Assembly: GCA_964577565.1 (NCBI GenBank)
Contig: CAZNZL010000002.1
Span: forward strand, 88,650 to 152,649
DNA: 64,000 nucleotides
Direction: 5' to 3'
Source of the DNA: an uncultured Candidatus Saccharibacteria bacterium
GTDB lineage: Bacteria; Patescibacteriota; Saccharimonadia; Saccharimonadales; JAGQNJ01
In this document: positions 1 through 64,000 of the stretch, in pieces
How positions within the stretch are numbered: position 1 is the first letter of the stretch
Layout: the number at the start of each line of letters is the position of its first letter
Notes under the pieces: model-generated
Database searches by the model: none
The model's input: the letters and a program-made list of their open reading frames with translations, nothing else
Told to the model about the DNA's origin: nothing
Made by a program: the position numbers and the translations under genes

Positions 1-1035
1 AAAGCCGGATGAACCTGGCCCGTAGCCCACGGGATTATCTTTAATATCTTCTATGGCGTTTCGCCAAAATAGTAACCGTAGTTCGTTGGGGTCTTCTTGA
101 ACGGTACTCTCGTCGGCATGAAAAATAACGTTTTGTATGAAGTAGGTGTTGCGTACTGCGTAGAATAGGCCTGCTACGGCTACTACAATGGCTACACCAA
201 CCACGACTAGTTGTTTGTGAGCTTTTATCCAGGTATGGACTTTATATCGGCTCGCAATGTAGCCGGCACCAAAAACAACTGCGGCGGTAAACGTGCCCAG
301 CCACGCACTTCTTGAAAAGGTTAGTAAGGTAGCCAGCAAAACCAAACCAAGCATTCCCCCCAACATCATTTTTTTATTGGCCCGTTTAGCTCGTGCCAAT
401 AAGATCATCAGCAGACTGGTAATTATCAGGAGATATGACCCTAGAGAATTAGGGTCGCGTACGGTAGACATAATGCGCTCAAAATCTGGTTTATCGTCAA
501 TATAAAAGGCGGGCAGCACACCGTTTGCCTTAGAGTACCCAAGCGCGGTAAAAAACCCGTCAGGCAATACAAGATACTGAATAACACCAAACCCCGCTAC
601 AATAACCCCCGAGAGCACCACGATTCGCAGAGCAGTTCGCTGCAGGGTTTTGGGGTCGTGTAACTGAACCAGCATCAAGCCGTACACAAAAAACAACAAG
701 AACCGCAGGTTGTAGACCACTCCAATTATCTCAGCCAACACCTCAGGCTCACGAAAGAAGGGGAGTGCCATAGTTATGAGTGCATACACCAAAATGACAT
801 ACACAATTTTATGTGCAAACAGTGCCCTAATATTTAACTTGTTAAGTATTGTTGTAAACGTTAGGGCAAATCCAACCACGAGCACGATGTCTTTTAAAAC
901 CTTCATAAGCTCAAAGCCGCCAAGGTTGACACCTATTACCGTAGATATCAATATATGAAACGGCACGTATGCCAGCAAACCATAAAATATATAAAGCCCG
1001 GCTTGTTGGCATATATCGATCAGTTTTGTTCGCAT
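1..1035 (-). CDS. Polytopic membrane protein, O-antigen ligase/Wzy-like polymerase family (3' end of gene lies outside the window)
   Basis: Reverse-strand translation from ATG (complement of 1033-1035) gives a multi-TM protein (MRTKLIDICQQAGLYIFYGLLAYVPFHILISTVIGV...) with the long hydrophobic stretches typical of O-antigen ligase/polymerase. It sits next to a glycosyltransferase gene. The plus-strand ORFs 293-505 and 776-958 are antisense artefacts. Confidence 0.45.
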   Translation of the reverse strand, partial: MRTKLIDICQQAGLYIFYGLLAYVPFHILISTVIGVNLGGFELMKVLKDIVLVVGFALTFTTILNKLNIRALFAHKIVYVILVYALITMALPFFREPEVLAEIIGVVYNLRFLLFFVYGLMLVQLHDPKTLQRTALRIVVLSGVIVAGFGVIQYLVLPDGFFTALGYSKANGVLPAFYIDDKPDFERIMSTVRDPNSLGSYLLIITSLLMILLARAKRANKKMMLGGMLGLVLLATLLTFSRSAWLGTFTAAVVFGAGYIASRYKVHTWIKAHKQLVVVGVAIVVAVAGLFYAVRNTYFIQNVIFHADESTVQEDPNELRLLFWRNAIEDIKDNPVGYGPGSSGF

Positions 1036-1059
1036 ATATCTCTATTGTAAACTGTAACC

Positions 1060-2148
1060 ATGCATATTGTCATTGACGCGCGCAATCGACGCTCAAGCAC
1101 CGGCCGGTACACCGACAGATTACTAGAGCACCTTCAAGAAATTGACCATGATAATACGTATACCGTACTCGTACAACCAGATGATCCGTGGCAGGGGAGC
1201 AGTAAAAATTTTTCTGCCCTGCCCGCTCCCTATAAACAATTCTCGTTTAATCCTATTGAGCAACTAAGGTTCGCCTGGCAGCTATATCGCATTCGCCCCA
1301 ATCTAGTTCACTTCACGATGACCCAAAGCCCCCTGTTCTACTTTGGCAAGATTGTAACAACGACCCATGACCTTACTATGCTGCGCTTTGCCCGGCCGGG
1401 TAAATTGCCGGTGTGGGTTCATGTCATTAGAATGACGTTATACCGCTTTATGTTCTGGTGGAGTCATCGCAAGTCTCGCGCCATCATTGTACCGAGCCGG
1501 TTTGTGGCCGATGATCTGGCCAAACATCAACCCTTTACTCGTAAAAAAATAACCGTTATCTATGAAGCTAGCGAGCCGCCCCTAAAAACCAAAGCCAAGC
1601 GCCTAAGGGGTGTTCAGCGACCCTTTATCTTTCATGTCGGCAGCCCCTTCCCTCATAAAAACATCGACCGCCTTGTTAAGGCGTTTGAGCAACTAAAAGT
1701 TAGCTACCCCAATTTGCAGCTGGTCCTGCCCGGTAAAAAAGAGTTTTACTTCTCTCAACTAGAGCAGCACATTAAACCAAGTATGGTAGCAAAAGACATA
1801 GTAATGCCAGGCTTTATCAGCGATGCTGAACTAAAGTGGCTATACGAAAATGCCGAATGCTACGTTTTGCCTAGCCTGAGTGAAGGTTTTGGCCTGCCCG
1901 GGCTTGAAGCCATGGCACACAGCTGCCCGCTGGTGAGCAGCAACGCCACCTGCCTACCAGAAATATATGGCAAAGCTGCCCACTACTTTAACCCAGAAGA
2001 CGTAACTGATATCCAGCTTAAAGTTGCTGAGGTGCTGGGCGACAAAAAACTGCGTGCTAACTTAGTTAAAAGAGGCACTGCGCAGCTTAAGAAATACTCG
2101 TGGCAAACAATGGCTAAAGAGACATTAGCCGTGTATAACAAATTTTAG
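1060..2148 (+). CDS. Glycosyltransferase, GT4 family (GT-B fold)
   Basis: C-terminal EGFGLPGLEAMAHSCPLVSS...LPEIYGKAAHYFNPED motif is typical of the GT1/GT4 E-x7-E nucleotide-sugar binding region. Confidence 0.8.
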   Translation: MHIVIDARNRRSSTGRYTDRLLEHLQEIDHDNTYTVLVQPDDPWQGSSKNFSALPAPYKQFSFNPIEQLRFAWQLYRIRPNLVHFTMTQSPLFYFGKIVTTTHDLTMLRFARPGKLPVWVHVIRMTLYRFMFWWSHRKSRAIIVPSRFVADDLAKHQPFTRKKITVIYEASEPPLKTKAKRLRGVQRPFIFHVGSPFPHKNIDRLVKAFEQLKVSYPNLQLVLPGKKEFYFSQLEQHIKPSMVAKDIVMPGFISDAELKWLYENAECYVLPSLSEGFGLPGLEAMAHSCPLVSSNATCLPEIYGKAAHYFNPEDVTDIQLKVAEVLGDKKLRANLVKRGTAQLKKYSWQTMAKETLAVYNKF

Positions 2149-2612
2149 GCTTCAGCCTGTTTGCCGGCCTTGATAACCACGTGGCGATCCCTGCCCTCAC
2201 CTTCTGATATCGTCTCAAGACCATGATCAGCTGCTACTTTGTGAATTATACGGCGGTCAGCTGCACCCATTGGTCTGACGTGGTAGTCGTCATCCTTCTC
2301 TTTGGCGGCTTGTATCCACTCTTGCGCCTTTTGCTCTAGCCGTTCGGCACGCTGTTTTTTGTAATCAGCAACGTCAACAAACACCCGCGAGTAATCAAAC
2401 CCGTGGTTGCGCATGGCAGTGCCAATCAAAAACTGCATAGCGCGCATGGTATCGCCACGCTGACCAATTAAAAAGCCGTTAAGGTGCGTAGACGGCACGT
2501 GTAGCTCTATAACCTCGTCTTCATTAACAGTGGCGTACACATCGGTGTTGAGCCCAAAAAACGACAACATGTCTTCTAAATATTTCTTGGCGTATTGAAC
2601 TGCTTCTTCCAC
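2145..2612 (-). CDS. khpB: Jag/KhpB-like RNA-binding protein (KH + R3H domains)
   Basis: Conserved position downstream of yidC. C-terminal R3H-like segment (HVRPMGAADRRIIHKVAADHGLETISEGEG). Confidence 0.7.
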   Translation of the reverse strand: MEEAVQYAKKYLEDMLSFFGLNTDVYATVNEDEVIELHVPSTHLNGFLIGQRGDTMRAMQFLIGTAMRNHGFDYSRVFVDVADYKKQRAERLEQKAQEWIQAAKEKDDDYHVRPMGAADRRIIHKVAADHGLETISEGEGRDRHVVIKAGKQAEA

Positions 2613-2615
2613 TCT

Positions 2616-3539
2616 TTACCTCCTTGCCCGTTTCTTAGTTTTCTTTGAGGTTTTCTTTTTAGTTTTTGGTTTTTTAGGAGATAGCACCTCGCCTTCGAGC
2701 GGCTCGTTTGTTTTTTCTGTGGCGGCTTCTAGCTCGGTTTCATCTTGACGCAAGACACGTGATTGTTGCAATATAGCGACCACACTGGTGGTAAGCCAGT
2801 ATAGCGGCAGCGCAGCTGGTAGCCCAAGCGTAAAGAAGAACACAAAGGCTGGGATCATATAAATAGTAAACCGGCTGGTTGCGGCGGTCATTTCGCTTTG
2901 GTCGGTTTGTTTGCCCTCGCTTGCCTCACGCAAAATGTCGCGGAGTTTCTTGCGGTCTTTTGTATCAGGCATGAGTTGTTTACCTTGATAAAACTGTGCA
3001 ACAGCACTTAGCACCACAATTACCAAGGCTGGTATATACCAGCCTTTTGTCTGGCTTGTTGCTGGCCGCGTTAAGTCGACAAGCCCGATGAATGAATTGT
3101 CAAATTTGCTAATACTCGAGCCAAGCTCTTGAAGCCACGGTAATTTATGTATCCATGAATAGGTAAAGGTGTTAACGACATTCGGATCGTTAACAAGTCG
3201 GGTAATCGCACTATAGAGGCCGATAAAAATCGGTAGCTGAACAATAATTAAGCCAAATGACGCAAACGGGTTAATCTCTCTTTCTTTATACAGGGCCATT
3301 ACCATCATTGATTCTTTTTGGCGATCCCCTTTGGCGGCTTTTTTAATGCGCTTTAGTTCTGGCTGCAGCTCACGCATGGCTTTGGCGTGATGAAGCTGCT
3401 TTTTAACGAGGGGCCACATCGCCAGACGAACCAAAATCGTAAATATGATTATGGCAAGGCCAAAATTGTGCCCGGGTAAGAGCCCATAAATAGCAACTAG
3501 AACGTTAAAAATAGGCTGCACAATAAGTGTGGTAAACAT
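2616..3539 (-). CDS. yidC: Membrane protein insertase YidC
   Basis: N-terminus MFTTLIVQPIFNVLVAIYGLLPGHNFGLAIIIFTILVRLAMWPL and the multi-TM 60-kDa inner membrane insertase pattern. Lies in the canonical rnpA-yidC-jag order. Confidence 0.85.
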   Translation of the reverse strand: MFTTLIVQPIFNVLVAIYGLLPGHNFGLAIIIFTILVRLAMWPLVKKQLHHAKAMRELQPELKRIKKAAKGDRQKESMMVMALYKEREINPFASFGLIIVQLPIFIGLYSAITRLVNDPNVVNTFTYSWIHKLPWLQELGSSISKFDNSFIGLVDLTRPATSQTKGWYIPALVIVVLSAVAQFYQGKQLMPDTKDRKKLRDILREASEGKQTDQSEMTAATSRFTIYMIPAFVFFFTLGLPAALPLYWLTTSVVAILQQSRVLRQDETELEAATEKTNEPLEGEVLSPKKPKTKKKTSKKTKKRARR

Positions 3540-3597
3540 GAATTCTCCTCTTTGGTACTACTATAATATCACGACCCGTATCTGTTGCGACAGCAGG

Positions 3598-3945
3598 TTA
3601 GGGTATGAGGTGGGCGTTTTTAAGTTGTTTTTTTACCTCGTGCTCGAGCTTGGTGGCAGGCATGGTCGCTACTTCTTCACTGTGAACAATAAAAACTATG
3701 TCTACCGGCTCTGTAAAAAACGGAGCTAGTTGGCGAACCAGCTCATACATACGCCGCCGAATGCGGTTTCGGACCACAGCCGATTTGTGCACGCGCCGGC
3801 TAACAACGACTGCCGCCCGGTACGCACTACCGCGGCGATTTGGTACATACCTAAGCACAAAATACTGCCCTCTAACCGTTTTACCACGGGTAAATATATA
3901 CCGAAAGCTGGCTGTGTTATGAAAGCGATGTTCTTTAGATAACAT
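3598..3945 (-). CDS. rnpA: Ribonuclease P protein component
   Basis: 115-aa basic protein between rpmH and yidC. RnpA-like RNR motif (VVRNRIRRRMYELVRQ). Confidence 0.85.
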   Translation of the reverse strand: MLSKEHRFHNTASFRYIFTRGKTVRGQYFVLRYVPNRRGSAYRAAVVVSRRVHKSAVVRNRIRRRMYELVRQLAPFFTEPVDIVFIVHSEEVATMPATKLEHEVKKQLKNAHLIP

Positions 3946-3958
3946 CGTTGGTCCTGTA

Positions 3959-4096
3959 TTAGGCTGATAGCTTTGTGCGCCCTTTTAAGCGGCGTCGCTT
4001 TAGTACGCGTTGACCCGCTTTAGTGCTCATGCGCTTAAAAAAGCCGTGCATACGGGCACGCTTACGCGTTTTGGGTTGAAATGTTCTTTTTGGCAT
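3959..4096 (-). CDS. rpmH: 50S ribosomal protein L34
   Basis: Manual reverse translation gives [45 protein letters not shown] (45 aa). It is absent from the ORF track because it is shorter than 60 aa. Confidence 0.85.
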
Positions 4097-4368
4097 AGAT
4101 TCAATTGTACCTTTAAAGTTTATAAAATAAAAAGTTCGGCCCTACATAAGCCGTGAGCGCGTGTTCGTAAAAAACACAATATTTACCCCACTAATAGTAT
4201 CAAGTTTTCCACCGGTCGCCAAGTTTTTTCCACAATTTGTGAGGTGTTAGAGAGCCATGTGTACAACTCTACAGGTAAAACGGTTGCGTGCTAGTGCATC
4301 AGCATCGTTGTGTAAATGGCTGTGGAAAACTACGCCTCAGATTGTTATAGTAAATACAAAGGAAGGTT
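4097..4368. promoter_or_regulatory. Putative oriC / dnaA promoter region with DnaA-box-like motifs and an AT-rich stretch
   Basis: rpmH-dnaA intergenic region. TTTTCCACC (4205-4213), TTTTCCACA (4227-4235) and its reverse TGTGGAAAA (4321-4329) each differ by at most 1 nt from the TTATCCACA consensus. An AT-rich segment lies at 4100-4160. A further TTTTCCACA sits at 5867-5875 in the dnaA-dnaN spacer. Confidence 0.5.
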
Positions 4369-5742
4369 ATGAAGCGAGGGACTACACACGACACTTTGTG
4401 GCAAGCAGTTTTGGGTGAAATTGAGGTTTCAATTTCGCGGGCCAGCTTTGTGACATGGTTTAAAAACACCGTGTTGTTGAAAAATCAGGGCGGCACCTAC
4501 GTTATTGGTGTACCTAATATCTTCATTAAACAGCAGCTAGAGCGAAAATTTAACGACCTCGTTACGAAAACGCTCATTAATAACGGGGTTACACCGGTAA
4601 ATATTGAATACAAGGTTGTGTCTGGTTCTGCCCTGCATAAAAAAATTGAGGATGAGCCGGTTATTTTAAACCAGAAAGCAGTCGACAAGCCCGTAAAAGC
4701 TACCAATGCGTTGTCACACAGTTATCGCCAAGGGCTGAATGTGCGCTACACGTTTGAGACTTTTATTGTGGGTGGTGCTAATGAGCTTGCTTATGCTGCT
4801 TGCCAAGCCATAGCGCAAAACCCTGGCAGCAAATACAATCCGCTCTTTTTATATGGTGGCGTTGGAATTGGTAAAACCCACCTTATTCAAGCCGTAGGCA
4901 ATGAGGTTTTATCGCAAAATCCAAAGGCCCGCGTTGTCTATATTTCTACCGAGCAATTCGTTCAGGAGTTTATTGACGCCGTGCGCTACAAAAAAAATAC
5001 CGACTTTGCAAGTTACTACCGCAACGCAGATGTACTGATTATTGATGATATTCAATTTATTGCTGGTAAAGACAAAACCCAAGAAGAGTTTTTTCACACC
5101 TTTAATGCCCTGCATCAAGCTAACAAGCAAATTATTATCAGTAGCGATAAACCGCCGCGCGATATACCGACACTTGAAGAGCGATTGCGCTCACGTTTTG
5201 CCTGGGGTATGTCAATCGATATGCAAACCCCCGATTTTGAAACTCGCTGCGCCATCATTCAAACCAAAGCAGGTGCGCGAGGCGTACAATTAACCCCTGA
5301 TGTTGTTGAATACCTTGCCCAAGGCGTGCGCACTAATATTAGAGAACTAGAGGGTGCGCTCAACCAACTACTTGCGCTGTGCGAAATGAAGCAAATCAGC
5401 CCCGATATAGCGTTAGCAAAAAGCCTTTTAGGTGGCAGTAAAAACCGGCCTAAACATGTTAGCCCCAAAAACATCATTGAACGAACAGCGAAACACTTTC
5501 ATGTCAGTATAGACGAGTTACTTGGCCCAAAGCGCGATAAAGACATAGTGGTACCACGCCAAGTTGCTATGTATATGCTGCGCAGTGAGCTCCACTTAAG
5601 TTTTCCTAAAATTGCCCGAGAGCTGGGCCGTAAAGACCATACCACTGCCATTCATTCGATTGAAAAGATTGAACGCGAGCTTTTAACAGACCAACATATT
5701 AAAGATGCGGTCTCGCAAATTAAGGAACGACTCTATGTATAA
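4369..5742 (+). CDS. dnaA: Chromosomal replication initiator DnaA
   Basis: AAA+ Walker A GGVGIGKTHL, Walker B LIIDDIQF, and a C-terminal DNA-binding domain (VAMYMLRSEL...HTTAIHSIEKIE). RBS AGGAAGG upstream. Confidence 0.95.
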   Translation: MKRGTTHDTLWQAVLGEIEVSISRASFVTWFKNTVLLKNQGGTYVIGVPNIFIKQQLERKFNDLVTKTLINNGVTPVNIEYKVVSGSALHKKIEDEPVILNQKAVDKPVKATNALSHSYRQGLNVRYTFETFIVGGANELAYAACQAIAQNPGSKYNPLFLYGGVGIGKTHLIQAVGNEVLSQNPKARVVYISTEQFVQEFIDAVRYKKNTDFASYYRNADVLIIDDIQFIAGKDKTQEEFFHTFNALHQANKQIIISSDKPPRDIPTLEERLRSRFAWGMSIDMQTPDFETRCAIIQTKAGARGVQLTPDVVEYLAQGVRTNIRELEGALNQLLALCEMKQISPDIALAKSLLGGSKNRPKHVSPKNIIERTAKHFHVSIDELLGPKRDKDIVVPRQVAMYMLRSELHLSFPKIARELGRKDHTTAIHSIEKIERELLTDQHIKDAVSQIKERLYV

Positions 5743-5975
5743 AGCTGTTGCTACTACCCACATAACTTGTGCACAATCTGCCCGTCTTTACACAGGCAAT
5801 TTTATTTACAACGCACCTGTGGGTAATACCCGGTTCTTTCACACACCCTTACTGCGGTTTTTCCACACCACTTTCCATGTTGTTTGGCGGAAGATTACTG
5901 ATTACAAACCCATTTATACCCATCTTACACACCACTTACTACTAAAACTACAATTATATTAAAGAAAGGATAATA

Positions 5976-7067
5976 ATGGATCTCCAGGTCACTCAAGAAA
6001 ATCTTCACAAAGCATTAAGTAATGTAGCCCGGGTTGCAACCGGCCGCACAACCCTACCTATTCTTAGTAATATCCTTATTCAAACTGACAATAACCGCCT
6101 GCGTCTGTCAGCAACAAACCTCGATATCGCAATCTCTCAACATATTGGTACTAAAATTAAGAGCGACGGTTCCCTAACTATACCCGCGCGCTTGTTTCAG
6201 GACTTTGTAGGTAACCTTCCTAAAACCACTATTCACCTAAAGCAAGAAAACCATAAACTTCATATAACAGCCGAAAAGTATAAATCTACTATTAATGGTT
6301 CGCCGACTGATGAGTATCCGGTGATGCCTGCAATTCAAAACGGCAGTACTTTTACGGTTGAGGCGGGTGCCTTTAAAAAGGCGCTGCAGCAAGTTATTTT
6401 TGCGGCCTCAAATGATGAGGCGCGGCCGGTTTTAACCGCCGTTAACCTTTATAGTCATGATGGACAGCTTATCATGGCAGCCACCGATAGTTACCGGCTG
6501 GCCGAAAAACTCGTAGCTCCCCTAAAACAGGACGTTTCACTGTTGATACCAAGCAGTGCAATGCATGACTTACTGCGTATCTTGGGCGATCAAGAGGGTG
6601 AGATAGAAATTCTCTACGATGACCAACAGGTACGGTTTGTTATTGGTGATACCGAATTGATTGCACGCCTTATTGATGGCACCTACCCAGACTATAGAAA
6701 ACTTATACCGAAGCAATTTGCCACTGAGGCGCTTATATCGAAAGACGAACTTATTAATATTACGAAAGTTTCTGGCTTATTTTCGCGCGAAAACGCCGGC
6801 AGTATTACCATTACCGCCAGTAAAGATAATCAAAACATAAGCGTGCGTTCTATTGCCTCACAGCTTGGTGAAAACGAAGCTAGCGCTGATGGCTCGGTAA
6901 CTAATGACGGCTCAATTACGCTTAACTCTCGTTATTTATTAGAAGGGTTGCAAGCTTTAGAGGGTGATAAAGTAAACTTTTGTTTTAATGGCAAACTCGA
7001 AGCCATTATTATTACCGCACCCGACCACGACAATTACACCCATGTTATTATGCCGCTCAAAAGCTAG
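5976..7067 (+). CDS. dnaN: DNA polymerase III beta sliding clamp
   Basis: 363 aa starting MDLQVTQENLHKALSNVARV..., a three-domain clamp, immediately after dnaA. Confidence 0.93.
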   Translation: MDLQVTQENLHKALSNVARVATGRTTLPILSNILIQTDNNRLRLSATNLDIAISQHIGTKIKSDGSLTIPARLFQDFVGNLPKTTIHLKQENHKLHITAEKYKSTINGSPTDEYPVMPAIQNGSTFTVEAGAFKKALQQVIFAASNDEARPVLTAVNLYSHDGQLIMAATDSYRLAEKLVAPLKQDVSLLIPSSAMHDLLRILGDQEGEIEILYDDQQVRFVIGDTELIARLIDGTYPDYRKLIPKQFATEALISKDELINITKVSGLFSRENAGSITITASKDNQNISVRSIASQLGENEASADGSVTNDGSITLNSRYLLEGLQALEGDKVNFCFNGKLEAIIITAPDHDNYTHVIMPLKS

Positions 7068-7081
7068 GTATAGTAGATAGA

Positions 7082-8140
7082 ATGGTGTTTACGTCTGTTC
7101 GGTTACAGAATTATCGGTCGTACCAAGACGGTGCCTTTGAATTTAGCCCAAACGTAAACATAATTGTTGGCCCCAACGCGAGTGGTAAAACCAATTTACT
7201 TGACGCCCTGCATCTAAGTGCTAATGCCACATCAATTAAGCCGTCTCGCGAACGTATGGTGCGTGTGGGTGCTAATTGGGCGCGAGTTGATACATTGACT
7301 AACACCAACCAAACGCGGGCTGTAAAGCTCCGAGAAAACGAAACTGGGCTTATTATTGAGGTTGATGAAAAGTCATACAAGCGCTTACCGCAACGTTTGC
7401 GCCTACCTATTATTTTATTTGAGCCAAGCCAGCTCTATCTCATAACCTCATCGCCTGATATGCGACGAACACTCATTGACGATATGCTCGAAAAGCTTGT
7501 TCCTGCCTTTAGTAAACAAAAAAATAACTACTTAAAAGTCTTGCGGCAGCGTAACGCACTCCTTAAGCAGCCAATCGAACGGGTCAAACAGCAAATTTTT
7601 GCCTGGGATATTCGTTTAAGCGAGTTGGCGGGCCATATTGTTGAGCACCGCCTTACGTTACTAGAGGATATGAACGCCAAAGCCAGCGCTATATACAGCG
7701 ACATTGCCCAGCACGACCACCATATTAACTTTTCGTACGATAGCAAGATTCCGCTTCCGGGCTATGCAACCAATCTTACAAAAGTGCTCCAAACATCACT
7801 AGAAAACGATCATCACCGAGGGTTTACGGGGTATGGGCCTCACCGCGACGATATCACCATTGCAATTGATAACGATGATATACGAGATGTGGCTTCACGA
7901 GGAGAAACCAGAAGCATTCTCTTAACAGTCAAGATTATTGAAGGTACATTGCTTGAAGCGGCGTATGAGCACAAGCCGCTATTACTGCTGGATGATGTCT
8001 TTGGTGAGCTCGATGGCCAACGCCGCAAACGGCTTATTGAATTTATTGGTGGTAACCAGGTTTTTATAACCACCACCGACGCAGACATCATTGGCCACGA
8101 GTTTGCACAGCAAACAAATATAATTTATACCAATAGTTAA
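7082..8140 (+). CDS. recF: DNA replication and repair protein RecF
   Basis: N-terminal Walker A GPNASGKTNLLDAL and C-terminal LLLDDVFGELD (Walker B / ABC signature region). Follows dnaN. Confidence 0.9.
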   Translation: MVFTSVRLQNYRSYQDGAFEFSPNVNIIVGPNASGKTNLLDALHLSANATSIKPSRERMVRVGANWARVDTLTNTNQTRAVKLRENETGLIIEVDEKSYKRLPQRLRLPIILFEPSQLYLITSSPDMRRTLIDDMLEKLVPAFSKQKNNYLKVLRQRNALLKQPIERVKQQIFAWDIRLSELAGHIVEHRLTLLEDMNAKASAIYSDIAQHDHHINFSYDSKIPLPGYATNLTKVLQTSLENDHHRGFTGYGPHRDDITIAIDNDDIRDVASRGETRSILLTVKIIEGTLLEAAYEHKPLLLLDDVFGELDGQRRKRLIEFIGGNQVFITTTDADIIGHEFAQQTNIIYTNS

Positions 8141-9738
8141 TTAATTGAATAAACCACTTTGTATTTTTTTGTATCCAAGCCGCTATTTCGAATTTGTGAT
8201 TCAATTATAGCTTTTTTTTCGGCAATTTCTTTAGGGTCATACGCATAGCTAGCCAGGGATTTGTTAAACACGGTTCTTGTAACATCAGGAACAACCAGTA
8301 TGTTATTTTTATGTATTGAAACAGCTCTCACCTCAGGCGAGTCCATTAAACGTGAAATATGAGTATCGATTCCATCACTGCGGCCACTACTAATAGCCAA
8401 TACACTTGATCTATTATTCTTTTCTATACACAGGAGGGTTTTATCGCTGTTAATCTGTCGGATTCCGCAAAAAGTATAGTCTCGAAATGAGTATCGGTAA
8501 TATCCCGTCATAGTTTCGGGATTGATTGTTAACAAACCAGAATCTGTTACTGCTAAAATCCCCCTGTTGTAAACTTCCATTTGCCTAACATTAGGTATGG
8601 TTCCGGTTTGCTCTAATTCATTCTGATTAATGGTATATAAATATAGCGTTTCATCGCTTAACACGCACAGTTTATTACGGCCACATAGTCGAGCTTGGCT
8701 TGCTGCAAAATCTAATCTATATCGCCGCTCGTTGTTATTCGAATAAATAACTACTTCGCTAAAGTTCAAAGGAGAATCATCTGGAGACGAGCCTTCGTCT
8801 TCTTCCTCGAAGTATTTATTGCTAATCACTGAAGTACTTGGGTTCAAGAAGCTATAACCAAGATATTCGGGGTTGTAATGCTGGTTATTTAGGATGGTAA
8901 TACTGTCATCAGCGGTGCTTATTCCATAGAAATTTATACCAGATAATTTAGTTGGCTGAATATTCAATTGCTGTGGGGGTGTTGAGAGGTTTTGGTAATA
9001 AAGGAACTCATCGCCCAGAGTACCGTAAACAAGGTAGCCGTTTTTATAGGGGGATATACCATATTCTTTATCTGGATCCAACCCTTCAACTTTCTTAAAC
9101 GCGTTCAAAGCGACCGTATGTGTCGAGGTATTGACGGGGTATAGTCCAAATTCTGTACCGTGCTCATCTTTATGGCTAACAAATGCTTTAAGTTGACCAG
9201 AATCTATAACAAACCCTAACAAACTAATCTCATTAGCGTCAACCGCTAACGGTAGGCTATAACCGGGCGAATTATTTGAAGGACCAACATGAAAGTTAGC
9301 GCTACTAATACTACCACCACACTGCCAACTAATTAGGTTATCCCCGTTTTCTGAATAAAGGCATTGGCTGGGTTTATCTCCGATGTATTGTCGTGCCTCT
9401 TCTTGTTGGTGTTTTGAGTTAACATGAGTCGTTTGAAAAAAACCCCGAGCGTTGGCAACAGAGAAATAACTACCATCTCTACCAGAAGTGGTAACTCTGT
9501 ACACGCCTCTCTTAACAAGTTTTCTTACATTGCCCCTAAACGTACCAGCAACTTGTGTATTTTCGTTTTGTATTGTGAAATTTATGTTGTTTGTGCCGGA
9601 AGATGTGTTTATTTGTATAAAAGAGTACTGTGAGGCTGCGAGGATTGCAATTAAGCACATACTCGTTAGTAAGATTAATATTTTATGTCGGTAGATCTTG
9701 TGAATCATTAAACCAATTAGTGAATTTTGTTGCATCAT
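8137..9738 (-). CDS. Secreted or membrane-anchored hypothetical protein (533 aa), last gene of the T4SS-like operon
   Basis: N-terminal hydrophobic signal/anchor (ILILLTSMCLIAILAASQ). A 4-nt overlap with the upstream gene suggests an operon. No recognizable catalytic motif. Confidence 0.5.
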   Translation of the reverse strand: MMQQNSLIGLMIHKIYRHKILILLTSMCLIAILAASQYSFIQINTSSGTNNINFTIQNENTQVAGTFRGNVRKLVKRGVYRVTTSGRDGSYFSVANARGFFQTTHVNSKHQQEEARQYIGDKPSQCLYSENGDNLISWQCGGSISSANFHVGPSNNSPGYSLPLAVDANEISLLGFVIDSGQLKAFVSHKDEHGTEFGLYPVNTSTHTVALNAFKKVEGLDPDKEYGISPYKNGYLVYGTLGDEFLYYQNLSTPPQQLNIQPTKLSGINFYGISTADDSITILNNQHYNPEYLGYSFLNPSTSVISNKYFEEEDEGSSPDDSPLNFSEVVIYSNNNERRYRLDFAASQARLCGRNKLCVLSDETLYLYTINQNELEQTGTIPNVRQMEVYNRGILAVTDSGLLTINPETMTGYYRYSFRDYTFCGIRQINSDKTLLCIEKNNRSSVLAISSGRSDGIDTHISRLMDSPEVRAVSIHKNNILVVPDVTRTVFNKSLASYAYDPKEIAEKKAIIESQIRNSGLDTKKYKVVYSIN

Positions 9739-11660
9739 GCAGGCTCCCAGAATTCCAACTGGAACTCTTTTTTAATATCGACATGAAAGTGATCGGCGTG
9801 TCCAGATATGCACTTAACCTGTCCTTCAAGTCCCTTAGTTCGTGCATAGGACAATATTTGTTGGAGTGAATCATCACCCCGAGGAGGGCACCACCAAATA
9901 TTTCGAAGAACACCCGTGTCTGCAAATAACTTACCTAATGTAATAGTTGCGTTTTTGTCGTATGTTCCCTTCCATGATTTTGTATGACTTGCAACCTGAA
10001 GTTCACCTTCTCCACTTAGATCCACTGCGATCCCAATGTTATGTGATTTATGGCCACTCGCATTTAAATCACCAATTCGGAGCTTGGATTTGCCCTGCAT
10101 CGCATTGTTGAATGCCAGTGCGACACTATAAAGTACACAAACTAGCTGTTGACTTCCGTAGCGCTGACTTTGAGAGGAGTAAATAGTATATTCCCCAGCC
10201 GGAGCATCGGGTAACTTGAAGTACCCCTTACGCTGAGTATGTGGTTCAAGTACGGCTGGGCAGGTTATACCGGGAAGACTGGCTGAAGTATGGCACCCGG
10301 GCGTTCCGGTATTGCTTGGAGCAGAACCACCAAACTCAGCAAGAATAGATGTTGAGAATGGTAAGCGAATACCCATGTGTGGTATACAGGCTGATTCACT
10401 ACTACACGGTGACTCAAATCTTGCTAGAAAAATATACGTTGCCTCTTCAACGGTTGTGGCAGCTCGTAGTGCTGATAACACTCCCGGGCGAACATCTTCT
10501 TCCAGCTCTTTTTTTAAAAACTCTAGTTGTAACTCGAGTGAGTTAACGGGTTGGCGCCTTTCCCTTGCAAAATTTAATAAATTTGTTTGGCGGCCACCGA
10601 GCCATTGTGCCAGCCCCCAAGCTCTACCATGCGGGTATTCAGATGTAGTTCCCGGGTATGCTGCTATTGGGTTAAAGCCAGATTCAGACTGTAGGTTACC
10701 CATTATTCCGGCAGCCTGCGGTGCAGTAAAGCCCATTGTGCCCACCAAGAAATTCCATACCTTTTCTCGGTTGTCGTTTCCGGGCAGTAAACTAGCTGAA
10801 CCTCCCGGCGCACAACTACAGTTGCCTCCTGTGGTAGCACTTGAATTTTGATTCACTGCTGAAGCACTTCCCAGAGCAACTGAATTAACTACAAGGTCGG
10901 TTAAACTGGCAATGCCTTCCTGTGTAGGATGCAAGCCATCTCGAAGATTGCCGTTTGGATCATTCGTTGGACTTACGGTTGGATCACCTCCCGGAGAGAC
11001 TAATTTAAACCAATCTATAATTGAATATCTACTTGAGCTGGACAAATCACCTAACCGTTGATTAAATTCCCCTAAATAAGCTAAGTTATTAGGCCATGCT
11101 GCGGTTCCTACAGTATTAACCCACCAGACTTCAATTGTTGGGTTTTTTTGACGAATAGCGGCGATAACTTGTTCTATCGGATTATTATTGAGGCCTCCAT
11201 TCGAACCCAGTGCAACAACTATTCCCTGTGCATTTTGAATTTTTGAAGCGTCTGCATCGACTGCTTCTCTGGCTGGCGCGAGACTGCCTTCTGCCGTAGG
11301 AGCTCCAATGCCTCCACCGGTCCAAGACCTTCCAGCTGCTGCATTAATGGTGGCAGTCATCCCTTTTTCAGAAAACTTACGTTTATACTCGGCTTCAGCA
11401 GCAACGGTAATTGAATCCCCCAACACGTAGACATTAGTAATGGCTTGCGCTGAAGATTGCGGACCGCAAGAATCTGCATAATCAAAGAATCGGCTGCCAC
11501 CGTCAATTATCGATTTTTGTTCTGGTGAAAGAGCCACAACAGTTTGAAGCGTAGATGCCAAGACAAAAATAAATGCTGCACAAAATGATCCTAAATGTAG
11601 TCTGCTAACAGTTGAGCTAAACATTGCTAATATTTTATATAATCGTTTCTTACGTGACAT
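9735..11660 (-). CDS. Multi-domain secreted peptidoglycan hydrolase (SGNH/GDSL-like + phage-tail-lysozyme-like + M15 zinc peptidase-like)
   Basis: Signal/anchor at the N-terminus. VYVLGDSITV fits an SGNH block I. GIMGNLQSESGFNP...GLAQW resembles the phage tail lysozyme family. C-terminal SGHKSHNIGIAVDL...GHADHFHVDIK resembles the H-x6-D...H zinc site of VanY/M15 peptidases. Confidence 0.6.
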   Translation of the reverse strand: MSRKKRLYKILAMFSSTVSRLHLGSFCAAFIFVLASTLQTVVALSPEQKSIIDGGSRFFDYADSCGPQSSAQAITNVYVLGDSITVAAEAEYKRKFSEKGMTATINAAAGRSWTGGGIGAPTAEGSLAPAREAVDADASKIQNAQGIVVALGSNGGLNNNPIEQVIAAIRQKNPTIEVWWVNTVGTAAWPNNLAYLGEFNQRLGDLSSSSRYSIIDWFKLVSPGGDPTVSPTNDPNGNLRDGLHPTQEGIASLTDLVVNSVALGSASAVNQNSSATTGGNCSCAPGGSASLLPGNDNREKVWNFLVGTMGFTAPQAAGIMGNLQSESGFNPIAAYPGTTSEYPHGRAWGLAQWLGGRQTNLLNFARERRQPVNSLELQLEFLKKELEEDVRPGVLSALRAATTVEEATYIFLARFESPCSSESACIPHMGIRLPFSTSILAEFGGSAPSNTGTPGCHTSASLPGITCPAVLEPHTQRKGYFKLPDAPAGEYTIYSSQSQRYGSQQLVCVLYSVALAFNNAMQGKSKLRIGDLNASGHKSHNIGIAVDLSGEGELQVASHTKSWKGTYDKNATITLGKLFADTGVLRNIWWCPPRGDDSLQQILSYARTKGLEGQVKCISGHADHFHVDIKKEFQLEFWEPA

Positions 11661-11662
11661 AC

Positions 11663-14452
11663 TTATTTTCTCACCTCTGTCATTACAGCATTAAAGTAGG
11701 CGTCATCAATATCGATCTTGCTTCCGCCGCACTTATTATATGCCTTGTGTGGGTGAATGCCGGATATATTACCGCACACTATGCTGTCTGAAGAAATAGC
11801 CTCAGTGCTTATATTATATTTTTGAACAAGATACTTCACGAGTTGCACTACGGCATCGAACTTTTTTCTATTAGTTGTTGGTCCGGTGGCTCCAAAATCT
11901 TCTGGCAGACCTTCAATTTCAATACCAAATGTCGTTGAGTTGGCCCCGGATGCATGGTTAACCTTATCGTCTTCGTTTGGGGTTAGCTGGTAAATATTGC
12001 CGTCGGCAGTAATGCCAAATTGAACTCCCAAGTTTCTCTCGCGCAGCGTCTCGGCCAAGCTATCAATGCCTTTACCATTAGAGCGTCCACCCCACCAATG
12101 CAAGGTAATACCTTGTGGTGTTATTTTTTCACCCGTTGTCGGCAGCGATGGTTGATATTTTTGAATCGAAGCATTTGAAGTGGTGGTTTGAGCGGGCGAA
12201 CCCTCTATGCCTATTTCGGCGCAAGCTTCTTCGTCAATACCTTCATAGCACGCCATTGCGGTGATGGCGGCTTTGTCGGCTAAATAGAACCGATAAGCCG
12301 TTAAGTCTGAATTGTTTCTGTCGGTGCACTTTTCTTTGTTATCTTCAAGCTTGATATAGCTCGGCGCTTGCGTGTATGTTAGCACCCCCGTGTCGGGGTC
12401 TATGGTAGCACCAAAACATGCCTCACCATAATCGCGGTTCATTCGTTCAAGTAGTTCGGGGTTGTTTTCGAACCGTTCGGCATTTTCGTAAGGGTTTTCG
12501 GCGCCGTTATCGAGCTCATCAAGCGTATAACCAAACTTATCTACCCCATAATCAAATGGCTCTGTGGTTGCGGCTGACACACCTGGAATAACTGACCCAA
12601 GGCTTTTTACTAAACTTGAAAAGGCTTTCAGGGGTGCCTTTGCAAACGATGCGAGGGTACGCTGGGTGTCTATAAACTCTGGATTTTTAATAATCGCGCT
12701 AGCTATCAGCGAGTTGGGTTCGTACGGGTCTACTATGCGGGCATACCAAGATTTATGCTTCATTTCTCGTTTTTCTTGCAGTTGCTGTTCACGCAGTAAC
12801 GCTCTGCGGTCACCGTCGCTTAATGCGGTGCAACCAAAGACTTGGCACTCGTTGTTTGCTGCCATAAATGCCCCCGAGTCACCCACGCTGCCAAGTGTGG
12901 CCCCTACTAAACCTGCTGCGTCCAATGCATCACCGGCCAACCATCGAACCACATCATCCATTACAGCTCCAAGAGCAACGTTTTGAGCCGCCTCAGAGCC
13001 AACAGAAACCAATAAGGATATAGGGCCAGATACTGAAAGTGCAATTCCCCCCACCGCCAATGCAATACCCCCAAGCGTAGAGTTTACTATTCCGCACAGA
13101 TGTGACACGCCCGGTGCATCTGTGATGGTGTCAATTGTTCTAAAAAAAGCTGGTTTTTCTTTGCCGGGTTTGGCAGATTCCGGAATTTTTTGCCCGGTAT
13201 TTTCGTTACCGAGCCCGTGCTGAATGCTTTCAGCATCAAAAACCGATGTTTTAGATTTTTCGTCATATAAATCTTCATATATGGCGCCAACCTCATCCAT
13301 GTTAACATCGTTACCAGATTGAATCTGAGAAGCCACAGAAATAATATCCATCGCTGTTCTTATAGAGGGTAGTTCAATATTTGATGCCTGTAATTCATGT
13401 GAAGCATCCCCTAATGCATCTAATCCACACAGCAGTCCTACTACTGCCGTGGCTCCTACACCCTTACCAAGGGCACCCCTCACTCTGCTAACTTTTTGTT
13501 CTGTGGTTAGGTTGGGGTCTCGCGCTGTGCGTTGAATTTCTTCGTTTCCTGCGTCAACTTCAGCTGCTTTAGCCCTGTCTTCATCTGAGGCTGGGTTTTC
13601 AGGGTCATCTTCTCGTGAGTTTGCTACCCTCGTTTCTGGGGTTGAACCATCTTGAATCTTTTTGGCGCGCTCGTCCTTTCGTTTTTTGATATACTCTCTC
13701 AAATCCTCATCAGCTGCTTTAGCAATATTTTTAAGTGGGTGGAAATCAACCCCACCACGAATTTTTAAGGTGCGACTTGCAATCGAAGTGCTTACGCCAT
13801 TGATATCGAGCGCATGAGTCATGGCTGAAATAGCGCCCCGGCGAGTTCGGGCCGATTCAGCACTTAAATCAAGGGTTGTAACGGTGCTGCCGTTCGGGGG
13901 GTCTGGAATATCAAAGCCGGAGGCTCGCATTTTTTCTAACGACTTCTTGCCTTCTGGGGTCGATATGTCAATGTCAATACCGCGAATTCGTGCAAAGCCG
14001 TCATGTCGTGCTGTCATACCACGTGCTGCGAGCTTTTTGTCGTAGTGATTGCCAAGTTTATTGCCTAAATAACTTAAGTTTCGACGGTGTGGTTCGTTTC
14101 GAGTGCGAGCCCACTTTATAAGTTTGCCAGTTCGAGTGTCGGAAAGTTCCTCGATATCACTAAAGTGTTTTTGGAACAAGCTGGCAATTTGTATGATCAT
14201 TGCCGGCCCTGACAAGAAGGAAGAAATCATCAAACTAATACCAATAATGATTCCTGCCGTACCGCTACCAATAAGAGCTTGCTTCTTTCTAAACTTAAAA
14301 CGGAGCTTGTCTTTTTTTGACAAGTTAGTATCCCACGGGCTGTTGCTTGAATCGCTAGAAGGATTATTACTCTCAAGAGCTGCCGCCTCTTTTTGTTCGG
14401 CTGATGTTGGAGTCGGTGTGGCTTTTTTGTCTTCTTTGTCGTAAACGGGCAC
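11663..14452 (-). CDS. Large membrane-anchored protein (929 aa) with a C-terminal N-acetylmuramoyl-L-alanine amidase (Amidase_2/PGRP)-like domain
   Basis: N-terminal TM segment (ALIGSGTAGIIIGISLMISSFLSGPAMIIQIASLF) followed by a long variable region. The C-terminus ITLHWWGG...HASGANSTTFGIEIEG...GIHPHKAYNKCGG resembles amidase_2. Confidence 0.5.
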   Translation of the reverse strand: MPVYDKEDKKATPTPTSAEQKEAAALESNNPSSDSSNSPWDTNLSKKDKLRFKFRKKQALIGSGTAGIIIGISLMISSFLSGPAMIIQIASLFQKHFSDIEELSDTRTGKLIKWARTRNEPHRRNLSYLGNKLGNHYDKKLAARGMTARHDGFARIRGIDIDISTPEGKKSLEKMRASGFDIPDPPNGSTVTTLDLSAESARTRRGAISAMTHALDINGVSTSIASRTLKIRGGVDFHPLKNIAKAADEDLREYIKKRKDERAKKIQDGSTPETRVANSREDDPENPASDEDRAKAAEVDAGNEEIQRTARDPNLTTEQKVSRVRGALGKGVGATAVVGLLCGLDALGDASHELQASNIELPSIRTAMDIISVASQIQSGNDVNMDEVGAIYEDLYDEKSKTSVFDAESIQHGLGNENTGQKIPESAKPGKEKPAFFRTIDTITDAPGVSHLCGIVNSTLGGIALAVGGIALSVSGPISLLVSVGSEAAQNVALGAVMDDVVRWLAGDALDAAGLVGATLGSVGDSGAFMAANNECQVFGCTALSDGDRRALLREQQLQEKREMKHKSWYARIVDPYEPNSLIASAIIKNPEFIDTQRTLASFAKAPLKAFSSLVKSLGSVIPGVSAATTEPFDYGVDKFGYTLDELDNGAENPYENAERFENNPELLERMNRDYGEACFGATIDPDTGVLTYTQAPSYIKLEDNKEKCTDRNNSDLTAYRFYLADKAAITAMACYEGIDEEACAEIGIEGSPAQTTTSNASIQKYQPSLPTTGEKITPQGITLHWWGGRSNGKGIDSLAETLRERNLGVQFGITADGNIYQLTPNEDDKVNHASGANSTTFGIEIEGLPEDFGATGPTTNRKKFDAVVQLVKYLVQKYNISTEAISSDSIVCGNISGIHPHKAYNKCGGSKIDIDDAYFNAVMTEVRK

Positions 14453-14472
14453 GGTCTAGGCTGCTCCTTAAT

Positions 14473-16422
14473 TTACATTGCCGGTGGTTGGTATGGCGTA
14501 TCTTGATTATCGGGACCTAGCTCAATACTGCCTTGTGGCTGGTCAAAGGTGCCCTGTTGCAAGGCTGCCTGGTCTTCGAGCTGTTGGACTTGTTGCGGGT
14601 TGGTGGTAATAAGACCTGTTTCGGTCGGGCTGGCAATTATTTGAATGTGAACGTGGTTTTGGCCAGCAAAGAATAAGCCTTGCCCTACCGGGAACTGGCT
14701 CAGGCGTTTCTTTTCTTCGCTGGTGAGCTTAAAGACATCGGCCAAAATATCGACTGCCGACGGTGACTGTTTTAATAATATTTGTAGCGACGCATTTGCC
14801 ACAATTGCTCTACCCATGCGCGAGCCAATAAAATCTTCAACGTCTTGAGAAATGGTCGTGATGCCAAGATTATATTTGCGGGCTCGTTTGGCCAGGCTAA
14901 ACATAAAGTTGGCCGAATCTTCATACTTCATTAATTGCCAGGCTTCGTCGACGATCATGATGCGGCGTTTCTTGTCGGCTTTGGCGCGGTTCCAGATGTA
15001 ATTTAAGACAATATACATCGCGACTGGGCGAAGCTCGTCTTCAAGATCACGAATATTAAACACGACCAACTGGTTATTAATATCTATGTTTGATTGTTGA
15101 GAAAAAATGCCGGCAAATGTTCCGGTTGTATATTTACGAAGCCGCTGTGCTAACTGCGGGCCGGTATTGCCCATATGAAGCAAGGTGTCATAAAGGTCAT
15201 TAATAGTTGGCGGCGGCGAATTATGAGTTAGCGGATCATTGGTAATACCAGCTTTGGCGTATGTTTCAATCAGTGCAGCATCAAGGTCGGCTTCTTCAAC
15301 GGGACTTAAGGCTGGTGCCACCGTTGCATTGCCGCCAGATTGTATTTGTGCTTGGGCACCACCCATCATCAAGCGCAACAAGCCATGTAGGGTTATAAGG
15401 TTACTGCGAAGTGCGTTGTCGGCTTCATCGGCATCTAGCACGCGGGGCAGATCAAAGGGGTTGATGCGCGTTGAAGAGTTAAGACTCAGGCGAACATACG
15501 CACCACCAACCGCCTCACTCATGCGTTGGTATTCGTTTTCAGGGTCAATAATTATCACTTCGGTGCCAAACATCATGCTGCGCAAAGCTTCAAGCTTAAC
15601 TGCAAACGACTTACCTGCACCTGACTTGGCAAAAACAACCGAGTTGCCATTTTCTAGGCTAAAGCGGTCAAATATAACCAGCCCCGAGTTATGCATATTG
15701 ACGCCATATAAAATGCCGTTGTCTTGCGTAAGATCGGCGCTGGTGAATGGAAAACTCGTACTCAACGCGCCCGTGCTCATATTCCGTCGTATCTGTAACT
15801 GGTCAGTCAACTGCGGTATTGTGCTGTTTAGCCCTTGTTCTTGTTGAGACGTTGCAGGTTTTGAGTATACTAATTGCTGGCCAAGAAGTGACTCAATTTT
15901 ATGAGTGACAAATTCGAGCTCGTCCATGCTATTGGCATATACGGTAAAGTAAAAGCCAAGCCGGAAGAAGCGCTCCTCGCCCACCTGAAGCTTGTCGCGA
16001 ATTTCTTCAGCATCCATAATGGCAGCTTGCGTACCGGGGTCACGTACCCGGCCTTTTTCAGCATTAATCTGGATGTCAGCCTCTAACTGGCTCACCTTTT
16101 TGCGTAGGTTCTCAAGCACCACCTGGCTTTCAACCGGGTAGATGTACATAGAAATATCCATAATCTCATCAATATTTATAAGACTACTAAGCCAACCAGT
16201 ATATAACTGCCTGGGGTAACCAAAAACGTAAAACGTTCTAGCAAGCCTGGTACCAATCTGAAAGTACGAGGCACTAAACTCTAGTGAGCTTGGTGCAATA
16301 AAATCGCGCAGCGCCGTAACACCCTTCTGAAATGCGGCACTGACTTCTTGAACTTCGCGGGCTGCCTGAGCTTGAGCTAAGGCAACGGGGTCTACTTTTG
16401 GTTTCTTTTTACCAAAAGCCAT
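14473..16422 (-). CDS. virB4: Type IV secretion ATPase VirB4/TrbE/TraE family
   Basis: Walker A VVFAKSGAGKSF, Walker B RIMIVDEAWQLM, 649 aa. Matches the VirB4/CagE C-terminal ATPase architecture. Confidence 0.85.
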   Translation of the reverse strand: MAFGKKKPKVDPVALAQAQAAREVQEVSAAFQKGVTALRDFIAPSSLEFSASYFQIGTRLARTFYVFGYPRQLYTGWLSSLINIDEIMDISMYIYPVESQVVLENLRKKVSQLEADIQINAEKGRVRDPGTQAAIMDAEEIRDKLQVGEERFFRLGFYFTVYANSMDELEFVTHKIESLLGQQLVYSKPATSQQEQGLNSTIPQLTDQLQIRRNMSTGALSTSFPFTSADLTQDNGILYGVNMHNSGLVIFDRFSLENGNSVVFAKSGAGKSFAVKLEALRSMMFGTEVIIIDPENEYQRMSEAVGGAYVRLSLNSSTRINPFDLPRVLDADEADNALRSNLITLHGLLRLMMGGAQAQIQSGGNATVAPALSPVEEADLDAALIETYAKAGITNDPLTHNSPPPTINDLYDTLLHMGNTGPQLAQRLRKYTTGTFAGIFSQQSNIDINNQLVVFNIRDLEDELRPVAMYIVLNYIWNRAKADKKRRIMIVDEAWQLMKYEDSANFMFSLAKRARKYNLGITTISQDVEDFIGSRMGRAIVANASLQILLKQSPSAVDILADVFKLTSEEKKRLSQFPVGQGLFFAGQNHVHIQIIASPTETGLITTNPQQVQQLEDQAALQQGTFDQPQGSIELGPDNQDTPYQPPAM

Positions 16423-17294
16423 TACAGCAGCTCCTTGTCCAGGTTGGGTTGGGGGGCTTCACCCTGGCCTTTGGTAATAACAGGAGCGGTCAAATCATCA
16501 AAATTCTTAAGCTGTTGCCTGGAGGAGGTGTCGGGGTTATAAGAGTCGTAATAGAGCTCGATTAACTCTTGCGTATCAAGCGGTACGCCGTGCACGCCGC
16601 ACTGCAGCAAACTGGCCAAAACGTTTTGCACACGGTTTCGTAGCTCGGTTTTGGCAGCTTCAAGGTCTTGTTCATTAACAACCACATGCTGCTCTTGTTT
16701 ACTAAATAGGCTGGTAAGGCCAGAAAAGAAGTTTTTACTTTGCGTAATAGCTTTCTGAACATCTGCCTTTGGAAAGAACGGTATCACCATATAGAATCGT
16801 TTATCCATAATATTCGTTTGCATTGACAAGTTGGTTATAAAGCCAAGGTAATCTTCCATGAGCATAGCTAGCAGCATATTATCGTGTTCGCTACGAATTT
16901 TATCGAGCCGTTCTATATACGGCCGAATATCAACACGCTCTGAACGCACAAAAATCTGTACCGGAAAGTACAGCGAGTTCAAAAAGCTTTGATAACCAGC
17001 TTCAACTGCTTCACGCTCTTGGGGGCTCATAAGGTCAAAGTTAATAGATTTTAGCATAATAACTGAGCGAAATGACCCGTCATTCATAATGACCACACCG
17101 TCTCTAATTTCGGCAAACTGTAAGGTATTTTGGGTGCTATTAGGGTTAGAGGGCGGAGCTTGCGGGAATGGTTGTTGACCAACAGCTTGGCCAGCCGGCG
17201 GTTGACTTCCCGACGGATAGCTTTGTTGTGGCGGAATAGGCTGGTTTTGGGCCGCCTGATTTGGTGTGTAGGGTTGATTTTGATCCGGATTCAT
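16422..17294 (-). CDS. P/Q-rich protein, possibly the detached N-terminal domain of VirB4
   Basis: Its stop overlaps the virB4 start (TAATG). A low-complexity P/Q-rich N-terminus is followed by a conserved-looking globular part (VIMNDGSFRSVIMLKSINFDLMSPQEREAVEAGYQSFLNSLYFPVQIFVRS). Confidence 0.4.
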   Translation of the reverse strand: MNPDQNQPYTPNQAAQNQPIPPQQSYPSGSQPPAGQAVGQQPFPQAPPSNPNSTQNTLQFAEIRDGVVIMNDGSFRSVIMLKSINFDLMSPQEREAVEAGYQSFLNSLYFPVQIFVRSERVDIRPYIERLDKIRSEHDNMLLAMLMEDYLGFITNLSMQTNIMDKRFYMVIPFFPKADVQKAITQSKNFFSGLTSLFSKQEQHVVVNEQDLEAAKTELRNRVQNVLASLLQCGVHGVPLDTQELIELYYDSYNPDTSSRQQLKNFDDLTAPVITKGQGEAPQPNLDKELL

Positions 17295-17328
17295 TAAGTA
17301 TGTTGCCCACCATGACCTTACCGTTCGT

Positions 17329-18285
17329 TTAGTGTAGGCTTATAACCACTTCGTCGTCAGCGCCCTGGTCTTTTATACGCTTGGCCTGACCGGCGATAGT
17401 TTGAACAGAAAGATCATCACTGTTTTTGACAATATTTAGTATAGCAGGGTCGCGAGGAGGTGTCACGGCCTGAGTACTCTGTTTTGCTTCCTTTTGCACG
17501 GGGTTGCTTCCAGGCGGATTGATGGTTTTCATATTGCTGTATTCATTGTGCTGGCGAGGCTCGGCACCCGAGGCTTGATCATCAGCTATAACTGGCGGTA
17601 GGGTGGGTCTTGCGGCTTGTGCTTTTTGTTGTTCTTCTTTGGACTTCTCGATACTGCGCTTAACCGCATCCTTATATTTAACCGAGGCCTTACCAATTAA
17701 GTCGTCCATAGACTTAGCCCGTGGGTTAGCGGCGGGGTCTAGCATATCGGCTGCTGGTTCTGCTGCTACAACAGACCCGCTGAGAGCCGCTATATCTACA
17801 AGCCTATCAGAGCTGCTGGTTTGAGCACCAGGGTACATGTTTGTTGCGTTTTTTATGGCCCACCCACGAGTATCAAGCGTCGTGGCCAGGGTTTTAAGAC
17901 GGCTTTTAACCTCGTCTTGAGAATAGCCTTTGGTCAGCTGCTTTTCTTGCTTTTTGGGAGCGGTAATTGTGACCAACTGCTTAATACCGGTCTGGTCCCA
18001 TATGCGTCGGCGCGGCTTTAAAAAGAAGCGTATTTTTGCCAGTAGCCAGATTTCAGTTGACTGGGCACCGCCTAGCGGAGCCGATAGCAAGCCAAAAAAC
18101 AACGCCGGTGGCACAAATATGAAGCCTATTGGCCAAAAAGAGGTTAAAAATAATCTAACCGCCAAAAAGCCGCTTACAATGGTTATAACTGCGTATATAA
18201 ACTGGCGTAAACTCAGCCAGCCAATGAGCTTATCTTCTGCTTCAATATCTTGGATTACTTTATACTGCGCCATAAGTTTGTGCAT
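17329..18285 (-). CDS. Membrane protein with two N-terminal TM helices, T4SS-associated (VirB3-like topology?)
   Basis: Two N-terminal TM helices (FIYAVITIVSGFLAVRLFLTSFWPIGFIFVPPALFFGLL) followed by a hydrophilic domain. Located between the VirB6-like and VirB4 genes. Confidence 0.4.
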   Translation of the reverse strand: MHKLMAQYKVIQDIEAEDKLIGWLSLRQFIYAVITIVSGFLAVRLFLTSFWPIGFIFVPPALFFGLLSAPLGGAQSTEIWLLAKIRFFLKPRRRIWDQTGIKQLVTITAPKKQEKQLTKGYSQDEVKSRLKTLATTLDTRGWAIKNATNMYPGAQTSSSDRLVDIAALSGSVVAAEPAADMLDPAANPRAKSMDDLIGKASVKYKDAVKRSIEKSKEEQQKAQAARPTLPPVIADDQASGAEPRQHNEYSNMKTINPPGSNPVQKEAKQSTQAVTPPRDPAILNIVKNSDDLSVQTIAGQAKRIKDQGADDEVVISLH

Positions 18286-20081
18286 TACGCTCCATCAGGT
18301 GGCTGAACAGTTTCACCCGCAGCATTTGGTCCAATAATACTTGGGTTGTCGCGAGCACTCGCATATTCGCGTACACGATTATGGAAATCGGGGTGTTCTT
18401 GAGGGTTGATTCGTGCCTCGTCTAGAAGTTGGCGAACATTTAATTCCACAGATTGGGTAATGGTATTGCCAGCAGCGTCTTTAGCAGGTTCGCCGTCAGC
18501 GCCTCTTACGGGTACTGTCCTGGTTTCACCAGTACTCATTGCAAATACATTATTTGCGAACTCCTCAGCCTTTTTAGGTGAAACACTAGATAACATACTA
18601 TGTAAGTTTCCTACATCCGCCAATGCCTTATCAATAGCTCTCTGGTCTCCAGTCTCTAACGCATCGCTTAGTAATTTTTGAGACTGCGCAGCAAAAGTTT
18701 CAACAGTCCTCTGGTGGCTACCAAGTACTTCCCGCGGATCTGCCCCAGCAAACGCTCCCTCTATCTGGTCGCCAGCAGAAATTTTCTTTTGAACGAAATC
18801 AACAGTTGAACCGTATGAATTGGAGCTAAACTCTGCACGACCCTTGTTCGCCTTCATCCATCCAGCTGCATCATAGGCTGTAATCAAGCCGGCGTTAACC
18901 ATTTGGTTAAGCTCTTCTTGCATTTGTGCTAAGCCTTCCTCCCCAGCTTCATAGGCGGTATTGGTATGGGCAACCCGGAACTTCTGTGCTGCAACGGCCA
19001 TACCTGTTGTGCCAACTCGTGCCCCTACGGCAGATTCTGCTCTAGCAAGCGCCATTTCTGCCTCTTGTTGGGTGTGCCCCATTGCTTGATATTGTCTGAC
19101 GAATTCTCTTCTGGTCATTGAGGTATCACGTAATAGTTTCGACGCGTCATCGTCGTTAAAGGCACGTGCCCCACCCTTCTCTAATTTTTCAGCAGCGGCA
19201 CGTTCCAAAACCGCTTGTTCTTGATCTTTCCACCTGTTTCTTCCCCTACTAGACAAGCTCCAACTTCCATTTGCGCCCAAAGAGGCGGCCCTTCTATAAA
19301 GACTACCCGTTCGGCCGCTACCAAGGCGTGTACTCGCGTTCATTCTGTTTTCATGAAGTTGCTTGGCTCGTTCTTGGCGCGCATTGCGCAAGCGGTCAAA
19401 CATACCACGGCTGCGGTTGTTGGCAATACCGGCAATGTTCGCAAAAGCGCTACCTGCAACCTGGAAGGTCTTAGGTATCAAAAAGTATGGCCCATAGAAA
19501 GCTAGTAATATAATCCCTACCTTAAATGCACCATTGCCATAGACATCTGGGGATGCAGCAATTCTAGCGGCAACCCGGCCACCTGCGACAATAAGCAATA
19601 TTAAAGGATACATGAGCAGTACTTTGCTGAAGCTCTCCCACCAAATCTTCCATAGCTTGTCAGTACCGGGTAATATCCAAGCTACTAACGCAAGAGGAGC
19701 ACTTACAACCAATACAACAATTAATATTTGGCGTATAGCTAGCACAAAAAACGCAATGGCTAAGGCCAGCAAGATAGAAGCACCAAGCAGGAGTAAACCC
19801 ACCCCGCCCCCGAGCGCAAACGCCGTACCACCAACAACAGCCGTACCACCTACTAGACCCGTAAGAGTAAGACCTACCGGTCCAACTGCTTCTTGTAGAA
19901 TCTTAGTTATTTCTAGCTCGTCACGACCACCAAACGGTGCGTACAGTAAACCCTCCAAGCCCCAAGCTACATTGCTTACCACAACTATTAAAAGCGTGAA
20001 AAGCGGCCATGATAGCTGAATAAGAATAACGGCGATTAACAGGCGCGGTAATACTTTTTTAACCGTATAGGCATCAAACAT
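18285..20081 (-). CDS. Polytopic membrane protein, VirB6/TrbL-like
   Basis: At least five TM helices in the N-terminal half, then a long hydrophilic C-terminal extension. This is the topology and operon position typical of VirB6/TrbL. Confidence 0.55.
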   Translation of the reverse strand: MFDAYTVKKVLPRLLIAVILIQLSWPLFTLLIVVVSNVAWGLEGLLYAPFGGRDELEITKILQEAVGPVGLTLTGLVGGTAVVGGTAFALGGGVGLLLLGASILLALAIAFFVLAIRQILIVVLVVSAPLALVAWILPGTDKLWKIWWESFSKVLLMYPLILLIVAGGRVAARIAASPDVYGNGAFKVGIILLAFYGPYFLIPKTFQVAGSAFANIAGIANNRSRGMFDRLRNARQERAKQLHENRMNASTRLGSGRTGSLYRRAASLGANGSWSLSSRGRNRWKDQEQAVLERAAAEKLEKGGARAFNDDDASKLLRDTSMTRREFVRQYQAMGHTQQEAEMALARAESAVGARVGTTGMAVAAQKFRVAHTNTAYEAGEEGLAQMQEELNQMVNAGLITAYDAAGWMKANKGRAEFSSNSYGSTVDFVQKKISAGDQIEGAFAGADPREVLGSHQRTVETFAAQSQKLLSDALETGDQRAIDKALADVGNLHSMLSSVSPKKAEEFANNVFAMSTGETRTVPVRGADGEPAKDAAGNTITQSVELNVRQLLDEARINPQEHPDFHNRVREYASARDNPSIIGPNAAGETVQPPDGA

Positions 20082-21128
20082 CTACAGTCCGCCCCCTATC
20101 GCCTGAGAAATAACCATAACAAGCCCTATTATAATAAGTGCAAATGTTGCAACTATCCTAAAGTAAGACCAAATGGCTCGCAGCTCAGAGCTATCGTACA
20201 GATTCTGACCATCTACATTAAGCAACGAATCAGCTATATCAAAGAGACTCGTTATACCATCAGACACGAGCTCTAAAATACCACAGACAATCCAGCCGGC
20301 GCTAAGACCCATTCTTTCGGTACATGACTGAGCTTGTTCTGAAGTGCTTTCATCGGCTCTAATGTCATACTTACCCCTGGGAGCTTCAATAACTATGTTA
20401 AGAATTTCTGAAGATTTTTTTATGGCAGGTATACATTTATCAGCTACAACCGAACAAAGCTGATACGTGCCGGGATTTATATTGTCAAAGTTAGCGGTGT
20501 AGGCGACGCCGTCAGGGGTTGTTCGGCGGTTGGCCTGCTTGCGTGCGACTTCTGCACCACTTGAATTTTTTAAAGTTAATGTATCAGATGCCGGGGCCTT
20601 TGAGGCATCGATTGCATCCAGTCCCGAGTCTGTTAAATCCGCCCCCTCCCAGTCTATGAGACTAGTTGCTCTTATGATCTTTGTCTCCGGATTGTCGACA
20701 TTACTATTTGATCTATTTAGTGTAACGGGCGCATTCGAGAACTCTGAAATTACATTTTGTGGACAGGCAGGTACTTGAGAACTTGTGCCATTTCCAATAG
20801 AGTTTAAGGTTCTGGGTTGAGTTAATGTTACCCCTGCAGTATTTCCATTAGGGGGCACGAATATGCTAATAAACATCCCACACCTTGAATTGCCGTTAAC
20901 GAGACCTTGCACCAGTGCACCCTCGCCAGCATAAATACCAGCATTGCTGCTCTTTAGGTTGCCAAAAGTATCCCCCCCTATTGTAAGCCTGATAGTACTA
21001 GAGTCTACGAACGTTGCTGACATGTTTGGGGCAGCATGAATTGAACCACGTAATATGAGTGGGGATAAAAAATTAAACAGTAGTAAAGCCACCGAAGTAA
21101 GGAGGGAGGTTGTTTTTTTTATTTTCAT
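20082..21128 (-). CDS. Secreted protein with a C-terminal membrane anchor (348 aa), first gene of the minus-strand T4SS-like operon
   Basis: N-terminal signal peptide (TSLLTSVALLLFNFLSPLILRGSIHA) and a C-terminal TM helix (VATFALIIIGLVMVISQAIGG). Confidence 0.4.
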   Translation of the reverse strand: MKIKKTTSLLTSVALLLFNFLSPLILRGSIHAAPNMSATFVDSSTIRLTIGGDTFGNLKSSNAGIYAGEGALVQGLVNGNSRCGMFISIFVPPNGNTAGVTLTQPRTLNSIGNGTSSQVPACPQNVISEFSNAPVTLNRSNSNVDNPETKIIRATSLIDWEGADLTDSGLDAIDASKAPASDTLTLKNSSGAEVARKQANRRTTPDGVAYTANFDNINPGTYQLCSVVADKCIPAIKKSSEILNIVIEAPRGKYDIRADESTSEQAQSCTERMGLSAGWIVCGILELVSDGITSLFDIADSLLNVDGQNLYDSSELRAIWSYFRIVATFALIIIGLVMVISQAIGGGL

Positions 21129-21251
21129 TATTGCCCACGCTGATTATCAAAAAAAAGCTTAAGTCGCACAAACATAGCATACCATAAATACGATGTAAAT
21201 AGTCCCTACTTTTATAATCTATCCTGGCAATGATAGAATACTTATTAATGT

Positions 21252-21713
21252 ATGCAGCCCGTAGCCCACAACAGTAATTCTCCAAACAACGCAAAAAAAA
21301 TCATCATTATAATGATGATTTTGGGCTTGCTCATCGCAAGTCTAACAATATTTTTTATTCAGCAAACCAATAAAAGCAAAACAGTTCCATCAGAGCACGT
21401 TCCAGCGCTTGAGTACATTAATCAGTTTAACTCATTTATGGTAAATGACCCAGATAAAGCGTATGAAGAGATCGAGGGTCGTTTCCGGCCAGAGCGACAG
21501 TTATTCAATGCAAGCGCCAGCTTTTTTAGGAGTGATATAGAAATTAACAAATGTAAGTACAAGGACGCAAAGGATTATTTTGATCAAGTCACTGAGGTAA
21601 CCATCTCCTGTCCGTTAAGAAACAACCAGCCCAGTGTAGCCATTGAATATCAAGTTAGTAAGTCAACAGACAATAGTTTATCTATATTAAGTTATGAATT
21701 CGCTGCAGACTAA
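21252..21713 (+). CDS. Small membrane-anchored hypothetical protein
   Basis: N-terminal TM segment (IIIIMMILGLLIASLTIFFI). First gene of the plus-strand set, divergent from the T4SS operon. Confidence 0.4.
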   Translation: MQPVAHNSNSPNNAKKIIIIMMILGLLIASLTIFFIQQTNKSKTVPSEHVPALEYINQFNSFMVNDPDKAYEEIEGRFRPERQLFNASASFFRSDIEINKCKYKDAKDYFDQVTEVTISCPLRNNQPSVAIEYQVSKSTDNSLSILSYEFAAD

Positions 21714-21801
21714 GCGGCAACCAAGCTTTAAATAAGTAAACATTGTCTGTGGTTGAAAAAAATGGTATTCTAAATCAGAAATTAGCGTAAATCCAAAAAT
21801 T

Positions 21802-22281
21802 GTGAAAAGTCTAACAAAAAAACTAGCCTCGGCAAAAAAAATGTTATTCGTAGCCACTCTACTTATTACTTTTAGCTTTTTAGTGATTTGGAGTAGCGAT
21901 ACGACCGGAGCCCAAAGCAACAACATACCCTCCGGCGGTAACGTGAATTCTCAAAACCCCGACCCAGGCCTGCCGATAAATACAGATAGATCAGCTATCG
22001 TTGATTGTAATGGAGATACCGCAAGCGGGGCCAAGAGGTGTCTAGAGAAAAACCCATTAGTGCAGCGCACCTTACAAGGTATTAACTTTTTGTCGGCTGG
22101 TGCGGGTGTTGTTATTACGGCATCTATAGTCATAGCGGGCATTCAATATGCCGCAGCTGGCCCGAACCCACAACAGGTTGCTGCAGCCAGAAAACGTATT
22201 ATTAGCTCGATTGTTGCCTTGCTTGCGCTGCTTTTCTTATACGCATTTTTGCAATGGCTCGTGCCCGGAGGAGTGATCTAA
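21802..22281 (+). CDS. VirB2/TrbC-like T4SS pilin paralog 1
   Basis: N-terminal signal/anchor, a Cys pair (VDCNGDTASGAKRCLEKN), and a C-terminal double hydrophobic helix (GINFLSAGAGVVITASIVIAGIQYAAAG...IISSIVALLALLFLYAF). Confidence 0.55.
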   Translation: MKSLTKKLASAKKMLFVATLLITFSFLVIWSSDTTGAQSNNIPSGGNVNSQNPDPGLPINTDRSAIVDCNGDTASGAKRCLEKNPLVQRTLQGINFLSAGAGVVITASIVIAGIQYAAAGPNPQQVAAARKRIISSIVALLALLFLYAFLQWLVPGGVI

Positions 22282-22670
22282 TGCTATACACACTTATTTC
22301 TTTCTTTGCCGCTGCTGGTGACGGCTGTCTGCCTGCTAATTCGGCGAAAAGCTTTTTTGGTCTGCCCCCCTGGTTTAAATATTTAAAGGGCGAGGAAGAT
22401 CAGTTTGGTAGGTGTGTCCCGGTTTTTGGTTGGGACAATCTAGAGTCGTTATGGTCCATTGCGCTGGTAGCGATAGAAATTTTACTCCGTATCGGTGCCT
22501 TGGTGGCGCTGGGGTATATAATATTTGCTGGATTTCAATATATTACTAGTAGTGGCGAACCCGATAAAACCAAGAATGCCAAAACTACCATAATCAACGC
22601 TTTGGTTGGGCTCGTGATTGCTATTTTATCTAGTTATATTGTGTCATTTATCGGGAGTCAAATAACGTAA
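22281..22670 (+). CDS. VirB2/TrbC-like T4SS pilin paralog 2
   Basis: Shares the C-terminal block ...AGFQYITSSGEPDKTKNAKTTIINALVGLVIAIL with paralogs 3-6. Start placed at the ATG with RBS GGAGGAG (22281); the ORF track extends it to 22254. Confidence 0.6.
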   Translation: MLYTLISFFAAAGDGCLPANSAKSFFGLPPWFKYLKGEEDQFGRCVPVFGWDNLESLWSIALVAIEILLRIGALVALGYIIFAGFQYITSSGEPDKTKNAKTTIINALVGLVIAILSSYIVSFIGSQIT

Positions 22671-22675
22671 TAGTT

Positions 22676-22972
22676 ATGAAAAACATTGTATTTTTACTTG
22701 CGCAGCAAATTGTTGACCCGAGCTTGGTAAATATTCCTAAACCGGATGCCAGTGACGGGCAAGTTCAGACCGTTATTAGGCTTGTCATGATGATAGCTGC
22801 TGCGGTAGCGGTACTTATGGTGGTGATTGGTGGTCTGATGTATGTAACTTCAAATGGCGAACCTCAAAGAGCAGCCCGGGCTAAGGACACAATTTTATAC
22901 GCCATCATTGGCCTGGTTGTGGCTATAATGTCAAACGTAATTGTGATGTTTGTACTAGGGAGAGCTGTCTAA
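22676..22972 (+). CDS. VirB2/TrbC-like T4SS pilin paralog 3
   Basis: C-terminal block VIGGLMYVTSNGEPQRAARAKDTILYAIIGLVVAIMSNVIV. Confidence 0.6.
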   Translation: MKNIVFLLAQQIVDPSLVNIPKPDASDGQVQTVIRLVMMIAAAVAVLMVVIGGLMYVTSNGEPQRAARAKDTILYAIIGLVVAIMSNVIVMFVLGRAV

Positions 22973-23356
22973 ATGAAACGGTTGCTCATAAAGCTGTCGT
23001 TAATAGCAACTGTCTGCGCTTCTTTGGTAGCGGTCCCGCTGGTTCATGCAGACGATCCGCTTGAGGCGGTTTGTAAAGGACCCCAAGCTTCTTCGTCTGC
23101 ATGCGTAAGCCGCACCAATCAAAACCCTGTGTTGGGGCCAGACGGAGTTCTCACCAAAGTCATTAAGATTCTGGTTATTGTTACCGCTGCGGCATCGGTA
23201 ATTATGATGATGGTCGGTGGTTTTCGCTACGCTATTTCAGCCGGCGACCCTTCAAATATCAATGCAGCAAAAAACACCATATTGTATGCGATTGTAGGCC
23301 TCATTATTGCAATAATTGCACAGTCTATCGTTTCATTTGTTATTAGTCGGCTTTAG
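22973..23356 (+). CDS. VirB2/TrbC-like T4SS pilin paralog 4
   Basis: Signal peptide, a Cys pair (AVCKGPQASSSACVSRT), and the C-terminal block MVGGFRYAISAGDPSNINAAKNTILYAIVGLIIAIIAQSIV. Confidence 0.65.
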   Translation: MKRLLIKLSLIATVCASLVAVPLVHADDPLEAVCKGPQASSSACVSRTNQNPVLGPDGVLTKVIKILVIVTAAASVIMMMVGGFRYAISAGDPSNINAAKNTILYAIVGLIIAIIAQSIVSFVISRL

Positions 23357-23383
23357 TTTTATAATAATACGAGAGGAACCAAA

Positions 23384-23767
23384 ATGATAAAAAAATTGAC
23401 ACTTCTAACCACAACAATGATTTCTTTGTTTGCTTTTTTATTTGCACCTATGGTCGTTCAAACCGCGTACGCAGCCGACAACAAGGAAGCCGCGTGCGAG
23501 GGGCTAGAGCTAACCGGTAGAGGTTGTGATGGTACTGCCGATGCTACCATTAATAACGTTATCAAGGTGGTAATTGACATATTCTCAGTCGTTGTGGGCG
23601 TAACTGCGGTGATTATGATTATGGTCGGTGGCTTTAAGTACATTGTGTCATCAGGTGATTCAAGCAATGTTAACAGTGCAAAAAATACGATTCTTTATGC
23701 ACTGGTTGGCTTAGTTATCGTAGTGCTTGCTCAGGTAATTGTACGGTTTGTATTGGGCCGCCTTTAG
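23384..23767 (+). CDS. VirB2/TrbC-like T4SS pilin paralog 5
   Basis: Signal peptide, a Cys pair (AACEGLELTGRGCDG), and the C-terminal block MVGGFKYIVSSGDSSNVNSAKNTILYALVGLVIVVLAQVIV. Confidence 0.65.
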   Translation: MIKKLTLLTTTMISLFAFLFAPMVVQTAYAADNKEAACEGLELTGRGCDGTADATINNVIKVVIDIFSVVVGVTAVIMIMVGGFKYIVSSGDSSNVNSAKNTILYALVGLVIVVLAQVIVRFVLGRL

Positions 23768-23842
23768 GTAAATAAACTTGAAAAACGCTACCGTCTTGTA
23801 GTACAGTGAAGGCAAATAGAATATGAAAGGAATCTCTCTATA

Positions 23843-24259
23843 ATGAAACGACTTAAAGAATACATTTTGTCACTTGCAGTAAGCGGATTATTGTTTGTGC
23901 CAGTTTTTGCATTTGCTGGTGTAGCGTCTGCTCAGACACCTAGTATTGAGGGTGGATTGCAGCGCGGTACATGCTTAAGTACGACAGCCACCGACTGTGA
24001 TACCCAAGATCCCGACGATTCTATAAACAACATCATAACCACAGTTATTAATATATTCTCGCTTGTTGTGGGTGTCGTATCCGTCATTATGATTATTGTC
24101 GGCGGGTTGAAGTACATAACATCTGGTGGTGACTCTGGTAACGTGAGTGGTGCCAAAAATACCATTCTGTACGCCATTGTTGGTCTTGTCATTGTAGCCT
24201 TAGCGCAAGTAATTGTACGCTTTGTCCTCGGCCGTGTTACTGAACCATCCGGCGTGTAA
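23843..24259 (+). CDS. VirB2/TrbC-like T4SS pilin paralog 6
   Basis: Signal peptide, a Cys pair (GTCLSTTATDCDTQD), and the C-terminal block IVGGLKYITSGGDSGNVSGAKNTILYAIVGLVIVALAQVIV. Confidence 0.65.
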   Translation: MKRLKEYILSLAVSGLLFVPVFAFAGVASAQTPSIEGGLQRGTCLSTTATDCDTQDPDDSINNIITTVINIFSLVVGVVSVIMIIVGGLKYITSGGDSGNVSGAKNTILYAIVGLVIVALAQVIVRFVLGRVTEPSGV

Positions 24260-24274
24260 TAGTTCTTACCGAAA

Positions 24275-24306
24275 TAAAAAAGCCCCCTCGACGAAGGGGC
24301 TTTTTA
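24275..24306. terminator. Bidirectional intrinsic terminator
   Basis: AAAAAA-GCCCCT-cgacga-AGGGGC-TTTTT lies between convergent genes (pilin paralog 6 on plus, hsp20 on minus). Confidence 0.75.
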
Positions 24307-24327
24307 AATTGCTTTAGACCTTTCTGT

Positions 24328-24825
24328 TTACAAAACCTGAATCTTCTTTACAGTGTCTTGCTTGACTTTGGTAAATGAAATCGTCAGTACACCGTCTTTT
24401 AGTACGGCTTCAATTTCATCTTCTTTGACGGCTATGGGCAGGGCAAGACTTCGCGAAAACTCGCCCCAATAACACTCTTGAACAAAGTAATTAATAACAT
24501 CTTCTTCGTTGCCCGCAGAAAGCGTACCACGAATACTTAAGGTGTTATCAGCAATACTTACATCGAGGTCACTCTTGTTGACGCCAGCGGTACGAGCCTT
24601 AACAACTAGCTTCTCTTTTGTTTCATACACGTCAACTGCTAACTGGCCAGGAACAGCCTCTTCTTCATCCCACTCGTCGTTTGGTGCTACTGGTGTTTGT
24701 CCTTGGGCGTCATCACCCTGTTGCCCCTGGGCCGCATTATCGTCAACAAAATCGTCCTCACCCAAGAATGCAGCCGTAAGCTCATCTTCCATCAACAAAT
24801 CATCATCTTGTTGCTTACGCGCCAT
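24328..24825 (-). CDS. Hsp20/alpha-crystallin family small heat shock protein
   Basis: Alpha-crystallin domain (AVDVYETKEKLVVKARTAGV...LPIAVKEDEIEAVLKDGVLTISFTK) preceded by an acidic N-terminal extension. Confidence 0.85.
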   Translation of the reverse strand: MARKQQDDDLLMEDELTAAFLGEDDFVDDNAAQGQQGDDAQGQTPVAPNDEWDEEEAVPGQLAVDVYETKEKLVVKARTAGVNKSDLDVSIADNTLSIRGTLSAGNEEDVINYFVQECYWGEFSRSLALPIAVKEDEIEAVLKDGVLTISFTKVKQDTVKKIQVL

Positions 24826-24957
24826 AGTTGTTACCCTCCACTATGTATACTATATTATTTGTACGGTCATGTTTTTGTCTTACCTGCAAGTATAGACTAA
24901 GCAAACAACAATAAGCAACATGCGCCCCAATATTTACAACAGAATAATCACAACATT

Positions 24958-25623
24958 ATGATTCCATCCCTGTTACGCTTAATCGCACCCGATGATTGCC
25001 TACAATGCGGCAATGAGGGCGAGTTATGGTGCCAATGGTGCCGGCTCGACTATGATTATTTGCCAAGCAGGTGTTTTCGGTGTCACACCATGACCCGAGA
25101 CTTTGATGTGTGTGCCTCGTGCCGTAAGGCGGTTGGTCTTAAACAGGTGTATGTTGCGTTTGAATATAAAGGAATCATCAAAGAGCTTATTTACGCACTT
25201 AAGTTTAAAAGTAAGCGGCAGACAGCAGAAATAATTGCTAGAGTATTGCATGAAATTTTGCCGCTTCAAAATCCCGGCACGATTATTATAAACGTACCCA
25301 CATCCAGGTCACGGGTTCGCCAACGTGGTTTTGATCAAACAGAATTAATTGCTCGAAAGCTAGCGCGTGAGCAAAAACTTCAATACATCCCTGCCTTATT
25401 GAGGCACGGTAATATACGACAAGTAGGTGCCTCAAAACAACAACGCCAAGCTCAGGTTAGCGGGTTGTATGCACTGCGGCCACGTGCTGATATCAAAGGC
25501 AAAGACATATTATTAATTGATGACGTTGTTACGACTGGTGCAACGTTGGCTGAGGCTTCGAGGGTACTGCGACGAGCGGGCGCAAAATCAATTACCTGCG
25601 CCGTCTTCGCCTATACTAAATAA
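24958..25623 (+). CDS. comFC: ComF family phosphoribosyltransferase-domain protein
   Basis: N-terminal Cys-rich zinc finger (CLQCGNEG...CQWCR...CFRCHT) and a C-terminal PRTase motif ILLIDDVVTTGATLAEASRVL. Confidence 0.75.
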   Translation: MIPSLLRLIAPDDCLQCGNEGELWCQWCRLDYDYLPSRCFRCHTMTRDFDVCASCRKAVGLKQVYVAFEYKGIIKELIYALKFKSKRQTAEIIARVLHEILPLQNPGTIIINVPTSRSRVRQRGFDQTELIARKLAREQKLQYIPALLRHGNIRQVGASKQQRQAQVSGLYALRPRADIKGKDILLIDDVVTTGATLAEASRVLRRAGAKSITCAVFAYTK

Positions 25624-25641
25624 TAGTTGACAAGTAAATAG

Positions 25642-26346
25642 TTGAGTAGTAAACTAATAACGGAAGGAGGTATTTTGAAGTTTAAGTTAAAGCAAACGTA
25701 TTTATATAAGCTCCATACGCTAACTAATTCGTTAGACAAAGCGTTTGATCAGGTGCTCAAAGAGCGATGTTCTATAGGATTGGCGCAGTTTATGTTGCTG
25801 CTTATGGTAAAACAACTCAACTCCCCTAGCCAACGAGAACTGGCACTTGAGCTCGAACAAACACCCGGAGCGATTAGTCGGCAGGTTGAAGTTTGTAAAT
25901 CAAGGGGTTGGTTAAAAGTTAAAGAAAACCCTCAAGACAGACGCGAACAATACATTGTGCTTACAAACTCAGGCAAAAGCAAGCTCACAACTTCTTTAAA
26001 AATCCTTAAAAAGCACCTTTTCACAATTTTTGAGAGCAGTGATGGGCATATGACGCTCATGGCGCACATCGATGCACTACAGAGTAATATTGCAAGCGTC
26101 ACAAACGATACATTTAAAGTAAGAAAGGAGCCAACTATGGCAGAACAAGTTCCTAAAGCAAAGCAATTATTTAGAGGTGATATTAACGATGCGGTTATTC
26201 GGGTACAAAAGGCCACCGGTGTTGAGATTACGCCATCGTGGTGGAACGCGAACGTCGGTAACGATGGCTCAACCGAACAAATCCTCGAACGATTTGATAA
26301 TGCTTACGCAAAGCTCATGGCTGAAAAAACCAAGCCAAAGCAGTAA
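25642..26346 (+). CDS. MarR-family winged-helix transcriptional regulator with an extra C-terminal domain
   Basis: wHTH segment SPSQRELALELEQTPGAISRQVEVCKSRGWLKVKENPQDRREQYIVLTNSGKS. A likely alternative in-frame TTG start at 25675 is preceded by GGAGG. Confidence 0.6.
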   Translation: MSSKLITEGGILKFKLKQTYLYKLHTLTNSLDKAFDQVLKERCSIGLAQFMLLLMVKQLNSPSQRELALELEQTPGAISRQVEVCKSRGWLKVKENPQDRREQYIVLTNSGKSKLTTSLKILKKHLFTIFESSDGHMTLMAHIDALQSNIASVTNDTFKVRKEPTMAEQVPKAKQLFRGDINDAVIRVQKATGVEITPSWWNANVGNDGSTEQILERFDNAYAKLMAEKTKPKQ

Positions 26347-26380
26347 TTTGCCAATATCTCCCCAAAAAGTAAGTTTTACA

Positions 26381-26406
26381 TTCTAACATTCTTAAGAATG
26401 TTAGAA
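26381..26406. promoter_or_regulatory. Perfect 26-bp palindrome TTCTAACATTCTTAAGAATGTTAGAA
   Basis: Read directly from the sequence. It lies between the MarR-like gene (plus) and tRNA-Ser (minus) and has no T-tract. Either an operator-like site or an atypical bidirectional terminator. Confidence 0.4.
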
Positions 26407-26420
26407 CTTGTGATTACGCT

Positions 26421-26511
26421 GGCGGAGGGGGTGGGATTCGAACCCACGAGACCCGTTAGGGCCTGCTGGTTTTCAAGACCAGTGCACTAGGCCGGACTAT
26501 GCGACCCCTCC
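26421..26511 (-). tRNA. tRNA-Ser (anticodon TGA), class II with long variable arm
   Basis: Reverse complement folds as GGAGGGG...CTGGT-CTTGAAA-ACCAG...long variable arm...GGTTCGAATCC...CCCCTCCGCCA. The CCA end appears to be encoded. Confidence 0.85.
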
Positions 26512-27027
26512 AACTTTGTTTGCTCTAAGAATGTAGTGTTGTTCCAAATGGCAGTTGGGACACAGCAGCTTTAAATTATTTGGATCATTGTTTGTCCTGT
26601 CTCTGTTAATATGGTGAATGTGTAATATATCCACCCTATTATAACCACATAATTCACACATATTTCCTCGAACTTTAATGATTCTTGCGCGAATCGCTTT
26701 TTGTGTTTCTAGTTGATCATATGGACGTTCAACTTTGTATTTCATACCCGCTCTATTTTTGTTTGAGCACTCTCTACTACAAGTCTTCTTGTTTAAGCCA
26801 GCTAGAAATGGTTTATTACAAATAATGCACGGTTTCTCTTTCCTGCATGATTTTCCATAACATGCCATACTACAAAAAACCCTACCTTTGCTATTTTTTA
26901 TCTCTACAGGTCTTTTGTATATTGGTTTGGCACAAAAAATACACTCAATATTTGGTTTCCTGATATAACGTTCGCTCACTAAGTCAGTATGCCAGGTTTT
27001 TAATGTGCGGAGCGGGAGGGATGACAA
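26497..27027 (-). CDS. HNH endonuclease (His-Me finger) with Cys-rich zinc-binding modules
   Basis: C-terminal HIHHINRDRTNNDPNNLKLLCPNCHLEQH is the HNH motif, and multiple CxxC pairs lie upstream. The last ~5 codons run into the 5' end of tRNA-Ser(TGA), so the true stop and expression are uncertain. Confidence 0.7.
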   Translation of the reverse strand: MSSLPLRTLKTWHTDLVSERYIRKPNIECIFCAKPIYKRPVEIKNSKGRVFCSMACYGKSCRKEKPCIICNKPFLAGLNKKTCSRECSNKNRAGMKYKVERPYDQLETQKAIRARIIKVRGNMCELCGYNRVDILHIHHINRDRTNNDPNNLKLLCPNCHLEQHYILRANKVGGVA

Positions 27028-27177
27028 CGTCTACAGCCATGCTCTCCGTCAACTGACGGATGCGCGTGGCTTTGATGAGCGCACCACTCGCTCACCATCG
27101 GCTCCGCCGCTGACCGCGAGGAACCGTATCCTACCACATCATTATTTTTACAATGACCTGCGGTCATTTCAAAATAT

Positions 27178-27270
27178 TGGCGGAGAGGGAGGGATTCGAA
27201 CCCTCGCGGGAGATTGCTCCCCCCTAACGATTTAGCAAACCGTCCCCTTCAGCCACTTGGGTACCTCTCC
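27178..27270 (-). tRNA. tRNA-Ser (anticodon GCT), class II
   Basis: Reverse complement GGAGAGGTACCCAAGTGGCTGAAGGGGACGGTTTGCTAAATCGTT...long arm...GGTTCGAATCCCTCCCTCTCCGCCA. Confidence 0.85.
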
Positions 27271-27569
27271 TCGTCAGAACCGACGGTCACCTTCCACAAA
27301 AGTTTTTAAACCAACTTTTGTTTCTCGCTTTGGTCGCTTCTTCCTCTCAGTTTTCCAAACGGTCAAATCGGCTGTAGCCGCTCCTTCATTTGAAAAACTG
27401 GGTTAAAAAGCCACTAAATACAAAAAATGCTTTATAAATCCATTGCTTTTTGGTATCAACATAGCAAGCACGCTATAACAGAGGTAAATTATACCATTCA
27501 TTCTTAATAAAGACAATTCATCTCTTCTCTGCTTTGGTTTCCTAATCATAAACCGGTAAAATGTAACTA

Positions 27570-28250
27570 ATGGATGCAGAAATCAGAAAGCGCACACAGC
27601 TTAAACTTTTTATAACCCAATTCTTGTTACCACAACCTATTGAGTTGCTCATTTACTTGTTTGTGAGCCTGCTAATACTGTTAATCACAACTAACCGCGT
27701 GTTGTTACAGATATTATCTGGCAGCAGCCCGGTGCCTGAGGCGGGTATCTCTGAGGTGCTCTCTCAGCGAGCCGACAGTTTTGATCAATTGTTGGCAATT
27801 CCTATATTGGGCCGAGTAGTCTTGTTCTTATTTTGGTTGGCGATTGGTAGCGTAGTATACATGTTGGTGTGGGTGTTTCAGAATATGGCGGTAGAGGTTT
27901 ATGATGATTTAACCTTGGCAAAGATAACCGACCCGCGAGCGCGCCAAGCCGCCAGTGAGGAGCTGCAAGAAGAATCAGAAGACGGTGGTTGGTGGGGCAC
28001 CACGCTGGCACATACAATTTTTGTTGGCTCGGGCGTAATTTTGTTTCTCTTCTTTTTGATTATTGCGGTTAACGGGCTGTTGCCGTTGTGGTCACAACTG
28101 TTTCAAATTGGTTTGCAATCAATAGGCCAGCTGGCCAGCGTGCTTAAAATAATTATGTCATTACTGGGCACAATGGTGATGGTGCATGTTTTTGTGTTAT
28201 TTTGGAAGTTCTTTTTTAGACTTAAAGGCTACGTTTTCAACTCATTTTAG
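27570..28250 (+). CDS. Polytopic membrane protein, hypothetical
   Basis: Several predicted TM helices (LIYLFVSLLILLITT; VVLFLFWLAIGSVVYMLVWVF; FVGSGVILFLFFLIIAVNGLL; LLGTMVMVHVFVLFWKFFF). Confidence 0.5.
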   Translation: MDAEIRKRTQLKLFITQFLLPQPIELLIYLFVSLLILLITTNRVLLQILSGSSPVPEAGISEVLSQRADSFDQLLAIPILGRVVLFLFWLAIGSVVYMLVWVFQNMAVEVYDDLTLAKITDPRARQAASEELQEESEDGGWWGTTLAHTIFVGSGVILFLFFLIIAVNGLLPLWSQLFQIGLQSIGQLASVLKIIMSLLGTMVMVHVFVLFWKFFFRLKGYVFNSF

Positions 28251-28252
28251 CC

Positions 28253-28843
28253 TTGCGGGCGTGGTACAATACGCTTATGCAGCCAGACAACGATCAGCAA
28301 AATGATCAGCAAACGGGTCAATGGCAATTTGTACAAGAAGATTCGCCTCGTGATAGTGCAGCAACATCATCTGCGGCGGGTAGTGGTGAGTTTAAGTGGT
28401 CGGCGTCAGAGTTTGTGGCCTATCAGAAAAGCGGCGGCTGGTATATAGCAGTGTTTTTTGGCTTGATTGCCCTTTCGGTCATTATTTTTCTGCTTACCAA
28501 CAGAGACTACTTATCAGCAGGTTCAACCATTGTTATTGGTATATTATTTATGATTTATGCCTCGCGCCAACCGCGTGTGCTCAACTACCAAATTGATAGG
28601 TCAGGTGTGCGCATAGAAGAAAAATTATACCCATATGGCGTTTTGCGGTCTTTTGCGGTAATAGACGAGGGCAATATTCATTCCATTTCCCTACTACCCC
28701 TTAAGCGATTTATGCCCTCAATCAGGATGTATTTTGAACCAAAAGATGAAACAACCATTATTGAGGTGCTTGGTAACTACCTACCCAAAGAAGATAAAGA
28801 CCAAGACATGGTTGACCGCTTTATGCACAAAATCCGCTTTTAA
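28253..28843 (+). CDS. Membrane protein, hypothetical (Q/D-rich N-terminus, two TM helices)
   Basis: TM helices WYIAVFFGLIALSVIIFLL and STIVIGILFMIYA. Adjacent to the preceding membrane protein gene with a 2-nt gap. Confidence 0.45.
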   Translation: MRAWYNTLMQPDNDQQNDQQTGQWQFVQEDSPRDSAATSSAAGSGEFKWSASEFVAYQKSGGWYIAVFFGLIALSVIIFLLTNRDYLSAGSTIVIGILFMIYASRQPRVLNYQIDRSGVRIEEKLYPYGVLRSFAVIDEGNIHSISLLPLKRFMPSIRMYFEPKDETTIIEVLGNYLPKEDKDQDMVDRFMHKIRF

Positions 28844-28860
28844 AAACGGAGTGTTTCTTC

Positions 28861-28951
<91 letters not shown>

Positions 28952-28969
28952 GTTGTTGATTGTATCAAA

Positions 28970-30358
28970 TTATCGCAGTTTTACTGGTACTTCTGTCGGG
29001 TAGATGCCATTCATACAGGCCATACATAGCTTACCAGCCATGGCGCTTAGGGCTCGTTGCAAGTTGCTTTCGGTCAGAAAATCAATGGAGTCAACCCCTA
29101 ACTCATTTTTCATGCCTTCACGATCCAAACGATTCGCAAGCAGATCAGCAGGGTTACCGGTATCCATACCATAAAAACACGGCCATTTATATGGAGGAGA
29201 AGATATTTTTAAATGTACTTCACTTGCCCCTGCTGCTCGTAACATGCCTACGAAGGCCTTCATAGTGGTGCCCCGAACAATTGAATCGTCAACTACGACG
29301 AGTCGCTTATCTGCAATAATGCTGCTTAAAGGATTTAGCTTTAGTCTGACCGCTGAATCTCGTTCCATTTGATCTTCTTTAATAAAGGTGCGGGTTATAT
29401 ACCGGTTTTTTTCTATACCCAGTTCAAACGGAATACCACTAGCTTGGGCAAAGCCTAAGCCGGCGTACGTGCCTGAGTCGGGGACGCCAAGCACCATATC
29501 TGCATCAGGGATGTCTTGCTCTGCTAATAGGCGTCCCATCTCTTTGCGAGCTGAAGCAACGCTAATTTCGCTAATCTCAGAACTTGGTCGGGCAAAATAG
29601 ACATATTCGAAAGCACACGTTTTTTGATCGCTTTCGGCGTACATGTCTGACCAAACACCGGCTGGCCCGATAGAGATAATCTCCCCTGGTAGAATTTGTC
29701 GGTCGTGAGTTGCACCAACTTGATTTAAAGCTGCCGTTTCACTGGCTACTACATACCCTCGACCATCCTTATATACGCCTATTTCAAGCGGACGAAAACC
29801 ATGACGGTCTCTAAAGGCAATTAACCTGTCTTCAGTCATGACAACTACCGAATAGGCGCCATCCGTACGCGCCGTCACCCGAGCAATCGCTGCCTCTAGT
29901 TCCTCATCTTCTTTCCATTCGCAAGCTATCTCATTTACCAACCAGTCGGTATCGGTGCCAAAAGGATTATGCTCAAGTTCTATGTGCCCATTGTGTGCCA
30001 AAGCAAAATGACGGCCATCATTCTGGTTGTGGTAGATGGGTTGAGCCGCTTCAAAGCCAGATCCTTTTGTAGTGCCGTATCTGGTGTGAGAAATGGCGAT
30101 TTTACCTTCTTGCACAAACCCATTACGTACGTGCTTGGTCATCACTTCAGATACAAGTCCGCAGCCTTTCGCGCCGCTAATGCCCTCCTCTTCTGATGCG
30201 ACCATAAAACCAGCTGCATCCTGGCCACGGTGTTGCAATGCCTCAGCACCTAAATAGGCAATTTTAACGACATCTTCACCAGGAGCGTATACCCCAAATA
30301 CGCCGCACGCCTCGCGTGGCTTATCTGCTTCGTAGTCTGGCAGCAAGAGTTCGCCCAT
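28970..30358 (-). CDS. purF: Amidophosphoribosyltransferase (glutamine-PRPP amidotransferase)
   Basis: N-terminal nucleophile context (CGVFGVYAP), Ntn glutaminase domain, and a C-terminal PRTase motif (LVVVDDSIVRGTT). Confidence 0.8.
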   Translation of the reverse strand: MGELLLPDYEADKPREACGVFGVYAPGEDVVKIAYLGAEALQHRGQDAAGFMVASEEEGISGAKGCGLVSEVMTKHVRNGFVQEGKIAISHTRYGTTKGSGFEAAQPIYHNQNDGRHFALAHNGHIELEHNPFGTDTDWLVNEIACEWKEDEELEAAIARVTARTDGAYSVVVMTEDRLIAFRDRHGFRPLEIGVYKDGRGYVVASETAALNQVGATHDRQILPGEIISIGPAGVWSDMYAESDQKTCAFEYVYFARPSSEISEISVASARKEMGRLLAEQDIPDADMVLGVPDSGTYAGLGFAQASGIPFELGIEKNRYITRTFIKEDQMERDSAVRLKLNPLSSIIADKRLVVVDDSIVRGTTMKAFVGMLRAAGASEVHLKISSPPYKWPCFYGMDTGNPADLLANRLDREGMKNELGVDSIDFLTESNLQRALSAMAGKLCMACMNGIYPTEVPVKLR

Positions 30359-30471
30359 TTATTTGTAGTATAAAAGTGCATAATCATATGCGCAATTAAA
30401 TAGTGTTGTCAAATTATAAGATTAGCCACTAGTATTACCTCTGTAAATGTGGTACTATATCCTAGTTCTTT

Positions 30472-32136
30472 TTAAAGGAAGAAGCGACCAGAGCGTGAAA
30501 GAAAATTAAACTTGGTTTTCTGTAGGGCGACCGTTGATTCTGACGTGCACCCGTAGTTCAGCTGGATAGAACGTCGGCTTGCGGAGCCGGAGGTCACAGG
30601 TTCGAATCCTGTCGGGTGTACCATATCGCTAATTTGAGTCGTTTTTGAACGGCTCATTTTTACTTTTAAAGAGTAAATCTCACTAACTTTAGGGGTGTAA
30701 ACTTTTTCGGCTGACTCAAACATTACTCTGTCTTTAAACAACAATTGTTTACACTCCCAGAATGTTGTACCCTGTAACGTCCACCAGTTTTGTCTTATAT
30801 GCTCGGCAAAGTCGATAGCAAACTTGGAGAACTCTATAAAATCTTCATCAACACTACTGGCTTGTACTATCTGTTTCCCAACATCTTCTATCTCCAGTTT
30901 TATCCTATCAATCTCAGGCTTTATATCCTCAGCTAGGTCAGGATTGAGGCTTAGACTTAGCACCAAGCTGCTTTTCTTTGACAGTAGTTCGTCCTTAAGG
31001 TTTCTCAGGTTCTTGGCTCGTTCTAAGCGGTAAACTTCTTCCTCTTTCCATACAAATTCAAGGGCGGATTTAAGGTCCGCCCTGGTATCGTCCGTCATCT
31101 CTAAATCGTCTAGAACATCGTTGATAGCCTTGTGCATTGTGTCTCGTGGGTAAGCCTTTTTGCACACCCTACAATGATAGTCGTTCCGCACCCAGCCTTT
31201 ACCGTTTTTGTGTACGCCGCCAGTAAATCTGCCCTCGTGTTTAGCATCTAAGCAATTGGCGTGATTAATAATGTTCTTTAAGGGAAACTCGGGGTTAAAC
31301 TGTTTCTTGCGTGTCTTCTTACGACCAGAAACAATTGCAACATTACGTTCGTATTCTTCGGGACTTATCATAGCCTCGCGTAGGCCTTTAGCTTCGGGCC
31401 AACCCTCTTTGATGAATATCCTGCCACAGTAATATGAGTCCAGCACAATAAGGTGAAAACGCTGCATATCTATTTTATTGCCTTGTGCAGTAGTGAATCC
31501 GCTGTCAAGCAGCCATCTCAGGGCTTCTGCTTCGGTCATAGCAAGCCTAGATATAGCTTTAAGTGCCGTTTGTAGCAATTTAAAACGGTTGCCTCTATCG
31601 TCTCGAACGTGAAGTCCTGCAACAGTGCCTTTCCTATAACCTAGATGTGGGTAGAACGGATAATAGCCATCAGCAACACGTTCTTTCATCTTGGTTGTAA
31701 CCGTAAGTATGCGTTCTTCGTTTTCTACTTCTGCATCATAGCTACCACGAGCCAATTCATACGACGCTTCGGCGGTATCGCCGTTGTATTTATGCTGGGA
31801 TGGGTCGCAGAAGATTAGCTTAACACCAAGCTGCTTAAACAAAACCTTAAAGTAGAACACCATATCAAGCTCACGCATAAAACGGCTTACCTTATCAACG
31901 AGTAAAAATTGTATGCCTTTGTTGTGCTTGCAGTAGGACAGGGCTTCTAGTAAGTCTTTCCGCCTCAGGTTTTTACCCTTTTTGCTAGAGGTTGCCATAG
32001 CCCACTCGTGAACAATTTCGGCTTCTAACTCATCAGCCATCTTGTTTACGCTAGATTGCTGTTGCTTCAAACTGTGATTGTTATCTTTTTGCTTCTTAGA
32101 TGAAACTCGCCTTATGGCGATTGCCTTTGCTTTCAT
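30472..32136 (-). CDS. Large serine recombinase (resolvase catalytic domain + recombinase domain + zinc ribbon), probable integrase of a tRNA-Arg-linked element
   Basis: N-terminal AIAIRRVSSKKQ...SLKQQ and LLVDKVSRFMREL...GVKLIF match the resolvase catalytic domain. CRVCKKAY is a zinc-ribbon. The C-terminal ~50 codons read through the tRNA-Arg in antisense (TGFEPVTSGS), so the annotated C-terminus may be artificially extended. Confidence 0.7.
   Translation of the reverse strand: MKAKAIAIRRVSSKKQKDNNHSLKQQQSSVNKMADELEAEIVHEWAMATSSKKGKNLRRKDLLEALSYCKHNKGIQFLLVDKVSRFMRELDMVFYFKVLFKQLGVKLIFCDPSQHKYNGDTAEASYELARGSYDAEVENEERILTVTTKMKERVADGYYPFYPHLGYRKGTVAGLHVRDDRGNRFKLLQTALKAISRLAMTEAEALRWLLDSGFTTAQGNKIDMQRFHLIVLDSYYCGRIFIKEGWPEAKGLREAMISPEEYERNVAIVSGRKKTRKKQFNPEFPLKNIINHANCLDAKHEGRFTGGVHKNGKGWVRNDYHCRVCKKAYPRDTMHKAINDVLDDLEMTDDTRADLKSALEFVWKEEEVYRLERAKNLRNLKDELLSKKSSLVLSLSLNPDLAEDIKPEIDRIKLEIEDVGKQIVQASSVDEDFIEFSKFAIDFAEHIRQNWWTLQGTTFWECKQLLFKDRVMFESAEKVYTPKVSEIYSLKVKMSRSKTTQISDMVHPTGFEPVTSGSASRRSIQLNYGCTSESTVALQKTKFNFLSRSGRFFL
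30547..30623 (+). tRNA. tRNA-Arg (anticodon read as GCG)
   Basis: GCACCCGTAGTTCAGCTGGATAGAACGTCGGCTTGCGGAGCCGGAGGTCACAGGTTCGAATCCTGTCGGGTGTACCA. The anticodon loop TTGCGGA gives GCG by my hand fold, which should be verified. Confidence 0.75.
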
Positions 32137-32744
32137 GGTTCATTGTTCCTTTTAACCAAAAAGCAGCCCTTTGGGTAAGCCAGTGGAATGGCAAAGGACT
32201 GCTCTTTGAAATCGATTACTAATTAACCACTATATTACCCAGTTATGAATTGTGATTGCCTCACTGAGGCATTGCAACTTTTCTATTTCATTTTATAAAT
32301 GGCATAGAGAAACTTAGCCCAATCAAGTGCTTCCGCGGACGGCTTCCTGGTCTTTGTTTGTTTCTCGGCCAATTGAAAAACAACCCTTTCTTAACCCGAT
32401 ACCAACGTCATTATTTGAATAATTTGCGTGCTTTACGTTGAATCGAATTAGGGTTGTTCTATAGGCTTACCTTGTTTACTTTACTGCCTATAATGATACC
32501 AAATTTAGAGGGCTAAATCAAGCGTACTACCCCCGTTATTTAGTTCATAGATAAACATAAAGTTATGTGGTTATTCCGCAATAATACGCACTCGTATCTT
32601 TTACTTATGAGTAAAGTTTTTTCAGAAATACGGTCCGAATAGGGTTGCTTGAATGGTACATTGATTGGTTCGAATATTTGTAAGGCTTTTGGTAGTTACT
32701 TTCTCTGTTTAACTTTTTGCATAATATTCTGATATATTAGAGCC

Positions 32745-33164
32745 ATGGTTGAGTTGTTTAATACTCCTTTGAGTTCGCCTGTTTACATAGGGCTTCTCGT
32801 TGTTTACTTTATTTGTGAATCAATATCAACGTTTGATACCAGAATCATACAGGCTAAGAAAAACGGATTTCTAAGAGAAGATGAAGCATTTGTCCCTCAA
32901 TGGACAGGCATATTTGCAATTCTTGGCTGGCTTTCTTTTCTTGGTCTGATACTCCTCAACTGGAAAATTGCGATAGCTGTCTTTATCATTAAGTTCATTC
33001 TAAAAGTTGCACCTGTGCTAGAAAATATCGGTGCGTTACTGCTACTTCCTGTAGTTGGTAAAGAAACTGCTTCAGCGGTTAATGTTATGAGTAGAGAACA
33101 GAATAAGGCCGCCAAGTCATTGAAAGCAATGTCCAAAGCGGCTAAAGACAAAAGAGCACCTTAG
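32745..33164 (+). CDS. Small membrane protein, hypothetical (element cargo)
   Basis: Three hydrophobic helices (VYIGLLVVYFICESIS; IFAILGWLSFLGLILLNW; IAVFIIKFILKV). Confidence 0.4.
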   Translation: MVELFNTPLSSPVYIGLLVVYFICESISTFDTRIIQAKKNGFLREDEAFVPQWTGIFAILGWLSFLGLILLNWKIAIAVFIIKFILKVAPVLENIGALLLLPVVGKETASAVNVMSREQNKAAKSLKAMSKAAKDKRAP

Positions 33165-33391
33165 ACTTCATAAATCTGTTTGTATTCAAAGATACGTCAA
33201 TAATTTGGGTGTATGCCTGCAAAATGGCCTAGGTGGCTTGGATTATTTAAATAATCCTGTAAGGTCGTCTAAGGAACTACGAGCTTCAATTTCTATCTGT
33301 TAAATCAGTGATTTTAATGAAAGCAAAGCACTGGTTTAACGACGCCTCTGTGAGCTATTTTGAGCGTGTTTGACAGGTTTTAGCTGCTTAG

Positions 33392-34561
33392 TTGTTAATA
33401 TGTATTTATGAGGGAGCTACTTTAGTGCAACGCGAGTATAGCGTAAACGATTCAACGTACGGACATTTTATGTTCAAAGGTATAAATGTTCTTGAACATA
33501 ATGTAGACGAAGAATTCAATAACATTTATCATACGCTTGCATATTCAGTTTGGGCCAATATCCCTGGGGATACGGGCAGATTGTTTTCTAACGATTTTGT
33601 TGCTAAGAGTGTGGACTATTTTTCGACTAGGACAGATAATGGCCAAGCAGTTTCTGACGGTGATAAATATATTGAAAATCTAACGATTATTCCCAACAGG
33701 TTCAAGGATGCTGGTAATGTAAAAGCTAGTTTTATATCTTGGCTGAAAATTCTTGAGCTTCTAAAAAATATTGAAGACAGATCTGGCAGCAAAATTCATA
33801 AAGGTACTGCGTTCTATTTTGCCGCTGGCGATGCAATTGAATCAAATGATTTTGAGTCCGGCATGATTATGATGCATCTGGCATTGAACGAAGACATTGC
33901 AAATAATCCAGACTGGGAAAGTACACCTGCACACGCATTTATGACAGTAAACCCTGAGAATGTCGGGCAATATCACAAGCCCCTCGTAGATGAAATGTCT
34001 AACTTAATAAAGAGACGACTAACCGAAGACCAAAAGAGTTATAAAAATTCTAGAAATGGCAATCTTGTTTATGATGATTTTAGGTCAAAATTTCTAAACA
34101 ACACAAACAAGGTCCAAACTTCAGCCAGATACTATTTTGTGTATAGCCTGCTTCGATTCTGGCACATGCGAAAAATTCATAAAGCACGTGTAACTGATGA
34201 CGTAATAGCTCCTTTGGTTTTTGGTAATTTGGTTGGTTCACTAACTCTTGTTGTTGAAACCTTATTGAGGGGAATTGTTCCTGCACCAACTAGGCCGTCG
34301 ATGGCTACAATTCTGCAATCGTTAAACATGGGAATTGATATTGGTTCACTCCAAGCAGAGACTGAAGCAAATGGATTTGACGCAACAATCAATTCTCTTA
34401 TTAGCGACGATTCAATAGAAAGTGACTTCAAAATTGCTTACCTTTGCAGAAACCAGGCCTTTCATGTATTGGAAAATGAGAACGTATACAACCAGCATTA
34501 TATTGAAATCACTCAGTCAATTTTTAATTGTATATTTTATACAGTCGAGAACCATCATTAA
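33392..34561 (+). CDS. Hypothetical protein (389 aa), element cargo
   Basis: Long ORF with no motif I recognize. Confidence 0.4.
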   Translation: MLICIYEGATLVQREYSVNDSTYGHFMFKGINVLEHNVDEEFNNIYHTLAYSVWANIPGDTGRLFSNDFVAKSVDYFSTRTDNGQAVSDGDKYIENLTIIPNRFKDAGNVKASFISWLKILELLKNIEDRSGSKIHKGTAFYFAAGDAIESNDFESGMIMMHLALNEDIANNPDWESTPAHAFMTVNPENVGQYHKPLVDEMSNLIKRRLTEDQKSYKNSRNGNLVYDDFRSKFLNNTNKVQTSARYYFVYSLLRFWHMRKIHKARVTDDVIAPLVFGNLVGSLTLVVETLLRGIVPAPTRPSMATILQSLNMGIDIGSLQAETEANGFDATINSLISDDSIESDFKIAYLCRNQAFHVLENENVYNQHYIEITQSIFNCIFYTVENHH

Positions 34562-35484
34562 GGAAAAGTATGGCAAGGCCAAACAAGAAACAGCATAAAG
34601 TTCCGAAGTCATACATGGAGCCATTTACAGACAAAAATGGCCTTGTATGGGTCGCAGATAAGAATCTAAGGCTCTATCAGGAAAAGCCTAAAAATATTTT
34701 GACTGAGAACGATTACTACACAGTTCGATTTCCTAGTGGTGGCGGAACATTGGCAATTGAAACTAAGTTTTTGGGTGGGATTGAGGCAAGCTATGCGGCA
34801 ATTTATAAAAACAAAATATCTAAGCATGAACTGTTGTCTGACGAAGAAAGGGCGATAGTTGCTATCTTTATTGCTTCAATGCTGGAACGAAGCCCACGCA
34901 GGCGAGAGGCAATCCAAGATATGTTTGACCAGGTAAAGAATATAACGGAAAAGATGCGAGCATCAGTAGCTGCTATGACACCTGAGCAAAGAAAAGTATT
35001 TGAGAGTCAGTCAAAACTAATTGGTGGCAATCCAGATAATTCAATCCCAGCTGATGAATTCTTAAAAGCAGGTGAAGATGTTGGTTCATTCCATAGTTCT
35101 GGAATACCAGAAAGCGTAGCAGTTACTGCACCACTAATTTATGAAATGAAATGGGCGTTTTTGATTCGACCCAAGGAATCAGAACCATTTATAACTTCAG
35201 ATAGTCCATGCACCTTTGATATTCCAACTTTACCGCCAAAATCAATATTCGGAGGGCTGGGCCATAAAGATGTTGAGGTAAGTATGGCAATGTCGCCCGA
35301 TATTGCGATTTTGTGCGGCTATCAAATGGAACAAGATTGGGGCTATATGCCCGCCAAAGAGTCAGAAGTACAGGAAATTAACAGAAGAATAAGGAGGAGG
35401 AGCGAGACGCTTGTAAGCAACGACAAACTACTCCTAGAAAGACAAATTGAGAGAATCAAGTCACTTATTAATCAAAAACCTTAA
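34528..35484 (+). CDS. Hypothetical protein, possibly DUF4238-like
   Basis: The N-terminus KKQHKVPKSYMEPFTD resembles the HxVPxxYLxxF start of DUF4238 proteins, which are common in defence and mobile islands. This is a weak call. Confidence 0.35.
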   Translation: MYILYSREPSLRKSMARPNKKQHKVPKSYMEPFTDKNGLVWVADKNLRLYQEKPKNILTENDYYTVRFPSGGGTLAIETKFLGGIEASYAAIYKNKISKHELLSDEERAIVAIFIASMLERSPRRREAIQDMFDQVKNITEKMRASVAAMTPEQRKVFESQSKLIGGNPDNSIPADEFLKAGEDVGSFHSSGIPESVAVTAPLIYEMKWAFLIRPKESEPFITSDSPCTFDIPTLPPKSIFGGLGHKDVEVSMAMSPDIAILCGYQMEQDWGYMPAKESEVQEINRRIRRRSETLVSNDKLLLERQIERIKSLINQKP

Positions 35485-35690
35485 CTGCATTATTTAAATA
35501 ATTTTGCCTTTAATCAGGGTTGCTTAGGGTTAATAGGTGTTTAGGTCTTTATAGACTAAGGGTTCTATGCCCCCCGGGCTATAACTACTATACTTACCGG
35601 TGCTCTTATATGAGTGATACTCACCAGCGATGATACTTCGCCATCTCTGTAACTCTAGGGTAAGCGGGTGTAAATTTTCACACAGGTAGA

Positions 35691-35733
35691 GTACCACGAA
35701 AGGAGCCAGGTTTTATCCTGGCTTTTTTCGTGG
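35691..35733. repeat. Hairpin module A, copy 1 (GTACCACGAAAGGAGCCAGG-ttttat-CCTGGCTTTTTTCGTGG)
   Basis: Seen directly in the sequence. A near-identical copy lies at 37818-37860. Confidence 0.7.
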
Positions 35734-35853
35734 CTGTTCTGACATGATTCTGGTTCTGTGACAGAGATTTTGCGTAAGCAAAATATCGTAGTCACGGGTT
35801 CGCTCATGAGGAACTATCGCATCCGCCAGCTGGCGGAGAGAAAGTGACGAAAT

Positions 35854-35878
35854 GTTGTCATCCTGCCTTGGTGTACCA
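35854..35878. mobile_element. attR-like degenerate copy of the tRNA-Arg 3' end
   Basis: GTTGTCATCCTGCCTTGGTGTACCA compared with tRNA-Arg 3' end GGTTCGAATCCTGTCGGGTGTACCA is about 17/20 identical with one indel over the 3'-most 20 nt, ending in the identical GGTGTACCA. Confidence 0.5.
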
Positions 35879-35965
35879 GAGTGGAATTACAGATAGGGAT
35901 TGAAATCGTTTTCAATCTCTTTTTTGTTGGATATTTCTTAACACCTTGGAATGAGTTTGAATCCC
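35871..35965 (+). repeat. Cassette-boundary module B, copy 1 (GTGTACCA core + terminator-like hairpin + promoter-like segment)
   Basis: GTGTACCAgagtggaattACAGATAGgGATTGAAatcgtTTTCAATCTCTTTTTTGTTGGAtATTTCTTAACACCTTgGAAT...GAATCCC. The hairpin at 35898-35917 is followed by a T-run. Confidence 0.7.
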
Positions 35966-36021
35966 GTTTGGTGTTTTGCTTGTGCTTGGGATTGAAGTCA
36001 CAATCACCTAAGATTAGATTT

Positions 36022-36402
36022 ATGGCGCTGGAAGATTTATCAGGATTAGTTCAAAGGCTACGTGAAGAAGGCATCAGAACCGAAAGGCTTGATGACTGGC
36101 AGAATAAAGGTCTGCTTGGGATAATGCTCGGTACAGAAAGCGGAGCTTACTATATCGTGGAGCCGGTAGGTAATCCAAGTTTAGTCACAAGGCTTTCCGA
36201 AGCACCCCCATATTATGGTGAATACAGAATGCCTGCTACAGAGGCGATGGTGCGAAGACAAGGAAATCCCGATAGAAGATTGGAATTAGGAAATCCTATG
36301 AATATATTAGGACTTTCAAGAAAAGGTCCAGAGTTTGACCCTGACTCACTATATACAACCACTCCCCTAGTTGAAATTACTTACCTGGAAGCTGCCGGCT
36401 AA
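36022..36402 (+). CDS. Hypothetical cassette protein
   Basis: The ORF track starts at 35881, but residues 1-47 are translated repeat sequence. Start reassigned to MALEDLSG at 36022. The stop TAA at 36400-36402 abuts module B copy 2. Confidence 0.45.
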   Translation: MALEDLSGLVQRLREEGIRTERLDDWQNKGLLGIMLGTESGAYYIVEPVGNPSLVTRLSEAPPYYGEYRMPATEAMVRRQGNPDRRLELGNPMNILGLSRKGPEFDPDSLYTTTPLVEITYLEAAG

Positions 36403-36522
36403 AATTGTTTGAACTTCGTGTACTACCGTGTACCATTTGGTAATTACAGATAGAGATTGAAGTCGCTTTCAATCTCTTTTTAGTTGGACAATTTTAAACA
36501 CCTTAGAATAAGTATGAATCCC
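36403..36522 (+). repeat. Cassette-boundary module B, copy 2
   Basis: aaTTGTTTGAACTTCGTGTACTACCGTGTACCAtttggtaattACAGATAGAGATTGAAGTCGCTTTCAATCTCTTTTTAGTTGGACAATTTTAAACACCTTAGAATaagtaTGAATCCC. It begins immediately after the stop codon. The hairpin at 36455-36474 is followed by a T-run. Confidence 0.75.
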
Positions 36523-36589
36523 ATATATCATCTTGCTTATGCTTGCGCTGCTCGACCCTCATCGTTACTATAGATTTAAGGAGATTTCT

Positions 36590-36967
36590 ATGTCTGGTGA
36601 AAAAATTGGTCAAGAAGCTGATTTGTTAGCTCAGAAAGAACTGTGGGCGCAGTCTATGGCAGACCTAGTTACTACTGAAAGAGGGATAGATGAGGAAACG
36701 GCACTTTCAGCAGCTCGCTGGGCTTGCTTGTGGGTGGATGACTATAAAACTCTAATGGCTGCGCAACCACCAGCTAATTTAGATGAAGTCAAAGCTCACC
36801 TCGAAACCGCAAGAGTAAGCTCACTAGAGAGAAGCACTGGTTTGACGCGTTACCCTACGGGAGTACCTACATTGCGCGCGATTATTGCAGCACAAGATGT
36901 ATTTTGCTGGGCTTTTGGGGATGAAGCAGAAGATGTCAGGCAGCTGCTTGATACTCAGCCAGAATAG
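36590..36967 (+). CDS. Hypothetical cassette protein
   Basis: The ORF track starts at 36533 inside the repeat. Start reassigned to the ATG at 36590, which is preceded by AAGGAG (MSGEKIGQEADLLAQKE...). The stop TAG at 36965-36967 abuts module B copy 3. Confidence 0.5.
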   Translation: MSGEKIGQEADLLAQKELWAQSMADLVTTERGIDEETALSAARWACLWVDDYKTLMAAQPPANLDEVKAHLETARVSSLERSTGLTRYPTGVPTLRAIIAAQDVFCWAFGDEAEDVRQLLDTQPE

Positions 36968-37080
36968 TTTGAACTTCGTGTACTACCGTGTACCATAGTG
37001 AAACTACAGATAGAGATGAAGCACATTTCAGTTTCTTTTTTGATGGATATTTCTTAACACCTTAGAATCCATTTGAACCC
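36968..37080 (+). repeat. Cassette-boundary module B, copy 3 (hairpin partly degenerate)
   Basis: TTTGAACTTCGTGTACTACCGTGTACCAtagtgaaactACAGATAGAGATGAAGcacaTTTCAgTTTCTTTTTTGATGGATATTTCTTAACACCTTAGAATccaTTTGAACCC. Confidence 0.75.
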
Positions 37081-37135
37081 TGTTAAGTGTTTTTCATTAC
37101 CTTATTGCATTTTGTAATGTATATGTGCTATAGTA

Positions 37136-37396
37136 ATGAATATGAAGAATACTATTACTATCACCAGCAAGGGGCAGGCAACCATTCCAGCTTCTTATCG
37201 TCGCAAACTAGGGGTAGGAGCAAACGGAGGCACTCTAGATATACGTTTTGATGAATCTAGGGGCGAACTTGTTATAGCAAAGCCATTAAGCGTAGAGGAG
37301 TTAAGCGAAAAATTAAGTGGTTATATAAAATCAGGGACAAAGCCTCTGGTTGATGTTGATGCTTATTACCAGAAGAATCGTGACGGTCGCAAATAA
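37136..37396 (+). CDS. AbrB/MazE/SpoVT-family antitoxin (VapB-like)
   Basis: TITSKGQATIPASYRRKLGV is a swapped-hairpin beta-barrel motif. The stop overlaps the start of the PIN gene (ATGA). Confidence 0.65.
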   Translation: MNMKNTITITSKGQATIPASYRRKLGVGANGGTLDIRFDESRGELVIAKPLSVEELSEKLSGYIKSGTKPLVDVDAYYQKNRDGRK

Positions 37397-37800
37397 TGAG
37401 ATTCGGCGGCTCATTAGACACGAATGCATTACTGAGGTTACTCTTGAATGACGTGGCCGAACAGCACAAGGCCATAAAAAAATTACTACGTGAGGCGAAG
37501 GGCCAGCTTGCGGTTGCCGACATTGCGATAATTGAATTGGTGTTCGTGCTTGAAAGATACTACGGCTTTTCCCGTCAACAAGTCAGCGAAGCTGTCACCG
37601 GACTTATGCTACTCCGAGAAATAAACTGCAACCGCCCGCTATTTGAAAAAACGCTACCCATTTATATAAGCCATTCTGCACTATCTTTTGAAGATTGCTG
37701 CCTGAGCACATACGCGATACTCAATCAGGCTGAACCCTTATGGACCTTTGATAAAAAGCTGGCTACTCAAGCGAACAGCGCCAAGCTAATTGCCGTTTGA
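37396..37800 (+). CDS. PIN-domain toxin (VapC-like)
   Basis: N-terminal acidic residue in LDTNALLRLL and further conserved acidic residues. The stop TGA lies inside the conserved GTTTGAACTT repeat start. Confidence 0.65.
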   Translation: MRFGGSLDTNALLRLLLNDVAEQHKAIKKLLREAKGQLAVADIAIIELVFVLERYYGFSRQQVSEAVTGLMLLREINCNRPLFEKTLPIYISHSALSFEDCCLSTYAILNQAEPLWTFDKKLATQANSAKLIAV

Positions 37801-37860
37801 ACTTCCCTTACTACCGTGTACCACGAAAGGAGCCAAGTATTATCATGGCTTTCTCGTGGT
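37801..37860. repeat. GTGTACCA junction + hairpin module A, copy 2
   Basis: ACTTCCCTTACTACCGTGTACCACGAAAGGAGCCAAGtattatcATGGCTTTCTCGTGG. Direct repeat of 35691-35733, terminating the cassette array. Confidence 0.7.
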
Positions 37861-37888
37861 TTCTACAACCGGGTTTGTATCAGGATTG

Positions 37889-38560
37889 TTACAATGTCTC
37901 AACCAATTTAACTAACTTTCGGGTTCTTGCCAGGTTTCTAATTACAGTCCTTTTGTGGTTGAGCCGTTTATGCAGAATCACTTTGTGCTTTGGTCTGGCC
38001 TCAATTATTGCGTTGAATGTTCTTATTGCGCCGTCAAAAGGAACTATCTCATCGGAGTGACTAGATATCAACAGTACCCTCTTATTTTTATAGTTTGCAA
38101 GATCAGGATATTGAAGCCGTGACCATGCGCTTCTAAGCGTCTCTTCGTTATAGTTGGTTTTTTTGAAGTATTCGCGAATATGCGGCATGCGCCAAACAGC
38201 TTGGGCAACGTCACCCCCAGTATTCATTACACACCAATCAACTTCAGGTATTCTTGCCATACAGTTGTACCCAATAAATGCACCTAAACTACTGCCAAAA
38301 ATGCCTACAGTAGTGTTTGTGCTTAAACCGCTGATCTTGCTCTGCAACGAGCTACAGACTTGGTCAATAGCTGAAATTAATCCATTTGGGTCCCCAGCTG
38401 ACCAAATGCTTTCCTTGAACTCATAGGCTTCTACGGAGTAGCCCAGTCTCACCAATGATTGTATTGGTAGCCTACACCGAGAGATAGTTACGCCATACGG
38501 GCAAAGAAAGAAGATGAATTTATCTTTATTGTTGCCAAATGCTTTACTCTTGAATAACAC
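37889..38560 (-). CDS. Alpha/beta hydrolase fold esterase/lipase-like protein
   Basis: GxSxG nucleophile elbow GIFGSSLGAFIGYN, about 220 aa. Confidence 0.5.
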   Translation of the reverse strand: MLFKSKAFGNNKDKFIFFLCPYGVTISRCRLPIQSLVRLGYSVEAYEFKESIWSAGDPNGLISAIDQVCSSLQSKISGLSTNTTVGIFGSSLGAFIGYNCMARIPEVDWCVMNTGGDVAQAVWRMPHIREYFKKTNYNEETLRSAWSRLQYPDLANYKNKRVLLISSHSDEIVPFDGAIRTFNAIIEARPKHKVILHKRLNHKRTVIRNLARTRKLVKLVETL

Positions 38561-38927
38561 AGTTAGATTATACAGGGCGAGACTATGAAGCAGTATTAGT
38601 TATGCTAGTTCTTGCTTTGTTAAAAATACTGTACCGCGGGCAAGTCCAAGACACGCTGTCAAGGGTGCTACCGTTGATAATGTTTCTCGGGCGCTGTGTA
38701 AGTTTTCAAGTCACCCACAACCAGAAACATTAAGACTCAGACCACTGCTCGCTTCAGTTGAAGTACCGCCCATTAATGACGAAGCTCGTCAAATTCTACA
38801 GGAATTAGTTCTGAGATAATCCCTCATCTTGAAGATCAATTACGTGAGCAAGACAGAAGTCGCATAAAATAATAAGCTATATTTTGCTCATGCTTGCAAT
38901 TGATACGGATTATGCTAGGGTTTAAGT

Positions 38928-39503
38928 ATGAAACCGAATGCCTCAGAGTTTACAGGTATAACGCCTCTTTCAGAAGGCCATCCAAATATCGATGCCTCTC
39001 TTCAGGCGAGTAATGATTTGCTGGACCCAACACAAATGTTTGACTTAGGCAATATTTTACCGGAAGAAATGGTACATATTCATACTGCAGAAGGTAGCTT
39101 GACTTTACTTCATCCACCAGAGTCAACCTGGGGGGCCGGCAGTAGCTGCATCACACATGTAGTAGAGAGTACTATTAAAGGAATCAAAGCAGATGACGTC
39201 ATTCGTCTAGACGGCTGCTCGGCTGGCATAACTACCTATGCACAAACTGGGTTTATTGGTCAGTATGGCCGTTTAATGTACTCTAAATTTCCGAAGCGAC
39301 TACTGCCAGATGAAGACGTTGCATATTTGCAAGGTCTTGAGCCTGAAGAAAGGAAGAGGGCGCTAGATACCTTAGGGTTTATTTCTATTGAAGACGGCAC
39401 GTACTATACAGAAAGATGGGACGGTACGTATCATTTTACGGCTGAAATTCTTAGAGCTGAGCGAGAAAAACCTGGTGAAGACCCAGAGCCAATTTTCGAA
39501 TGA
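38928..39503 (+). CDS. Hypothetical protein (191 aa)
   Basis: ORF with the promoter-like motif TTGCTCATGCTTGCAA upstream. No recognizable domain. Confidence 0.4.
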   Translation: MKPNASEFTGITPLSEGHPNIDASLQASNDLLDPTQMFDLGNILPEEMVHIHTAEGSLTLLHPPESTWGAGSSCITHVVESTIKGIKADDVIRLDGCSAGITTYAQTGFIGQYGRLMYSKFPKRLLPDEDVAYLQGLEPEERKRALDTLGFISIEDGTYYTERWDGTYHFTAEILRAEREKPGEDPEPIFE

Positions 39504-39680
39504 GAACACCTTCAATCGTTACCAGCAACTTAGGTAAGCTTAGAGAGTATGTAGCGCTTTTACTAAAAGATAGTGAAAAAGCTTTACGATTTTTTGGCTC
39601 AACCCTCCTTGCCCCTTCGTAAAAGCGTAGGTTAAATCGCCTATGCTTGCAAAATATGAGGTGAGTAGTAGAATTGTCGT

Positions 39681-40238
39681 ATGTCGGGAACTCTCACAAC
39701 TTCTTATCAAGCAACCTCTGAGAAGCTCCCACTACTGGGCGAAGAAGCTATCCTGGAAACGTTATATGAAGTTGGTCTTCCAGAAGAATTGTATATTGTT
39801 CTTGGTGGTGCCAACATGGTTTTAAGGGGTATCAAGCCAACCACGCAAGATGTGGATTTACTTGTGTCTGAAGAGGGCTTTGCTCTACTAAGAGAGCGAC
39901 CTGCATCCACATTAAAGCGCCCGCCCGCTCGAGCAGTGGCGTTAGGTGCGGCAAACCCTACGGTATGGGTACACGATAACGAAACGCCGATGCCAATTAG
40001 TGCTACCGAATCACTTGGTGATGGATTTTATCCGATGACATTTTGGGAATTCAAAGGCCAGTCTGAAGCGGTTCGAGGTATTCCATGTCTAAATCTTGAC
40101 AATGTTATCGAGTCAAAAAAGGCACTCCAGCGGCCTAAAGATAAAGAAGATCTTATGCGCATCGGTACTTTTTTGGGTGTAGAAATTCAACTCCCGATTC
40201 CGACTGTTGCGTTGCCACATATTGAGTCCACTTTTTAG
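39681..40238 (+). CDS. Minimal nucleotidyltransferase-fold protein (Pol-beta-like NTase superfamily)
   Basis: LGGANMVLRGIKPTTQDVDLLVS matches the hG[GS]-x9-13-DhD signature of the NTase fold. Confidence 0.45.
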   Translation: MSGTLTTSYQATSEKLPLLGEEAILETLYEVGLPEELYIVLGGANMVLRGIKPTTQDVDLLVSEEGFALLRERPASTLKRPPARAVALGAANPTVWVHDNETPMPISATESLGDGFYPMTFWEFKGQSEAVRGIPCLNLDNVIESKKALQRPKDKEDLMRIGTFLGVEIQLPIPTVALPHIESTF

Positions 40239-40302
40239 TCTACGTGGTTTTACACAATTGCCTTTGCTTGAATAAAGGCTGCAAGCGTAGATAATATAAT
40301 CT

Positions 40303-40590
40303 GTGGCTGGAGAAGTATTACTGAGTTATAACGATTTAACGACCTTACGTATAGAGTCTCGCGAGGCGCTAGCTAGGTTAGGCATTAGTTCTAACCCTGG
40401 CTTTACAAATCGGAATATTATTGATGGTTTAAGTCGTGCTATAGGGGTAGGTTCGGAGTTTCCTGAAAACATGGAGTGGTCTGAATATTCAGGTGAAATT
40501 TTTAGAGATTGTTTGGGAGAAATCCTAGGTTTAGAATTACCACCAAGTGCTTCAGAAGTAGTTGATGGGCTTCGGAGGGTGACACGTTAA
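40303..40590 (+). CDS. Hypothetical small protein (95 aa)
   Basis: ORF only. Confidence 0.3.
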   Translation: MAGEVLLSYNDLTTLRIESREALARLGISSNPGFTNRNIIDGLSRAIGVGSEFPENMEWSEYSGEIFRDCLGEILGLELPPSASEVVDGLRRVTR

Positions 40591-40638
40591 GATCTTTTGC
40601 TGATATCTCAGCAACTCCGCTTATGCTATTCTTAAAAC

Positions 40639-41235
40639 ATGAAACATAATCAAAAAGGCTTCGGCGCGGTAGAAGTAATAATTGTAATTATAATTCTTGG
40701 GTTGGTTGGCGGTGTGGGCTGGTATGTCTTCTCAAAAAATAAAGACTCGTCCGAACCATCATCCAGCACTCAAGTAGAAGAACAATCTGAAGAAGCCGAG
40801 CAAAACGCTGAACCAGAAGCGAAGGTCATCGATAACGAACGCTTTACCCTAACCTTGCCAAATGGCTTTGAAGAATCAGCAGAGAGAATATTTACCTACA
40901 CCGCTAAGCCCGGAAAAACCTATTCATATGCAAATGCCACAACCGGCGATTATTTTGAACTTAACTTCGAGATTGCAGCCAGCGGCATCAGCTCCGACTA
41001 TACGTGGTTTTTTACCGAGCAAAACAATAAGATTACGCTTGAAAAAGCCTCAACCACTGTATGTTCGAGTGCGAATGACGAGATGTGTACATCCGCTGGC
41101 AATAACCGGCTCGATAGTTACATTGGCAGTAAAACGCAAGAAGATTACTACTTTACGTTTGGCAATACAAAAACCGAATCCCCTGCCGATGTAACGTTTG
41201 TAGATGAATTTATAGAAAACCTAACAATCAAATAA
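40639..41235 (+). CDS. Type IV pilin-like protein (class III signal peptide)
   Basis: MKHNQKG|FGAVEVIIVIIILGLVGGVGWYVF has a basic leader ending in Gly, Glu at +5, and a hydrophobic helix. This is a prepilin-type N-terminus. Confidence 0.5.
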   Translation: MKHNQKGFGAVEVIIVIIILGLVGGVGWYVFSKNKDSSEPSSSTQVEEQSEEAEQNAEPEAKVIDNERFTLTLPNGFEESAERIFTYTAKPGKTYSYANATTGDYFELNFEIAASGISSDYTWFFTEQNNKITLEKASTTVCSSANDEMCTSAGNNRLDSYIGSKTQEDYYFTFGNTKTESPADVTFVDEFIENLTIK

Positions 41236-41401
41236 AAAGTCGCTTTGGTAACACCGAAGAATCACTAAAGCCGTGGTGAGGTGTTTACGGTTTAACTTGT
41301 ACGCAAGGCACCTGGTAGAGCGTTTGGTAGATCTCACAGAACCGCGAACTAAGTGATCAATTAACGTGCTGTCTTAAGCCAGGCTGGTATATAATTTTAT
41401 T

Positions 41402-41695
41402 ATGGAAGACGGGCCAGAAGTACTACCACAAGAAACAGAAGAACGACCTCTCATGTCCGAGGAGCAGCTCAGAGAAGCAGTAGAGCATTTAGCTAGGGCA
41501 CCACGGCGCACTCCAGACGGCATGAGTGAGATTGTACTAAGATCCTGGAAATTGCCCGACCCAATGCTTAGTCCAGAAGATCAAAGACTGGAAAAAAGAG
41601 TAAAAGCAGAAGTGTTTAGAAAATTTGGTTGGGACAAGCGTCGTTCGGAGCGGCGCACGACTGAACAATCTATTCCCAACCCGGAAGATCTTTAG
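41402..41695 (+). CDS. Hypothetical small charged protein (97 aa)
   Basis: ORF only. Confidence 0.3.
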   Translation: MEDGPEVLPQETEERPLMSEEQLREAVEHLARAPRRTPDGMSEIVLRSWKLPDPMLSPEDQRLEKRVKAEVFRKFGWDKRRSERRTTEQSIPNPEDL

Positions 41696-41709
41696 AACTA
41701 TTTTTTGCA

Positions 41710-42330
41710 TTGGAAACATTTTGGGTGTATAAAAAAGCCATGGCAAATGGTGAGCAGCATGTAGCAGAATTTAGAGACGTTGTTGAAACTGTACTTGAAA
41801 AACACAGAAGACTACAAGCAGCGGCAGATGCCCAGTCGTCGCTTCGTCGGATACGTCCAAATAATACGGGTTTACGTGCGGCTGGGTTGGTGTTTGCGCA
41901 CATCTTGCCCAGACAAGGGCGAAGCTCGGTTTTTGGATTACGACCCAAAGAGCTGTGGGGTGTTGCTGACCAATACGAGTATAAATTCAAAAACCATTCC
42001 GGAAGAATGGCGCTTCTATCATCAATCGAACTGCCCGGCACACTGGTTAGGCGTGTTGAATTTTCAGGATCAGCTCCGCTCCTTGGCATTAGCACGGAAA
42101 GAGAATTAGACAAAGAAGAAGCTGCACTGGCAGTAACTTGGATTAAGTCACCTCATTTGTATCCAGAAATTCATAACCAGCTGGCTTCACTCTTACCCAC
42201 AGAAGTTGAAGCTACGGGGGCAGAATTTGCTAAACAGAACGAAGCTAGAGATCAGTATCAAAGAGATATGGAAGCAGTACGACGAGCATCGATACCAGGG
42301 CCTGATTTTTACAATCGTACTATCGGCTAG
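41710..42330 (+). CDS. Hypothetical protein (206 aa)
   Basis: ORF only. Confidence 0.35.
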   Translation: METFWVYKKAMANGEQHVAEFRDVVETVLEKHRRLQAAADAQSSLRRIRPNNTGLRAAGLVFAHILPRQGRSSVFGLRPKELWGVADQYEYKFKNHSGRMALLSSIELPGTLVRRVEFSGSAPLLGISTERELDKEEAALAVTWIKSPHLYPEIHNQLASLLPTEVEATGAEFAKQNEARDQYQRDMEAVRRASIPGPDFYNRTIG

Positions 42331-42336
42331 TCTAAA

Positions 42337-43173
42337 CTATTGATCTGAAAGTACGTGGTGAATCTGATCAACCACGGGGCCGAGCTCTTCGCGCTTTACG
42401 CCCGCAAACGGAAACGCCGCACCGTGCTCACCAATGTAATCAAGATGTACATGTGCTACCTTAAGCGCAAGTTTGCGTAACTGACTATAGCGGTCTTCGT
42501 GGGTTTCGTCACCTGCCTCAAGAATTTTGAGCGCTACCCTGCCCGCCTGAACACTAGTCATGAGATAACCGATACGCTCAGACAAATTAAATCCTTGCCT
42601 TAGCAGGGTGCCTTCTTTATTGGCGATAGTATCCTCGGCCAGTTCTATTATTTCTTCGGGTACGTCATCGTACAACATCCCAAACAGATATTCTCTTATA
42701 ATAGCTTCACTAACTTCATGATCATCAGTTTTGTCATGAAAGGAAACATCACCGACGGGAGTGATGCCACAAGCTTCCGCTAGCTCCGGTAGTTCACATT
42801 CGCCCGTATCATGAAGAAGTGCCCCCAGCCTACCTCCAACTACTTCTAAATTGGTAAATGGTTCTGCGCCTGGTGTTGTTTGCTGGTGTAGAGCTAACAA
42901 GCGAAAAATATTTTCTTCAGTATGCGTCATGTGCCGCAGCGGGTGAATATCGTCGCCCAAGTCTGCCAACATCTGGGTACGATCGTAACCATATTTTTGG
43001 GCGTATCTAACGGGTTGCGTTGCATGATGAACGCCAAAGTCGCTCGTGGCATAACGGCCAAAAAGCTCGTCGTAAGTTAGGTGGGTTGCCCCTGGGTGTA
43101 ATAAATTTGGCGATGTTATTGCCACCAAGTCTGCTGTTTCCCCACCCCGTAATGCTTCGACGCTCGTGCTCAT
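42337..43173 (-). CDS. HD-domain metal-dependent phosphohydrolase-like protein
   Basis: H...HD arrangement: IHPLRHMTHTEEN followed by LGALLHDTGE. Confidence 0.45.
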   Translation of the reverse strand: MSTSVEALRGGETADLVAITSPNLLHPGATHLTYDELFGRYATSDFGVHHATQPVRYAQKYGYDRTQMLADLGDDIHPLRHMTHTEENIFRLLALHQQTTPGAEPFTNLEVVGGRLGALLHDTGECELPELAEACGITPVGDVSFHDKTDDHEVSEAIIREYLFGMLYDDVPEEIIELAEDTIANKEGTLLRQGFNLSERIGYLMTSVQAGRVALKILEAGDETHEDRYSQLRKLALKVAHVHLDYIGEHGAAFPFAGVKREELGPVVDQIHHVLSDQ

Positions 43174-43217
43174 AGTTACCCTCTCTTTTATTTGAGCCTT
43201 ATTGTAACAAAGGTTAC

Positions 43218-43778
43218 TTGGTATTATATAGAATTATGTCGTTGAGTTTAATTATAGGCCCAATGAAAAGTGGCAAGTCGCTTGAACTTGTGGCACGTGT
43301 AGCGCCCTATGAATTTGCAAAAAAGAAAGTGTTGTATATCCAGCCCGTGCATAATGTACGCGATGAGGGGATTAATTCTCGCCTTGGTCTAAATACCAAA
43401 GCAAAAAAAGTTAAAACTCTAAAAGAAGTAGTAGACGATTTTGATGTTATTGGCATTGATGAAGTACATATGTTTGATGCTTCTGATGTAGAACAAATTA
43501 AAAAATGGCTTCAAAACGGAAAAATCATTGCTATTAGTGGTCTTGATATTGACTATAAGGGCCAGATGATGGCGATTATCAAGAAGCTGCTTGAGCTGAA
43601 GCCTGACTATCTCATTTCAAAAACATCCGTATGTGAAGTCTGTCATGAATATGCTGCTGTCTATACCCAGGTGCTTCATGGCGGCATAGAAGTCACTAGT
43701 GGCGTACCACCGGTAGTACCTGACGATGGAACGTATACATATGAACCACGGTGCCGCAACTGCTTCATCGCCCGGTAA
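43218..43778 (+). CDS. tdk: Thymidine kinase
   Basis: P-loop IGPMKSGKSLEL, IGIDEVHMFD, and a C-terminal zinc ribbon (CEVCH...CRNCF). Confidence 0.85.
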   Translation: MVLYRIMSLSLIIGPMKSGKSLELVARVAPYEFAKKKVLYIQPVHNVRDEGINSRLGLNTKAKKVKTLKEVVDDFDVIGIDEVHMFDASDVEQIKKWLQNGKIIAISGLDIDYKGQMMAIIKKLLELKPDYLISKTSVCEVCHEYAAVYTQVLHGGIEVTSGVPPVVPDDGTYTYEPRCRNCFIAR

Positions 43779-43862
43779 TCTTTAATATCAAATTACATAG
43801 AACATGTTTTGCTTGTGCTTGCAAGGTTTTTTGAAATGCTATATATTCTCTAGTGCTTACTA

Positions 43863-44192
43863 ATGGAGCTTTATTATATGGAGAGTGTGAAAAAAACATC
43901 CGACAGAAACACCGAAGCAAGTACAGAAGATAGCGATATAAAAACCGCACAGAAAGCAGACTTATCTGATACTGATGCTTTGCTTGAAGAAATTGACGAA
44001 CTACTTGCAGATGAAGTAGCTGCAAGTGAGGCTGCTGAACGTGAAGCTTATAAAGAAAAGTTGCGGTCAATTAACTTTATAGGCAAGAGGGCTACTGATC
44101 CTTGTGCTGATGTAATAAGGGTGCCTGAATTTATGGCTGAACCTTTACTGCGAACAGGGATGTTTAAGGAATCAAATTGCGAAGGCTGCTAA
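43863..44192 (+). CDS. Small acidic protein with a Pup-like helix motif
   Basis: TDALLEEIDELLADE resembles the Pup Mpa-binding helix TDDLLDEIDDVLEE. It lacks a C-terminal GGQ/GGE. A more likely start is MESVKK at 43878. Confidence 0.35.
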   Translation: MELYYMESVKKTSDRNTEASTEDSDIKTAQKADLSDTDALLEEIDELLADEVAASEAAEREAYKEKLRSINFIGKRATDPCADVIRVPEFMAEPLLRTGMFKESNCEGC

Positions 44193-44309
44193 AAAAGTAC
44201 AAGTTTAATATTAGCCGCGTATTGCCCAAAACCGAAATGATCGGAAGATTATAAATATATAATCGATAAGTTCGACTCCCGGCATACTTATGATACCTGG
44301 ACACCTAGT

Positions 44310-45158
44310 TTAAACATTGTAGCTGCTTAAGTCTTGTGCAACCGTTATTTTGCCCTTAAAGCCCGAGCGTCGCGCATCGTTAATGATTTCTGCTACAGAG
44401 TTATTGCCGGTATAGTGTGTGAACACAAGTTTTGCACTGTTTGCACGTTGAGCGAGTACGGCTGCTTCGTACGGATTAAGGTGGCCTTGATCTAGTGGCT
44501 TGCCAATATCAATCGCAGCTTCGCATAAAAATAGGTCTGCATTGTTGGCAGCTAATTGTAGTCCGGGTGACAACGTTGAATCGCCGGAATAGGCGATGAT
44601 TGCACTGGGAGTTTCAATGCGGTATGAGTATGCCTCTAGTTGATAATGTTTCGTTTTGTAAGCAGCTATTGATAACTGACTATTAATATTTACACGATAC
44701 TTGTTGACTAAAGGGGTGAACTTTAAATTTACTCGCTTTAGCAAATCTTTATTGTACGACCATCCTTTTGTCATGTATTCAGTGCGCACCTCTTCTTCAA
44801 TGTCAGACGGTCCAATAATATGAAGCGATTCTTTTTGGCTCCTCTTCATGGCGTATAAATAAAAAGCTTGTAAAATTGGCTCAAGCACAAAATGATCTGC
44901 ATGATAATGACTGATACACACAACATCAATGTCGGTTAGTTTGATTCCTAGCTTGTCTATTTGCGGTAAAACACCTATTCCTGCATCGAGTAATATTTTG
45001 TAATCGCCAACCTCTAGTAGGTGTGATGACGGGTATCGAAACTTACCTTCGCCTTGTGTAATAGATATGCCCGACCCAAGAACGGTTAATTTTACCGGAA
45101 TTGTTCGTTGCGCTTTTTTGTTTGCCATTTTTTTATGGCGCATGATTTTTCGAAGCAT
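44310..45158 (-). CDS. Metallo-beta-lactamase fold hydrolase (possibly class II phosphodiesterase/RNase Z-like)
   Basis: HxHxDH motif ISHYHADHF, with additional His and Asp residues downstream. Confidence 0.7.
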   Translation of the reverse strand: MLRKIMRHKKMANKKAQRTIPVKLTVLGSGISITQGEGKFRYPSSHLLEVGDYKILLDAGIGVLPQIDKLGIKLTDIDVVCISHYHADHFVLEPILQAFYLYAMKRSQKESLHIIGPSDIEEEVRTEYMTKGWSYNKDLLKRVNLKFTPLVNKYRVNINSQLSIAAYKTKHYQLEAYSYRIETPSAIIAYSGDSTLSPGLQLAANNADLFLCEAAIDIGKPLDQGHLNPYEAAVLAQRANSAKLVFTHYTGNNSVAEIINDARRSGFKGKITVAQDLSSYNV

Positions 45159-45168
45159 GTCTCTATGC

Positions 45169-45813
45169 CTACACCATTACTTCCATTTGACAAGCATATT
45201 GTTCTTCAGGCAGATACACACTGTACTTTATGGTCCCAACGTCATCGTACTTTTCTTTGCCAGTGTAATGTTTGAGTTCATTTGTTATGGTAATATCTTT
45301 CTGAAAGGGTTCAGTAAGCATAATATAGTTATCTTGCGGAACCGAATTTTTTAATAATCTATGAGCAGCTATTACATCTACACCAGACAACTCCTCGTAC
45401 TGAGCAATTTTATGCAATAGGGCCTTTCCCTGGTGCACAATAATTTTTAGACCCAGTTTTTCTATGCCCCGACATGAGTTACCGTAGCATAGTTTAGAGC
45501 CACTTAGGTTAACAAGTTCGCACGCAAAGGTTTCAAAAAATAAGGGTAGTTTACGAGCTATTAGTTGTCTGGTATTACGCCACTTGGCTCTGTTTTTGTC
45601 TCTTACTGCATAGACAAAAACAGCATCGCCCTCAAGTTTAGAGACTTTTAAGGGGATTTTAATTTGTTCGATCAGCGCCGCAATCAGTTCACCAATAACG
45701 ACCTCACTATGAACCTCGTGGCTGCGGTGATTTGCAATCATAAACTTTGTATAACCGCTAATATCTAAGAGAATGAGAATGGCATCTCTACGCTTAACGC
45801 GATTAAAAAACAT
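45169..45813 (-). CDS. Stand-alone class III nucleotidyl cyclase (CHD) domain protein
   Basis: ILLDISGYTKF (metal-binding Asp, FxDIxGFT-like), KLEGDAVFVYAV (second Asp), and GVDVIAAHRLLKNSVP (G..VN.AARL-like). Confidence 0.6.
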   Translation of the reverse strand: MFFNRVKRRDAILILLDISGYTKFMIANHRSHEVHSEVVIGELIAALIEQIKIPLKVSKLEGDAVFVYAVRDKNRAKWRNTRQLIARKLPLFFETFACELVNLSGSKLCYGNSCRGIEKLGLKIIVHQGKALLHKIAQYEELSGVDVIAAHRLLKNSVPQDNYIMLTEPFQKDITITNELKHYTGKEKYDDVGTIKYSVYLPEEQYACQMEVMV

Positions 45814-45965
45814 AAGCTTATTTTAGCACGGCGTGCCAAGCCAAGATTTTGGCGGCTATTCAAATCTTTCGCACCGATCGAAGCATACGCCCAGAAAAGA
45901 AACGGACTCGTTTGTCGTAATGTTCATTTTGACTTATACTAAGCTTATAAACATAAGCAGCTAAG

Positions 45966-46520
45966 GTGAACTACATGCCAAAGCAGTCTATCTCAATCGT
46001 GAACGAAAAAAGTTTTTTTGTGTTGGCATTAGCCAGAATTGCGCTTGGACTGACGTTTTTATGGGCCTTTTTAGACAAACTGATGGGGTTGGGTTTTGCG
46101 ACCTGTCGCGATGCTAAAACCGATGCCGTAACTATGTTTTGCGAGAAAGCATGGGTTAATGGCGGCTCACCAACGTCCGGCTTTTTACAATTTGGCACTA
46201 AGGGCCCCCTGGCGGGCTTTTATCAGAGCCTGGCTGGTAATGCTGTTATAGATTTTCTCTTTATGGCTGGCCTGTTGCTTATAGGGGTTGCCCTAATTGC
46301 AGGTATAGCCATGAGGTTGGCAACTATATCGGGTACACTGCTACTGTTAATGATGTGGTCTTCGATGTTGTTACCCGAAAATAATCCGATTATTGACGAG
46401 CATATTATTTATTCGCTTGTATTGTTGAGCCTTCTGGCCTCAAATAGCCAGCAAAGGTTAGGTTTACGCAGTTGGTGGGTTAGGCTTCCTGTTGTCAAGA
46501 GATTTCCGGTTATGGAGTAG
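45966..46520 (+). CDS. DoxX-family membrane protein
   Basis: Four TM helices with the DoxX-like start FFVLALARIALGLTFLWAFLDKL. Confidence 0.55.
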   Translation: MNYMPKQSISIVNEKSFFVLALARIALGLTFLWAFLDKLMGLGFATCRDAKTDAVTMFCEKAWVNGGSPTSGFLQFGTKGPLAGFYQSLAGNAVIDFLFMAGLLLIGVALIAGIAMRLATISGTLLLLMMWSSMLLPENNPIIDEHIIYSLVLLSLLASNSQQRLGLRSWWVRLPVVKRFPVME

Positions 46521-46525
46521 GCAAT

Positions 46526-48193
46526 TTGCCGATGGCAAAAGCAAATAACATCAGACCAGCAATACGGCGCTTTTTTAAGGGCGACATACATGACAACTGG
46601 GCCGCCAAAAGATTTTATAGCCATGATGCCAGCCTGTTTGAATTAGAGCCCGAGCTGGTTGTCTTTCCGCAAGATGTTGATGACATTTGTCAGCTGGTAA
46701 AGTATGTTCAAAATAATAAAAAATCAAACCCTAGTTTGTCACTCACTGGCCGTAGCGGCGGTACCGATATGTCGGGTGGCGCTATTAATGACTCAATCAT
46801 TGTTGCCTTCGAGCGTTATTTTACGCATATCAAACCTTTAAAAGACAAAACAGTAAGCACTCAACCCGGCGTTTATTATCGAGATTTTGAGCGCGTGACA
46901 CTAAAAAACAACCTGCTCTTACCAACCTACCCTGCCTCACGCGAGCTTTGTATGATTGGCGGTATGGTGGCAAATAATGCAGGCGGAGAAAAATCTTTAA
47001 TCTATGGTAAAACCGACCAATATGTAACTCAACTTACAATTGTTTTAAAAGATGGGCAAGAGCACACGTTTAAGCCACTACAGAAAGCAGAGCTCACAAA
47101 AAAGCTCAAAGAAAAGGGGCTCGAAGGTGATATTTACAGGGGTATCTATAAATTAGTAACTGAACAAAGCGAAACTATAGCCGGATCGAAGCCGCAGGTT
47201 AGCAAAAATTCTACCGGTTACAATATTTGGGATGTATGGGACGGCAAAACCTTTGACCTAACTAAAATTATTGTCGGGTCGCAAGGAACATTAGGTCTTA
47301 TAACTGAAGTAACGTTTCGTTTAGTGCCCGCTAAACCGCTGTCAGGAATGCTGGTAGTCTTCTTAAAAGACCTTGATTCACTCGGCGAGATTATAAAAGA
47401 GACCCTACCGCTACAACCCACAAGCCTGGAATCATTTGATAATCATACGTTAAAATTTGCATTTCAATTTTTCTTTAGTTTTCGTAAAACACTTGGCTGG
47501 AAACGGTTTATTTTGTTGGGACTCAGTTTTATACCGGTCTTAAAGCATATCTTGCGTTTTTTACCGAGCTTTCCCAAGATTGTTATGTTGTGCCAGTTTG
47601 AGGGTGACAATCAAAAACAAATAGATCAAAAAATCCTTGCCTTGCAAAAAATCATGGAACGCAGAGGTATTGCTACGCAACCAGCCGAAAACAAGCACCA
47701 AGAAGAAAAATTTTGGATAATGCGCCGCGAAAGCTTTAATTTGTTAAGAAAAAACGTGAGACGCAAGCACACCGCGCCGTTTATTGACGATTTGATTGTG
47801 CCGCCTGATGTTTTGCCAGAATTTTTGCCTCGCCTGATAGCTATATTAGAGCGCTACAAGTTTTTGTACACCATTGCTGGCCACATGGGTGACGGCAACT
47901 TTCATGTTATTCCGCTAATGAACCTAAGAAACAAATCAGAACGCCAAAAAATCTACCCTGCGTTAGAAGAGGTAACCAAGCTGGTGCTTGAATATCATGG
48001 GTCACTTTCAGGTGAGCATAATGACGGAATGATACGCGGACCAATGCTAGAACACATGTATAGTCCAGAAATGGTCGCAATTTTTAAGCAAATTAAACAT
48101 ATATTTGACCCCGACAATATTTTTAATCCGCATAAAAAAACTGACGCAAATTTGGAATTTTCTAAACGCCACATCAGGAGAAACTTTTTATAA
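46526..48193 (+). CDS. FAD-linked oxidase (PCMH-type FAD-binding; GlcD/D-lactate dehydrogenase-like)
   Basis: FAD-binding segment FPQDVDDICQLVKY...GRSGGTDMSGGAIND and a C-terminal oxidase domain. Confidence 0.7.
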   Translation: MPMAKANNIRPAIRRFFKGDIHDNWAAKRFYSHDASLFELEPELVVFPQDVDDICQLVKYVQNNKKSNPSLSLTGRSGGTDMSGGAINDSIIVAFERYFTHIKPLKDKTVSTQPGVYYRDFERVTLKNNLLLPTYPASRELCMIGGMVANNAGGEKSLIYGKTDQYVTQLTIVLKDGQEHTFKPLQKAELTKKLKEKGLEGDIYRGIYKLVTEQSETIAGSKPQVSKNSTGYNIWDVWDGKTFDLTKIIVGSQGTLGLITEVTFRLVPAKPLSGMLVVFLKDLDSLGEIIKETLPLQPTSLESFDNHTLKFAFQFFFSFRKTLGWKRFILLGLSFIPVLKHILRFLPSFPKIVMLCQFEGDNQKQIDQKILALQKIMERRGIATQPAENKHQEEKFWIMRRESFNLLRKNVRRKHTAPFIDDLIVPPDVLPEFLPRLIAILERYKFLYTIAGHMGDGNFHVIPLMNLRNKSERQKIYPALEEVTKLVLEYHGSLSGEHNDGMIRGPMLEHMYSPEMVAIFKQIKHIFDPDNIFNPHKKTDANLEFSKRHIRRNFL

Positions 48194-49365
48194 TGCAAGT
48201 GGTAATTGTAGGAGGCGGTTTTGGTGGCGTAAAAGCAGCTTTATCGCTAGCAAATAAACGCGACATAGAGGTTAAGCTGATATCATCGCAGAACATTTTC
48301 GAATATCATGCTGCCCTGTATAGAGCCGCTACGGGACGCTCACCGCTTGAGGTTGCCATACCCCTTAATGATTTTTTTGCCTACGCTCATAACATAGAGG
48401 TTGTGATCGATACTATAAATGATATTAATCCAAAAACTAAACACGTTTTAGGTGATTCGGGTGCTCGGTATCAGTTTGATGCGCTCATTTTGGCGATGGG
48501 CAACGTAACTGATTACTATAATATTAAAGGGTTAAAAAAGTATTCGTACGGTGTTAAAACAATTCACCAGGCATTAAAACTAAAACGTCATTTGCACGAA
48601 CAATTGTTGAATGCAGAGTCTGACAATGACTATGTTGTGGTTGGGGCTGGCGCGACGGGCGTAGAATTAAGTGCTGAGCTAACGGCTTACTTAAAAAAAA
48701 TTCGTCGTAAGCACAAAATTAAACGCAAATTTACGGTTCATCTTATTGAGGCTGGCCCAAGGGTGCTTGCCGCTATGCCAGCAAACTTCTCAAGCGTAGT
48801 TCAAAAACGGCTCAAAAAGCTCGGCGTAAAAACACGTTTTAATACGCCTGTCTTGTCAGAAACCATGGACGGCATCAAACTTGAAACCAAGCCCATACAA
48901 TCGCACACTGTCGTATGGACGGCTGGCGTTGTCAATAACCCCTTGTTTAGTAAATTTCCGGATGTTTTTAAAACCGGCAAATTGGGGCGCGTAAAGGTAG
49001 ATGAGTTTCTACAAGCCTCGCCAGATTTATACGTTATAGGAGACAGCGCCCTAACACCTTACAGCGGCATGGCTCAAACCGCCTTAAAAGATGCTGATTT
49101 TGTAGCACGTAATATTTTACGAGCACAAAAAGGCCGGTCTGCTCTAACGTATCGACCCAAGCAGCCAGTGTATGCAATACCGGTAGGCACACGATGGGCA
49201 GCTGTTTTATGGGGTAATATTCGCGTACATGGGCGATTTGGTTGGGTGCTACGGCGTATTGCTGATCTTCGGTTGTATCTCTTGTTTTTGCCCATGGCGA
49301 AGGCGGTTCGGGTTTGGCGGTACGGCTATGAAGATGTTGAGGTTTGCCCGGTGTGCAAGCAGTAG
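48193..49365 (+). CDS. Type II NADH dehydrogenase-like FAD/NAD(P)-binding oxidoreductase
   Basis: Two Rossmann dinucleotide motifs, VVIVGGGFGGV and VVVGAGATGVE. Confidence 0.7.
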   Translation: MQVVIVGGGFGGVKAALSLANKRDIEVKLISSQNIFEYHAALYRAATGRSPLEVAIPLNDFFAYAHNIEVVIDTINDINPKTKHVLGDSGARYQFDALILAMGNVTDYYNIKGLKKYSYGVKTIHQALKLKRHLHEQLLNAESDNDYVVVGAGATGVELSAELTAYLKKIRRKHKIKRKFTVHLIEAGPRVLAAMPANFSSVVQKRLKKLGVKTRFNTPVLSETMDGIKLETKPIQSHTVVWTAGVVNNPLFSKFPDVFKTGKLGRVKVDEFLQASPDLYVIGDSALTPYSGMAQTALKDADFVARNILRAQKGRSALTYRPKQPVYAIPVGTRWAAVLWGNIRVHGRFGWVLRRIADLRLYLLFLPMAKAVRVWRYGYEDVEVCPVCKQ

Positions 49366-49377
49366 TACTATGTAGGT

Positions 49378-49812
49378 ATGATAAAAAAAGTCACTAACTC
49401 AATTTTTAATGATTTGATCTTTATTACGTGGATCGTTGCCCTGGTGGCTACAATTGGTAGCCTGGGTTTGAGCGAGGTTATGAATTTAACACCATGCACG
49501 CTTTGCTGGTATCAGCGAATTTTGATGTTCCCGCTTGCCTTTATTTTAGGGGTAGGTGTATATCGTAAAGACACTAATGCCGCCTACTATGGGTTGCCCT
49601 TAAGTATTGTTGGCGGGCTGATTGCGCTGTATCATTCATTGTTGCAATGGGGCATTATAAAAGAGGTAGTATCAACCTGTTCTATTGATAGCTCGTGCGC
49701 GGTCCCGCAGATTAACTGGCTTGGTTTTATTACCATACCCTTCATGTCGTTCTTATCATTCCTAGTTATAAGTGCCTTGATGTTTTTACAGGTACGACGT
49801 TTGCGTAGATAA
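49378..49812 (+). CDS. dsbB: Disulfide bond formation protein B (DsbB/BdbC family)
   Basis: Four TM helices. CxxC in the first loop (CTLCWYQR) and a second Cys pair in the second loop (CSIDSSC). Confidence 0.65.
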   Translation: MIKKVTNSIFNDLIFITWIVALVATIGSLGLSEVMNLTPCTLCWYQRILMFPLAFILGVGVYRKDTNAAYYGLPLSIVGGLIALYHSLLQWGIIKEVVSTCSIDSSCAVPQINWLGFITIPFMSFLSFLVISALMFLQVRRLRR

Positions 49813-49905
49813 ATTTTTTCCTAACAACAGAATGGTCCTATTGTTGTAAAAACTGCAGCGGTATTTTGATTGACAATGCTTATGTAAATTGGCAAAAATG
49901 GACAT

Positions 49906-50259
49906 ATGGGCTTCCGCCGCCGCGAGCATCATGTAGCATCCCTAGATGAGCTTAGCGCAGAAATTGCGTGTAATGGTGGTACGATAAGGGGATATTATTA
50001 CGAGACTACTGGCCAGCATCCCGAAATAGTGTCTGATTTTTCCAGAGAAGACACATTAGTAGAAGACGTGATAGGTGTGCCGGGTATTTTTCATCGTCCC
50101 GAAGGTTTTGAAGACCACAGCAATGATATAGTCTTTGTGTCTGAAGCGCTAGAAAGTTTTGGTGCTCGGGTGGTAACAGATGAGGCGGTAACCGGTTACG
50201 CTGTTTCGGTTTTAACGCGGCATAATCTTGGCGGAGCGGCTACAGCAGGCGTGCGCTAG
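49906..50259 (+). CDS. Hypothetical protein (117 aa)
   Basis: ORF only. Confidence 0.35.
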   Translation: MGFRRREHHVASLDELSAEIACNGGTIRGYYYETTGQHPEIVSDFSREDTLVEDVIGVPGIFHRPEGFEDHSNDIVFVSEALESFGARVVTDEAVTGYAVSVLTRHNLGGAATAGVR

Positions 50260-50387
50260 TAGTATCCTCCAGTTTGTTTATGCAAACGGTATTAGCTGGG
50301 GCGTAGTTGCACTAAGTTTTCTGCCTCTTAAAAAGTAAAAAATGTACTCGCGACTGCCAGCTACAATCTAAAATCTTACAGACGCAA

Positions 50388-51494
50388 TTATTTATGCTGC
50401 TGGCTGGTATTTTGAGTTTGCGGAGATTCAGATGGGTTTGAACTGGGCGGTGTTTTCTCGGGCGTGGTTGGACTGGTGCGCTTTTGAATAACTTTATAGG
50501 TAACAAAAAGGATAACGCCAACGAGCAATAAACCAATGCCAAATAACGAGAAGTAACCGCTTATAAGATTGGCAAAATGCTGACTGATATGTTGAAGGGG
50601 CTTTTGAAATTCATTGGCTCCAGCCTGTTTTTCAGCCAGCGCAAAGACGCCTTTGACTGTTCCTTGCGAAATAAAGCCCAGCAATAGATACAACAAGCCA
50701 AGCGGAATAGCGGCCAGGCCTAGGGTTCGTAACGCTCGGTACCGTGGTTGGCTAAAGACTGCTATAACTGCTACTGCCACTACAAACAACACTCCGCTTA
50801 TTAGCGGCAGCCGTTTTACCCAGGTATATGTTGATTTAATCGGGGCAAGGTTTTGACTAATCGATTGCTGGCTTTCTTGCTCGATCTGTTGACTAGTGGT
50901 TGCGGTGTTTTCGTTACCAGGATTGCTTTGGGCATCTTGGCCTAAAAGATTGTTCGCATCAGTCGCCAGGATTTGTTGACGGACTTTCTCGACTTCTGCG
51001 GCTGTATTATAGCCGCGGGGAATGCATTCAATGGCCGTAATGTCATTGGTGGTGGGTACTACGCTGCGCGAGCAAGCAGGCAGAGTAGCCAAGCGTGCTT
51101 CTATATTTTGTGTTACGTGATTAGCAAAGTTTGCCTTAATTGCGTCTACATCGATCTTGATCTGGGGGTTGTCCGTCTTGCCATCTAACCAGGCGTACGT
51201 GGTATCTATACCGTCTTCTGCAATATTTTGAATGGTTTCATCGCTAAGAGATTTGTTTATGGCATCTTCTACCAGGGGGCCTGACACTTGTTGAGCGGTT
51301 TCGTCGCCTTGTATAAATTGTGAGCGAACCTTCTGTGCCGTTATACTGTATAGTTCACTATCTTTTAAGAGTTGCTTTGTCTGCTCTGGCTGGCCAACCA
51401 CCTTAAGAAACACAATGCTACCAACAAACAAAAGGGCGCTAATTACCAAAATGAATTTGCTTATGCCTACTGCTACTTTGTGTGAGGTTTTCAT
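50388..51494 (-). CDS. Membrane protein with a C-terminal S/P/T/Q-rich tail, hypothetical
   Basis: N-terminal TM helix plus two C-terminal TM helices. The tail is SPTTPEKTPPSSNPSESPQTQNTSQQHK. Confidence 0.45.
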   Translation of the reverse strand: MKTSHKVAVGISKFILVISALLFVGSIVFLKVVGQPEQTKQLLKDSELYSITAQKVRSQFIQGDETAQQVSGPLVEDAINKSLSDETIQNIAEDGIDTTYAWLDGKTDNPQIKIDVDAIKANFANHVTQNIEARLATLPACSRSVVPTTNDITAIECIPRGYNTAAEVEKVRQQILATDANNLLGQDAQSNPGNENTATTSQQIEQESQQSISQNLAPIKSTYTWVKRLPLISGVLFVVAVAVIAVFSQPRYRALRTLGLAAIPLGLLYLLLGFISQGTVKGVFALAEKQAGANEFQKPLQHISQHFANLISGYFSLFGIGLLLVGVILFVTYKVIQKRTSPTTPEKTPPSSNPSESPQTQNTSQQHK

Positions 51495-51512
51495 GACAAG
51501 TGTTTATGCTAT

Positions 51513-51932
51513 ATGTATACTTGTAGTATGCAGGAAGAAAGCGTTTTTACCAAAATTATTAAGGGTGATATTCCGAGCTATAAAATTTATGAAGATGATC
51601 AGGTCTTGGCGTTTCTTGATATTCACCCTATTCAGCCTGGACATATATTGGTAGTGCCAAAAGTTCAAATCGATCATCTTTGGGATTTACCTGACGATGT
51701 CTACCAGGCCGTTTGGCGTGTTTGTAAACAGTTGGCTGCTCACCTACAGAGTCGCCTTGGGGTTAAACGGGTTGGCGTCCAGGTACTGGGCCTTGATGTG
51801 CCTCATGCGCACGTACATCTTGTACCCTTTAATACATCTGCAGAATTTAGACACATACCTGATTTACAGGCAGAACCAGATCATGTTGCCTTGGCGGAAA
51901 TGGCTCAAAAACTTAAGCTGGAGGCCCTGTAA
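51513..51932 (+). CDS. HIT-family nucleotide hydrolase
   Basis: Histidine triad HAHVHLVP and PGHILVVPK. Confidence 0.85.
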   Translation: MYTCSMQEESVFTKIIKGDIPSYKIYEDDQVLAFLDIHPIQPGHILVVPKVQIDHLWDLPDDVYQAVWRVCKQLAAHLQSRLGVKRVGVQVLGLDVPHAHVHLVPFNTSAEFRHIPDLQAEPDHVALAEMAQKLKLEAL

Positions 51933-52114
51933 TGCCCCCTACCGTCGTAGCCCTTATGTTTGGCGCTGGGTTTGGCGCTTGGGTTTATACAAAAATTTAT
52001 CGAAACACGGGGGGTAATACCCAGAATGCTCTGGTCGTGGCGGCGGTAGCAACGGTTTTTGGCTTTATGGCGATGTTATTACTGTTGCGTTTTATAGACC
52101 AAGCCTTGCTGTAA
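51932..52114 (+). CDS. Small two-TM membrane protein
   Basis: 60 aa, hydrophobic. Its start overlaps the HIT gene stop. Confidence 0.4.
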   Translation: MPPTVVALMFGAGFGAWVYTKIYRNTGGNTQNALVVAAVATVFGFMAMLLLLRFIDQALL

Positions 52115-52237
52115 CTAGCCATTTAATACTAGTTTTGCCTTCCCTTTTTCGTCCACAACTGGTAATATGAGGTTTATATGGATCCCGTTAAGCGCTTGAT
52201 AAGCAGAGTGTTTTATGGGTAAAAGGAGTAATCAAGG

Positions 52238-53134
52238 GTGGAATCAGCAGATTTAGCAAATCTCCAGAGACCTAACGGGATGGACGAGGTAGGTCTCGGT
52301 AAACAGCTGCAAAACGCGCGCGTCAGTGCGGGCTTAACGCAACAAGTACTCTGTCAAAAAGCAGAAATTTCTTACTCTACCCTTGCAAAAATAGAACGAG
52401 GCGCCATTAAGGCGCCATCAATTTTTACCATCGAGCGGATTGCTGACGTTTTAGGAATGTCGTTAGATGAGCTATTGGGCCGCCAAGTAGCCCCTACCCT
52501 CCCCCCGATAATGCCAAAAAAGACCTCTAAAAGCGGTGTGCGGTTTGTTTATTTTGATGTAAATGGTTGTTTGGTGCGCTTTTTTCACCGTGCCTTCCTG
52601 CGCCTAAGCGAAGAGCGAGGTGTTCCGGCTGACGCTGTCGAGTCTACTTTTTGGCACTACAATGATGCGGTTTGCAGGGGCGAAATGAGCATGGATGACT
52701 TTAATGCGCGACTTGCAGAAGCCCTCGGCCTGCCAGAGGTTGATTGGGCTGATTATTATATGGAAGAGGTTGACCCCATCCCCGAAATGCACGAATTGCT
52801 TACGTGGGCAGCCGAACATTACCAGATTGGGCTCTTAACCAATATTATGCCCGGTTTTATTGATGAAATGCTCGAACTCAAGCTTATCCCTAACCTCCCC
52901 TATACAGCGATTGTTGATTCGTCACAAGTGGGCTCAATCAAACCAGAAGAAGATATTTACAAAATTGCAGAAGAAAAAAGCGGCTGCGAGCCAAAAGAGA
53001 TTTTACTTGTTGATGACAGCCGGTCTAATGTCATTGCGGCTGAAAAACGTGGCTGGAAGGTGTTGTGGTTTGATGATTATCGCCCAGCCGAAAGTGCCGA
53101 GCGTATTAAGCAAGCCCTTGAATTTGCCGATTAG
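52238..53134 (+). CDS. XRE-family HTH domain fused to a HAD-superfamily hydrolase domain
   Basis: N-terminal LTQQVLCQKAEISYSTLAKIERG (HTH_XRE). C-terminal LLVDDSRSNVIAAEKRGWKV (HAD motif III/IV region). Confidence 0.6.
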   Translation: MESADLANLQRPNGMDEVGLGKQLQNARVSAGLTQQVLCQKAEISYSTLAKIERGAIKAPSIFTIERIADVLGMSLDELLGRQVAPTLPPIMPKKTSKSGVRFVYFDVNGCLVRFFHRAFLRLSEERGVPADAVESTFWHYNDAVCRGEMSMDDFNARLAEALGLPEVDWADYYMEEVDPIPEMHELLTWAAEHYQIGLLTNIMPGFIDEMLELKLIPNLPYTAIVDSSQVGSIKPEEDIYKIAEEKSGCEPKEILLVDDSRSNVIAAEKRGWKVLWFDDYRPAESAERIKQALEFAD

Positions 53135-55683
53135 CTGAGGCGTTCTAGCTCGGCCGTAAAGGCTGCCACTTCTGCTTCTGCAAGCGCGAGCTGGTCTTTG
53201 GTTTCTTGTACGACGTGGGCGGGCGCGTTAGCCACGTACGACTTGTTTGCAAGGCGTTTTTTAAGCGAGCTAACAGCTTGTTCAGCCTGTGACTGTTTTA
53301 TGCGTAGCTCGGCTACATAGGCCGTGTAGGCTTCATCAGGAACTTCTAACCAGCCCTCGGCTGACTGTAGCTTAACACCGTCTGATTGACTAACCTCTTG
53401 CAAAGATGCAACACCAGCCAGGCCTTGTATAAGCTCAGCATGTTTGGCGATTAAACTGTCCGCTAAATAACTCAACATCGGTTTGTTGAGTTTGAAGTTC
53501 TTTGATAGCTGGCGAATTTCACCCACTACTGCCTTGACTGCTTCAAATTCTGTGGCGAGGGCTTTGTTGCCTGCCACCACATGAGGCCACGGGGTGGTTA
53601 TCAGCAGGCTGTCTTTCTGCCAGCCCAGCGTTTGCCAAATGGTTTCGGTGACGAATGGCGCAAACGGGTGAGCAAGCTTAAGAATAGTTTCAAGCACATA
53701 CGCTAACATGTCGCTATTGTTCTCTGTTTTAGCGGCTTCTATGTACCAATCGGCTACGTCATTCCAGATGGTGTGATAGACCAGCTCATAGCTTTCTGCA
53801 AAACGATAATCTTCTAAGTACTCCCCTACTTTTTCTGTGGCATGTTGTAAAAGATTCAACACCCAATGATCAGCTGTTGTTTCTGGTTTAGGCGGAGCAG
53901 GTTGATAATTTGCTCCTACCTTCCCTTCTACAAAACGGGCGATATTCCATAGCTTATTACAGAAGTTCCGTCCCCCTATGACCTTGGCCATTACAAACGG
54001 CTGGTTATTACCAGGTGTTTGGCCGCTTACCATTCCCATGCGCAGGGCATCTGAGCCATAGGTGTTGATCACATCCATAGGGTTAATAACATTACCTTTG
54101 CTTTTGCTCATCTTGGCGCCGTGCTCATCCATAATAAGGCCGTGCAGATAAACTGTTTTAAAGGGGACTTTTCCGGTTACGTACAGCCCAAGCATAATCA
54201 TGCGAGATACCCATTGTGCCATAATGTCAAAGCCGGTCTCCATAAGGCTATTAGGGTAGAATTTCTTGTAGTCGTTACTATTCGGGTAGCCGAGGGTGGC
54301 AAAGGGCCACTGACCGCTTGAAAACCACGTATCAAAAACATCCGGGTCGCGCTTATAGGTTTGCCCATTAACGGTTATAAACTCTTCGTTTACTCGAGTA
54401 TCAAAGATCCAGTCTTGGTCATCTTCGGTGTTTTGAAAGGCTGGTATTGGAATGCCCCACGCAATTTGGCGTGAAATATTCCAATCTTTTAAACCCTCTA
54501 GGTAGATAATAAGTTGGTCTTGTTTTTGGGCCGGATAAAAGGTAATTTGATTATCTTTCAGTACTTTTATAGCTTTTTGGGCAAGGGGTTTCATATCAAC
54601 AAACCACTGTTCACGTAACAGCGGCTGAATAACGGTGCCACACTTGTAACAGTGGCCAACGCTATGATGGTGTGATTTTATCTTGGTGAGCAAGCCCTGG
54701 TTTTTAAGGTCAGCCACAACTTTTGTACGAGCTTCTTCTACGGTTAATCCACGGTAGTCCTCCCCTGCCTCATGCGTCATGGTGCCATCATGGCCAATTA
54801 CGCTAATTTGCGGCAGATCATGCCGCTCGCCCGCCTCAAAGTCATTGGGATCGTGAGCTGGCGTAATTTTAACGGCGCCCGTGCCAAACTCTTTATCTAC
54901 CATTTCATCGGCGATAATCGGAATTTCACGGTTTGTCAGGGGTAGCTTGGCCGTTTTACCAATAAACTTTTTATACCGTTTATCTTTGGGGTGGACGGCA
55001 ACAGCGGTATCCCCCAGCATGGTTTCGGGACGTGTCGTGGCAACAATAATTTGCCCGCTGCCATCTGTTAACGGATAGGCAATCTCCCAAATATGCCCCT
55101 CGGTTTCTTTGTGCTCTACCTCAATGTCTGCAAAGGCGGTACCATGAAACGTACAAAAGTTTACCAAGCGTGTACCTCTGTAAATAAGCCCATCATCCCA
55201 CAGCATTTTAAAGGTGTCATAGGCACGGCTAATCACTGTATCATCAAGCGTAAACGTAAAGCGACTCCAGTCTACACTGGCTCCCAAGCGTCTAATTTGG
55301 GAATAAAGGTTTTCACGGTTTAGGGCAACAAATTCCCAGATGGCGTCATAAAGCTCATCTCGCGAGTAATCAAAGCGGCTCTTCCCTTCTTTCTCAAGCT
55401 CTTTTTCATATACCACTTGGGTTTCAAAACCGGCATGGTCGGCCCCTGGTACCCACAATACTTCTTTGCCCTGCATACGATGGTACCGAACAACAATGTC
55501 TTGTAGGGCAAACATAAAGCTGTGGCCCACATGTAGATTGCCATTAGCGTTCGGCGGGGGTAAAACAATACTAAAAGTGCCCTTTCCGCCCCTGTTTTTT
55601 GGCGCAAACGTATCACTTTGTTCCCAAAGTTTATAAATGTCTGATTCGTACTTATTTGGTTCGTAAACTGACGGTAATCTCAT
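53131..55683 (-). CDS. valS: Valine--tRNA ligase
   Basis: HIGH motif PPPNANGNLHVGH, KMSKS, 850 aa, and a C-terminal coiled coil. Confidence 0.92.
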   Translation of the reverse strand: MRLPSVYEPNKYESDIYKLWEQSDTFAPKNRGGKGTFSIVLPPPNANGNLHVGHSFMFALQDIVVRYHRMQGKEVLWVPGADHAGFETQVVYEKELEKEGKSRFDYSRDELYDAIWEFVALNRENLYSQIRRLGASVDWSRFTFTLDDTVISRAYDTFKMLWDDGLIYRGTRLVNFCTFHGTAFADIEVEHKETEGHIWEIAYPLTDGSGQIIVATTRPETMLGDTAVAVHPKDKRYKKFIGKTAKLPLTNREIPIIADEMVDKEFGTGAVKITPAHDPNDFEAGERHDLPQISVIGHDGTMTHEAGEDYRGLTVEEARTKVVADLKNQGLLTKIKSHHHSVGHCYKCGTVIQPLLREQWFVDMKPLAQKAIKVLKDNQITFYPAQKQDQLIIYLEGLKDWNISRQIAWGIPIPAFQNTEDDQDWIFDTRVNEEFITVNGQTYKRDPDVFDTWFSSGQWPFATLGYPNSNDYKKFYPNSLMETGFDIMAQWVSRMIMLGLYVTGKVPFKTVYLHGLIMDEHGAKMSKSKGNVINPMDVINTYGSDALRMGMVSGQTPGNNQPFVMAKVIGGRNFCNKLWNIARFVEGKVGANYQPAPPKPETTADHWVLNLLQHATEKVGEYLEDYRFAESYELVYHTIWNDVADWYIEAAKTENNSDMLAYVLETILKLAHPFAPFVTETIWQTLGWQKDSLLITTPWPHVVAGNKALATEFEAVKAVVGEIRQLSKNFKLNKPMLSYLADSLIAKHAELIQGLAGVASLQEVSQSDGVKLQSAEGWLEVPDEAYTAYVAELRIKQSQAEQAVSSLKKRLANKSYVANAPAHVVQETKDQLALAEAEVAAFTAELERLS

Positions 55684-56501
55684 ACGTACTCGTACAGTAT
55701 AGCATCCCTGTTAGGTTTATCTTAAGTCGTCTATTTCATCCCGCCCGCGTTAGCGGGCTACGGATGACCTCTTTCTTGTGTCGTCAAGAAAGAGGCAAAG
55801 AAGCCGACTGGCGACTGTCTTCACGTGATGTATCTGATTATAAGGAGAACGTTTGCCTCCGGAACTCCTCAGTATAGTGCCACTGGCACTAGTACTTCGT
55901 CTAACATCCTCGGCAACAAAGTACACGTTCTCCTTACAACATCTACTCAGGTTCAGCCAGAGCCAGATATACTCCAGCCTCTTCTGGCTCCTGATGAATG
56001 AATATCAAAAGCACAATTGAAGCCTGAGGACTTCCCGGTAGCTGCCGGGTGACTGCAAGGAATCGTCCGAAGCATTGTGTCTTTTGACAATGAAGTCATA
56101 AAGAGCCAGGAGCTAGGCTGCGGCTTTTTGGCATACTTTTGCAGCTGTAGGTAAAAGTATGTCGCTATAGGCAACGAAGTTGCCGAGTGAAAGTATTTAG
56201 AAGAGGGGAGAGAGGGTGTTTAATGTCGTTATTCAAGTGCAAGTAGGAGAAAAACTAAAAAAAAACACCCCTGTTGGAGTGAAAAATTTCACGTGAAATA
56301 AAGCAAACTTAACACAAATCACTCGGTTAAGTGCTTACAAATCCCACCCAGATTAAACTGAAACTTTTGTTTCGTATGTGCGATCCTGATGGATTTCAGG
56401 ACGGTACCCTCGTGTTTGTTTTACCCCTCTATACTACCAAGCCAAAACGAAAAGCATCAAGATTGACAAAAAGCATAAGCAGTGCTATAATACTTAATGT
56501 T

Positions 56502-56816
56502 ATGTCAAACACAAACATCGTAACTAATCCTCCAGAAGCCGTTCCAGATCAATCCGGCTGGGTTAAGATTGGAGAATATACGCTCGATCACTTAGATGGG
56601 CCAGGAACTGAGGCGGGCAAAACACGGCTCGATGAAATTAGAGAGCATCATAAAGCCCTCGGCGCGCGAACGGTAGAAATCTCGATGAACGGCAAAAACT
56701 CTGATGAGGCAAACCATTGGAATATCCAGAATGCTCGCTTGGGTGGTCCCAAAGGTGACAATATCTTCTCAGTATCTGCTCATTATCCACCCCAAGAAAA
56801 GGGCAGGGAAGAATAA
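56502..56816 (+). CDS. Hypothetical small protein
   Basis: The ORF track starts at 56331. A sigma70-like promoter TTGACA(56462-56467)-17-TATAAT(56485-56490) precedes the ATG at 56502 (MSNTNIV...), so the shorter start is preferred. Confidence 0.4.
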   Translation: MSNTNIVTNPPEAVPDQSGWVKIGEYTLDHLDGPGTEAGKTRLDEIREHHKALGARTVEISMNGKNSDEANHWNIQNARLGGPKGDNIFSVSAHYPPQEKGREE

Positions 56817-56867
56817 TATAGCACCGTAGTCCGCCTAGTTTAACGTACTTCTAACGAAAGTGAAGCG

Positions 56868-58004
56868 TTACATTGATAAATTGGGGTAGATGTCGAGTGA
56901 GTAAGGGTCGGCAGTTGGCTGGTTGTGCATGGCTTTAAAGCAGCCAAGGGTAGCTATCATGGCGCCGTTGTCAGTGCATAGTTTAGGATCGGTATACTGC
57001 AAGATTTGCGCCGCCGTGGCAGTGTTGCCAGCCCTGCTGGTAAGCAGGTCACGGCGGCGCAAATCTTGCAAGCCAAGTACCTTGGTTAATCTACCTTCTA
57101 ATTGGTGGCGGAGTTCTTGGCTGGCAGCAACACCTCCCGCAATAACGACGCTGCGAGGTTGAAACTCTGTAAACGCCTCACATGTCTTATCAACTACTGT
57201 TTCGATGGCAATTTTCTGAAAACTAGCGGCTAAATTGGCCTTTTGGGCATCAGAGAGGCGCCCTGACAGCTTAAAACTAGGAAAGGTATGATCTACGCCC
57301 GCTTCGCTTTGGGCAGCCCGTAGGACGGCCGTTTTGAGCCCAGAAAAGCTAAAATCATAACGGTTTTCCATTTTAGCCTTAGGGAAAGTAAGAGTATCAG
57401 CGTTGCCGTTTTGGGCAGCTTTGGCAATACTGGGGCCGCCAGGGTAGGGGAGGCCAAGCATTTTGGCTACTTTATCAAAAGCCTCACCAATGGCGTCGTC
57501 GTGGGTCTGGCCAAGTAATTGGTAATCAAAATGATCACGGAACAACGCTAACTGCGTATGCCCACCACTCACAATAAGTGCAAGGCAAGGGAAGGCTGGC
57601 TGACTACTCGGCAATACATAGCTGGGCAGAGGAGTAGATGTAATAAAGTTGGCGTAGACATGACCCTCTACATGGTTAATAGCATACAGGGGTTTATTTT
57701 TGGTAATTGCCAGGGTTCGAGCGGTAAGCACGCCAATCAACAAAGAACCCCCCAGTCCTGCCCCATAAGTTACGGCAACTGCATCTATAGAAGACCAATC
57801 CATTTGCCCCTGCTTAAGGGCAGCATCTAATGTGGGGGTCATAGCCTGTATGTGTTCACGGGCTGCAATCTCTGGTACGACACCACCGTATTGGGCGTGG
57901 ATATCCATGCTGCTTGCGGTAACACACGCCAATAATTCGCGGCCATCTTTAACGATGCCAACGCTGGTTTCATCGCAGCTGGTTTCAATCCCTAACACAA
58001 TCAC
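56868..58004 (-). CDS. tsaD: tRNA N6-adenosine threonylcarbamoyltransferase TsaD (Kae1/Gcp family)
   Basis: N-terminus MIVLGIETSCDETSVGIV, with metal-binding His residues in INHVEGH. Confidence 0.88.
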   Translation of the reverse strand: MIVLGIETSCDETSVGIVKDGRELLACVTASSMDIHAQYGGVVPEIAAREHIQAMTPTLDAALKQGQMDWSSIDAVAVTYGAGLGGSLLIGVLTARTLAITKNKPLYAINHVEGHVYANFITSTPLPSYVLPSSQPAFPCLALIVSGGHTQLALFRDHFDYQLLGQTHDDAIGEAFDKVAKMLGLPYPGGPSIAKAAQNGNADTLTFPKAKMENRYDFSFSGLKTAVLRAAQSEAGVDHTFPSFKLSGRLSDAQKANLAASFQKIAIETVVDKTCEAFTEFQPRSVVIAGGVAASQELRHQLEGRLTKVLGLQDLRRRDLLTSRAGNTATAAQILQYTDPKLCTDNGAMIATLGCFKAMHNQPTADPYSLDIYPNLSM

Positions 58005-58030
58005 ATTGACATTATAACAGAGAAGAACTA

Positions 58031-58765
58031 TTGAATAACATTACAAAACGTGGTATAATACCTATTATGAGTGATCATGATCCATACTCATTTGGTAAAC
58101 GCTGGCCTGAAGAATTTGAATTATTTGAGCAAGATGTAGCGGACACTCCAGTTGTACCCCCTGAAGCTTTTGAATCCTCAGAGGTGCCAGCCGAGGTTAC
58201 TCACGCAAATAGGCATGAGCTACTTATGGCGTCGCCAGGTGTTTTACTTGAAGATCTAAACTTACATGATCGTTTAGAAATTATTACAGACAATCACCCT
58301 AGTTCAGAACTCGAGGGCAGGCTCTACATCCAGTTGTTGCCTTGGCACAATCAAAAAAGCATACCATCAGGCGAGGCGGTGCGTGCCTACGTTTTAAGTT
58401 CTACGTTGCCTGAGTTGCAGCCAAATATCCAAGTAAGCATAAACGGGGCTTGCATTGGCGATTACATGCCACAAACTGGCATAATCAGGCGGGACTGTAA
58501 CGTAATGTTGTCACGTATTTCTATGATTCCACTTAATGAGGCTATCCGAGGACAAACAGAACCCACACCTGACTACATAAAAAAGATGCTTGATAAAGGT
58601 GGGTGGGAAATGGATCCCAAGACCGGACTAATTTATGTGTTACACACTGGTGACCCTATCATAACGCCTCCTGTTACAAATCTGCGCAAGAGAGAGCCCG
58701 GAAGCACCGAAGATGTGCAACTTGAATGGCAACCGGCTTCTACGTTTAATCCTGACCAAGACTAA
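58031..58765 (+). CDS. Hypothetical protein (244 aa)
   Basis: ORF only. Confidence 0.35.
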   Translation: MNNITKRGIIPIMSDHDPYSFGKRWPEEFELFEQDVADTPVVPPEAFESSEVPAEVTHANRHELLMASPGVLLEDLNLHDRLEIITDNHPSSELEGRLYIQLLPWHNQKSIPSGEAVRAYVLSSTLPELQPNIQVSINGACIGDYMPQTGIIRRDCNVMLSRISMIPLNEAIRGQTEPTPDYIKKMLDKGGWEMDPKTGLIYVLHTGDPIITPPVTNLRKREPGSTEDVQLEWQPASTFNPDQD

Positions 58766-58779
58766 CGTATTATAAAAAC

Positions 58780-60078
58780 ATGAACGGCCGCAAACTAGTT
58801 AAAAAAGCACTGCCTAAAGCTGCGTTTCGAAAAATAGCGCCCTATGGCCACTGGGCAGAGGCGGTCATTGCACAGCAAAAACATCGTTTTCCGGCTAAAA
58901 CCTTGAAGGTTATTGGCGTGACAGGGACGGATGGCAAGACTACAACCTGTAATTTAATTGCAGCTATGCTGCGCCATAGCGGTAAAAAGGTAGCCATGAT
59001 AACGACTGCTAGCGTGGATTATGGCGACGGCAAGGGCCCCGGTCCTAACCCAACCTCGCTAACTACCGGCAATGTGTTCCAGATAATGAAGCTGATTGAA
59101 AAAATCAACCAGCACAATGTGGAATGGCTGGTGCTAGAGGTGTCAAGCCATGCCCTTGATCAGCGCCGGGTGTGGGGTATTCCGTTTAGCATTGCGGTTC
59201 ACACCAACATGAGCCAAGAGCACCTTGATTATCACGGCACGTTTGAGAATTATCGCAAAGCTAAACAACGGCTTTTTAAGCTGTGTAATGCCAATAAAAC
59301 CGGTCTGCAAACAGGTATTATTAATGCCGATGACCGCACCGCGCTGTACTTTGTAAAAGATATTAAAAATGCCGTAACGTACGGTGTTAAAAAAGGCGGT
59401 ATTAAGGCTCATAATGTTGAATCAACCCTAACTGGCAATGCTTTTGAGGCCACCGTTGACGGCGAAACGTATTACATTAATTCGCCATTAGTGGGTGAAT
59501 TTAATGTCTATAACGCGTTGGCGGCAGTTGGAGTGGGGCGAGCACTAGGCCTCACTAAAAAACAGATTGAAAGTGGTATTGCGGTCTTAAAGAGTGTGCC
59601 TGGACGCATGATGCCTCTTACAGCAGGTCAAAAATATAAGGTTTTTGTTGATTATGCAGTGACGCCAGCAGCGATTGAAAATGTCTTAAGGACATTACGA
59701 GAGGTGGCGCCAAAAAGTAAAATCCATATTGTTTTTGGTGCCACTGGTGACCGCGATAAAGCCAAGCGCCCCATGATGGGCAATGTTGCCGCTAGCCTAG
59801 CGGATTTTGTGTATTTGACCGATGATGAAACGTATACCGAAGACCCCGAAACAATTCGGCAAGCGGTCTTTGATGGGGTGCGGCCAAAAGATCGCGCTAA
59901 AGTGACCATAATTGGTGACCGTAAAGAGGCGATTCGCGCTGCCCTTACCAATGCAAAAAACAGTGACGTCGTGGTGATTACGGGAATAGGCCATCAAACG
60001 ACGCGCAACATGGGCGGCAAAAAGCAAAAATGGAGCGATATAGAAGTTACAAAGCAATTACTAAAAGCCAAAAAATAA
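58780..60078 (+). CDS. murE: Mur ligase family protein, MurE-like
   Basis: ATP-binding IGVTGTDGKTTT and LEVSSHALDQRRV...TNMSQEHLDYHGTFENYRKAKQRLF (MurE central-domain pattern). 432 aa, so it lacks a long N-terminal domain. Confidence 0.65.
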   Translation: MNGRKLVKKALPKAAFRKIAPYGHWAEAVIAQQKHRFPAKTLKVIGVTGTDGKTTTCNLIAAMLRHSGKKVAMITTASVDYGDGKGPGPNPTSLTTGNVFQIMKLIEKINQHNVEWLVLEVSSHALDQRRVWGIPFSIAVHTNMSQEHLDYHGTFENYRKAKQRLFKLCNANKTGLQTGIINADDRTALYFVKDIKNAVTYGVKKGGIKAHNVESTLTGNAFEATVDGETYYINSPLVGEFNVYNALAAVGVGRALGLTKKQIESGIAVLKSVPGRMMPLTAGQKYKVFVDYAVTPAAIENVLRTLREVAPKSKIHIVFGATGDRDKAKRPMMGNVAASLADFVYLTDDETYTEDPETIRQAVFDGVRPKDRAKVTIIGDRKEAIRAALTNAKNSDVVVITGIGHQTTRNMGGKKQKWSDIEVTKQLLKAKK

Positions 60079-60291
60079 AAAATCCCTAATATGGGACATA
60101 TAACAAGGTTTGTAAAGCAGCGTTTTTTCTATCAATTTCCGACCAATCGGTAGAAAATGACGCTGCTTGTGGCGTGAACTGGATGCTGGTACGTGCCCGG
60201 GGGACAGAACTGGTTACCGATGGTTTCGGTAAGGTTCTTATCAACCCCGGGCAGCACTCCCAGCGATCTTCAGTTGCCTGACCTCAGAGAG

Positions 60292-60696
60292 TCAGGACTT
60301 GCGACTCCTCCGCGGGTCGCGCTTGCGCGGGGTGTTGCGGGAGGTCCGCGAAGGGCCGGCGGGAACCTGGCTCTCGTTCGCGGTGGTCTTGTCGTCCTCG
60401 GGCTGCTTGCTGCCGCGCTTGAGTGCGGTGGCCTGTTCGATGATGAACGTGATCAGCCTTTTGGCCTCGGTGCGCGAGACGGGTGCGTCAGTCGTCACAT
60501 GGACGACTTCGGTCCCGATGAGGAGCTTGGCGTCCATGTCCTCGAGTCGATCGGTGATCGAGCTCTCGGTCATGAAGGGGACGATGTCCTCGATGCCGCT
60601 CCTCCAGAGCTGCATCTTCTTGACCCGGCTGTCGTTGGCACTCACGACTTCGTACGTGAGCTGGACTTGCCGGTCACCGATTCGTGTCTTTGGCAT
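60292..60696 (-). CDS. Hypothetical protein (134 aa, basic C-terminal tail) encoded in a GC-rich island
   Basis: A perfect RBS AGGAGG lies 5 nt upstream of the ATG on the minus strand. Codons are G/C-ending, unlike the rest of the window. The plus-strand ORFs 60193-60708 and 60299-60718 are judged artefacts of high GC. Confidence 0.55.
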   Translation of the reverse strand: MPKTRIGDRQVQLTYEVVSANDSRVKKMQLWRSGIEDIVPFMTESSITDRLEDMDAKLLIGTEVVHVTTDAPVSRTEAKRLITFIIEQATALKRGSKQPEDDKTTANESQVPAGPSRTSRNTPRKRDPRRSRKS

Positions 60697-60811
60697 CGTA
60701 CCTCCTAAGGTACTGTAGTCGGATAAGACGGGGGTATTATACCACTAGCGTTACGCTTATTCAAGATATAAAGTTGAATATAAACGAAATATATTGTAAA
60801 ATAACAATCAT

Positions 60812-61447
60812 ATGACAAGTATTGAAGGTGGCTCTAGCCCAGAATTTTATCCCGATTATATTGATTTATTGAGCACAATTGCAATTGTGTTTGACGAAGC
60901 ATTTTTAGAGATGGGAAGAGATCGTGGTCGAGGAAGAGCTGATTGGGTGCAGGTTGACACTATGAGTAGCGAATCGCCTATGTACAGTGTATTGCTGAGC
61001 CCTACTGGCGGTAAGCCTGAGGCAGGTAGTGAAATGATCAGGTTAATGGCGCGACCAAATCCTAAGCTTGCAGATCTCAATATAACCGATATTGAACAAG
61101 TAGCAGCGTGGATGTTTAATAACGACACTGGTGAGTTGGCCTACGACACCAGTGCTTTTTTTGTTGAACATCGGCTAGATGACGGTTCAAAAAAATATCA
61201 TGTAGTAACAGAACAAGGCTTTAAGCCGTGGCTACCATCTTATCAAGCTTCTAGATCGTTGGGCGAACTCGCAATGCCCACAGATTTTAGCGTGGAAGAT
61301 ATTGTACAAGCAAAGCCTGCCAGAGAAGATCAGAACTCAGAAAAAATGAAAAAACTAGCAGCAGCAGATCGTAAGTATGCTCGTGAACTAAAGAATAAAA
61401 TTTCACCTGATTCTAGAGATCAGTGGTTTCTGGTGCCTCAAAACTAA
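60812..61447 (+). CDS. Hypothetical protein (211 aa)
   Basis: ORF only. Confidence 0.35.
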   Translation: MTSIEGGSSPEFYPDYIDLLSTIAIVFDEAFLEMGRDRGRGRADWVQVDTMSSESPMYSVLLSPTGGKPEAGSEMIRLMARPNPKLADLNITDIEQVAAWMFNNDTGELAYDTSAFFVEHRLDDGSKKYHVVTEQGFKPWLPSYQASRSLGELAMPTDFSVEDIVQAKPAREDQNSEKMKKLAAADRKYARELKNKISPDSRDQWFLVPQN

Positions 61448-61454
61448 CCTCTCT

Positions 61455-61522
61455 TGACAAAAAAATTAGCAATTGAGTATAGTGAGTGCTGAAAGTTGGC
61501 ACTCTAGCCTTGAAAGTGCCAA
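61455..61522 (+). promoter_or_regulatory. groESL promoter with two CIRCE-like inverted repeats
   Basis: TTGACA (61455-61460), 17 nt, then TATAGT (61478-61483). TTAGCAATT-N9-GAGTGCTGA (61466-61492) compared with CIRCE TTAGCACTC-N9-GAGTGCTAA. A second inverted repeat TTGGCACT-N11-AGTGCCAA lies at 61496-61522. Confidence 0.6.
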
Positions 61523-61567
61523 CTCACTTCTATACAATAGAGTAAACAGAGTAATAAGGAGGATTAC

Positions 61568-61861
61568 ATGGCTGTACCTATTCAACCATTAGCAGATTAT
61601 GTCATAGCCGAGGCAGAAGCGGCCAAAACTAAAACAGCAAGCGGACTGTATGTGCCTGATAGTGCGCAAGAAAAACCATCAACTGCCAAGGTTCTAGCGG
61701 TTGGTCCGGGTAAAGTGGGCGATGATAACAAACGCGTACCGGTAGGCGTAAAAGTGGGCGACCGGATTATATATAAAAGTTACAGTACGACTGAAGTTAA
61801 ACACGACGGCAAAGTATACATTTTAGTAAAAGAAGATGACATTTTAGCGGTCGTCAAATAA
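61568..61861 (+). CDS. groES: Co-chaperonin GroES
   Basis: 97 aa, MAVPIQPLADYVIAEAEAAKTKTASGLYVPDSAQEKP, with RBS AAGGAGG upstream. Confidence 0.95.
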   Translation: MAVPIQPLADYVIAEAEAAKTKTASGLYVPDSAQEKPSTAKVLAVGPGKVGDDNKRVPVGVKVGDRIIYKSYSTTEVKHDGKVYILVKEDDILAVVK

Positions 61862-61877
61862 CAGAGGAGGTTCTTGA

Positions 61878-63530
61878 ATGGCAAAAAAAGTTTTTTATGA
61901 TGAAGACGCGCGCCGAAGAGTACTAGAAGGCGCAAAAATTTTATACGAAGCCGTAAAGACTACAATGGGTCCAAAAGGCCGCAACGTAGTTATTAGCAAA
62001 TCATACGGCAACCCAACCGTAACACATGACGGCGTAACCGTAGCAAAAGGTGTAGAAATAGAAGATAAAGACGATGAGACCCTGGGCTACAAAGTGGGAG
62101 CAGAGCTTATCAAACAAGCTGCCAGCAAGATGAACGATGTGGCCGGTGACGGTACGACCACGGTTACGGTGTTGACCTACCACATTTTAAATGAAGCTAA
62201 TAAGCTGATTGCGGCCGGTCACAACCCAATGCTGCTTCGAAAGGGCTTAGAGAAAGCCGCTCATGACGTTTTAAGACAACTTGGTGGCATGAGCGAAGAC
62301 ATTAAGAGTAACAAACAGCGCGTGGCTGAGGTAGCAACTATTAGTGCCGGTGATCCAGAAATCGGCAACCTTATTGCCGATGTCATTGAAAAGGTCGGCA
62401 AAGACGGTGTAGTCACGGTAGAAGAAGGCCAAAGCCTGATGCTCGAGAGCGAAGTCGTAGAAGGCTTTACGATGGATCGTGGTTTTGTGAGCCCGTACAT
62501 GGTAACCGATGCAACACGCATGGAAGCTGTAGTTGAAAAGCCAGCCATCATCATTACCGATAAAAAGATTTCTTCTGTCCAGGAATTCCTACCAATCTTA
62601 GAGAAGTTAGCCCAAGCCGGCAAAAAAGACCTTATCATCATCGCCGAAGATGTAGAGGGCGAAGTGCTCGGCACGTTGGTGCTCAACAAGCTTAAGGGTG
62701 TGCTAAATGCGGTTGCTATTAAAGCACCATCATTTGGTGACCGCCGTAAAGACATCTTGCAAGACATCGCTATTTTAACTGGTGGTGCGCTGATTAGCGA
62801 AGAACAGGGTATGACCTTTGAAAACGTCGACCTTGACGTAATTGGTACAGCTCGCAAAGTGATTGTAACCAAAGACGAATCAACCATCATTGAAGGCGGT
62901 GGCCGCGCATCAGAGGTGAAAGAGCGCATTGCCCAGATTGCTGCGCAAGCAGATAACGCCTCAAGCGAATACGACAAAGAGCAGCTTGATAAGCGCCGTG
63001 CCGCTTTGCAAGGTAAAGTTGCCGTCATTAAAGTTGGTGGCGCCACTGAGACCGAGATCGAAGAGAAGAAGTTCCGCGTTGATGATGCTGTTGCAGCAAC
63101 TAAAGCAGCGCTCGAAGAAGGTATTGTACCGGGCGGCGGTGTAACCCTTGTTAACTTGGCTGAAGCTATTAAAGCTAGCGGCGCTGATAGCCAGTCTGCC
63201 GGTGCACAGCTGCTGAAGAGCGCCCTTGAACAGCCGTTCAGAATCTTAATGCAAAATGCGGCAGTCAACCCTGACGAATGGCTACCTCAGGTTAAAAAAG
63301 CTAAGGCAGGCCAAGGTGTGGACGTAAATACCCCAACAAAACTGGTTGACCTTAAAGCGGCTGGTATTGTCGACCCATCTCGCGTAACCAAAGAGGCGAT
63401 TCAAAATGCTGTATCTGTTGCTGGCACCAGTATGACTATGGGTGCGTTAGTGGTGGATGTGCCAGAAAAAGAGGCTCCAGCCCCAGCCGGCGGTGGTATG
63501 GGTATGGGCGGCGGCATGATGGGCATGTAA
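61878..63530 (+). CDS. groEL: Chaperonin GroEL
   Basis: 550 aa with a C-terminal GGM repeat tail ([13 protein letters not shown]). Confidence 0.97.
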
Positions 63531-63810
63531 AAACTATCACACCACGCTTGCCTGTCTTCTGACAGAGCCAGAAGCTCTGCCAGCGTTCTTGGCACCCATC
63601 ACGTTTTTTCTTTCCGGTACGCCCTCAACGTATCATTTATACGTTTCGGTTTGTTCCTCAAGAAAAAAACGCACTGGTCACTCAAGTGTGAAAGTTTTGT
63701 AAAAAAATCGAAAAGCGGCTTCGCCGGACCGATCCTGCTCTTCCCAAAAAAGAGGCTTGGCGAGAGGTCTCTTTTATTTTGGCGATTAAAATGCTATAAT
63801 ATATTAAATT

Positions 63811-64000
63811 ATGAATGATTTTACAGGTGAAGCAGATTTTAGCAGACAAGTAGAAGATGCAATTGCCAAAGATGCTGAGTTTATTGATTCAGCCCACAAA
63901 CTTGTTAATTCACTTGTCACAAATGGCATGGTGCGGGCCTACTGGAACATGTACCAAAAGGATCCAAGTGTTGAAGTTTTAGGTTCACCTGATCTAGATG
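63811..64000 (+). CDS. Hypothetical protein (N-terminal fragment, gene continues beyond the window)
   Basis: ATG at 63811 preceded by a TATAAT-like -10 (63793-63798). MNDFTGEADFSRQVEDAIAKDAEF... Confidence 0.35.
   Translation, partial: MNDFTGEADFSRQVEDAIAKDAEFIDSAHKLVNSLVTNGMVRAYWNMYQKDPSVEVLGSPDLD

Follow-up and report, generated by a model that had tools for sequence, protein, structure and literature searches.

A probable family of recombinase-less integrative cassettes at tRNA-Arg genes of Saccharibacteria

What kind of element would string small, unrelated genes together between copies of the end of a tRNA gene? The question is raised by a stretch of 64,000 nucleotides (64 kb; hereafter the window) from an uncultured member of the Saccharibacteria, in which a preliminary description had seen an integron-like array of gene cassettes that share a tRNA-Arg att core and lack a tyrosine integrase. 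Self-comparison of the DNA and a reading of its ORFs confirmed that the repeated module, the ORFs and a second repeat, module A, are present as claimed. Saccharibacterial genomes measure about 1 Mb and contain few recognised mobile elements, and the gain of accessory genes in this lineage is poorly understood. The reading that we favour, and consider probable, is that three miniature integrative cassettes, none with a recombinase gene, are arrayed here, and that they belong to a family that is mobile within the Saccharibacteria and takes the final 8 bp (GTGTACCA) of tRNA-Arg genes as its insertion site.

Anatomy of the array

The core GTGTACCA occurs five times in the 64-kb window, always on the plus strand, where 1.27 copies are expected, and none of 100 shuffled sequences reached five. 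It forms the last 8 nt of the tRNA-Arg 3' end and corresponds, as had been proposed, to the tRNA-Arg att core. One copy (30616-30623) ends a functional tRNA-Arg gene with anticodon gcg (30547-30623, plus strand; found by ARAGORN, Rfam tRNA 67.7 bits), and the other four, starting at 35871, 36428, 36988 and 37816, mark junctions that delimit three cassettes, 557, 560 and 828 bp in length. Every such junction consists of a T-loop-like right arm of 21 nt (C) and the core, which together end one cassette, followed by a left arm of about 120 nt (B), which starts the next. Cassette 1 (35879-36435, plus strand; B-arm profile E = 4.6e-29) is composed of a B arm at about 35879-35990, a hypothetical gene at 36022-36402, a C arm at 36407-36427 and the core at 36428-36435. 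Cassette 2 (36436-36995, plus strand; B-arm profile E = 1e-24) has the same parts, with the B arm at about 36436-36547, a hypothetical gene at 36590-36967, the C arm at 36967-36987 and the core at 36988-36995. In cassette 3 (36996-37823, plus strand; B-arm profile E = 1.9e-23) a B arm with a degenerate hairpin (about 36996-37105) precedes an antitoxin gene and a PIN toxin gene, and the C arm (37795-37815) and core (37816-37823) close the unit. All three cassettes match the C-arm pattern, which has three matches in the window at up to three mismatches where 0.02 would be expected.

In self-comparison the junctions appear as a module of about 118 nt, present in three copies at 35871, 36428 and 36987 that lie 557 and 559 nt apart; the second and third copies are 80% and 60% identical to the first without gaps, and a 29-nt sequence, GTTTGAACTTCGTGTACTACCGTGTACCA, is also found three times in the window (identities of 100, 100 and 90%). 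The view that one such module follows each cassette was right about the conserved repeat but not about its nature, as what repeats is a pair of arms joined at the core, the C arm of the preceding cassette and the B arm of the following one. The first copy (35871) precedes cassette 1, and on its left side stands not a C arm but a tRNA-Arg 3'-end relic split in the T-loop (35791-35878, plus strand), recognised by reading the sequence and by comparison with the tRNA and with units at loci L121 and L008. The relic is made up of GTCACGGGTTCG (35791-35802), a 57-nt insert, and ATCCTGCCTTGGTGTACCA (35860-35878), whose end is core copy m0. The two copies of module A, at 35691-35725 and 37818-37852, are 91% identical over 35 nt. 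The first of them belongs to a segment (35689-35733, plus strand) that opens with a degenerate core, GAGTACCA (35689-35696), and continues into a strong terminator-like hairpin, A (-36.3 kcal/mol, z = -6.2). The second copy forms a terminator-like hairpin, A' (37824-37860, plus strand; -18.6 kcal/mol), directly after the last core, and may be the original downstream flank of the tRNA-Arg gene. A CRISPR array was considered for these repeats and rejected, as the Rfam CRISPR-DR2 match was sub-threshold (24.6 bits against a cut-off of 37, E = 0.73) and the repeats lie 557-828 nt apart with protein-coding genes between them, where repeats of 24-48 nt with spacers of 25-70 nt are required.

The B arm contains a conserved 16-mer, a terminator hairpin, promoter-like elements and an embedded tRNA 3'-end relic. 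The hairpin, which 16 nt separate from the core on the 3' side, leads into a T-run and scores as terminator-like; it is paired in 95% of cells, with G-U wobbles and three compensatory pairs. Its position beside the core, the T-run and the tolerance of G-U pairs thus argue for an RNA terminator. The 16 nt from the core to the hairpin are nearly invariant despite their position outside the stem, and this 16-mer adjoining the core may represent a recombinase half-site. All B arms hold the promoter-like TTGnTG-17-TAGAAT and TTGCTNNTGCTTG, and from these predicted elements each cassette appears to carry its own promoter. Around the shared core itself, no dyad symmetry was found beyond that of shuffled sequences.

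The ORFs of cassettes 1 and 2, of 126 aa and 125 aa, are not paralogues (BLASTP E = 0.97), and neither has a family match. Cassette 3 does carry the toxin-antitoxin pair that had been proposed, a type II, VapBC-like system in which a small AbrB/MazE-fold antitoxin gene (37136-37396; MazE_antitoxin E = 1e-4, AbrB E = 2e-5) is followed by a PIN-domain toxin gene (37396-37800; PIN E = 1.3e-9), the stop codon of the former overlapping the start codon of the latter. Among about 14 cargo genes from the window and from other loci no mutual similarity was detected. Conserved boundaries and unrelated cargo bear out the description of the units as discrete cassettes.

Cassettes in other Saccharibacteria

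When 185,579 species genomes were scanned for core-N10-ACAGATAGRGAT, 11 loci were returned, all of them in Saccharibacteria, and ten of the 11 are real copies of the module. In ten other species the B arm lies directly behind genuine tRNA-Arg genes with the anticodons gcg, tcg and ccg, and a C arm with GTGTACCA follows 0.6-0.9 kb downstream, before unrelated terminator hairpins. Behind four kinds of tRNA-Arg gene in these organisms, different genes lie between these same arms, and arrays of at least two units occur at loci L002, L006, L007 and L009, one of the L006 cassettes ending in a C arm with CTCCACCA, a tmRNA-type end. The search of related genomes that had been set as a check thus revealed that cassette content varies between genomes. 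The nearest database relative of the source organism shows only 74% identity in a flanking protein, and neither an excised circle, nor an empty site in a close relative, nor presence and absence between strains was seen.

The cargo found elsewhere includes genes for MazG-like, DUF805, DUF1801, nucleotidyltransferase, YafQ/ParE-type toxin, pilin-like and hypothetical proteins; a 94-aa partner ORF upstream of the YafQ/ParE-type toxin has no Pfam match. The single orientation noted in the window is a tendency of the family, most cargo genes being co-oriented with the tRNA-Arg gene, but at least two (at L004 and L006) are reversed. Homologues of the cassette 2 gene, 60-73% identical, are located directly behind tRNA-Arg(ccg), tRNA-Arg(tct) and tRNA-Gln genes in other organisms, so that the same cargo family stands behind four different tRNA genes, and at L123 the homologue is followed by a C-like arm. 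None of the approximately 17 B...C units contains a recombinase-sized ORF.

Within the window array the B arms are 68-78% identical to each other and up to 84% identical to those of other species, and they are no closer to each other than to the B arms of other species. Across species whose flanking housekeeping protein has only 30-48% amino acid identity, B arms are 52-84% identical. C arms of different species share derived features at positions -21 to -1, which argues that they travel with the cassette and are not separately decayed tRNA ends. Short-read assemblies are broken by the repeated arms, and arrays are therefore probably under-represented in metagenome-assembled genomes.

Insertion and the candidate enzyme

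The layout of the junctions suggests how such arrays could be assembled. A circular cassette would carry the junction C-core-B, and a crossover within the core, between C-core-B and tRNA-core-terminator, would yield tRNA-core-B...C-core-terminator. Successive insertions would then generate the order tRNA|B, C|B, C|B, C|native terminator A'. The 11-bp hairpin and T-run of the B arm could serve as a replacement terminator for the tRNA or the upstream cassette, and the promoter-like elements would serve the cargo. The window array was probably first joined directly to tRNA-Arg(gcg) and later displaced 5.2 kb downstream by an island with a large serine recombinase (LSR) that entered the same tRNA gene. 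In this scheme the enzyme must act in trans.

The LSR of that island is encoded by an ORF of 554 aa that abuts the tRNA-Arg gene (30472-32136, minus strand; Pfam Resolvase E = 9e-13, residues 6-142). About the last 50 codons of the ORF run antisense through the tRNA, and the conserved protein probably ends near 30624. It has an N-terminal serine-recombinase domain with the catalytic motif IAIRRVSSKKQ, including the active-site serine, a Cys/His cluster (C-x4-H...C-x2-C) and a coiled-coil-like region that gives a weak SMC-type match; PF07508 was recorded only for its homologues P0017 and P0018, and a search of PDB sequences gave no match. There is weak similarity to CcrB and XisF, that to CcrB being N-terminal (E = 1e-5). 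An assignment as a Ccr orthologue, and of the island as an SCC element, was rejected, as the match to the CcrB model reaches 24 bits where 900 are required and the target is tRNA-Arg, not rlmH (orfX). The island also carries a 139-aa ORF, a 389-aa ORF and a gene for a DUF4238 protein (32745-35484, plus strand; Pfam DUF4238 E = 2e-34, PADLOC DUF4238-Pers E = 6e-6).

We regard an LSR of this neighbouring clade, which targets tRNA and tmRNA 3' ends, as the best candidate for the enzyme, a tentative assignment that falls somewhat short of being probable. The window LSR is 36% identical to one with the same placement at L008, and in both cases the LSR abuts tRNA-Arg and cassettes lie downstream; other LSR homologues abut tmRNA-like or tRNA-Met 3' ends. 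The T-loop-like motif is 5 bp further from the core in the C arms and in both LSR-island right ends than it is in the tRNA, and in the attP sites of LSRs the motif of the zinc-ribbon domain is offset in like manner relative to attB (PMC3783163). At eight of the ten cassette-bearing loci no LSR was encountered within the 4-8 kb of DNA examined, and no B or C modules were seen near the closest LSR homologues, which are about 50% identical. The reconstructed attP of the LSR islands has no obvious resemblance to C-core-B, and the B-arm profile found no match at the left ends of these islands. Since canonical LSRs do not join attP to attL, tandem insertion at a tRNA gene that is already occupied is awkward to explain by a strict LSR, and a shared 8-bp core is more typical of tyrosine recombinases.

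These points lead to the strongest alternative, in our view an unlikely one, that the cassettes are mobile but are moved by a trans-acting tyrosine recombinase, a host Xer-type enzyme or an integrase encoded elsewhere, with the 8-bp GTGTACCA as the overlap for strand exchange. Comparable cases are the Xer-dependent dif modules known from plasmids of Acinetobacter and the classical tRNA-targeting integrases. Such an enzyme reuses an occupied site in tandem easily, and an identical core of 6-8 bp at all junctions is typical of its overlap regions and is not needed by serine recombinases; the absence of LSRs from the DNA examined at most cassette loci also counts in its favour. The inverted core-type arms that would be expected around the core are nevertheless absent, and LSRs are the only recombinases seen at this tRNA end. 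As the preliminary description had held, no tyrosine integrase lies nearby. Pfam detected no such domain in ORFs of the 22.6-45.8 kb segment (a scan of those of 70 aa and more, other than a PurF-like ORF at 28970-30358 and a 76-aa ORF at 27005-27235), and none was apparent by eye elsewhere in the window.

It is less likely still that the units are a graveyard, that is, immobile decayed remnants of full-size, recombinase-bearing islands, with B and C arms as att scars, comparable to those ssrA islands of Dehalococcoides that lack an integrase. Degenerate cores occur (GAGTACCA at 35689, CTGTACCA in L006 and L009, GCGTACTA in L123), which means that part of the array may be fossil, and the degenerate B hairpin of cassette 3 fits the same picture. 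The split tRNA relic and the 182-nt units indicate repeated rearrangement at this site, and at L010 a unit of 3.5 kb with six genes ends in a C arm. Separate decay would not, however, leave the same 120-nt B and 21-nt C arms around some 14 unrelated single genes in ten species, and the arms have diverged far less than the host proteins. The units are all of a very small, compact format, and in several the stop codon directly meets the C arm; no B...C unit with a recombinase gene or pseudogene was found.

Spread mainly by natural transformation and homologous recombination, with the tRNA-Arg gene and the B and C arms as portable homology and no dedicated site-specific recombinase, we judge to be improbable. 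Saccharibacteria are reportedly naturally competent, and the arms offer 30-120 nt of homology on each side of a cassette. At L009 two B arms are identical over about 105 nt, as are the m1 and m2 C arms of the window over 29 nt, which suggests local gene conversion. Homologous recombination cannot account, though, for first insertions at four tRNA-Arg isoacceptors and at tRNA-Gln where the downstream flanks lack homology; it leaves the precise 8-bp core duplication at each boundary unexplained, and it sits poorly with the modest mutual identity of the window B arms. Scarcely credible, and already contradicted, is the counter-scenario that the preliminary description itself had named, in which ordinary intergenic terminator-promoter spacers were duplicated in place with paralogous genes and nothing is mobile: the B arm does hold a terminator-like hairpin and promoter-like hexamers, but the cargo genes are unrelated, B arms are as divergent within the array as between species, and the same arms, flanked by the duplicated tRNA 3' core, enclose unrelated genes in ten other species, behind four kinds of tRNA-Arg gene, as mobile cassettes would.

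Relation to known mobile elements

No published description of this mobile gene-capture system was found. It is similar to the tandem islands known from tRNA and tmRNA genes, and the kinds that come closest to it are the Dehalococcoides ssrA islands, the SCC/psiSCC composite islands and the CIMEs. As in islands at tRNA or tmRNA 3' ends, GTGTACCA marks both the tRNA end and each cassette boundary, in the window as in ten further species, and an LSR lies beside tRNA-Arg in the window and at L008 with other units free of a recombinase. The ssrA islands, with the LSR DsiB, are likewise inserted at the 3' end of a small stable-RNA gene, have a serine recombinase gene of about 540 aa on the reverse strand beside attL, and form tandem units with short direct repeats of the RNA 3' end between them; about half of these units lack an integration module and have been proposed to be cis-mobilizable (PMC3146451). 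A further link is that relatives of the window LSR abut a tmRNA-like 3' end. The units described here are nonetheless much smaller (0.56-0.9 kb with one or two genes, against 7-20 kb), share a terminator-promoter left arm of about 120 nt and a 21-nt right arm, target several isoacceptors of tRNA-Arg in a CPR bacterium, and have no DsiA, ParB or Mom-type module.

Staphylococcal SCC and psiSCC elements, moved by the LSRs CcrAB or CcrC, form tandem arrays with short direct repeats that include recombinase-less psiSCC mobilised in trans. They too are 'cassettes' inserted by an LSR at the 3' end of one conserved gene, but their target is rlmH (orfX), their units measure kilobases to tens of kilobases, and a shared terminator-promoter arm is lacking. 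A CIME typically arises by deletion from a specific ICE, whose tyrosine integrase it uses, whereas the present units are a large family of single-gene elements in which diverse cargo is set between standardised ends. The assembly of cassette arrays by a serine recombinase is not a new category, as SCC/psiSCC arrays and the ssrA islands are described precedents, and the analogy with CcrB has been drawn for the latter (PMC3146451).

The likeness to integrons lies in organisation: small, mostly one-gene units, diverse and largely uncharacterised cargo that includes toxin-antitoxin pairs, a mostly uniform orientation, a conserved site at each boundary, and variable arrays at a fixed platform. The array in the window, too, holds unrelated cargo, mostly in one orientation, with content that differs between genomes. 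At the level of mechanism the analogy does not hold. No IntI was found (only a Resolvase-domain protein and no Phage_integrase in the scanned ORFs of 22.6-45.8 kb, the remainder by eye), and no attC-like folded palindrome lies at the crossover core, the only hairpin being the RNA-type terminator 16 nt to its 3' side. The platform is a tRNA gene end, and each cassette has its own terminator and promoter-like elements and would not depend on a Pc promoter.

Standardised cassettes of 0.6-0.9 kb at tRNA-Arg genes would constitute a compact route of gene flow in Saccharibacteria, with toxin-antitoxin pairs, a nucleotidyltransferase, a pilin-like protein and many ORFans as its cargo. Should the neighbouring LSR prove to be the enzyme, the system would represent an independently evolved, integron-like platform for gene capture on a serine-recombinase chassis. 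Genetic tools for these bacteria, whose manipulation is very difficult, would then gain a natural landing site and a compact, well-defined att pair of about 45-50 bp. A bolder and rather doubtful proposal is that a true functional analogue of the integron exists in Saccharibacteria and perhaps in other CPR bacteria, in which an LSR specific for tRNA and tmRNA 3' ends captures, stacks and releases single-gene cassettes at tRNA-Arg genes, each with its own terminator and promoter; these ultra-small epibionts would thereby gain a plug-in pool of accessory genes.

The tycheposons of Prochlorococcus, a minority of which use an LSR, are multi-kilobase, integrase-bearing elements that often carry replication genes, and standardised single-gene cassettes with shared arms are not among the features described for them (bioRxiv 10.1101/2020.12.28.424599). 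They share with the window the setting of a streamlined genome, flexible genes beside tRNA genes, and partial tRNA copies left by successive insertions.

Core repeats and the two arms at each junction

The 8-nt core GTGTACCA, with which the tRNA-Arg(gcg) gene ends (30547-30623, plus strand; core copy at 30616), recurs at 35871, 36428, 36988 and 37816, that is, at the four junctions of the array. These five copies, all on the plus strand, compare with 1.27 expected in the 64-kb window, and five or more were obtained in none of 100 shuffles. Comparison of the window with itself revealed a repeat of about 118 nt to the right of the core (starts at 35871, 36428 and 36987) and a 29-nt repeat that has the core as its end (36407, 36967 and 37795), and the pattern of the sequence left of the core has three matches against 0.02 expected. 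The array is bracketed by hairpin A, a strongly folding, terminator-like structure at 35691, and by its copy A' at 37818, which is 91% identical over 35 nt. A repeated module between cassettes, a tRNA-Arg 3' end as its core and a pair of bracketing hairpins had all been noticed in a preliminary description of this DNA, and all are borne out. The description of the module as a single unit is not; the boundary sequence is conserved, but in the aligned junctions it resolves into two arms, one on either side of the core.

To the left of the core lies arm C (GTTTGAACTTCnnTTACTACC, 21 nt), which is similar to the T-loop region of a tRNA and starts at the stop codon of the cargo gene or no more than about 30 nt from it. 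To the right lies arm B, which opens with 2-3 variable nt and a nearly invariant GTGAAATTACAGATAG, continues with an 11-bp hairpin and T-run of terminator-like score and a predicted promoter-like element (TTGnTG-17-TAGAAT), also holds a second tRNA-3'-like stretch (GAGTTTGAATCCyGyTTGGTG), and has TTGCTNNTGCTTG as its last element. Across 14 copies 95% of cells in the B hairpin are paired; G-U wobbles occur and three changes are compensatory, a pattern indicating that the hairpin functions as RNA, on the plus strand. The TTGCTNNTGCTTG element occurs four times in the window (35976, 36533, 38884 and 43809) against 0.11 expected, in every case 40-55 nt upstream of a plus-strand start codon, one gene being outside the array, and it is probably a promoter -35 region of this organism. 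Along the array the junctions follow the order tRNA relic/B, C/B, C/B, C/A'. An E-value search of 29-42 kb against Rfam returned tRNA only and no other known RNA family.

Cargo and distribution among Saccharibacteria

Cassette 1 (35879-36435, 557 nt) carries a 126-aa ORF, cassette 2 (36436-36995, 560 nt) an unrelated 125-aa ORF (BLASTP E = 0.97), and cassette 3 (36996-37823, 828 nt) an AbrB/MazE-like antitoxin with a PIN toxin, all on the plus strand; the toxin-antitoxin cassette of the preliminary description is thus present. Cargo in other species includes a MazG-like protein, DUF805 and DUF1801 proteins, a nucleotidyltransferase, a pilin-like protein, hypothetical proteins, and a YafQ/ParE-type toxin preceded by a 94-aa partner ORF that has no Pfam match. 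About 14 such ORFs resemble neither each other nor the cargo of the window. The single orientation first proposed holds for most cargo, but at least two cargo genes (in loci L004 and L006) are on the opposite strand. Homologues of the cassette 2 protein number only three (60-73% identity), and all lie immediately 3' of a tRNA gene: behind tRNA-Arg(ccg) and followed by a C-like arm in L123, behind tRNA-Arg(tct) in L121 and L122, and behind tRNA-Gln in L124. Downstream of the array, at 38928-42330, are six small plus-strand ORFs, nearly all without a Pfam match, the exception being a pilin-like N_methyl protein (40639-41235) of the same type as a cassette cargo in L007; this stretch may be an older flexible region, and a search of it for arm C found none.

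When the pattern core-N10-ACAGATAGRGAT was scanned against one genome per species (185,579 species), 11 loci were recovered, all in Candidatus Saccharibacteria/Saccharimonadales MAGs. One (L001) was set aside as a chance match, so that the search of related genomes proposed at the outset places the module in ten further Saccharibacteria loci. Arm B lies directly 3' of a genuine tRNA-Arg gene in L002, L005 and L009 (gcg), L003 and L004 (tcg) and L006 (ccg); otherwise it follows a C arm. Arm C and GTGTACCA are found 0.6-0.9 kb 3' of arm B, where they precede an unrelated hairpin with a T-run, by its look the native terminator of the tRNA. This layout is the mark left when a small element enters between a tRNA and its terminator and duplicates the 8-bp core. 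Arrays of at least two units (L002, L007) or at least three (L006, L009) occur; they include units with a deviating left arm and degenerate cores (CTGTACCA). The cassette feature is real, and more general than a description from the one sequence could show.

Several observations concern the tRNA ends and assemblies themselves. One C arm in L006 (about 4395-4430, reverse-complement coordinates) is followed by CTCCACCA, a tmRNA/tRNA-type end, and not by GTGTACCA, which suggests that cassettes visit ssrA-type sites too or that there is recombination between arrays at different att sites. In another Saccharibacteria species (L106-L108) tRNA-Arg(gcg) has a different acceptor end, GGTACACCA and not GGTGTACCA, with a terminator directly after it and no cassette. 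Two contigs from independent read-set assemblies (L012 and L013; SRR7082976 and SRR7082966) match window 36433-40577 at 100% identity, and both break exactly within the repeated core; such arrays thus fragment short-read assemblies. A metagenome scan with the adjacent PurF protein for close relatives with or without cassettes gave 77 loci, all at 57% identity or less and with no module. The nearest relative of the species of the window that was reached through the flanking gene has 74% identity in the flanking protein, and flanking-gene searches from the loci of other species returned distant empty tRNA-Arg sites only. The B-arm and C-arm patterns had only chance matches within coding regions among IMG/VR viral contigs, and a plasmid search for the module had no match.

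Probable mobility of the cassettes and the neighbouring recombinase

B arms of different species are 52-84% identical, compared with 30-48% for a conserved flanking protein in the same genomes. Together with the unrelated cargo and the spread across tRNA genes, these identities point to cassettes that move horizontally and have standardised ends, and it is fairly probable that the cassettes are, or recently were, site-specifically mobile. A circular cassette with the order C-core-B would recombine inside GTGTACCA against the tRNA-core-terminator sequence; the body of the tRNA would stay as it was, with ACCA and a new terminator contributed by the cassette, the B-arm promoter would drive transcription of the cargo, later insertions would stack further units, and the recombinase would be supplied in trans.

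A candidate enzyme is encoded next to tRNA-Arg by a minus-strand ORF of 554 aa (30472-32136) with a Pfam Resolvase domain, a serine-recombinase catalytic motif, a Cys/His cluster and a coiled-coil-like region. The reading frame of this large serine recombinase (LSR) passes antisense through the entire tRNA-Arg gene (30472-30623). A 514-aa LSR of another species (L008; 36% identical) has the same position at tRNA-Arg, with a B...C cassette further 3'; homologues of about 50% and 42% identity adjoin a tmRNA-like 3' end (...CCAGCTCCACCA, then a terminator), and further LSRs in L102 adjoin tRNA-Met genes. All relatives examined (L008, L093, L095, L100, L102 and L125) end at or enter a stable-RNA 3' end, be it tRNA-Arg, tRNA-Met or tmRNA-like, with a terminator hairpin beyond, so that the clade appears to be specialised on such ends. 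DsiB of the Dehalococcoides ssrA islands likewise targets a stable-RNA 3' end and lies on the reverse strand beside attL (PMC3146451).

If the cassettes are mobile, an LSR of the neighbouring clade is the best, if tentative, candidate for the enzyme, and the link is circumstantial. LSR and cassettes occur together in two of the 11 loci, and one C arm in L006 leads into the tmRNA-type end. In C arms the start of a T-loop-like 9-mer is 21 nt from the core, against 16 nt in the tRNA, and each LSR island has its best match to the 9-mer at -21 in its right end; the comparison is a weak, post hoc one (5-7 of 9 matches). The zinc-ribbon-domain motif of serine integrases is offset by the same 5 bp between attP and attB (PMC3783163), a geometric hint of a link to the LSR. 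Against the link, the fetched DNA of most cassette loci contains no LSR, five of the closest LSR homologues, when inspected, had no modules nearby, and dyad symmetry at the core is no better than in shuffled sequences. Strict LSRs, moreover, do not take attL as a target. The idea that arm B is a remnant of the left end of an LSR island was also dropped, as an nhmmer profile that recovers all B arms, plus a new one in L006, misses every LSR-island end.

A tyrosine recombinase as the enzyme of mobile cassettes is unlikely: as first described, none was found by Pfam among the scanned ORFs at 22.6-45.8 kb, where a Resolvase-domain protein was. That the units are fossil scars of larger islands seems quite improbable. 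Exchange by transformation and homologous recombination, with the arms serving as homology, has a slim chance as the whole explanation, and would be compatible with site-specific mobility as a means of later shuffling. Plain spacers duplicated in place along with paralogous genes, the scenario named at the outset as fatal to a cassette system, can be dismissed almost entirely, since the 126-aa and 125-aa ORFs are unrelated and the B arms of the window (68-78% mutual identity) are no closer to each other than to those of other species (up to 84%). A CRISPR array was rejected. IS200/IS605-type single-strand (HUH) transposition, which came into question since every insertion lies 3' of a fixed sequence, was rejected for want of a sub-terminal hairpin at the right end.

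The likeness to integrons first suggested holds for the outcome only, as neither IntI (in the ORFs scanned at 22.6-45.8 kb) nor an attC-like site was found, and a shared Pc promoter is probably lacking, the cassettes having predicted promoter-like elements of their own. The array fits among tandem, partly recombinase-less islands at the ends of stable-RNA genes, namely the Dehalococcoides ssrA-GIs, CIMEs mobilised by accretion, SCC/psiSCC composite islands, and tycheposon islands flanked by tRNA. What sets it apart from all of these is its reduction to single genes with a conserved terminator-promoter arm, as well as its host lineage. No description of such cassettes in Saccharibacteria/Patescibacteria was found by full-text searches of the literature, the coverage of which was incomplete.

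Probable history of the locus, and adjacent genes

A tRNA-Arg 3' end survives as a relic on the left of the first core (35860-35878, ATCCTGCCTTGGTGTACCA), from which it follows that the array was probably once attached straight to tRNA-Arg, the arrangement still seen in L002 and L009. Afterwards the LSR island (30624 to about 35688 or 35790) would have inserted into the tRNA, supplying a new tRNA 3' end and terminator and displacing both the old end and the array. A unit of 182 nt (35697-35878) separates island and array: first hairpin A, next a spacer, last a tRNA-Arg 3' fragment, the T-loop of which is split by a 57-nt insert; a reading of 35800-35878 as a full-length degenerate tRNA was rejected. 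A homologous split unit lies behind tRNA-Arg(tct) in L121 (286-485), the two being 182-200 nt long with homologous inserts of 57-66 nt, and L008 has two tandem 182-nt units (5602-5965, reverse-complement coordinates) with a perfect 28-nt tRNA end.

The LSR island also carries a DUF4238 protein (34528-35484) that matches the PADLOC candidate defence family DUF4238-Pers (E = 6e-6), and DUF4238 and SHOCT genes adjoin an LSR homologue in another Saccharimonadales genome (L100-L102, about 12963-14114). Elsewhere in the window, an ORF with an HNH endonuclease domain (26497-27027, minus strand; Pfam HNH, E = 1.3e-4) lies between tRNA-Ser genes of a tRNA cluster, and small paralogous plus-strand ORFs at 22254-24259 (Pfam T4SS_pilin, four matched stretches, E = 1e-42) are located downstream of large T4SS-like genes that form a block at 8-21 kb.

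Follow-up and report, generated by a model that had tools for sequence, protein, structure and literature searches.

Proteins of the DUF2652 family were predicted from sequence to be class III cyclase-like, and were described as 'nucleotide cyclase-like proteins', by Ramakrishnan et al. (2016, Biol Direct 11:27, PMC4886424), who also cited Rv1900c as an active class III cyclase that lacks the catalytic Asn. Metallo-beta-lactamase (MBL) fold hydrolases of the PF12706 type have been termed 'atypical class II PDEs' (PMC9293780); YhfI prefers cAMP and cGMP, and Apyc1 degrades all cNMPs (PMC9117128). Some Saccharibacteria clades have been reported to possess an adenylate cyclase (PMC8386444).

A gene of each of these two kinds was found side by side in the stretch of Saccharibacteria DNA analysed here (64,000 nucleotides in all, hereafter the window). 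An earlier note on the same DNA had regarded the two as a candidate cyclic-nucleotide signalling or defence module. The comparisons described below indicate that each protein belongs to a described family and that the pair, found in no other genome examined, does not constitute a conserved module for signalling or anti-phage defence.

Arrangement and transcription of the two genes

The DUF2652-family gene (45169..45813, minus strand) is a 214-aa ORF matching Pfam PF10851 with an E value of 3.2e-25, and the MBL-fold hydrolase gene (44310..45158, minus strand) is a 282-aa ORF matching Pfam Lactamase_B_2 with an E value of 6.7e-16; these matches identify both ORFs as real genes and not chance ORFs. 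They share the minus strand and, as noted earlier, are set apart by 10 nt (45159..45168). This distance holds for the ORFs, and probably not for the genes themselves. Aligned orthologues of the MBL protein begin with 'MKLTVLGSG' and have a length of about 260 aa. Translation therefore probably begins at an internal ATG (M6 or M11), in which case the gap would be 25-40 nt and the functional protein probably about 262-272 aa instead of the 282 aa of the ORF.

The terminator scan revealed no minus-strand terminator-like site or hairpin between the two genes, and their co-transcription is therefore predicted as likely. The 10-nt gap by itself is weakly informative, since close spacing is the norm in the window, as evident from the 5-nt, overlapping and 12-nt junctions at 46520/46526, 48193 and 49365/49378, respectively, on the ORF map. 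A divergent intergenic region of 152 nt (45814..45965, no strand assigned) separates the DUF2652 gene from a plus-strand operon encoding membrane-protein, FAD-oxidase, NDH-2-like and DsbB-like products (ORF map; Pfam and NCBIfam). The promoter of the pair presumably lies within this region, where the promoter scan found no minus-strand sigma-70-like match. The GroEL gene is located 16 kb from the pair, and the GroEL proteins of close relatives show 88-94% identity. A tRNA-flanked island around the pair was considered and rejected; no att-like direct repeat of tRNA-Arg was found.

Families and folds of the two proteins

By its profile match, the 214-aa protein can be assigned clearly to DUF2652, as an ordinary member of that family. 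The match to PF10851 scores 88.9 bits against a gathering cut-off of 22.1 and spans model positions 1-118 of 118, and all 913 homologues retrieved are annotated as DUF2652, a family of 3,186 cluster representatives at 50% identity. This membership in a family already described (PMC4886424) had been missed in the earlier note. The motifs quoted there are all present, viz. LLDISGYT (residues 15-22), GDAVF (62-66) and GVDVIAAHRL (144-153) in the 214-aa protein and HxHxDH in its neighbour, and the absence of sensor or TM domains from the 214-aa protein was correctly recognised.

Alignments revealed as family-invariant the residues D17, G20-Y21-T22, E61-G62-D63-A64, C109, C114, K123, H127, G144, I148, H151, L153-N156 (including K155 and N156), Y163 and E187, with K59, E141 and R152 also conserved. 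Across 57 DUF2652 sequences, 25 columns are invariant (DISGYT, EGDA, the Cys pair, VH(S/Q)G and HRLLKN), and the window protein retains every one of them. It lacks the middle Cys of the CxCxxC motif carried by most members, a position (C111 column) that is otherwise almost invariant, as well as the C-terminal amphipathic/hydrophobic tail seen in most homologues of 250-300 aa. Tandem DUF2652-DUF2652 proteins exist, in keeping with a dimeric active site of the cyclase type, and fusions to SAM-methyltransferase domains are recurrent; one fusion to a polyketide-cyclase/SRPBCC domain has been recorded (PMC4886424).

The AlphaFold (AF2) model of the protein (pLDDT 90.4) displays one compact domain comprising residues 6-200. 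When this model was compared with the PDB by Foldseek, the best 50 matches were all class III adenylyl or guanylyl cyclases with a probability of 1.0, for example CyaC (1wc1; E 2e-9, TM 0.68/0.75). As modelled, the protein is a single class III cyclase-homology domain of divergent sequence. Both metal-binding Asp residues (D17 and D63, assigned following PMC4886424) are invariant in the 57 sequences and the transition-state Arg (R152) is present, while the position of the canonical transition-state Asn is occupied by an invariant Ile (I148; alignment and PMC4886424). The class III motifs claimed for the protein are thus borne out as far as the fold, the metal-binding Asp pair and R152 are concerned, and not at the Asn position.

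The K59/E141 pair matches neither of the base-specifying pairs (Lys/Asp for ATP, Glu/Cys for GTP), on a mapping derived from motif spacing and a weak hhalign result (probability 9.9%). The hhalign comparison was made with one canonical cyclase, aligned the C-terminal half only and was used to confirm the mapping published in PMC4886424. Neither the window protein nor three of its homologues matched Guanylate_cyc (PF00211) of Pfam at E<=10, and no PDB sequence was matched to DUF2652 by sequence search or by the family profile.

The 282-aa ORF scores 58.9 bits with PF12706 (Lactamase_B_2; cut-off 27), and carries the HxHxDH motif as HYHADH at residues 84-89. Its metal ligands H84, H86, D88, H89, H171, D193, H226 and H248 do not vary across 44 aligned sequences, and its AF2 model (pLDDT 94.4) consists of a single catalytic domain. 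The protein is a binuclear-zinc hydrolase of the ElaC/YhfI/BA1088 type, without the exosite arm of RNase Z. PDB sequence and fold searches rank BA1088 (1zkp), 8gyg and YhfI (6kns) first, followed by RNase Z and Apyc1. The earlier attribution of the fold of class II cNMP phosphodiesterases agrees with this ranking, the closest characterised relatives being YhfI and then Apyc1.

The NCBIfam model NF041851 (cyc_nuc_deg_phdiest) aligns with the MBL protein from end to end with 100.3 bits, against a cut-off of 400. The match to NCBIfam RNase_Z (TIGR02651; 100 bits against an equivalog cut-off of 293) is split, with its best stretch at model positions 2-150 of 302, and the skipped middle is taken to be the exosite (flexible) arm. 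Pfam Anti-Pycsar_Apyc1 (PF23023) matches the N-terminal 52 residues only, with 23 bits against a cut-off of 50. By analogy with YhfI, the substrate is most likely a 3',5'-cyclic purine nucleotide, and less likely RNA, another phosphodiester or a sulfate ester.

Conservation of the pair and its interpretation

The neighbourhoods of DUF2652 genes were surveyed at 80 GTDB species loci (37-49% identity, 824 kb in total). The window MBL is adjacent to DUF2652 at 0 of these 80 loci, and phmmer gave no match to it anywhere in the 824 kb. A profile search detected an MBL-like ORF within 6 kb of DUF2652 at 2 of the 80 loci, which is about the chance level, and neither is adjacent in an operon. The commonest neighbour family occurs at no more than 7 loci out of 80, and these reflect a lineage-specific synteny of Verrucomicrobia. 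The closest DUF2652 homologue (55% identity) has an MMPL transporter next downstream, and the next homologue examined (48% identity) is surrounded by MutS, DUF4383 and unknown genes. From the side of the MBL protein, orthologues with 41-53% identity were examined in four further Saccharimonadales-type genomes; no DUF2652 gene lies near them, and their neighbours are unrelated and mutually different. Nor does a DUF2652 gene lie near any of 80 more distant MBL loci. The claim of a conserved module is contradicted by these results from both sides, a lack of co-conservation elsewhere being what the earlier note had itself named as grounds for refuting it.

No DUF2652-MBL fusion protein was found. 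A metagenome scan for close DUF2652 relatives, made with a single-protein query, gave 134 pattern matches, none of which was confirmed; a scan with the MBL-orthologue alignment gave distant relatives only (23-33% identity) and therefore says little about the surroundings of orthologues. The databases searched contain no orthologue of more than 55% identity to either gene, and conservation was tested among more distant relatives; the only other copy of the locus is identical in sequence. The chance of a PF12706 MBL being the downstream neighbour of a given gene is estimated at about 0.3-1%, and one adjacency in about 84 loci equals the chance expectation. A thiol-redox link of DUF2652, considered in view of MsrAB, redoxin-YHS, DUF1223 and Pyr_redox neighbours and of the adjacent redox operon in the window, was rejected as unsupported because the signal comes mostly from one syntenic Verrucomicrobia clade and Pyr_redox_2 is too common.

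On balance, we favour the explanation that two independently distributed single-domain enzymes have come to lie head-to-tail by happenstance in one Saccharibacteria-type lineage, forming neither a conserved system nor an anti-phage one. As its fold suggests, the DUF2652 protein would then act as a homodimer that converts ATP or GTP to a 3',5'-cNMP and pyrophosphate, with two Mg2+/Mn2+ ions bound by D17 and D63, the purine base recognised by K59 and E141, and the transition state stabilised by R152. The two zinc ions of the MBL protein would hydrolyse a phosphodiester. Two counter-points to independence are that a predicted cNMP-making fold followed directly downstream by a predicted cNMP-breaking one, both on the same strand with no terminator between them, is thematically coherent, and that the estimated chance of such a downstream neighbour for a given gene is low.

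In a second, tentative reading, the DUF2652 protein makes cAMP, cGMP or another cNMP and the co-transcribed YhfI-like MBL protein hydrolyses it to the 5'-NMP, the two genes forming a lineage-specific operon. The MBL enzyme would set the lifetime of the signal in a reduced episymbiont genome, with the receptor encoded elsewhere. The shared strand, the 10-nt gap without a terminator, the intact two-metal site of the cyclase fold and the adenylate cyclase reported in some Saccharibacteria clades (PMC8386444) are consistent with such an operon, as are the cNMP phosphodiesterases that constitute the nearest characterised relatives of the MBL protein and its full-length, sub-cut-off match to the NCBIfam phosphodiesterase model. 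It is opposed by the absence of the pairing from about 83 other DUF2652 loci and about 86 MBL-side loci, by the agreement of a single adjacency with chance and by the lack of any cNMP-binding protein among the scanned window proteins. Moreover, the cyclase activity of DUF2652 is a prediction for a protein missing the catalytic Asn, and the MBL clade also includes RNases and an arylsulfatase. That DUF2652 proteins are sensor-less cyclases, wired here to a YhfI-like phosphodiesterase as a minimal two-gene cNMP circuit in a genome-reduced episymbiont, is in our judgement a little less probable still; such a circuit, if true, would be the first functional handle on DUF2652 and a natural pair for identifying its product.

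A further alternative, which we consider improbable, is that DUF2652 is a palm-domain protein other than a cyclase, whose role is regulatory or depends on nucleotides in some other way, perhaps under redox or metal control by way of the conserved Cys motif, or perhaps linked to the methylation of small molecules, and that the MBL protein is an unrelated RNA or phosphodiester hydrolase. The replacement of the catalytic Asn by an invariant Ile, the failure of Guanylate_cyc and of the PDB profile search to connect the family with cyclases, the family's own invariants (C109 and C114, within CxCxxC in most members, H151, K155, N156, Y163 and E187), its methyltransferase and SRPBCC fusions and the lack of consistent cNMP-signalling neighbours of DUF2652 would all suit such a role. 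However, strict or near invariance is seen for the metal-binding Asp pair, the Lys, the Arg and the acidic specificity residue, and this would be difficult to account for if no nucleotide-triphosphate chemistry were involved; some active class III cyclases, such as Rv1900c (PMC4886424), also lack the Asn.

A Pycsar- or CBASS-like interpretation (the earlier note had pointed to the logic of Pycsar-type systems), in which a minimal cyclase senses infection and its cNMP activates an MBL nuclease effector (or, as a variant, the MBL protein is an Apyc1-like regulator), is very improbable and close to refuted: the two-gene logic of a small sensor-less cyclase beside a second enzyme, the weak Anti-Pycsar_Apyc1 match and a serine recombinase with a low-GC stretch about 12-14 kb away are outweighed by the silence of all PADLOC models, PycC included, at E<=1 for either protein, by a best-50 Foldseek set of canonical adenylyl/guanylyl cyclases, by a pair neither conserved nor mobile as a unit, by the ordinary, variable housekeeping neighbourhoods of DUF2652 genes and by an MBL protein whose single catalytic domain comes without TM, TIR or cNMP-binding domains, whereas a Pycsar effector needs a cNMP-sensing domain.

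As matters stand, the significance of the locus is very little, as both proteins fall into described families, their pairing does not recur and no new defence or signalling system is to be counted. The confident AlphaFold model and the fold search add structural support to the cyclase-like prediction made from sequence for DUF2652 in 2016, and the one-off adjacency to a YhfI-type phosphodiesterase offers a possible route to the DUF2652 product.

Comparison with known systems

The window pair resembles Pycsar in having a small stand-alone cyclase-fold protein adjoining a second gene, and differs from it in PycC HMM match, cNMP-binding effector, pair conservation and defence-island context, none of which it shows. 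Phage Apyc1 (7u2r, 7u2s and 7t28) has in common with the MBL protein the MBL fold and an active site of the class II phosphodiesterase type; it is more distant than YhfI (TM 0.64-0.69, 16-19% identity), and the window gene, unlike that of Apyc1, stands in a chromosomal, non-phage context. RNase Z/ElaC (1y44, 2cbn and 3zwf) belongs to the same superfamily with the same metal site, whereas the MBL protein is shorter by ~40-60 aa and its HMM match skips the flexible-arm (exosite) region.

The atypical class II (PF12706) enzymes compared, i.e. B. subtilis YhfI (6kns), B. anthracis BA1088 (1zkp), M. tuberculosis Rv1339 and C. glutamicum CpdA, share with the MBL protein a length of ~250-260 aa, HxHxDH plus the H/D/H/H ligands and the absence of an exosite. 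The best matches by sequence and fold lie in this group (BA1088, E 2e-23 and TM 0.78/0.87; YhfI, TM 0.78/0.89); however, the identity to the group is only 23-28%, the score lies below the NCBIfam phosphodiesterase cut-off, and the arylsulfatase 8gyg matches the MBL protein equally well as the YhfI/BA1088 group.

The DUF2652 protein has the same fold as Spirulina CyaC (1wc1), OaPAC (4yut) and Cya2 (2w01), with a Foldseek probability of 1.0 and TM 0.6-0.75, and it has in common with canonical cyclases both metal-binding Asp residues, the second of which is preceded by a Lys at a distance of four residues, as well as the transition-state Arg and a motif resembling IH(S/T)G. It differs from canonical class III cyclases in its identity of only 12-20%, in its silence to the Guanylate_cyc HMM, in an Ile in place of the canonical Asn, in a Glu in place of the canonical specificity Asp/Cys and in carrying an additional conserved Cys loop, which lies between helix 75-104 and strand 121-136.

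As compared to other DUF2652 members, the window protein is short (214 aa), having neither the C-terminal tail nor the middle Cys, and its gene has an MBL neighbour that the other members examined do not have. It is single-domain and cytosolic, as are nearly all members, and shares with the set of PMC4886424 the same invariant residues, the Lys-Glu pair, the Asn-to-Ile replacement and the conserved Arg. That set came from Actinobacteria, Bacteroidetes and Proteobacteria only, and the present protein extends the range of DUF2652 to Saccharibacteria/CPR.

The gene pair and its surroundings

Two minus-strand open reading frames were confirmed where an earlier, sequence-only note had placed them, and the Pfam matches to both mark them as real genes. 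Gene 1 (45169-45813, 214 aa) matches DUF2652 (PF10851, E 3.2e-25) and carries the motifs LLDISGYT (residues 15-22), GDAVF (62-66) and GVDVIAAHRL (144-153). Gene 2 (44310-45158, 282 aa), of the metallo-beta-lactamase (MBL) fold, matches Lactamase_B_2 (PF12706, E 6.7e-16) and carries HYHADH at residues 84-89. The gap between them is 10 nt as annotated. Since the orthologues of gene 2 are ~260 aa long and begin with MKLTVLGSG, its true start is probably M6 or M11, which would give a spacer of 25-40 nt. A terminator scan found no terminator-like hairpin between the two genes on the minus strand, which makes their co-transcription likely as judged from the sequence. The window is gene-dense, and spacers of a few nucleotides are usual in it. 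The window also encodes a GroEL (61878-63530) that shares 82% identity with GroELs labelled Candidatus Saccharibacteria or Saccharimonadales, and many metagenomic GroELs are closer to it (88-94%); one gene 2 orthologue also carries a Saccharimonadales label.

Upstream of the pair and divergent from gene 1 lies a tightly packed operon (45966-49812, plus strand). Its products are a multi-pass membrane protein of 184 aa that matches no Pfam family, a GlcD/YdiJ-like FAD-linked oxidase of 555 aa (split between two genes in the Logan assembly L001), a pyridine-nucleotide-disulfide oxidoreductase resembling NDH-2 and a disulfide oxidoreductase of the DsbB/BdbC type. Convergent with gene 2 is a 109-aa acidic ORF (43863-44192, plus strand) containing 'TDALLEEIDELL', which gives a sub-threshold Pfam Pup match (E 0.022; 16 bits, cut-off 27). 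The ORF lacks a GGQ/GGE end, no Dop or PafA gene was found among the scanned window proteins, and the match is probably due to chance. A 278-aa protein (42337-43173, minus strand), whose only match is a weak one to the HD domain (E 0.026), lies 1.1 kb from the pair and would, were that match genuine, be another possible phosphohydrolase.

Farther away, large minus-strand genes at 8137-21128, several without Pfam match, resemble a type IV secretion or conjugation-like cluster, with a VirB4/TraG-type P-loop ATPase (14473-16422, minus strand), a 641-aa phage-tail-lysozyme and GDSL-lipase protein (9735-11660, minus strand) and a 929-aa protein ending in an amidase_2 domain (11663-14452, minus strand). 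The 3' end of a serine recombinase ORF (30472-32136, minus strand) overlaps a tRNA-Arg gene (30547-30623, plus strand). The lowest-GC stretch of the window (32001-36000, 0.38-0.40) holds mostly unannotated ORFs and a DUF4238 protein (34528-35484). Recombinase, tRNA and low-GC stretch may together represent an integrated element, although a search for att-like repeats derived from the tRNA-Arg gave none. Three copies of a ~560-bp unit at 35691-37852 share a 118-nt core at 100/80/60% identity, with exact repeats of 29 nt (36407 and 36967) and 35 nt (35691 and 37818); the repeated unit is either a small gene or an intergenic element.

Distribution of the two genes

The earlier note had proposed the pair as a candidate signalling or defence module; on present data it is not a conserved one, being absent from every other locus examined except L001, an identical sequence from a sequencing run. 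DUF2652 loci were surveyed with one genome per GTDB species, and the best 80 of 513 confirmed loci (37-49% identity, many phyla) were analysed with flanks of at most 6 kb, 824 kb of sequence altogether. No homologue of the window's MBL protein was found in these 80 loci by phmmer. A 44-sequence MBL profile gave two matches, a 292-aa HxHxDH protein 670 bp upstream in L059, with an opposite-strand ORF between it and the DUF2652 gene, and, in L054, half an MBL that forms the C-terminus of a VioB-like ORF. We estimate that the genomic density of PF12706 genes would yield about two matches in 824 kb.

All-against-all clustering revealed no neighbour family in more than 7 of the 80 loci, the larger clusters coming from one Verrucomicrobia clade with shared synteny. 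A Pfam census of 155 immediate neighbours was just as flat, with alpha/beta hydrolases (5), tricorn protease (4, all in Ignavibacteria) and macro domains (3), and no MBL-fold family occurs among the 25 most frequent families of either census list. An MMPL transporter gene follows that of the closest homologue (P0002, 55%); P0006 (48%), examined next, has MutS, DUF4383 and unknown genes as neighbours, and the neighbours in a Saccharibacteria MAG (L032) have no Pfam match. Among the 150 best representatives, ten longer DUF2652 proteins were scanned for fusions: the partners are SAM-methyltransferases, unannotated extensions or a second DUF2652, in no case an MBL domain. From the other side, gene 2 orthologues (41-53%) were examined in four other genomes; their neighbours are unrelated and differ from one genome to the next (isochorismatase/GDPD; glyoxalase; PurE/acetyltransferase; peptidase S51/RimK). 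No DUF2652 gene was found within 6 kb of these orthologues, nor at 80 more distant metagenome MBL loci.

These observations are best explained by two independently distributed single-domain enzymes, which would be adjacent and probably co-transcribed in this lineage only. A lineage-specific coupling, in which gene 1 would make and gene 2 would break a cyclic nucleotide, is coherent, though we consider it rather unlikely. Chance would suffice to give one adjacency in ~84 DUF2652 loci, and the finding was itself selected for thematic coherence.

Fold and family of the DUF2652 protein

Gene 1 is an ordinary DUF2652 protein. In a search of 5.8 billion proteins it had 913 homologues; among the 120 listed, all carry PF10851 only and the best independent one shares 55% identity. 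A profile search of 1.84 billion cluster representatives gave 3,186 family members at E<=1e-3. The only paper found to analyse the family (Ramakrishnan et al. 2016, PMC4886424), a work without experiments, used profile comparison and threading to predict a fold like that of class III cyclases. It described two metal Asp and an Arg as conserved, along with a Lys-Glu pair, and noted that Ile replaces the transition-state Asn. Our 57-sequence alignment reproduces this pattern: D17, E61-G62-D63, K123, H127, I148 and H151 are invariant and R152 nearly so, together with the family-specific C109, C114, K155, N156, Y163 and E187. In a smaller 24-sequence alignment K59 is nearly invariant and E141 is conserved.

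The AlphaFold model from the 57-sequence alignment is a confidently predicted single domain (pLDDT 90.4, pTM 0.88), and its top 50 Foldseek matches in the PDB are class III adenylyl/guanylyl cyclases only, such as CyaC (1wc1, E 2e-9, TM 0.68/0.75), OaPAC, soluble GC and mammalian AC C2. No Guanylate_cyc match was obtained at E<=10, nor any PDB sequence match with the family profile. In a weak hhalign alignment with the canonical cyclase of L041, I148 lines up with the Asn, R152 with the Arg, E141 with the specificity Asp and H127 with the IH(T/S)G motif, in agreement with the published mapping. Tandem DUF2652-DUF2652 proteins exist (P0384), as is expected of a domain working as a head-to-tail dimer, and three others of similar length match the profile in two stretches (P0476, P0484, P0489). 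Since alignment, model and Foldseek agree, the label of class III cyclase is right for fold and metal site; the family was already described, and the activity is a prediction. Fold and conserved residues suggest that gene 1 would most likely be a homodimeric two-metal nucleotide cyclase.

The invariant C109/C114 pair lies between the long helix and the central strand, and over 90% of members carry CxCxxC, its middle Cys missing in the window protein, P0002 and P0006; the motif could be a metal or redox site foreign to canonical cyclases. DUF2652 is repeatedly fused to a C-terminal SAM-dependent methyltransferase domain of the UbiE/Methyltransf_11/25/31 type (L054 5971-7218; P0453, P0468, P0473), which is unusual for a signalling cyclase. 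The Cys motif and these fusions, together with the Asn-to-Ile change, are the grounds for supposing that DUF2652 is not a cyclase, which we consider improbable.

Forms of ~410 and ~540 aa have unannotated C-terminal extensions. At the C-terminus of many DUF2652 proteins (P0011, P0019, P0022, P0029, P0071 and P0092, ~292-373 aa), an amphipathic segment leads into a hydrophobic helix of TM type and then a basic tail, which suggests membrane anchoring; the window protein has no such tail. Canonical class III cyclases adjoin DUF2652 genes in two loci, one from an Anaerolineae MAG (L041, 4212-5327), where the gene immediately upstream is a ferredoxin(Fer2)-Guanylate_cyc fusion, and one from a Dehalococcoidia MAG (L054, 2154-4319), where, by N-terminal motifs only, a cyclase fused to a large C-terminal region lies 1.6 kb upstream. 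A neighbourhood of MsrB-MsrA, a redoxin protein with a YHS-type region (by inspection), DUF1223 and an alpha/beta hydrolase is conserved in L010, L031, L033, L034, L043, L047, L051, L064 and L068, mostly Verrucomicrobia subdivision 3/Limisphaerales; it is lineage-specific and not seen in the other loci examined.

The MBL protein and known systems

The proposal of Pycsar-type anti-phage defence is hardly credible: a PADLOC search with both proteins gave no match at E<=1, the two genes are not inherited as a unit in the loci examined, and DUF2652 genes lie in ordinary chromosomal contexts. Lacking a cNMP-binding, TM or TIR domain, the gene 2 protein cannot serve as a Pycsar-type effector.

Gene 2 retains the full binuclear-zinc ligand set (H84, H86, D88, H89, H171, D193, H226, H248), invariant in 44 aligned sequences, and its AlphaFold model has a pLDDT of 94.4. 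Its nearest solved structures by sequence, profile and fold are BA1088 of B. anthracis (1zkp), arylsulfatase 8gyg and YhfI of B. subtilis (6kns), followed by RNase Z and Apyc1, the order differing between sequence and fold searches. A preference for cAMP/cGMP has been shown for YhfI and for a second, related MBL phosphodiesterase of B. subtilis, whereas Apyc1 cleaves all cNMPs (Hobbs et al. 2022, PMC9117128); Rv1339 and CpdA, termed 'atypical class II PDE', belong to the same PF12706 group (PMC9293780). Given this kinship, a cNMP phosphodiesterase is the best single guess; by analogy with YhfI, it would be a binuclear-zinc enzyme with a cyclic purine nucleotide as likeliest substrate. The clade is functionally mixed, and gene 2 falls outside every curated equivalog.

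The original observation is confirmed and its interpretation partly supported, the folds and the alternative of the MBL protein as a phosphodiesterase, an activity so far predicted, being reasonable. Both genes are new members of families already known. Against the NCBIfam RNase Z model gene 2 scores 100 bits (cut-off 293), the alignment being split and leaving out the model's middle part; against NF041851, 'cyclic nucleotide-degrading phosphodiesterase', it also scores 100 bits, below the cut-off of 400, but aligns end-to-end.
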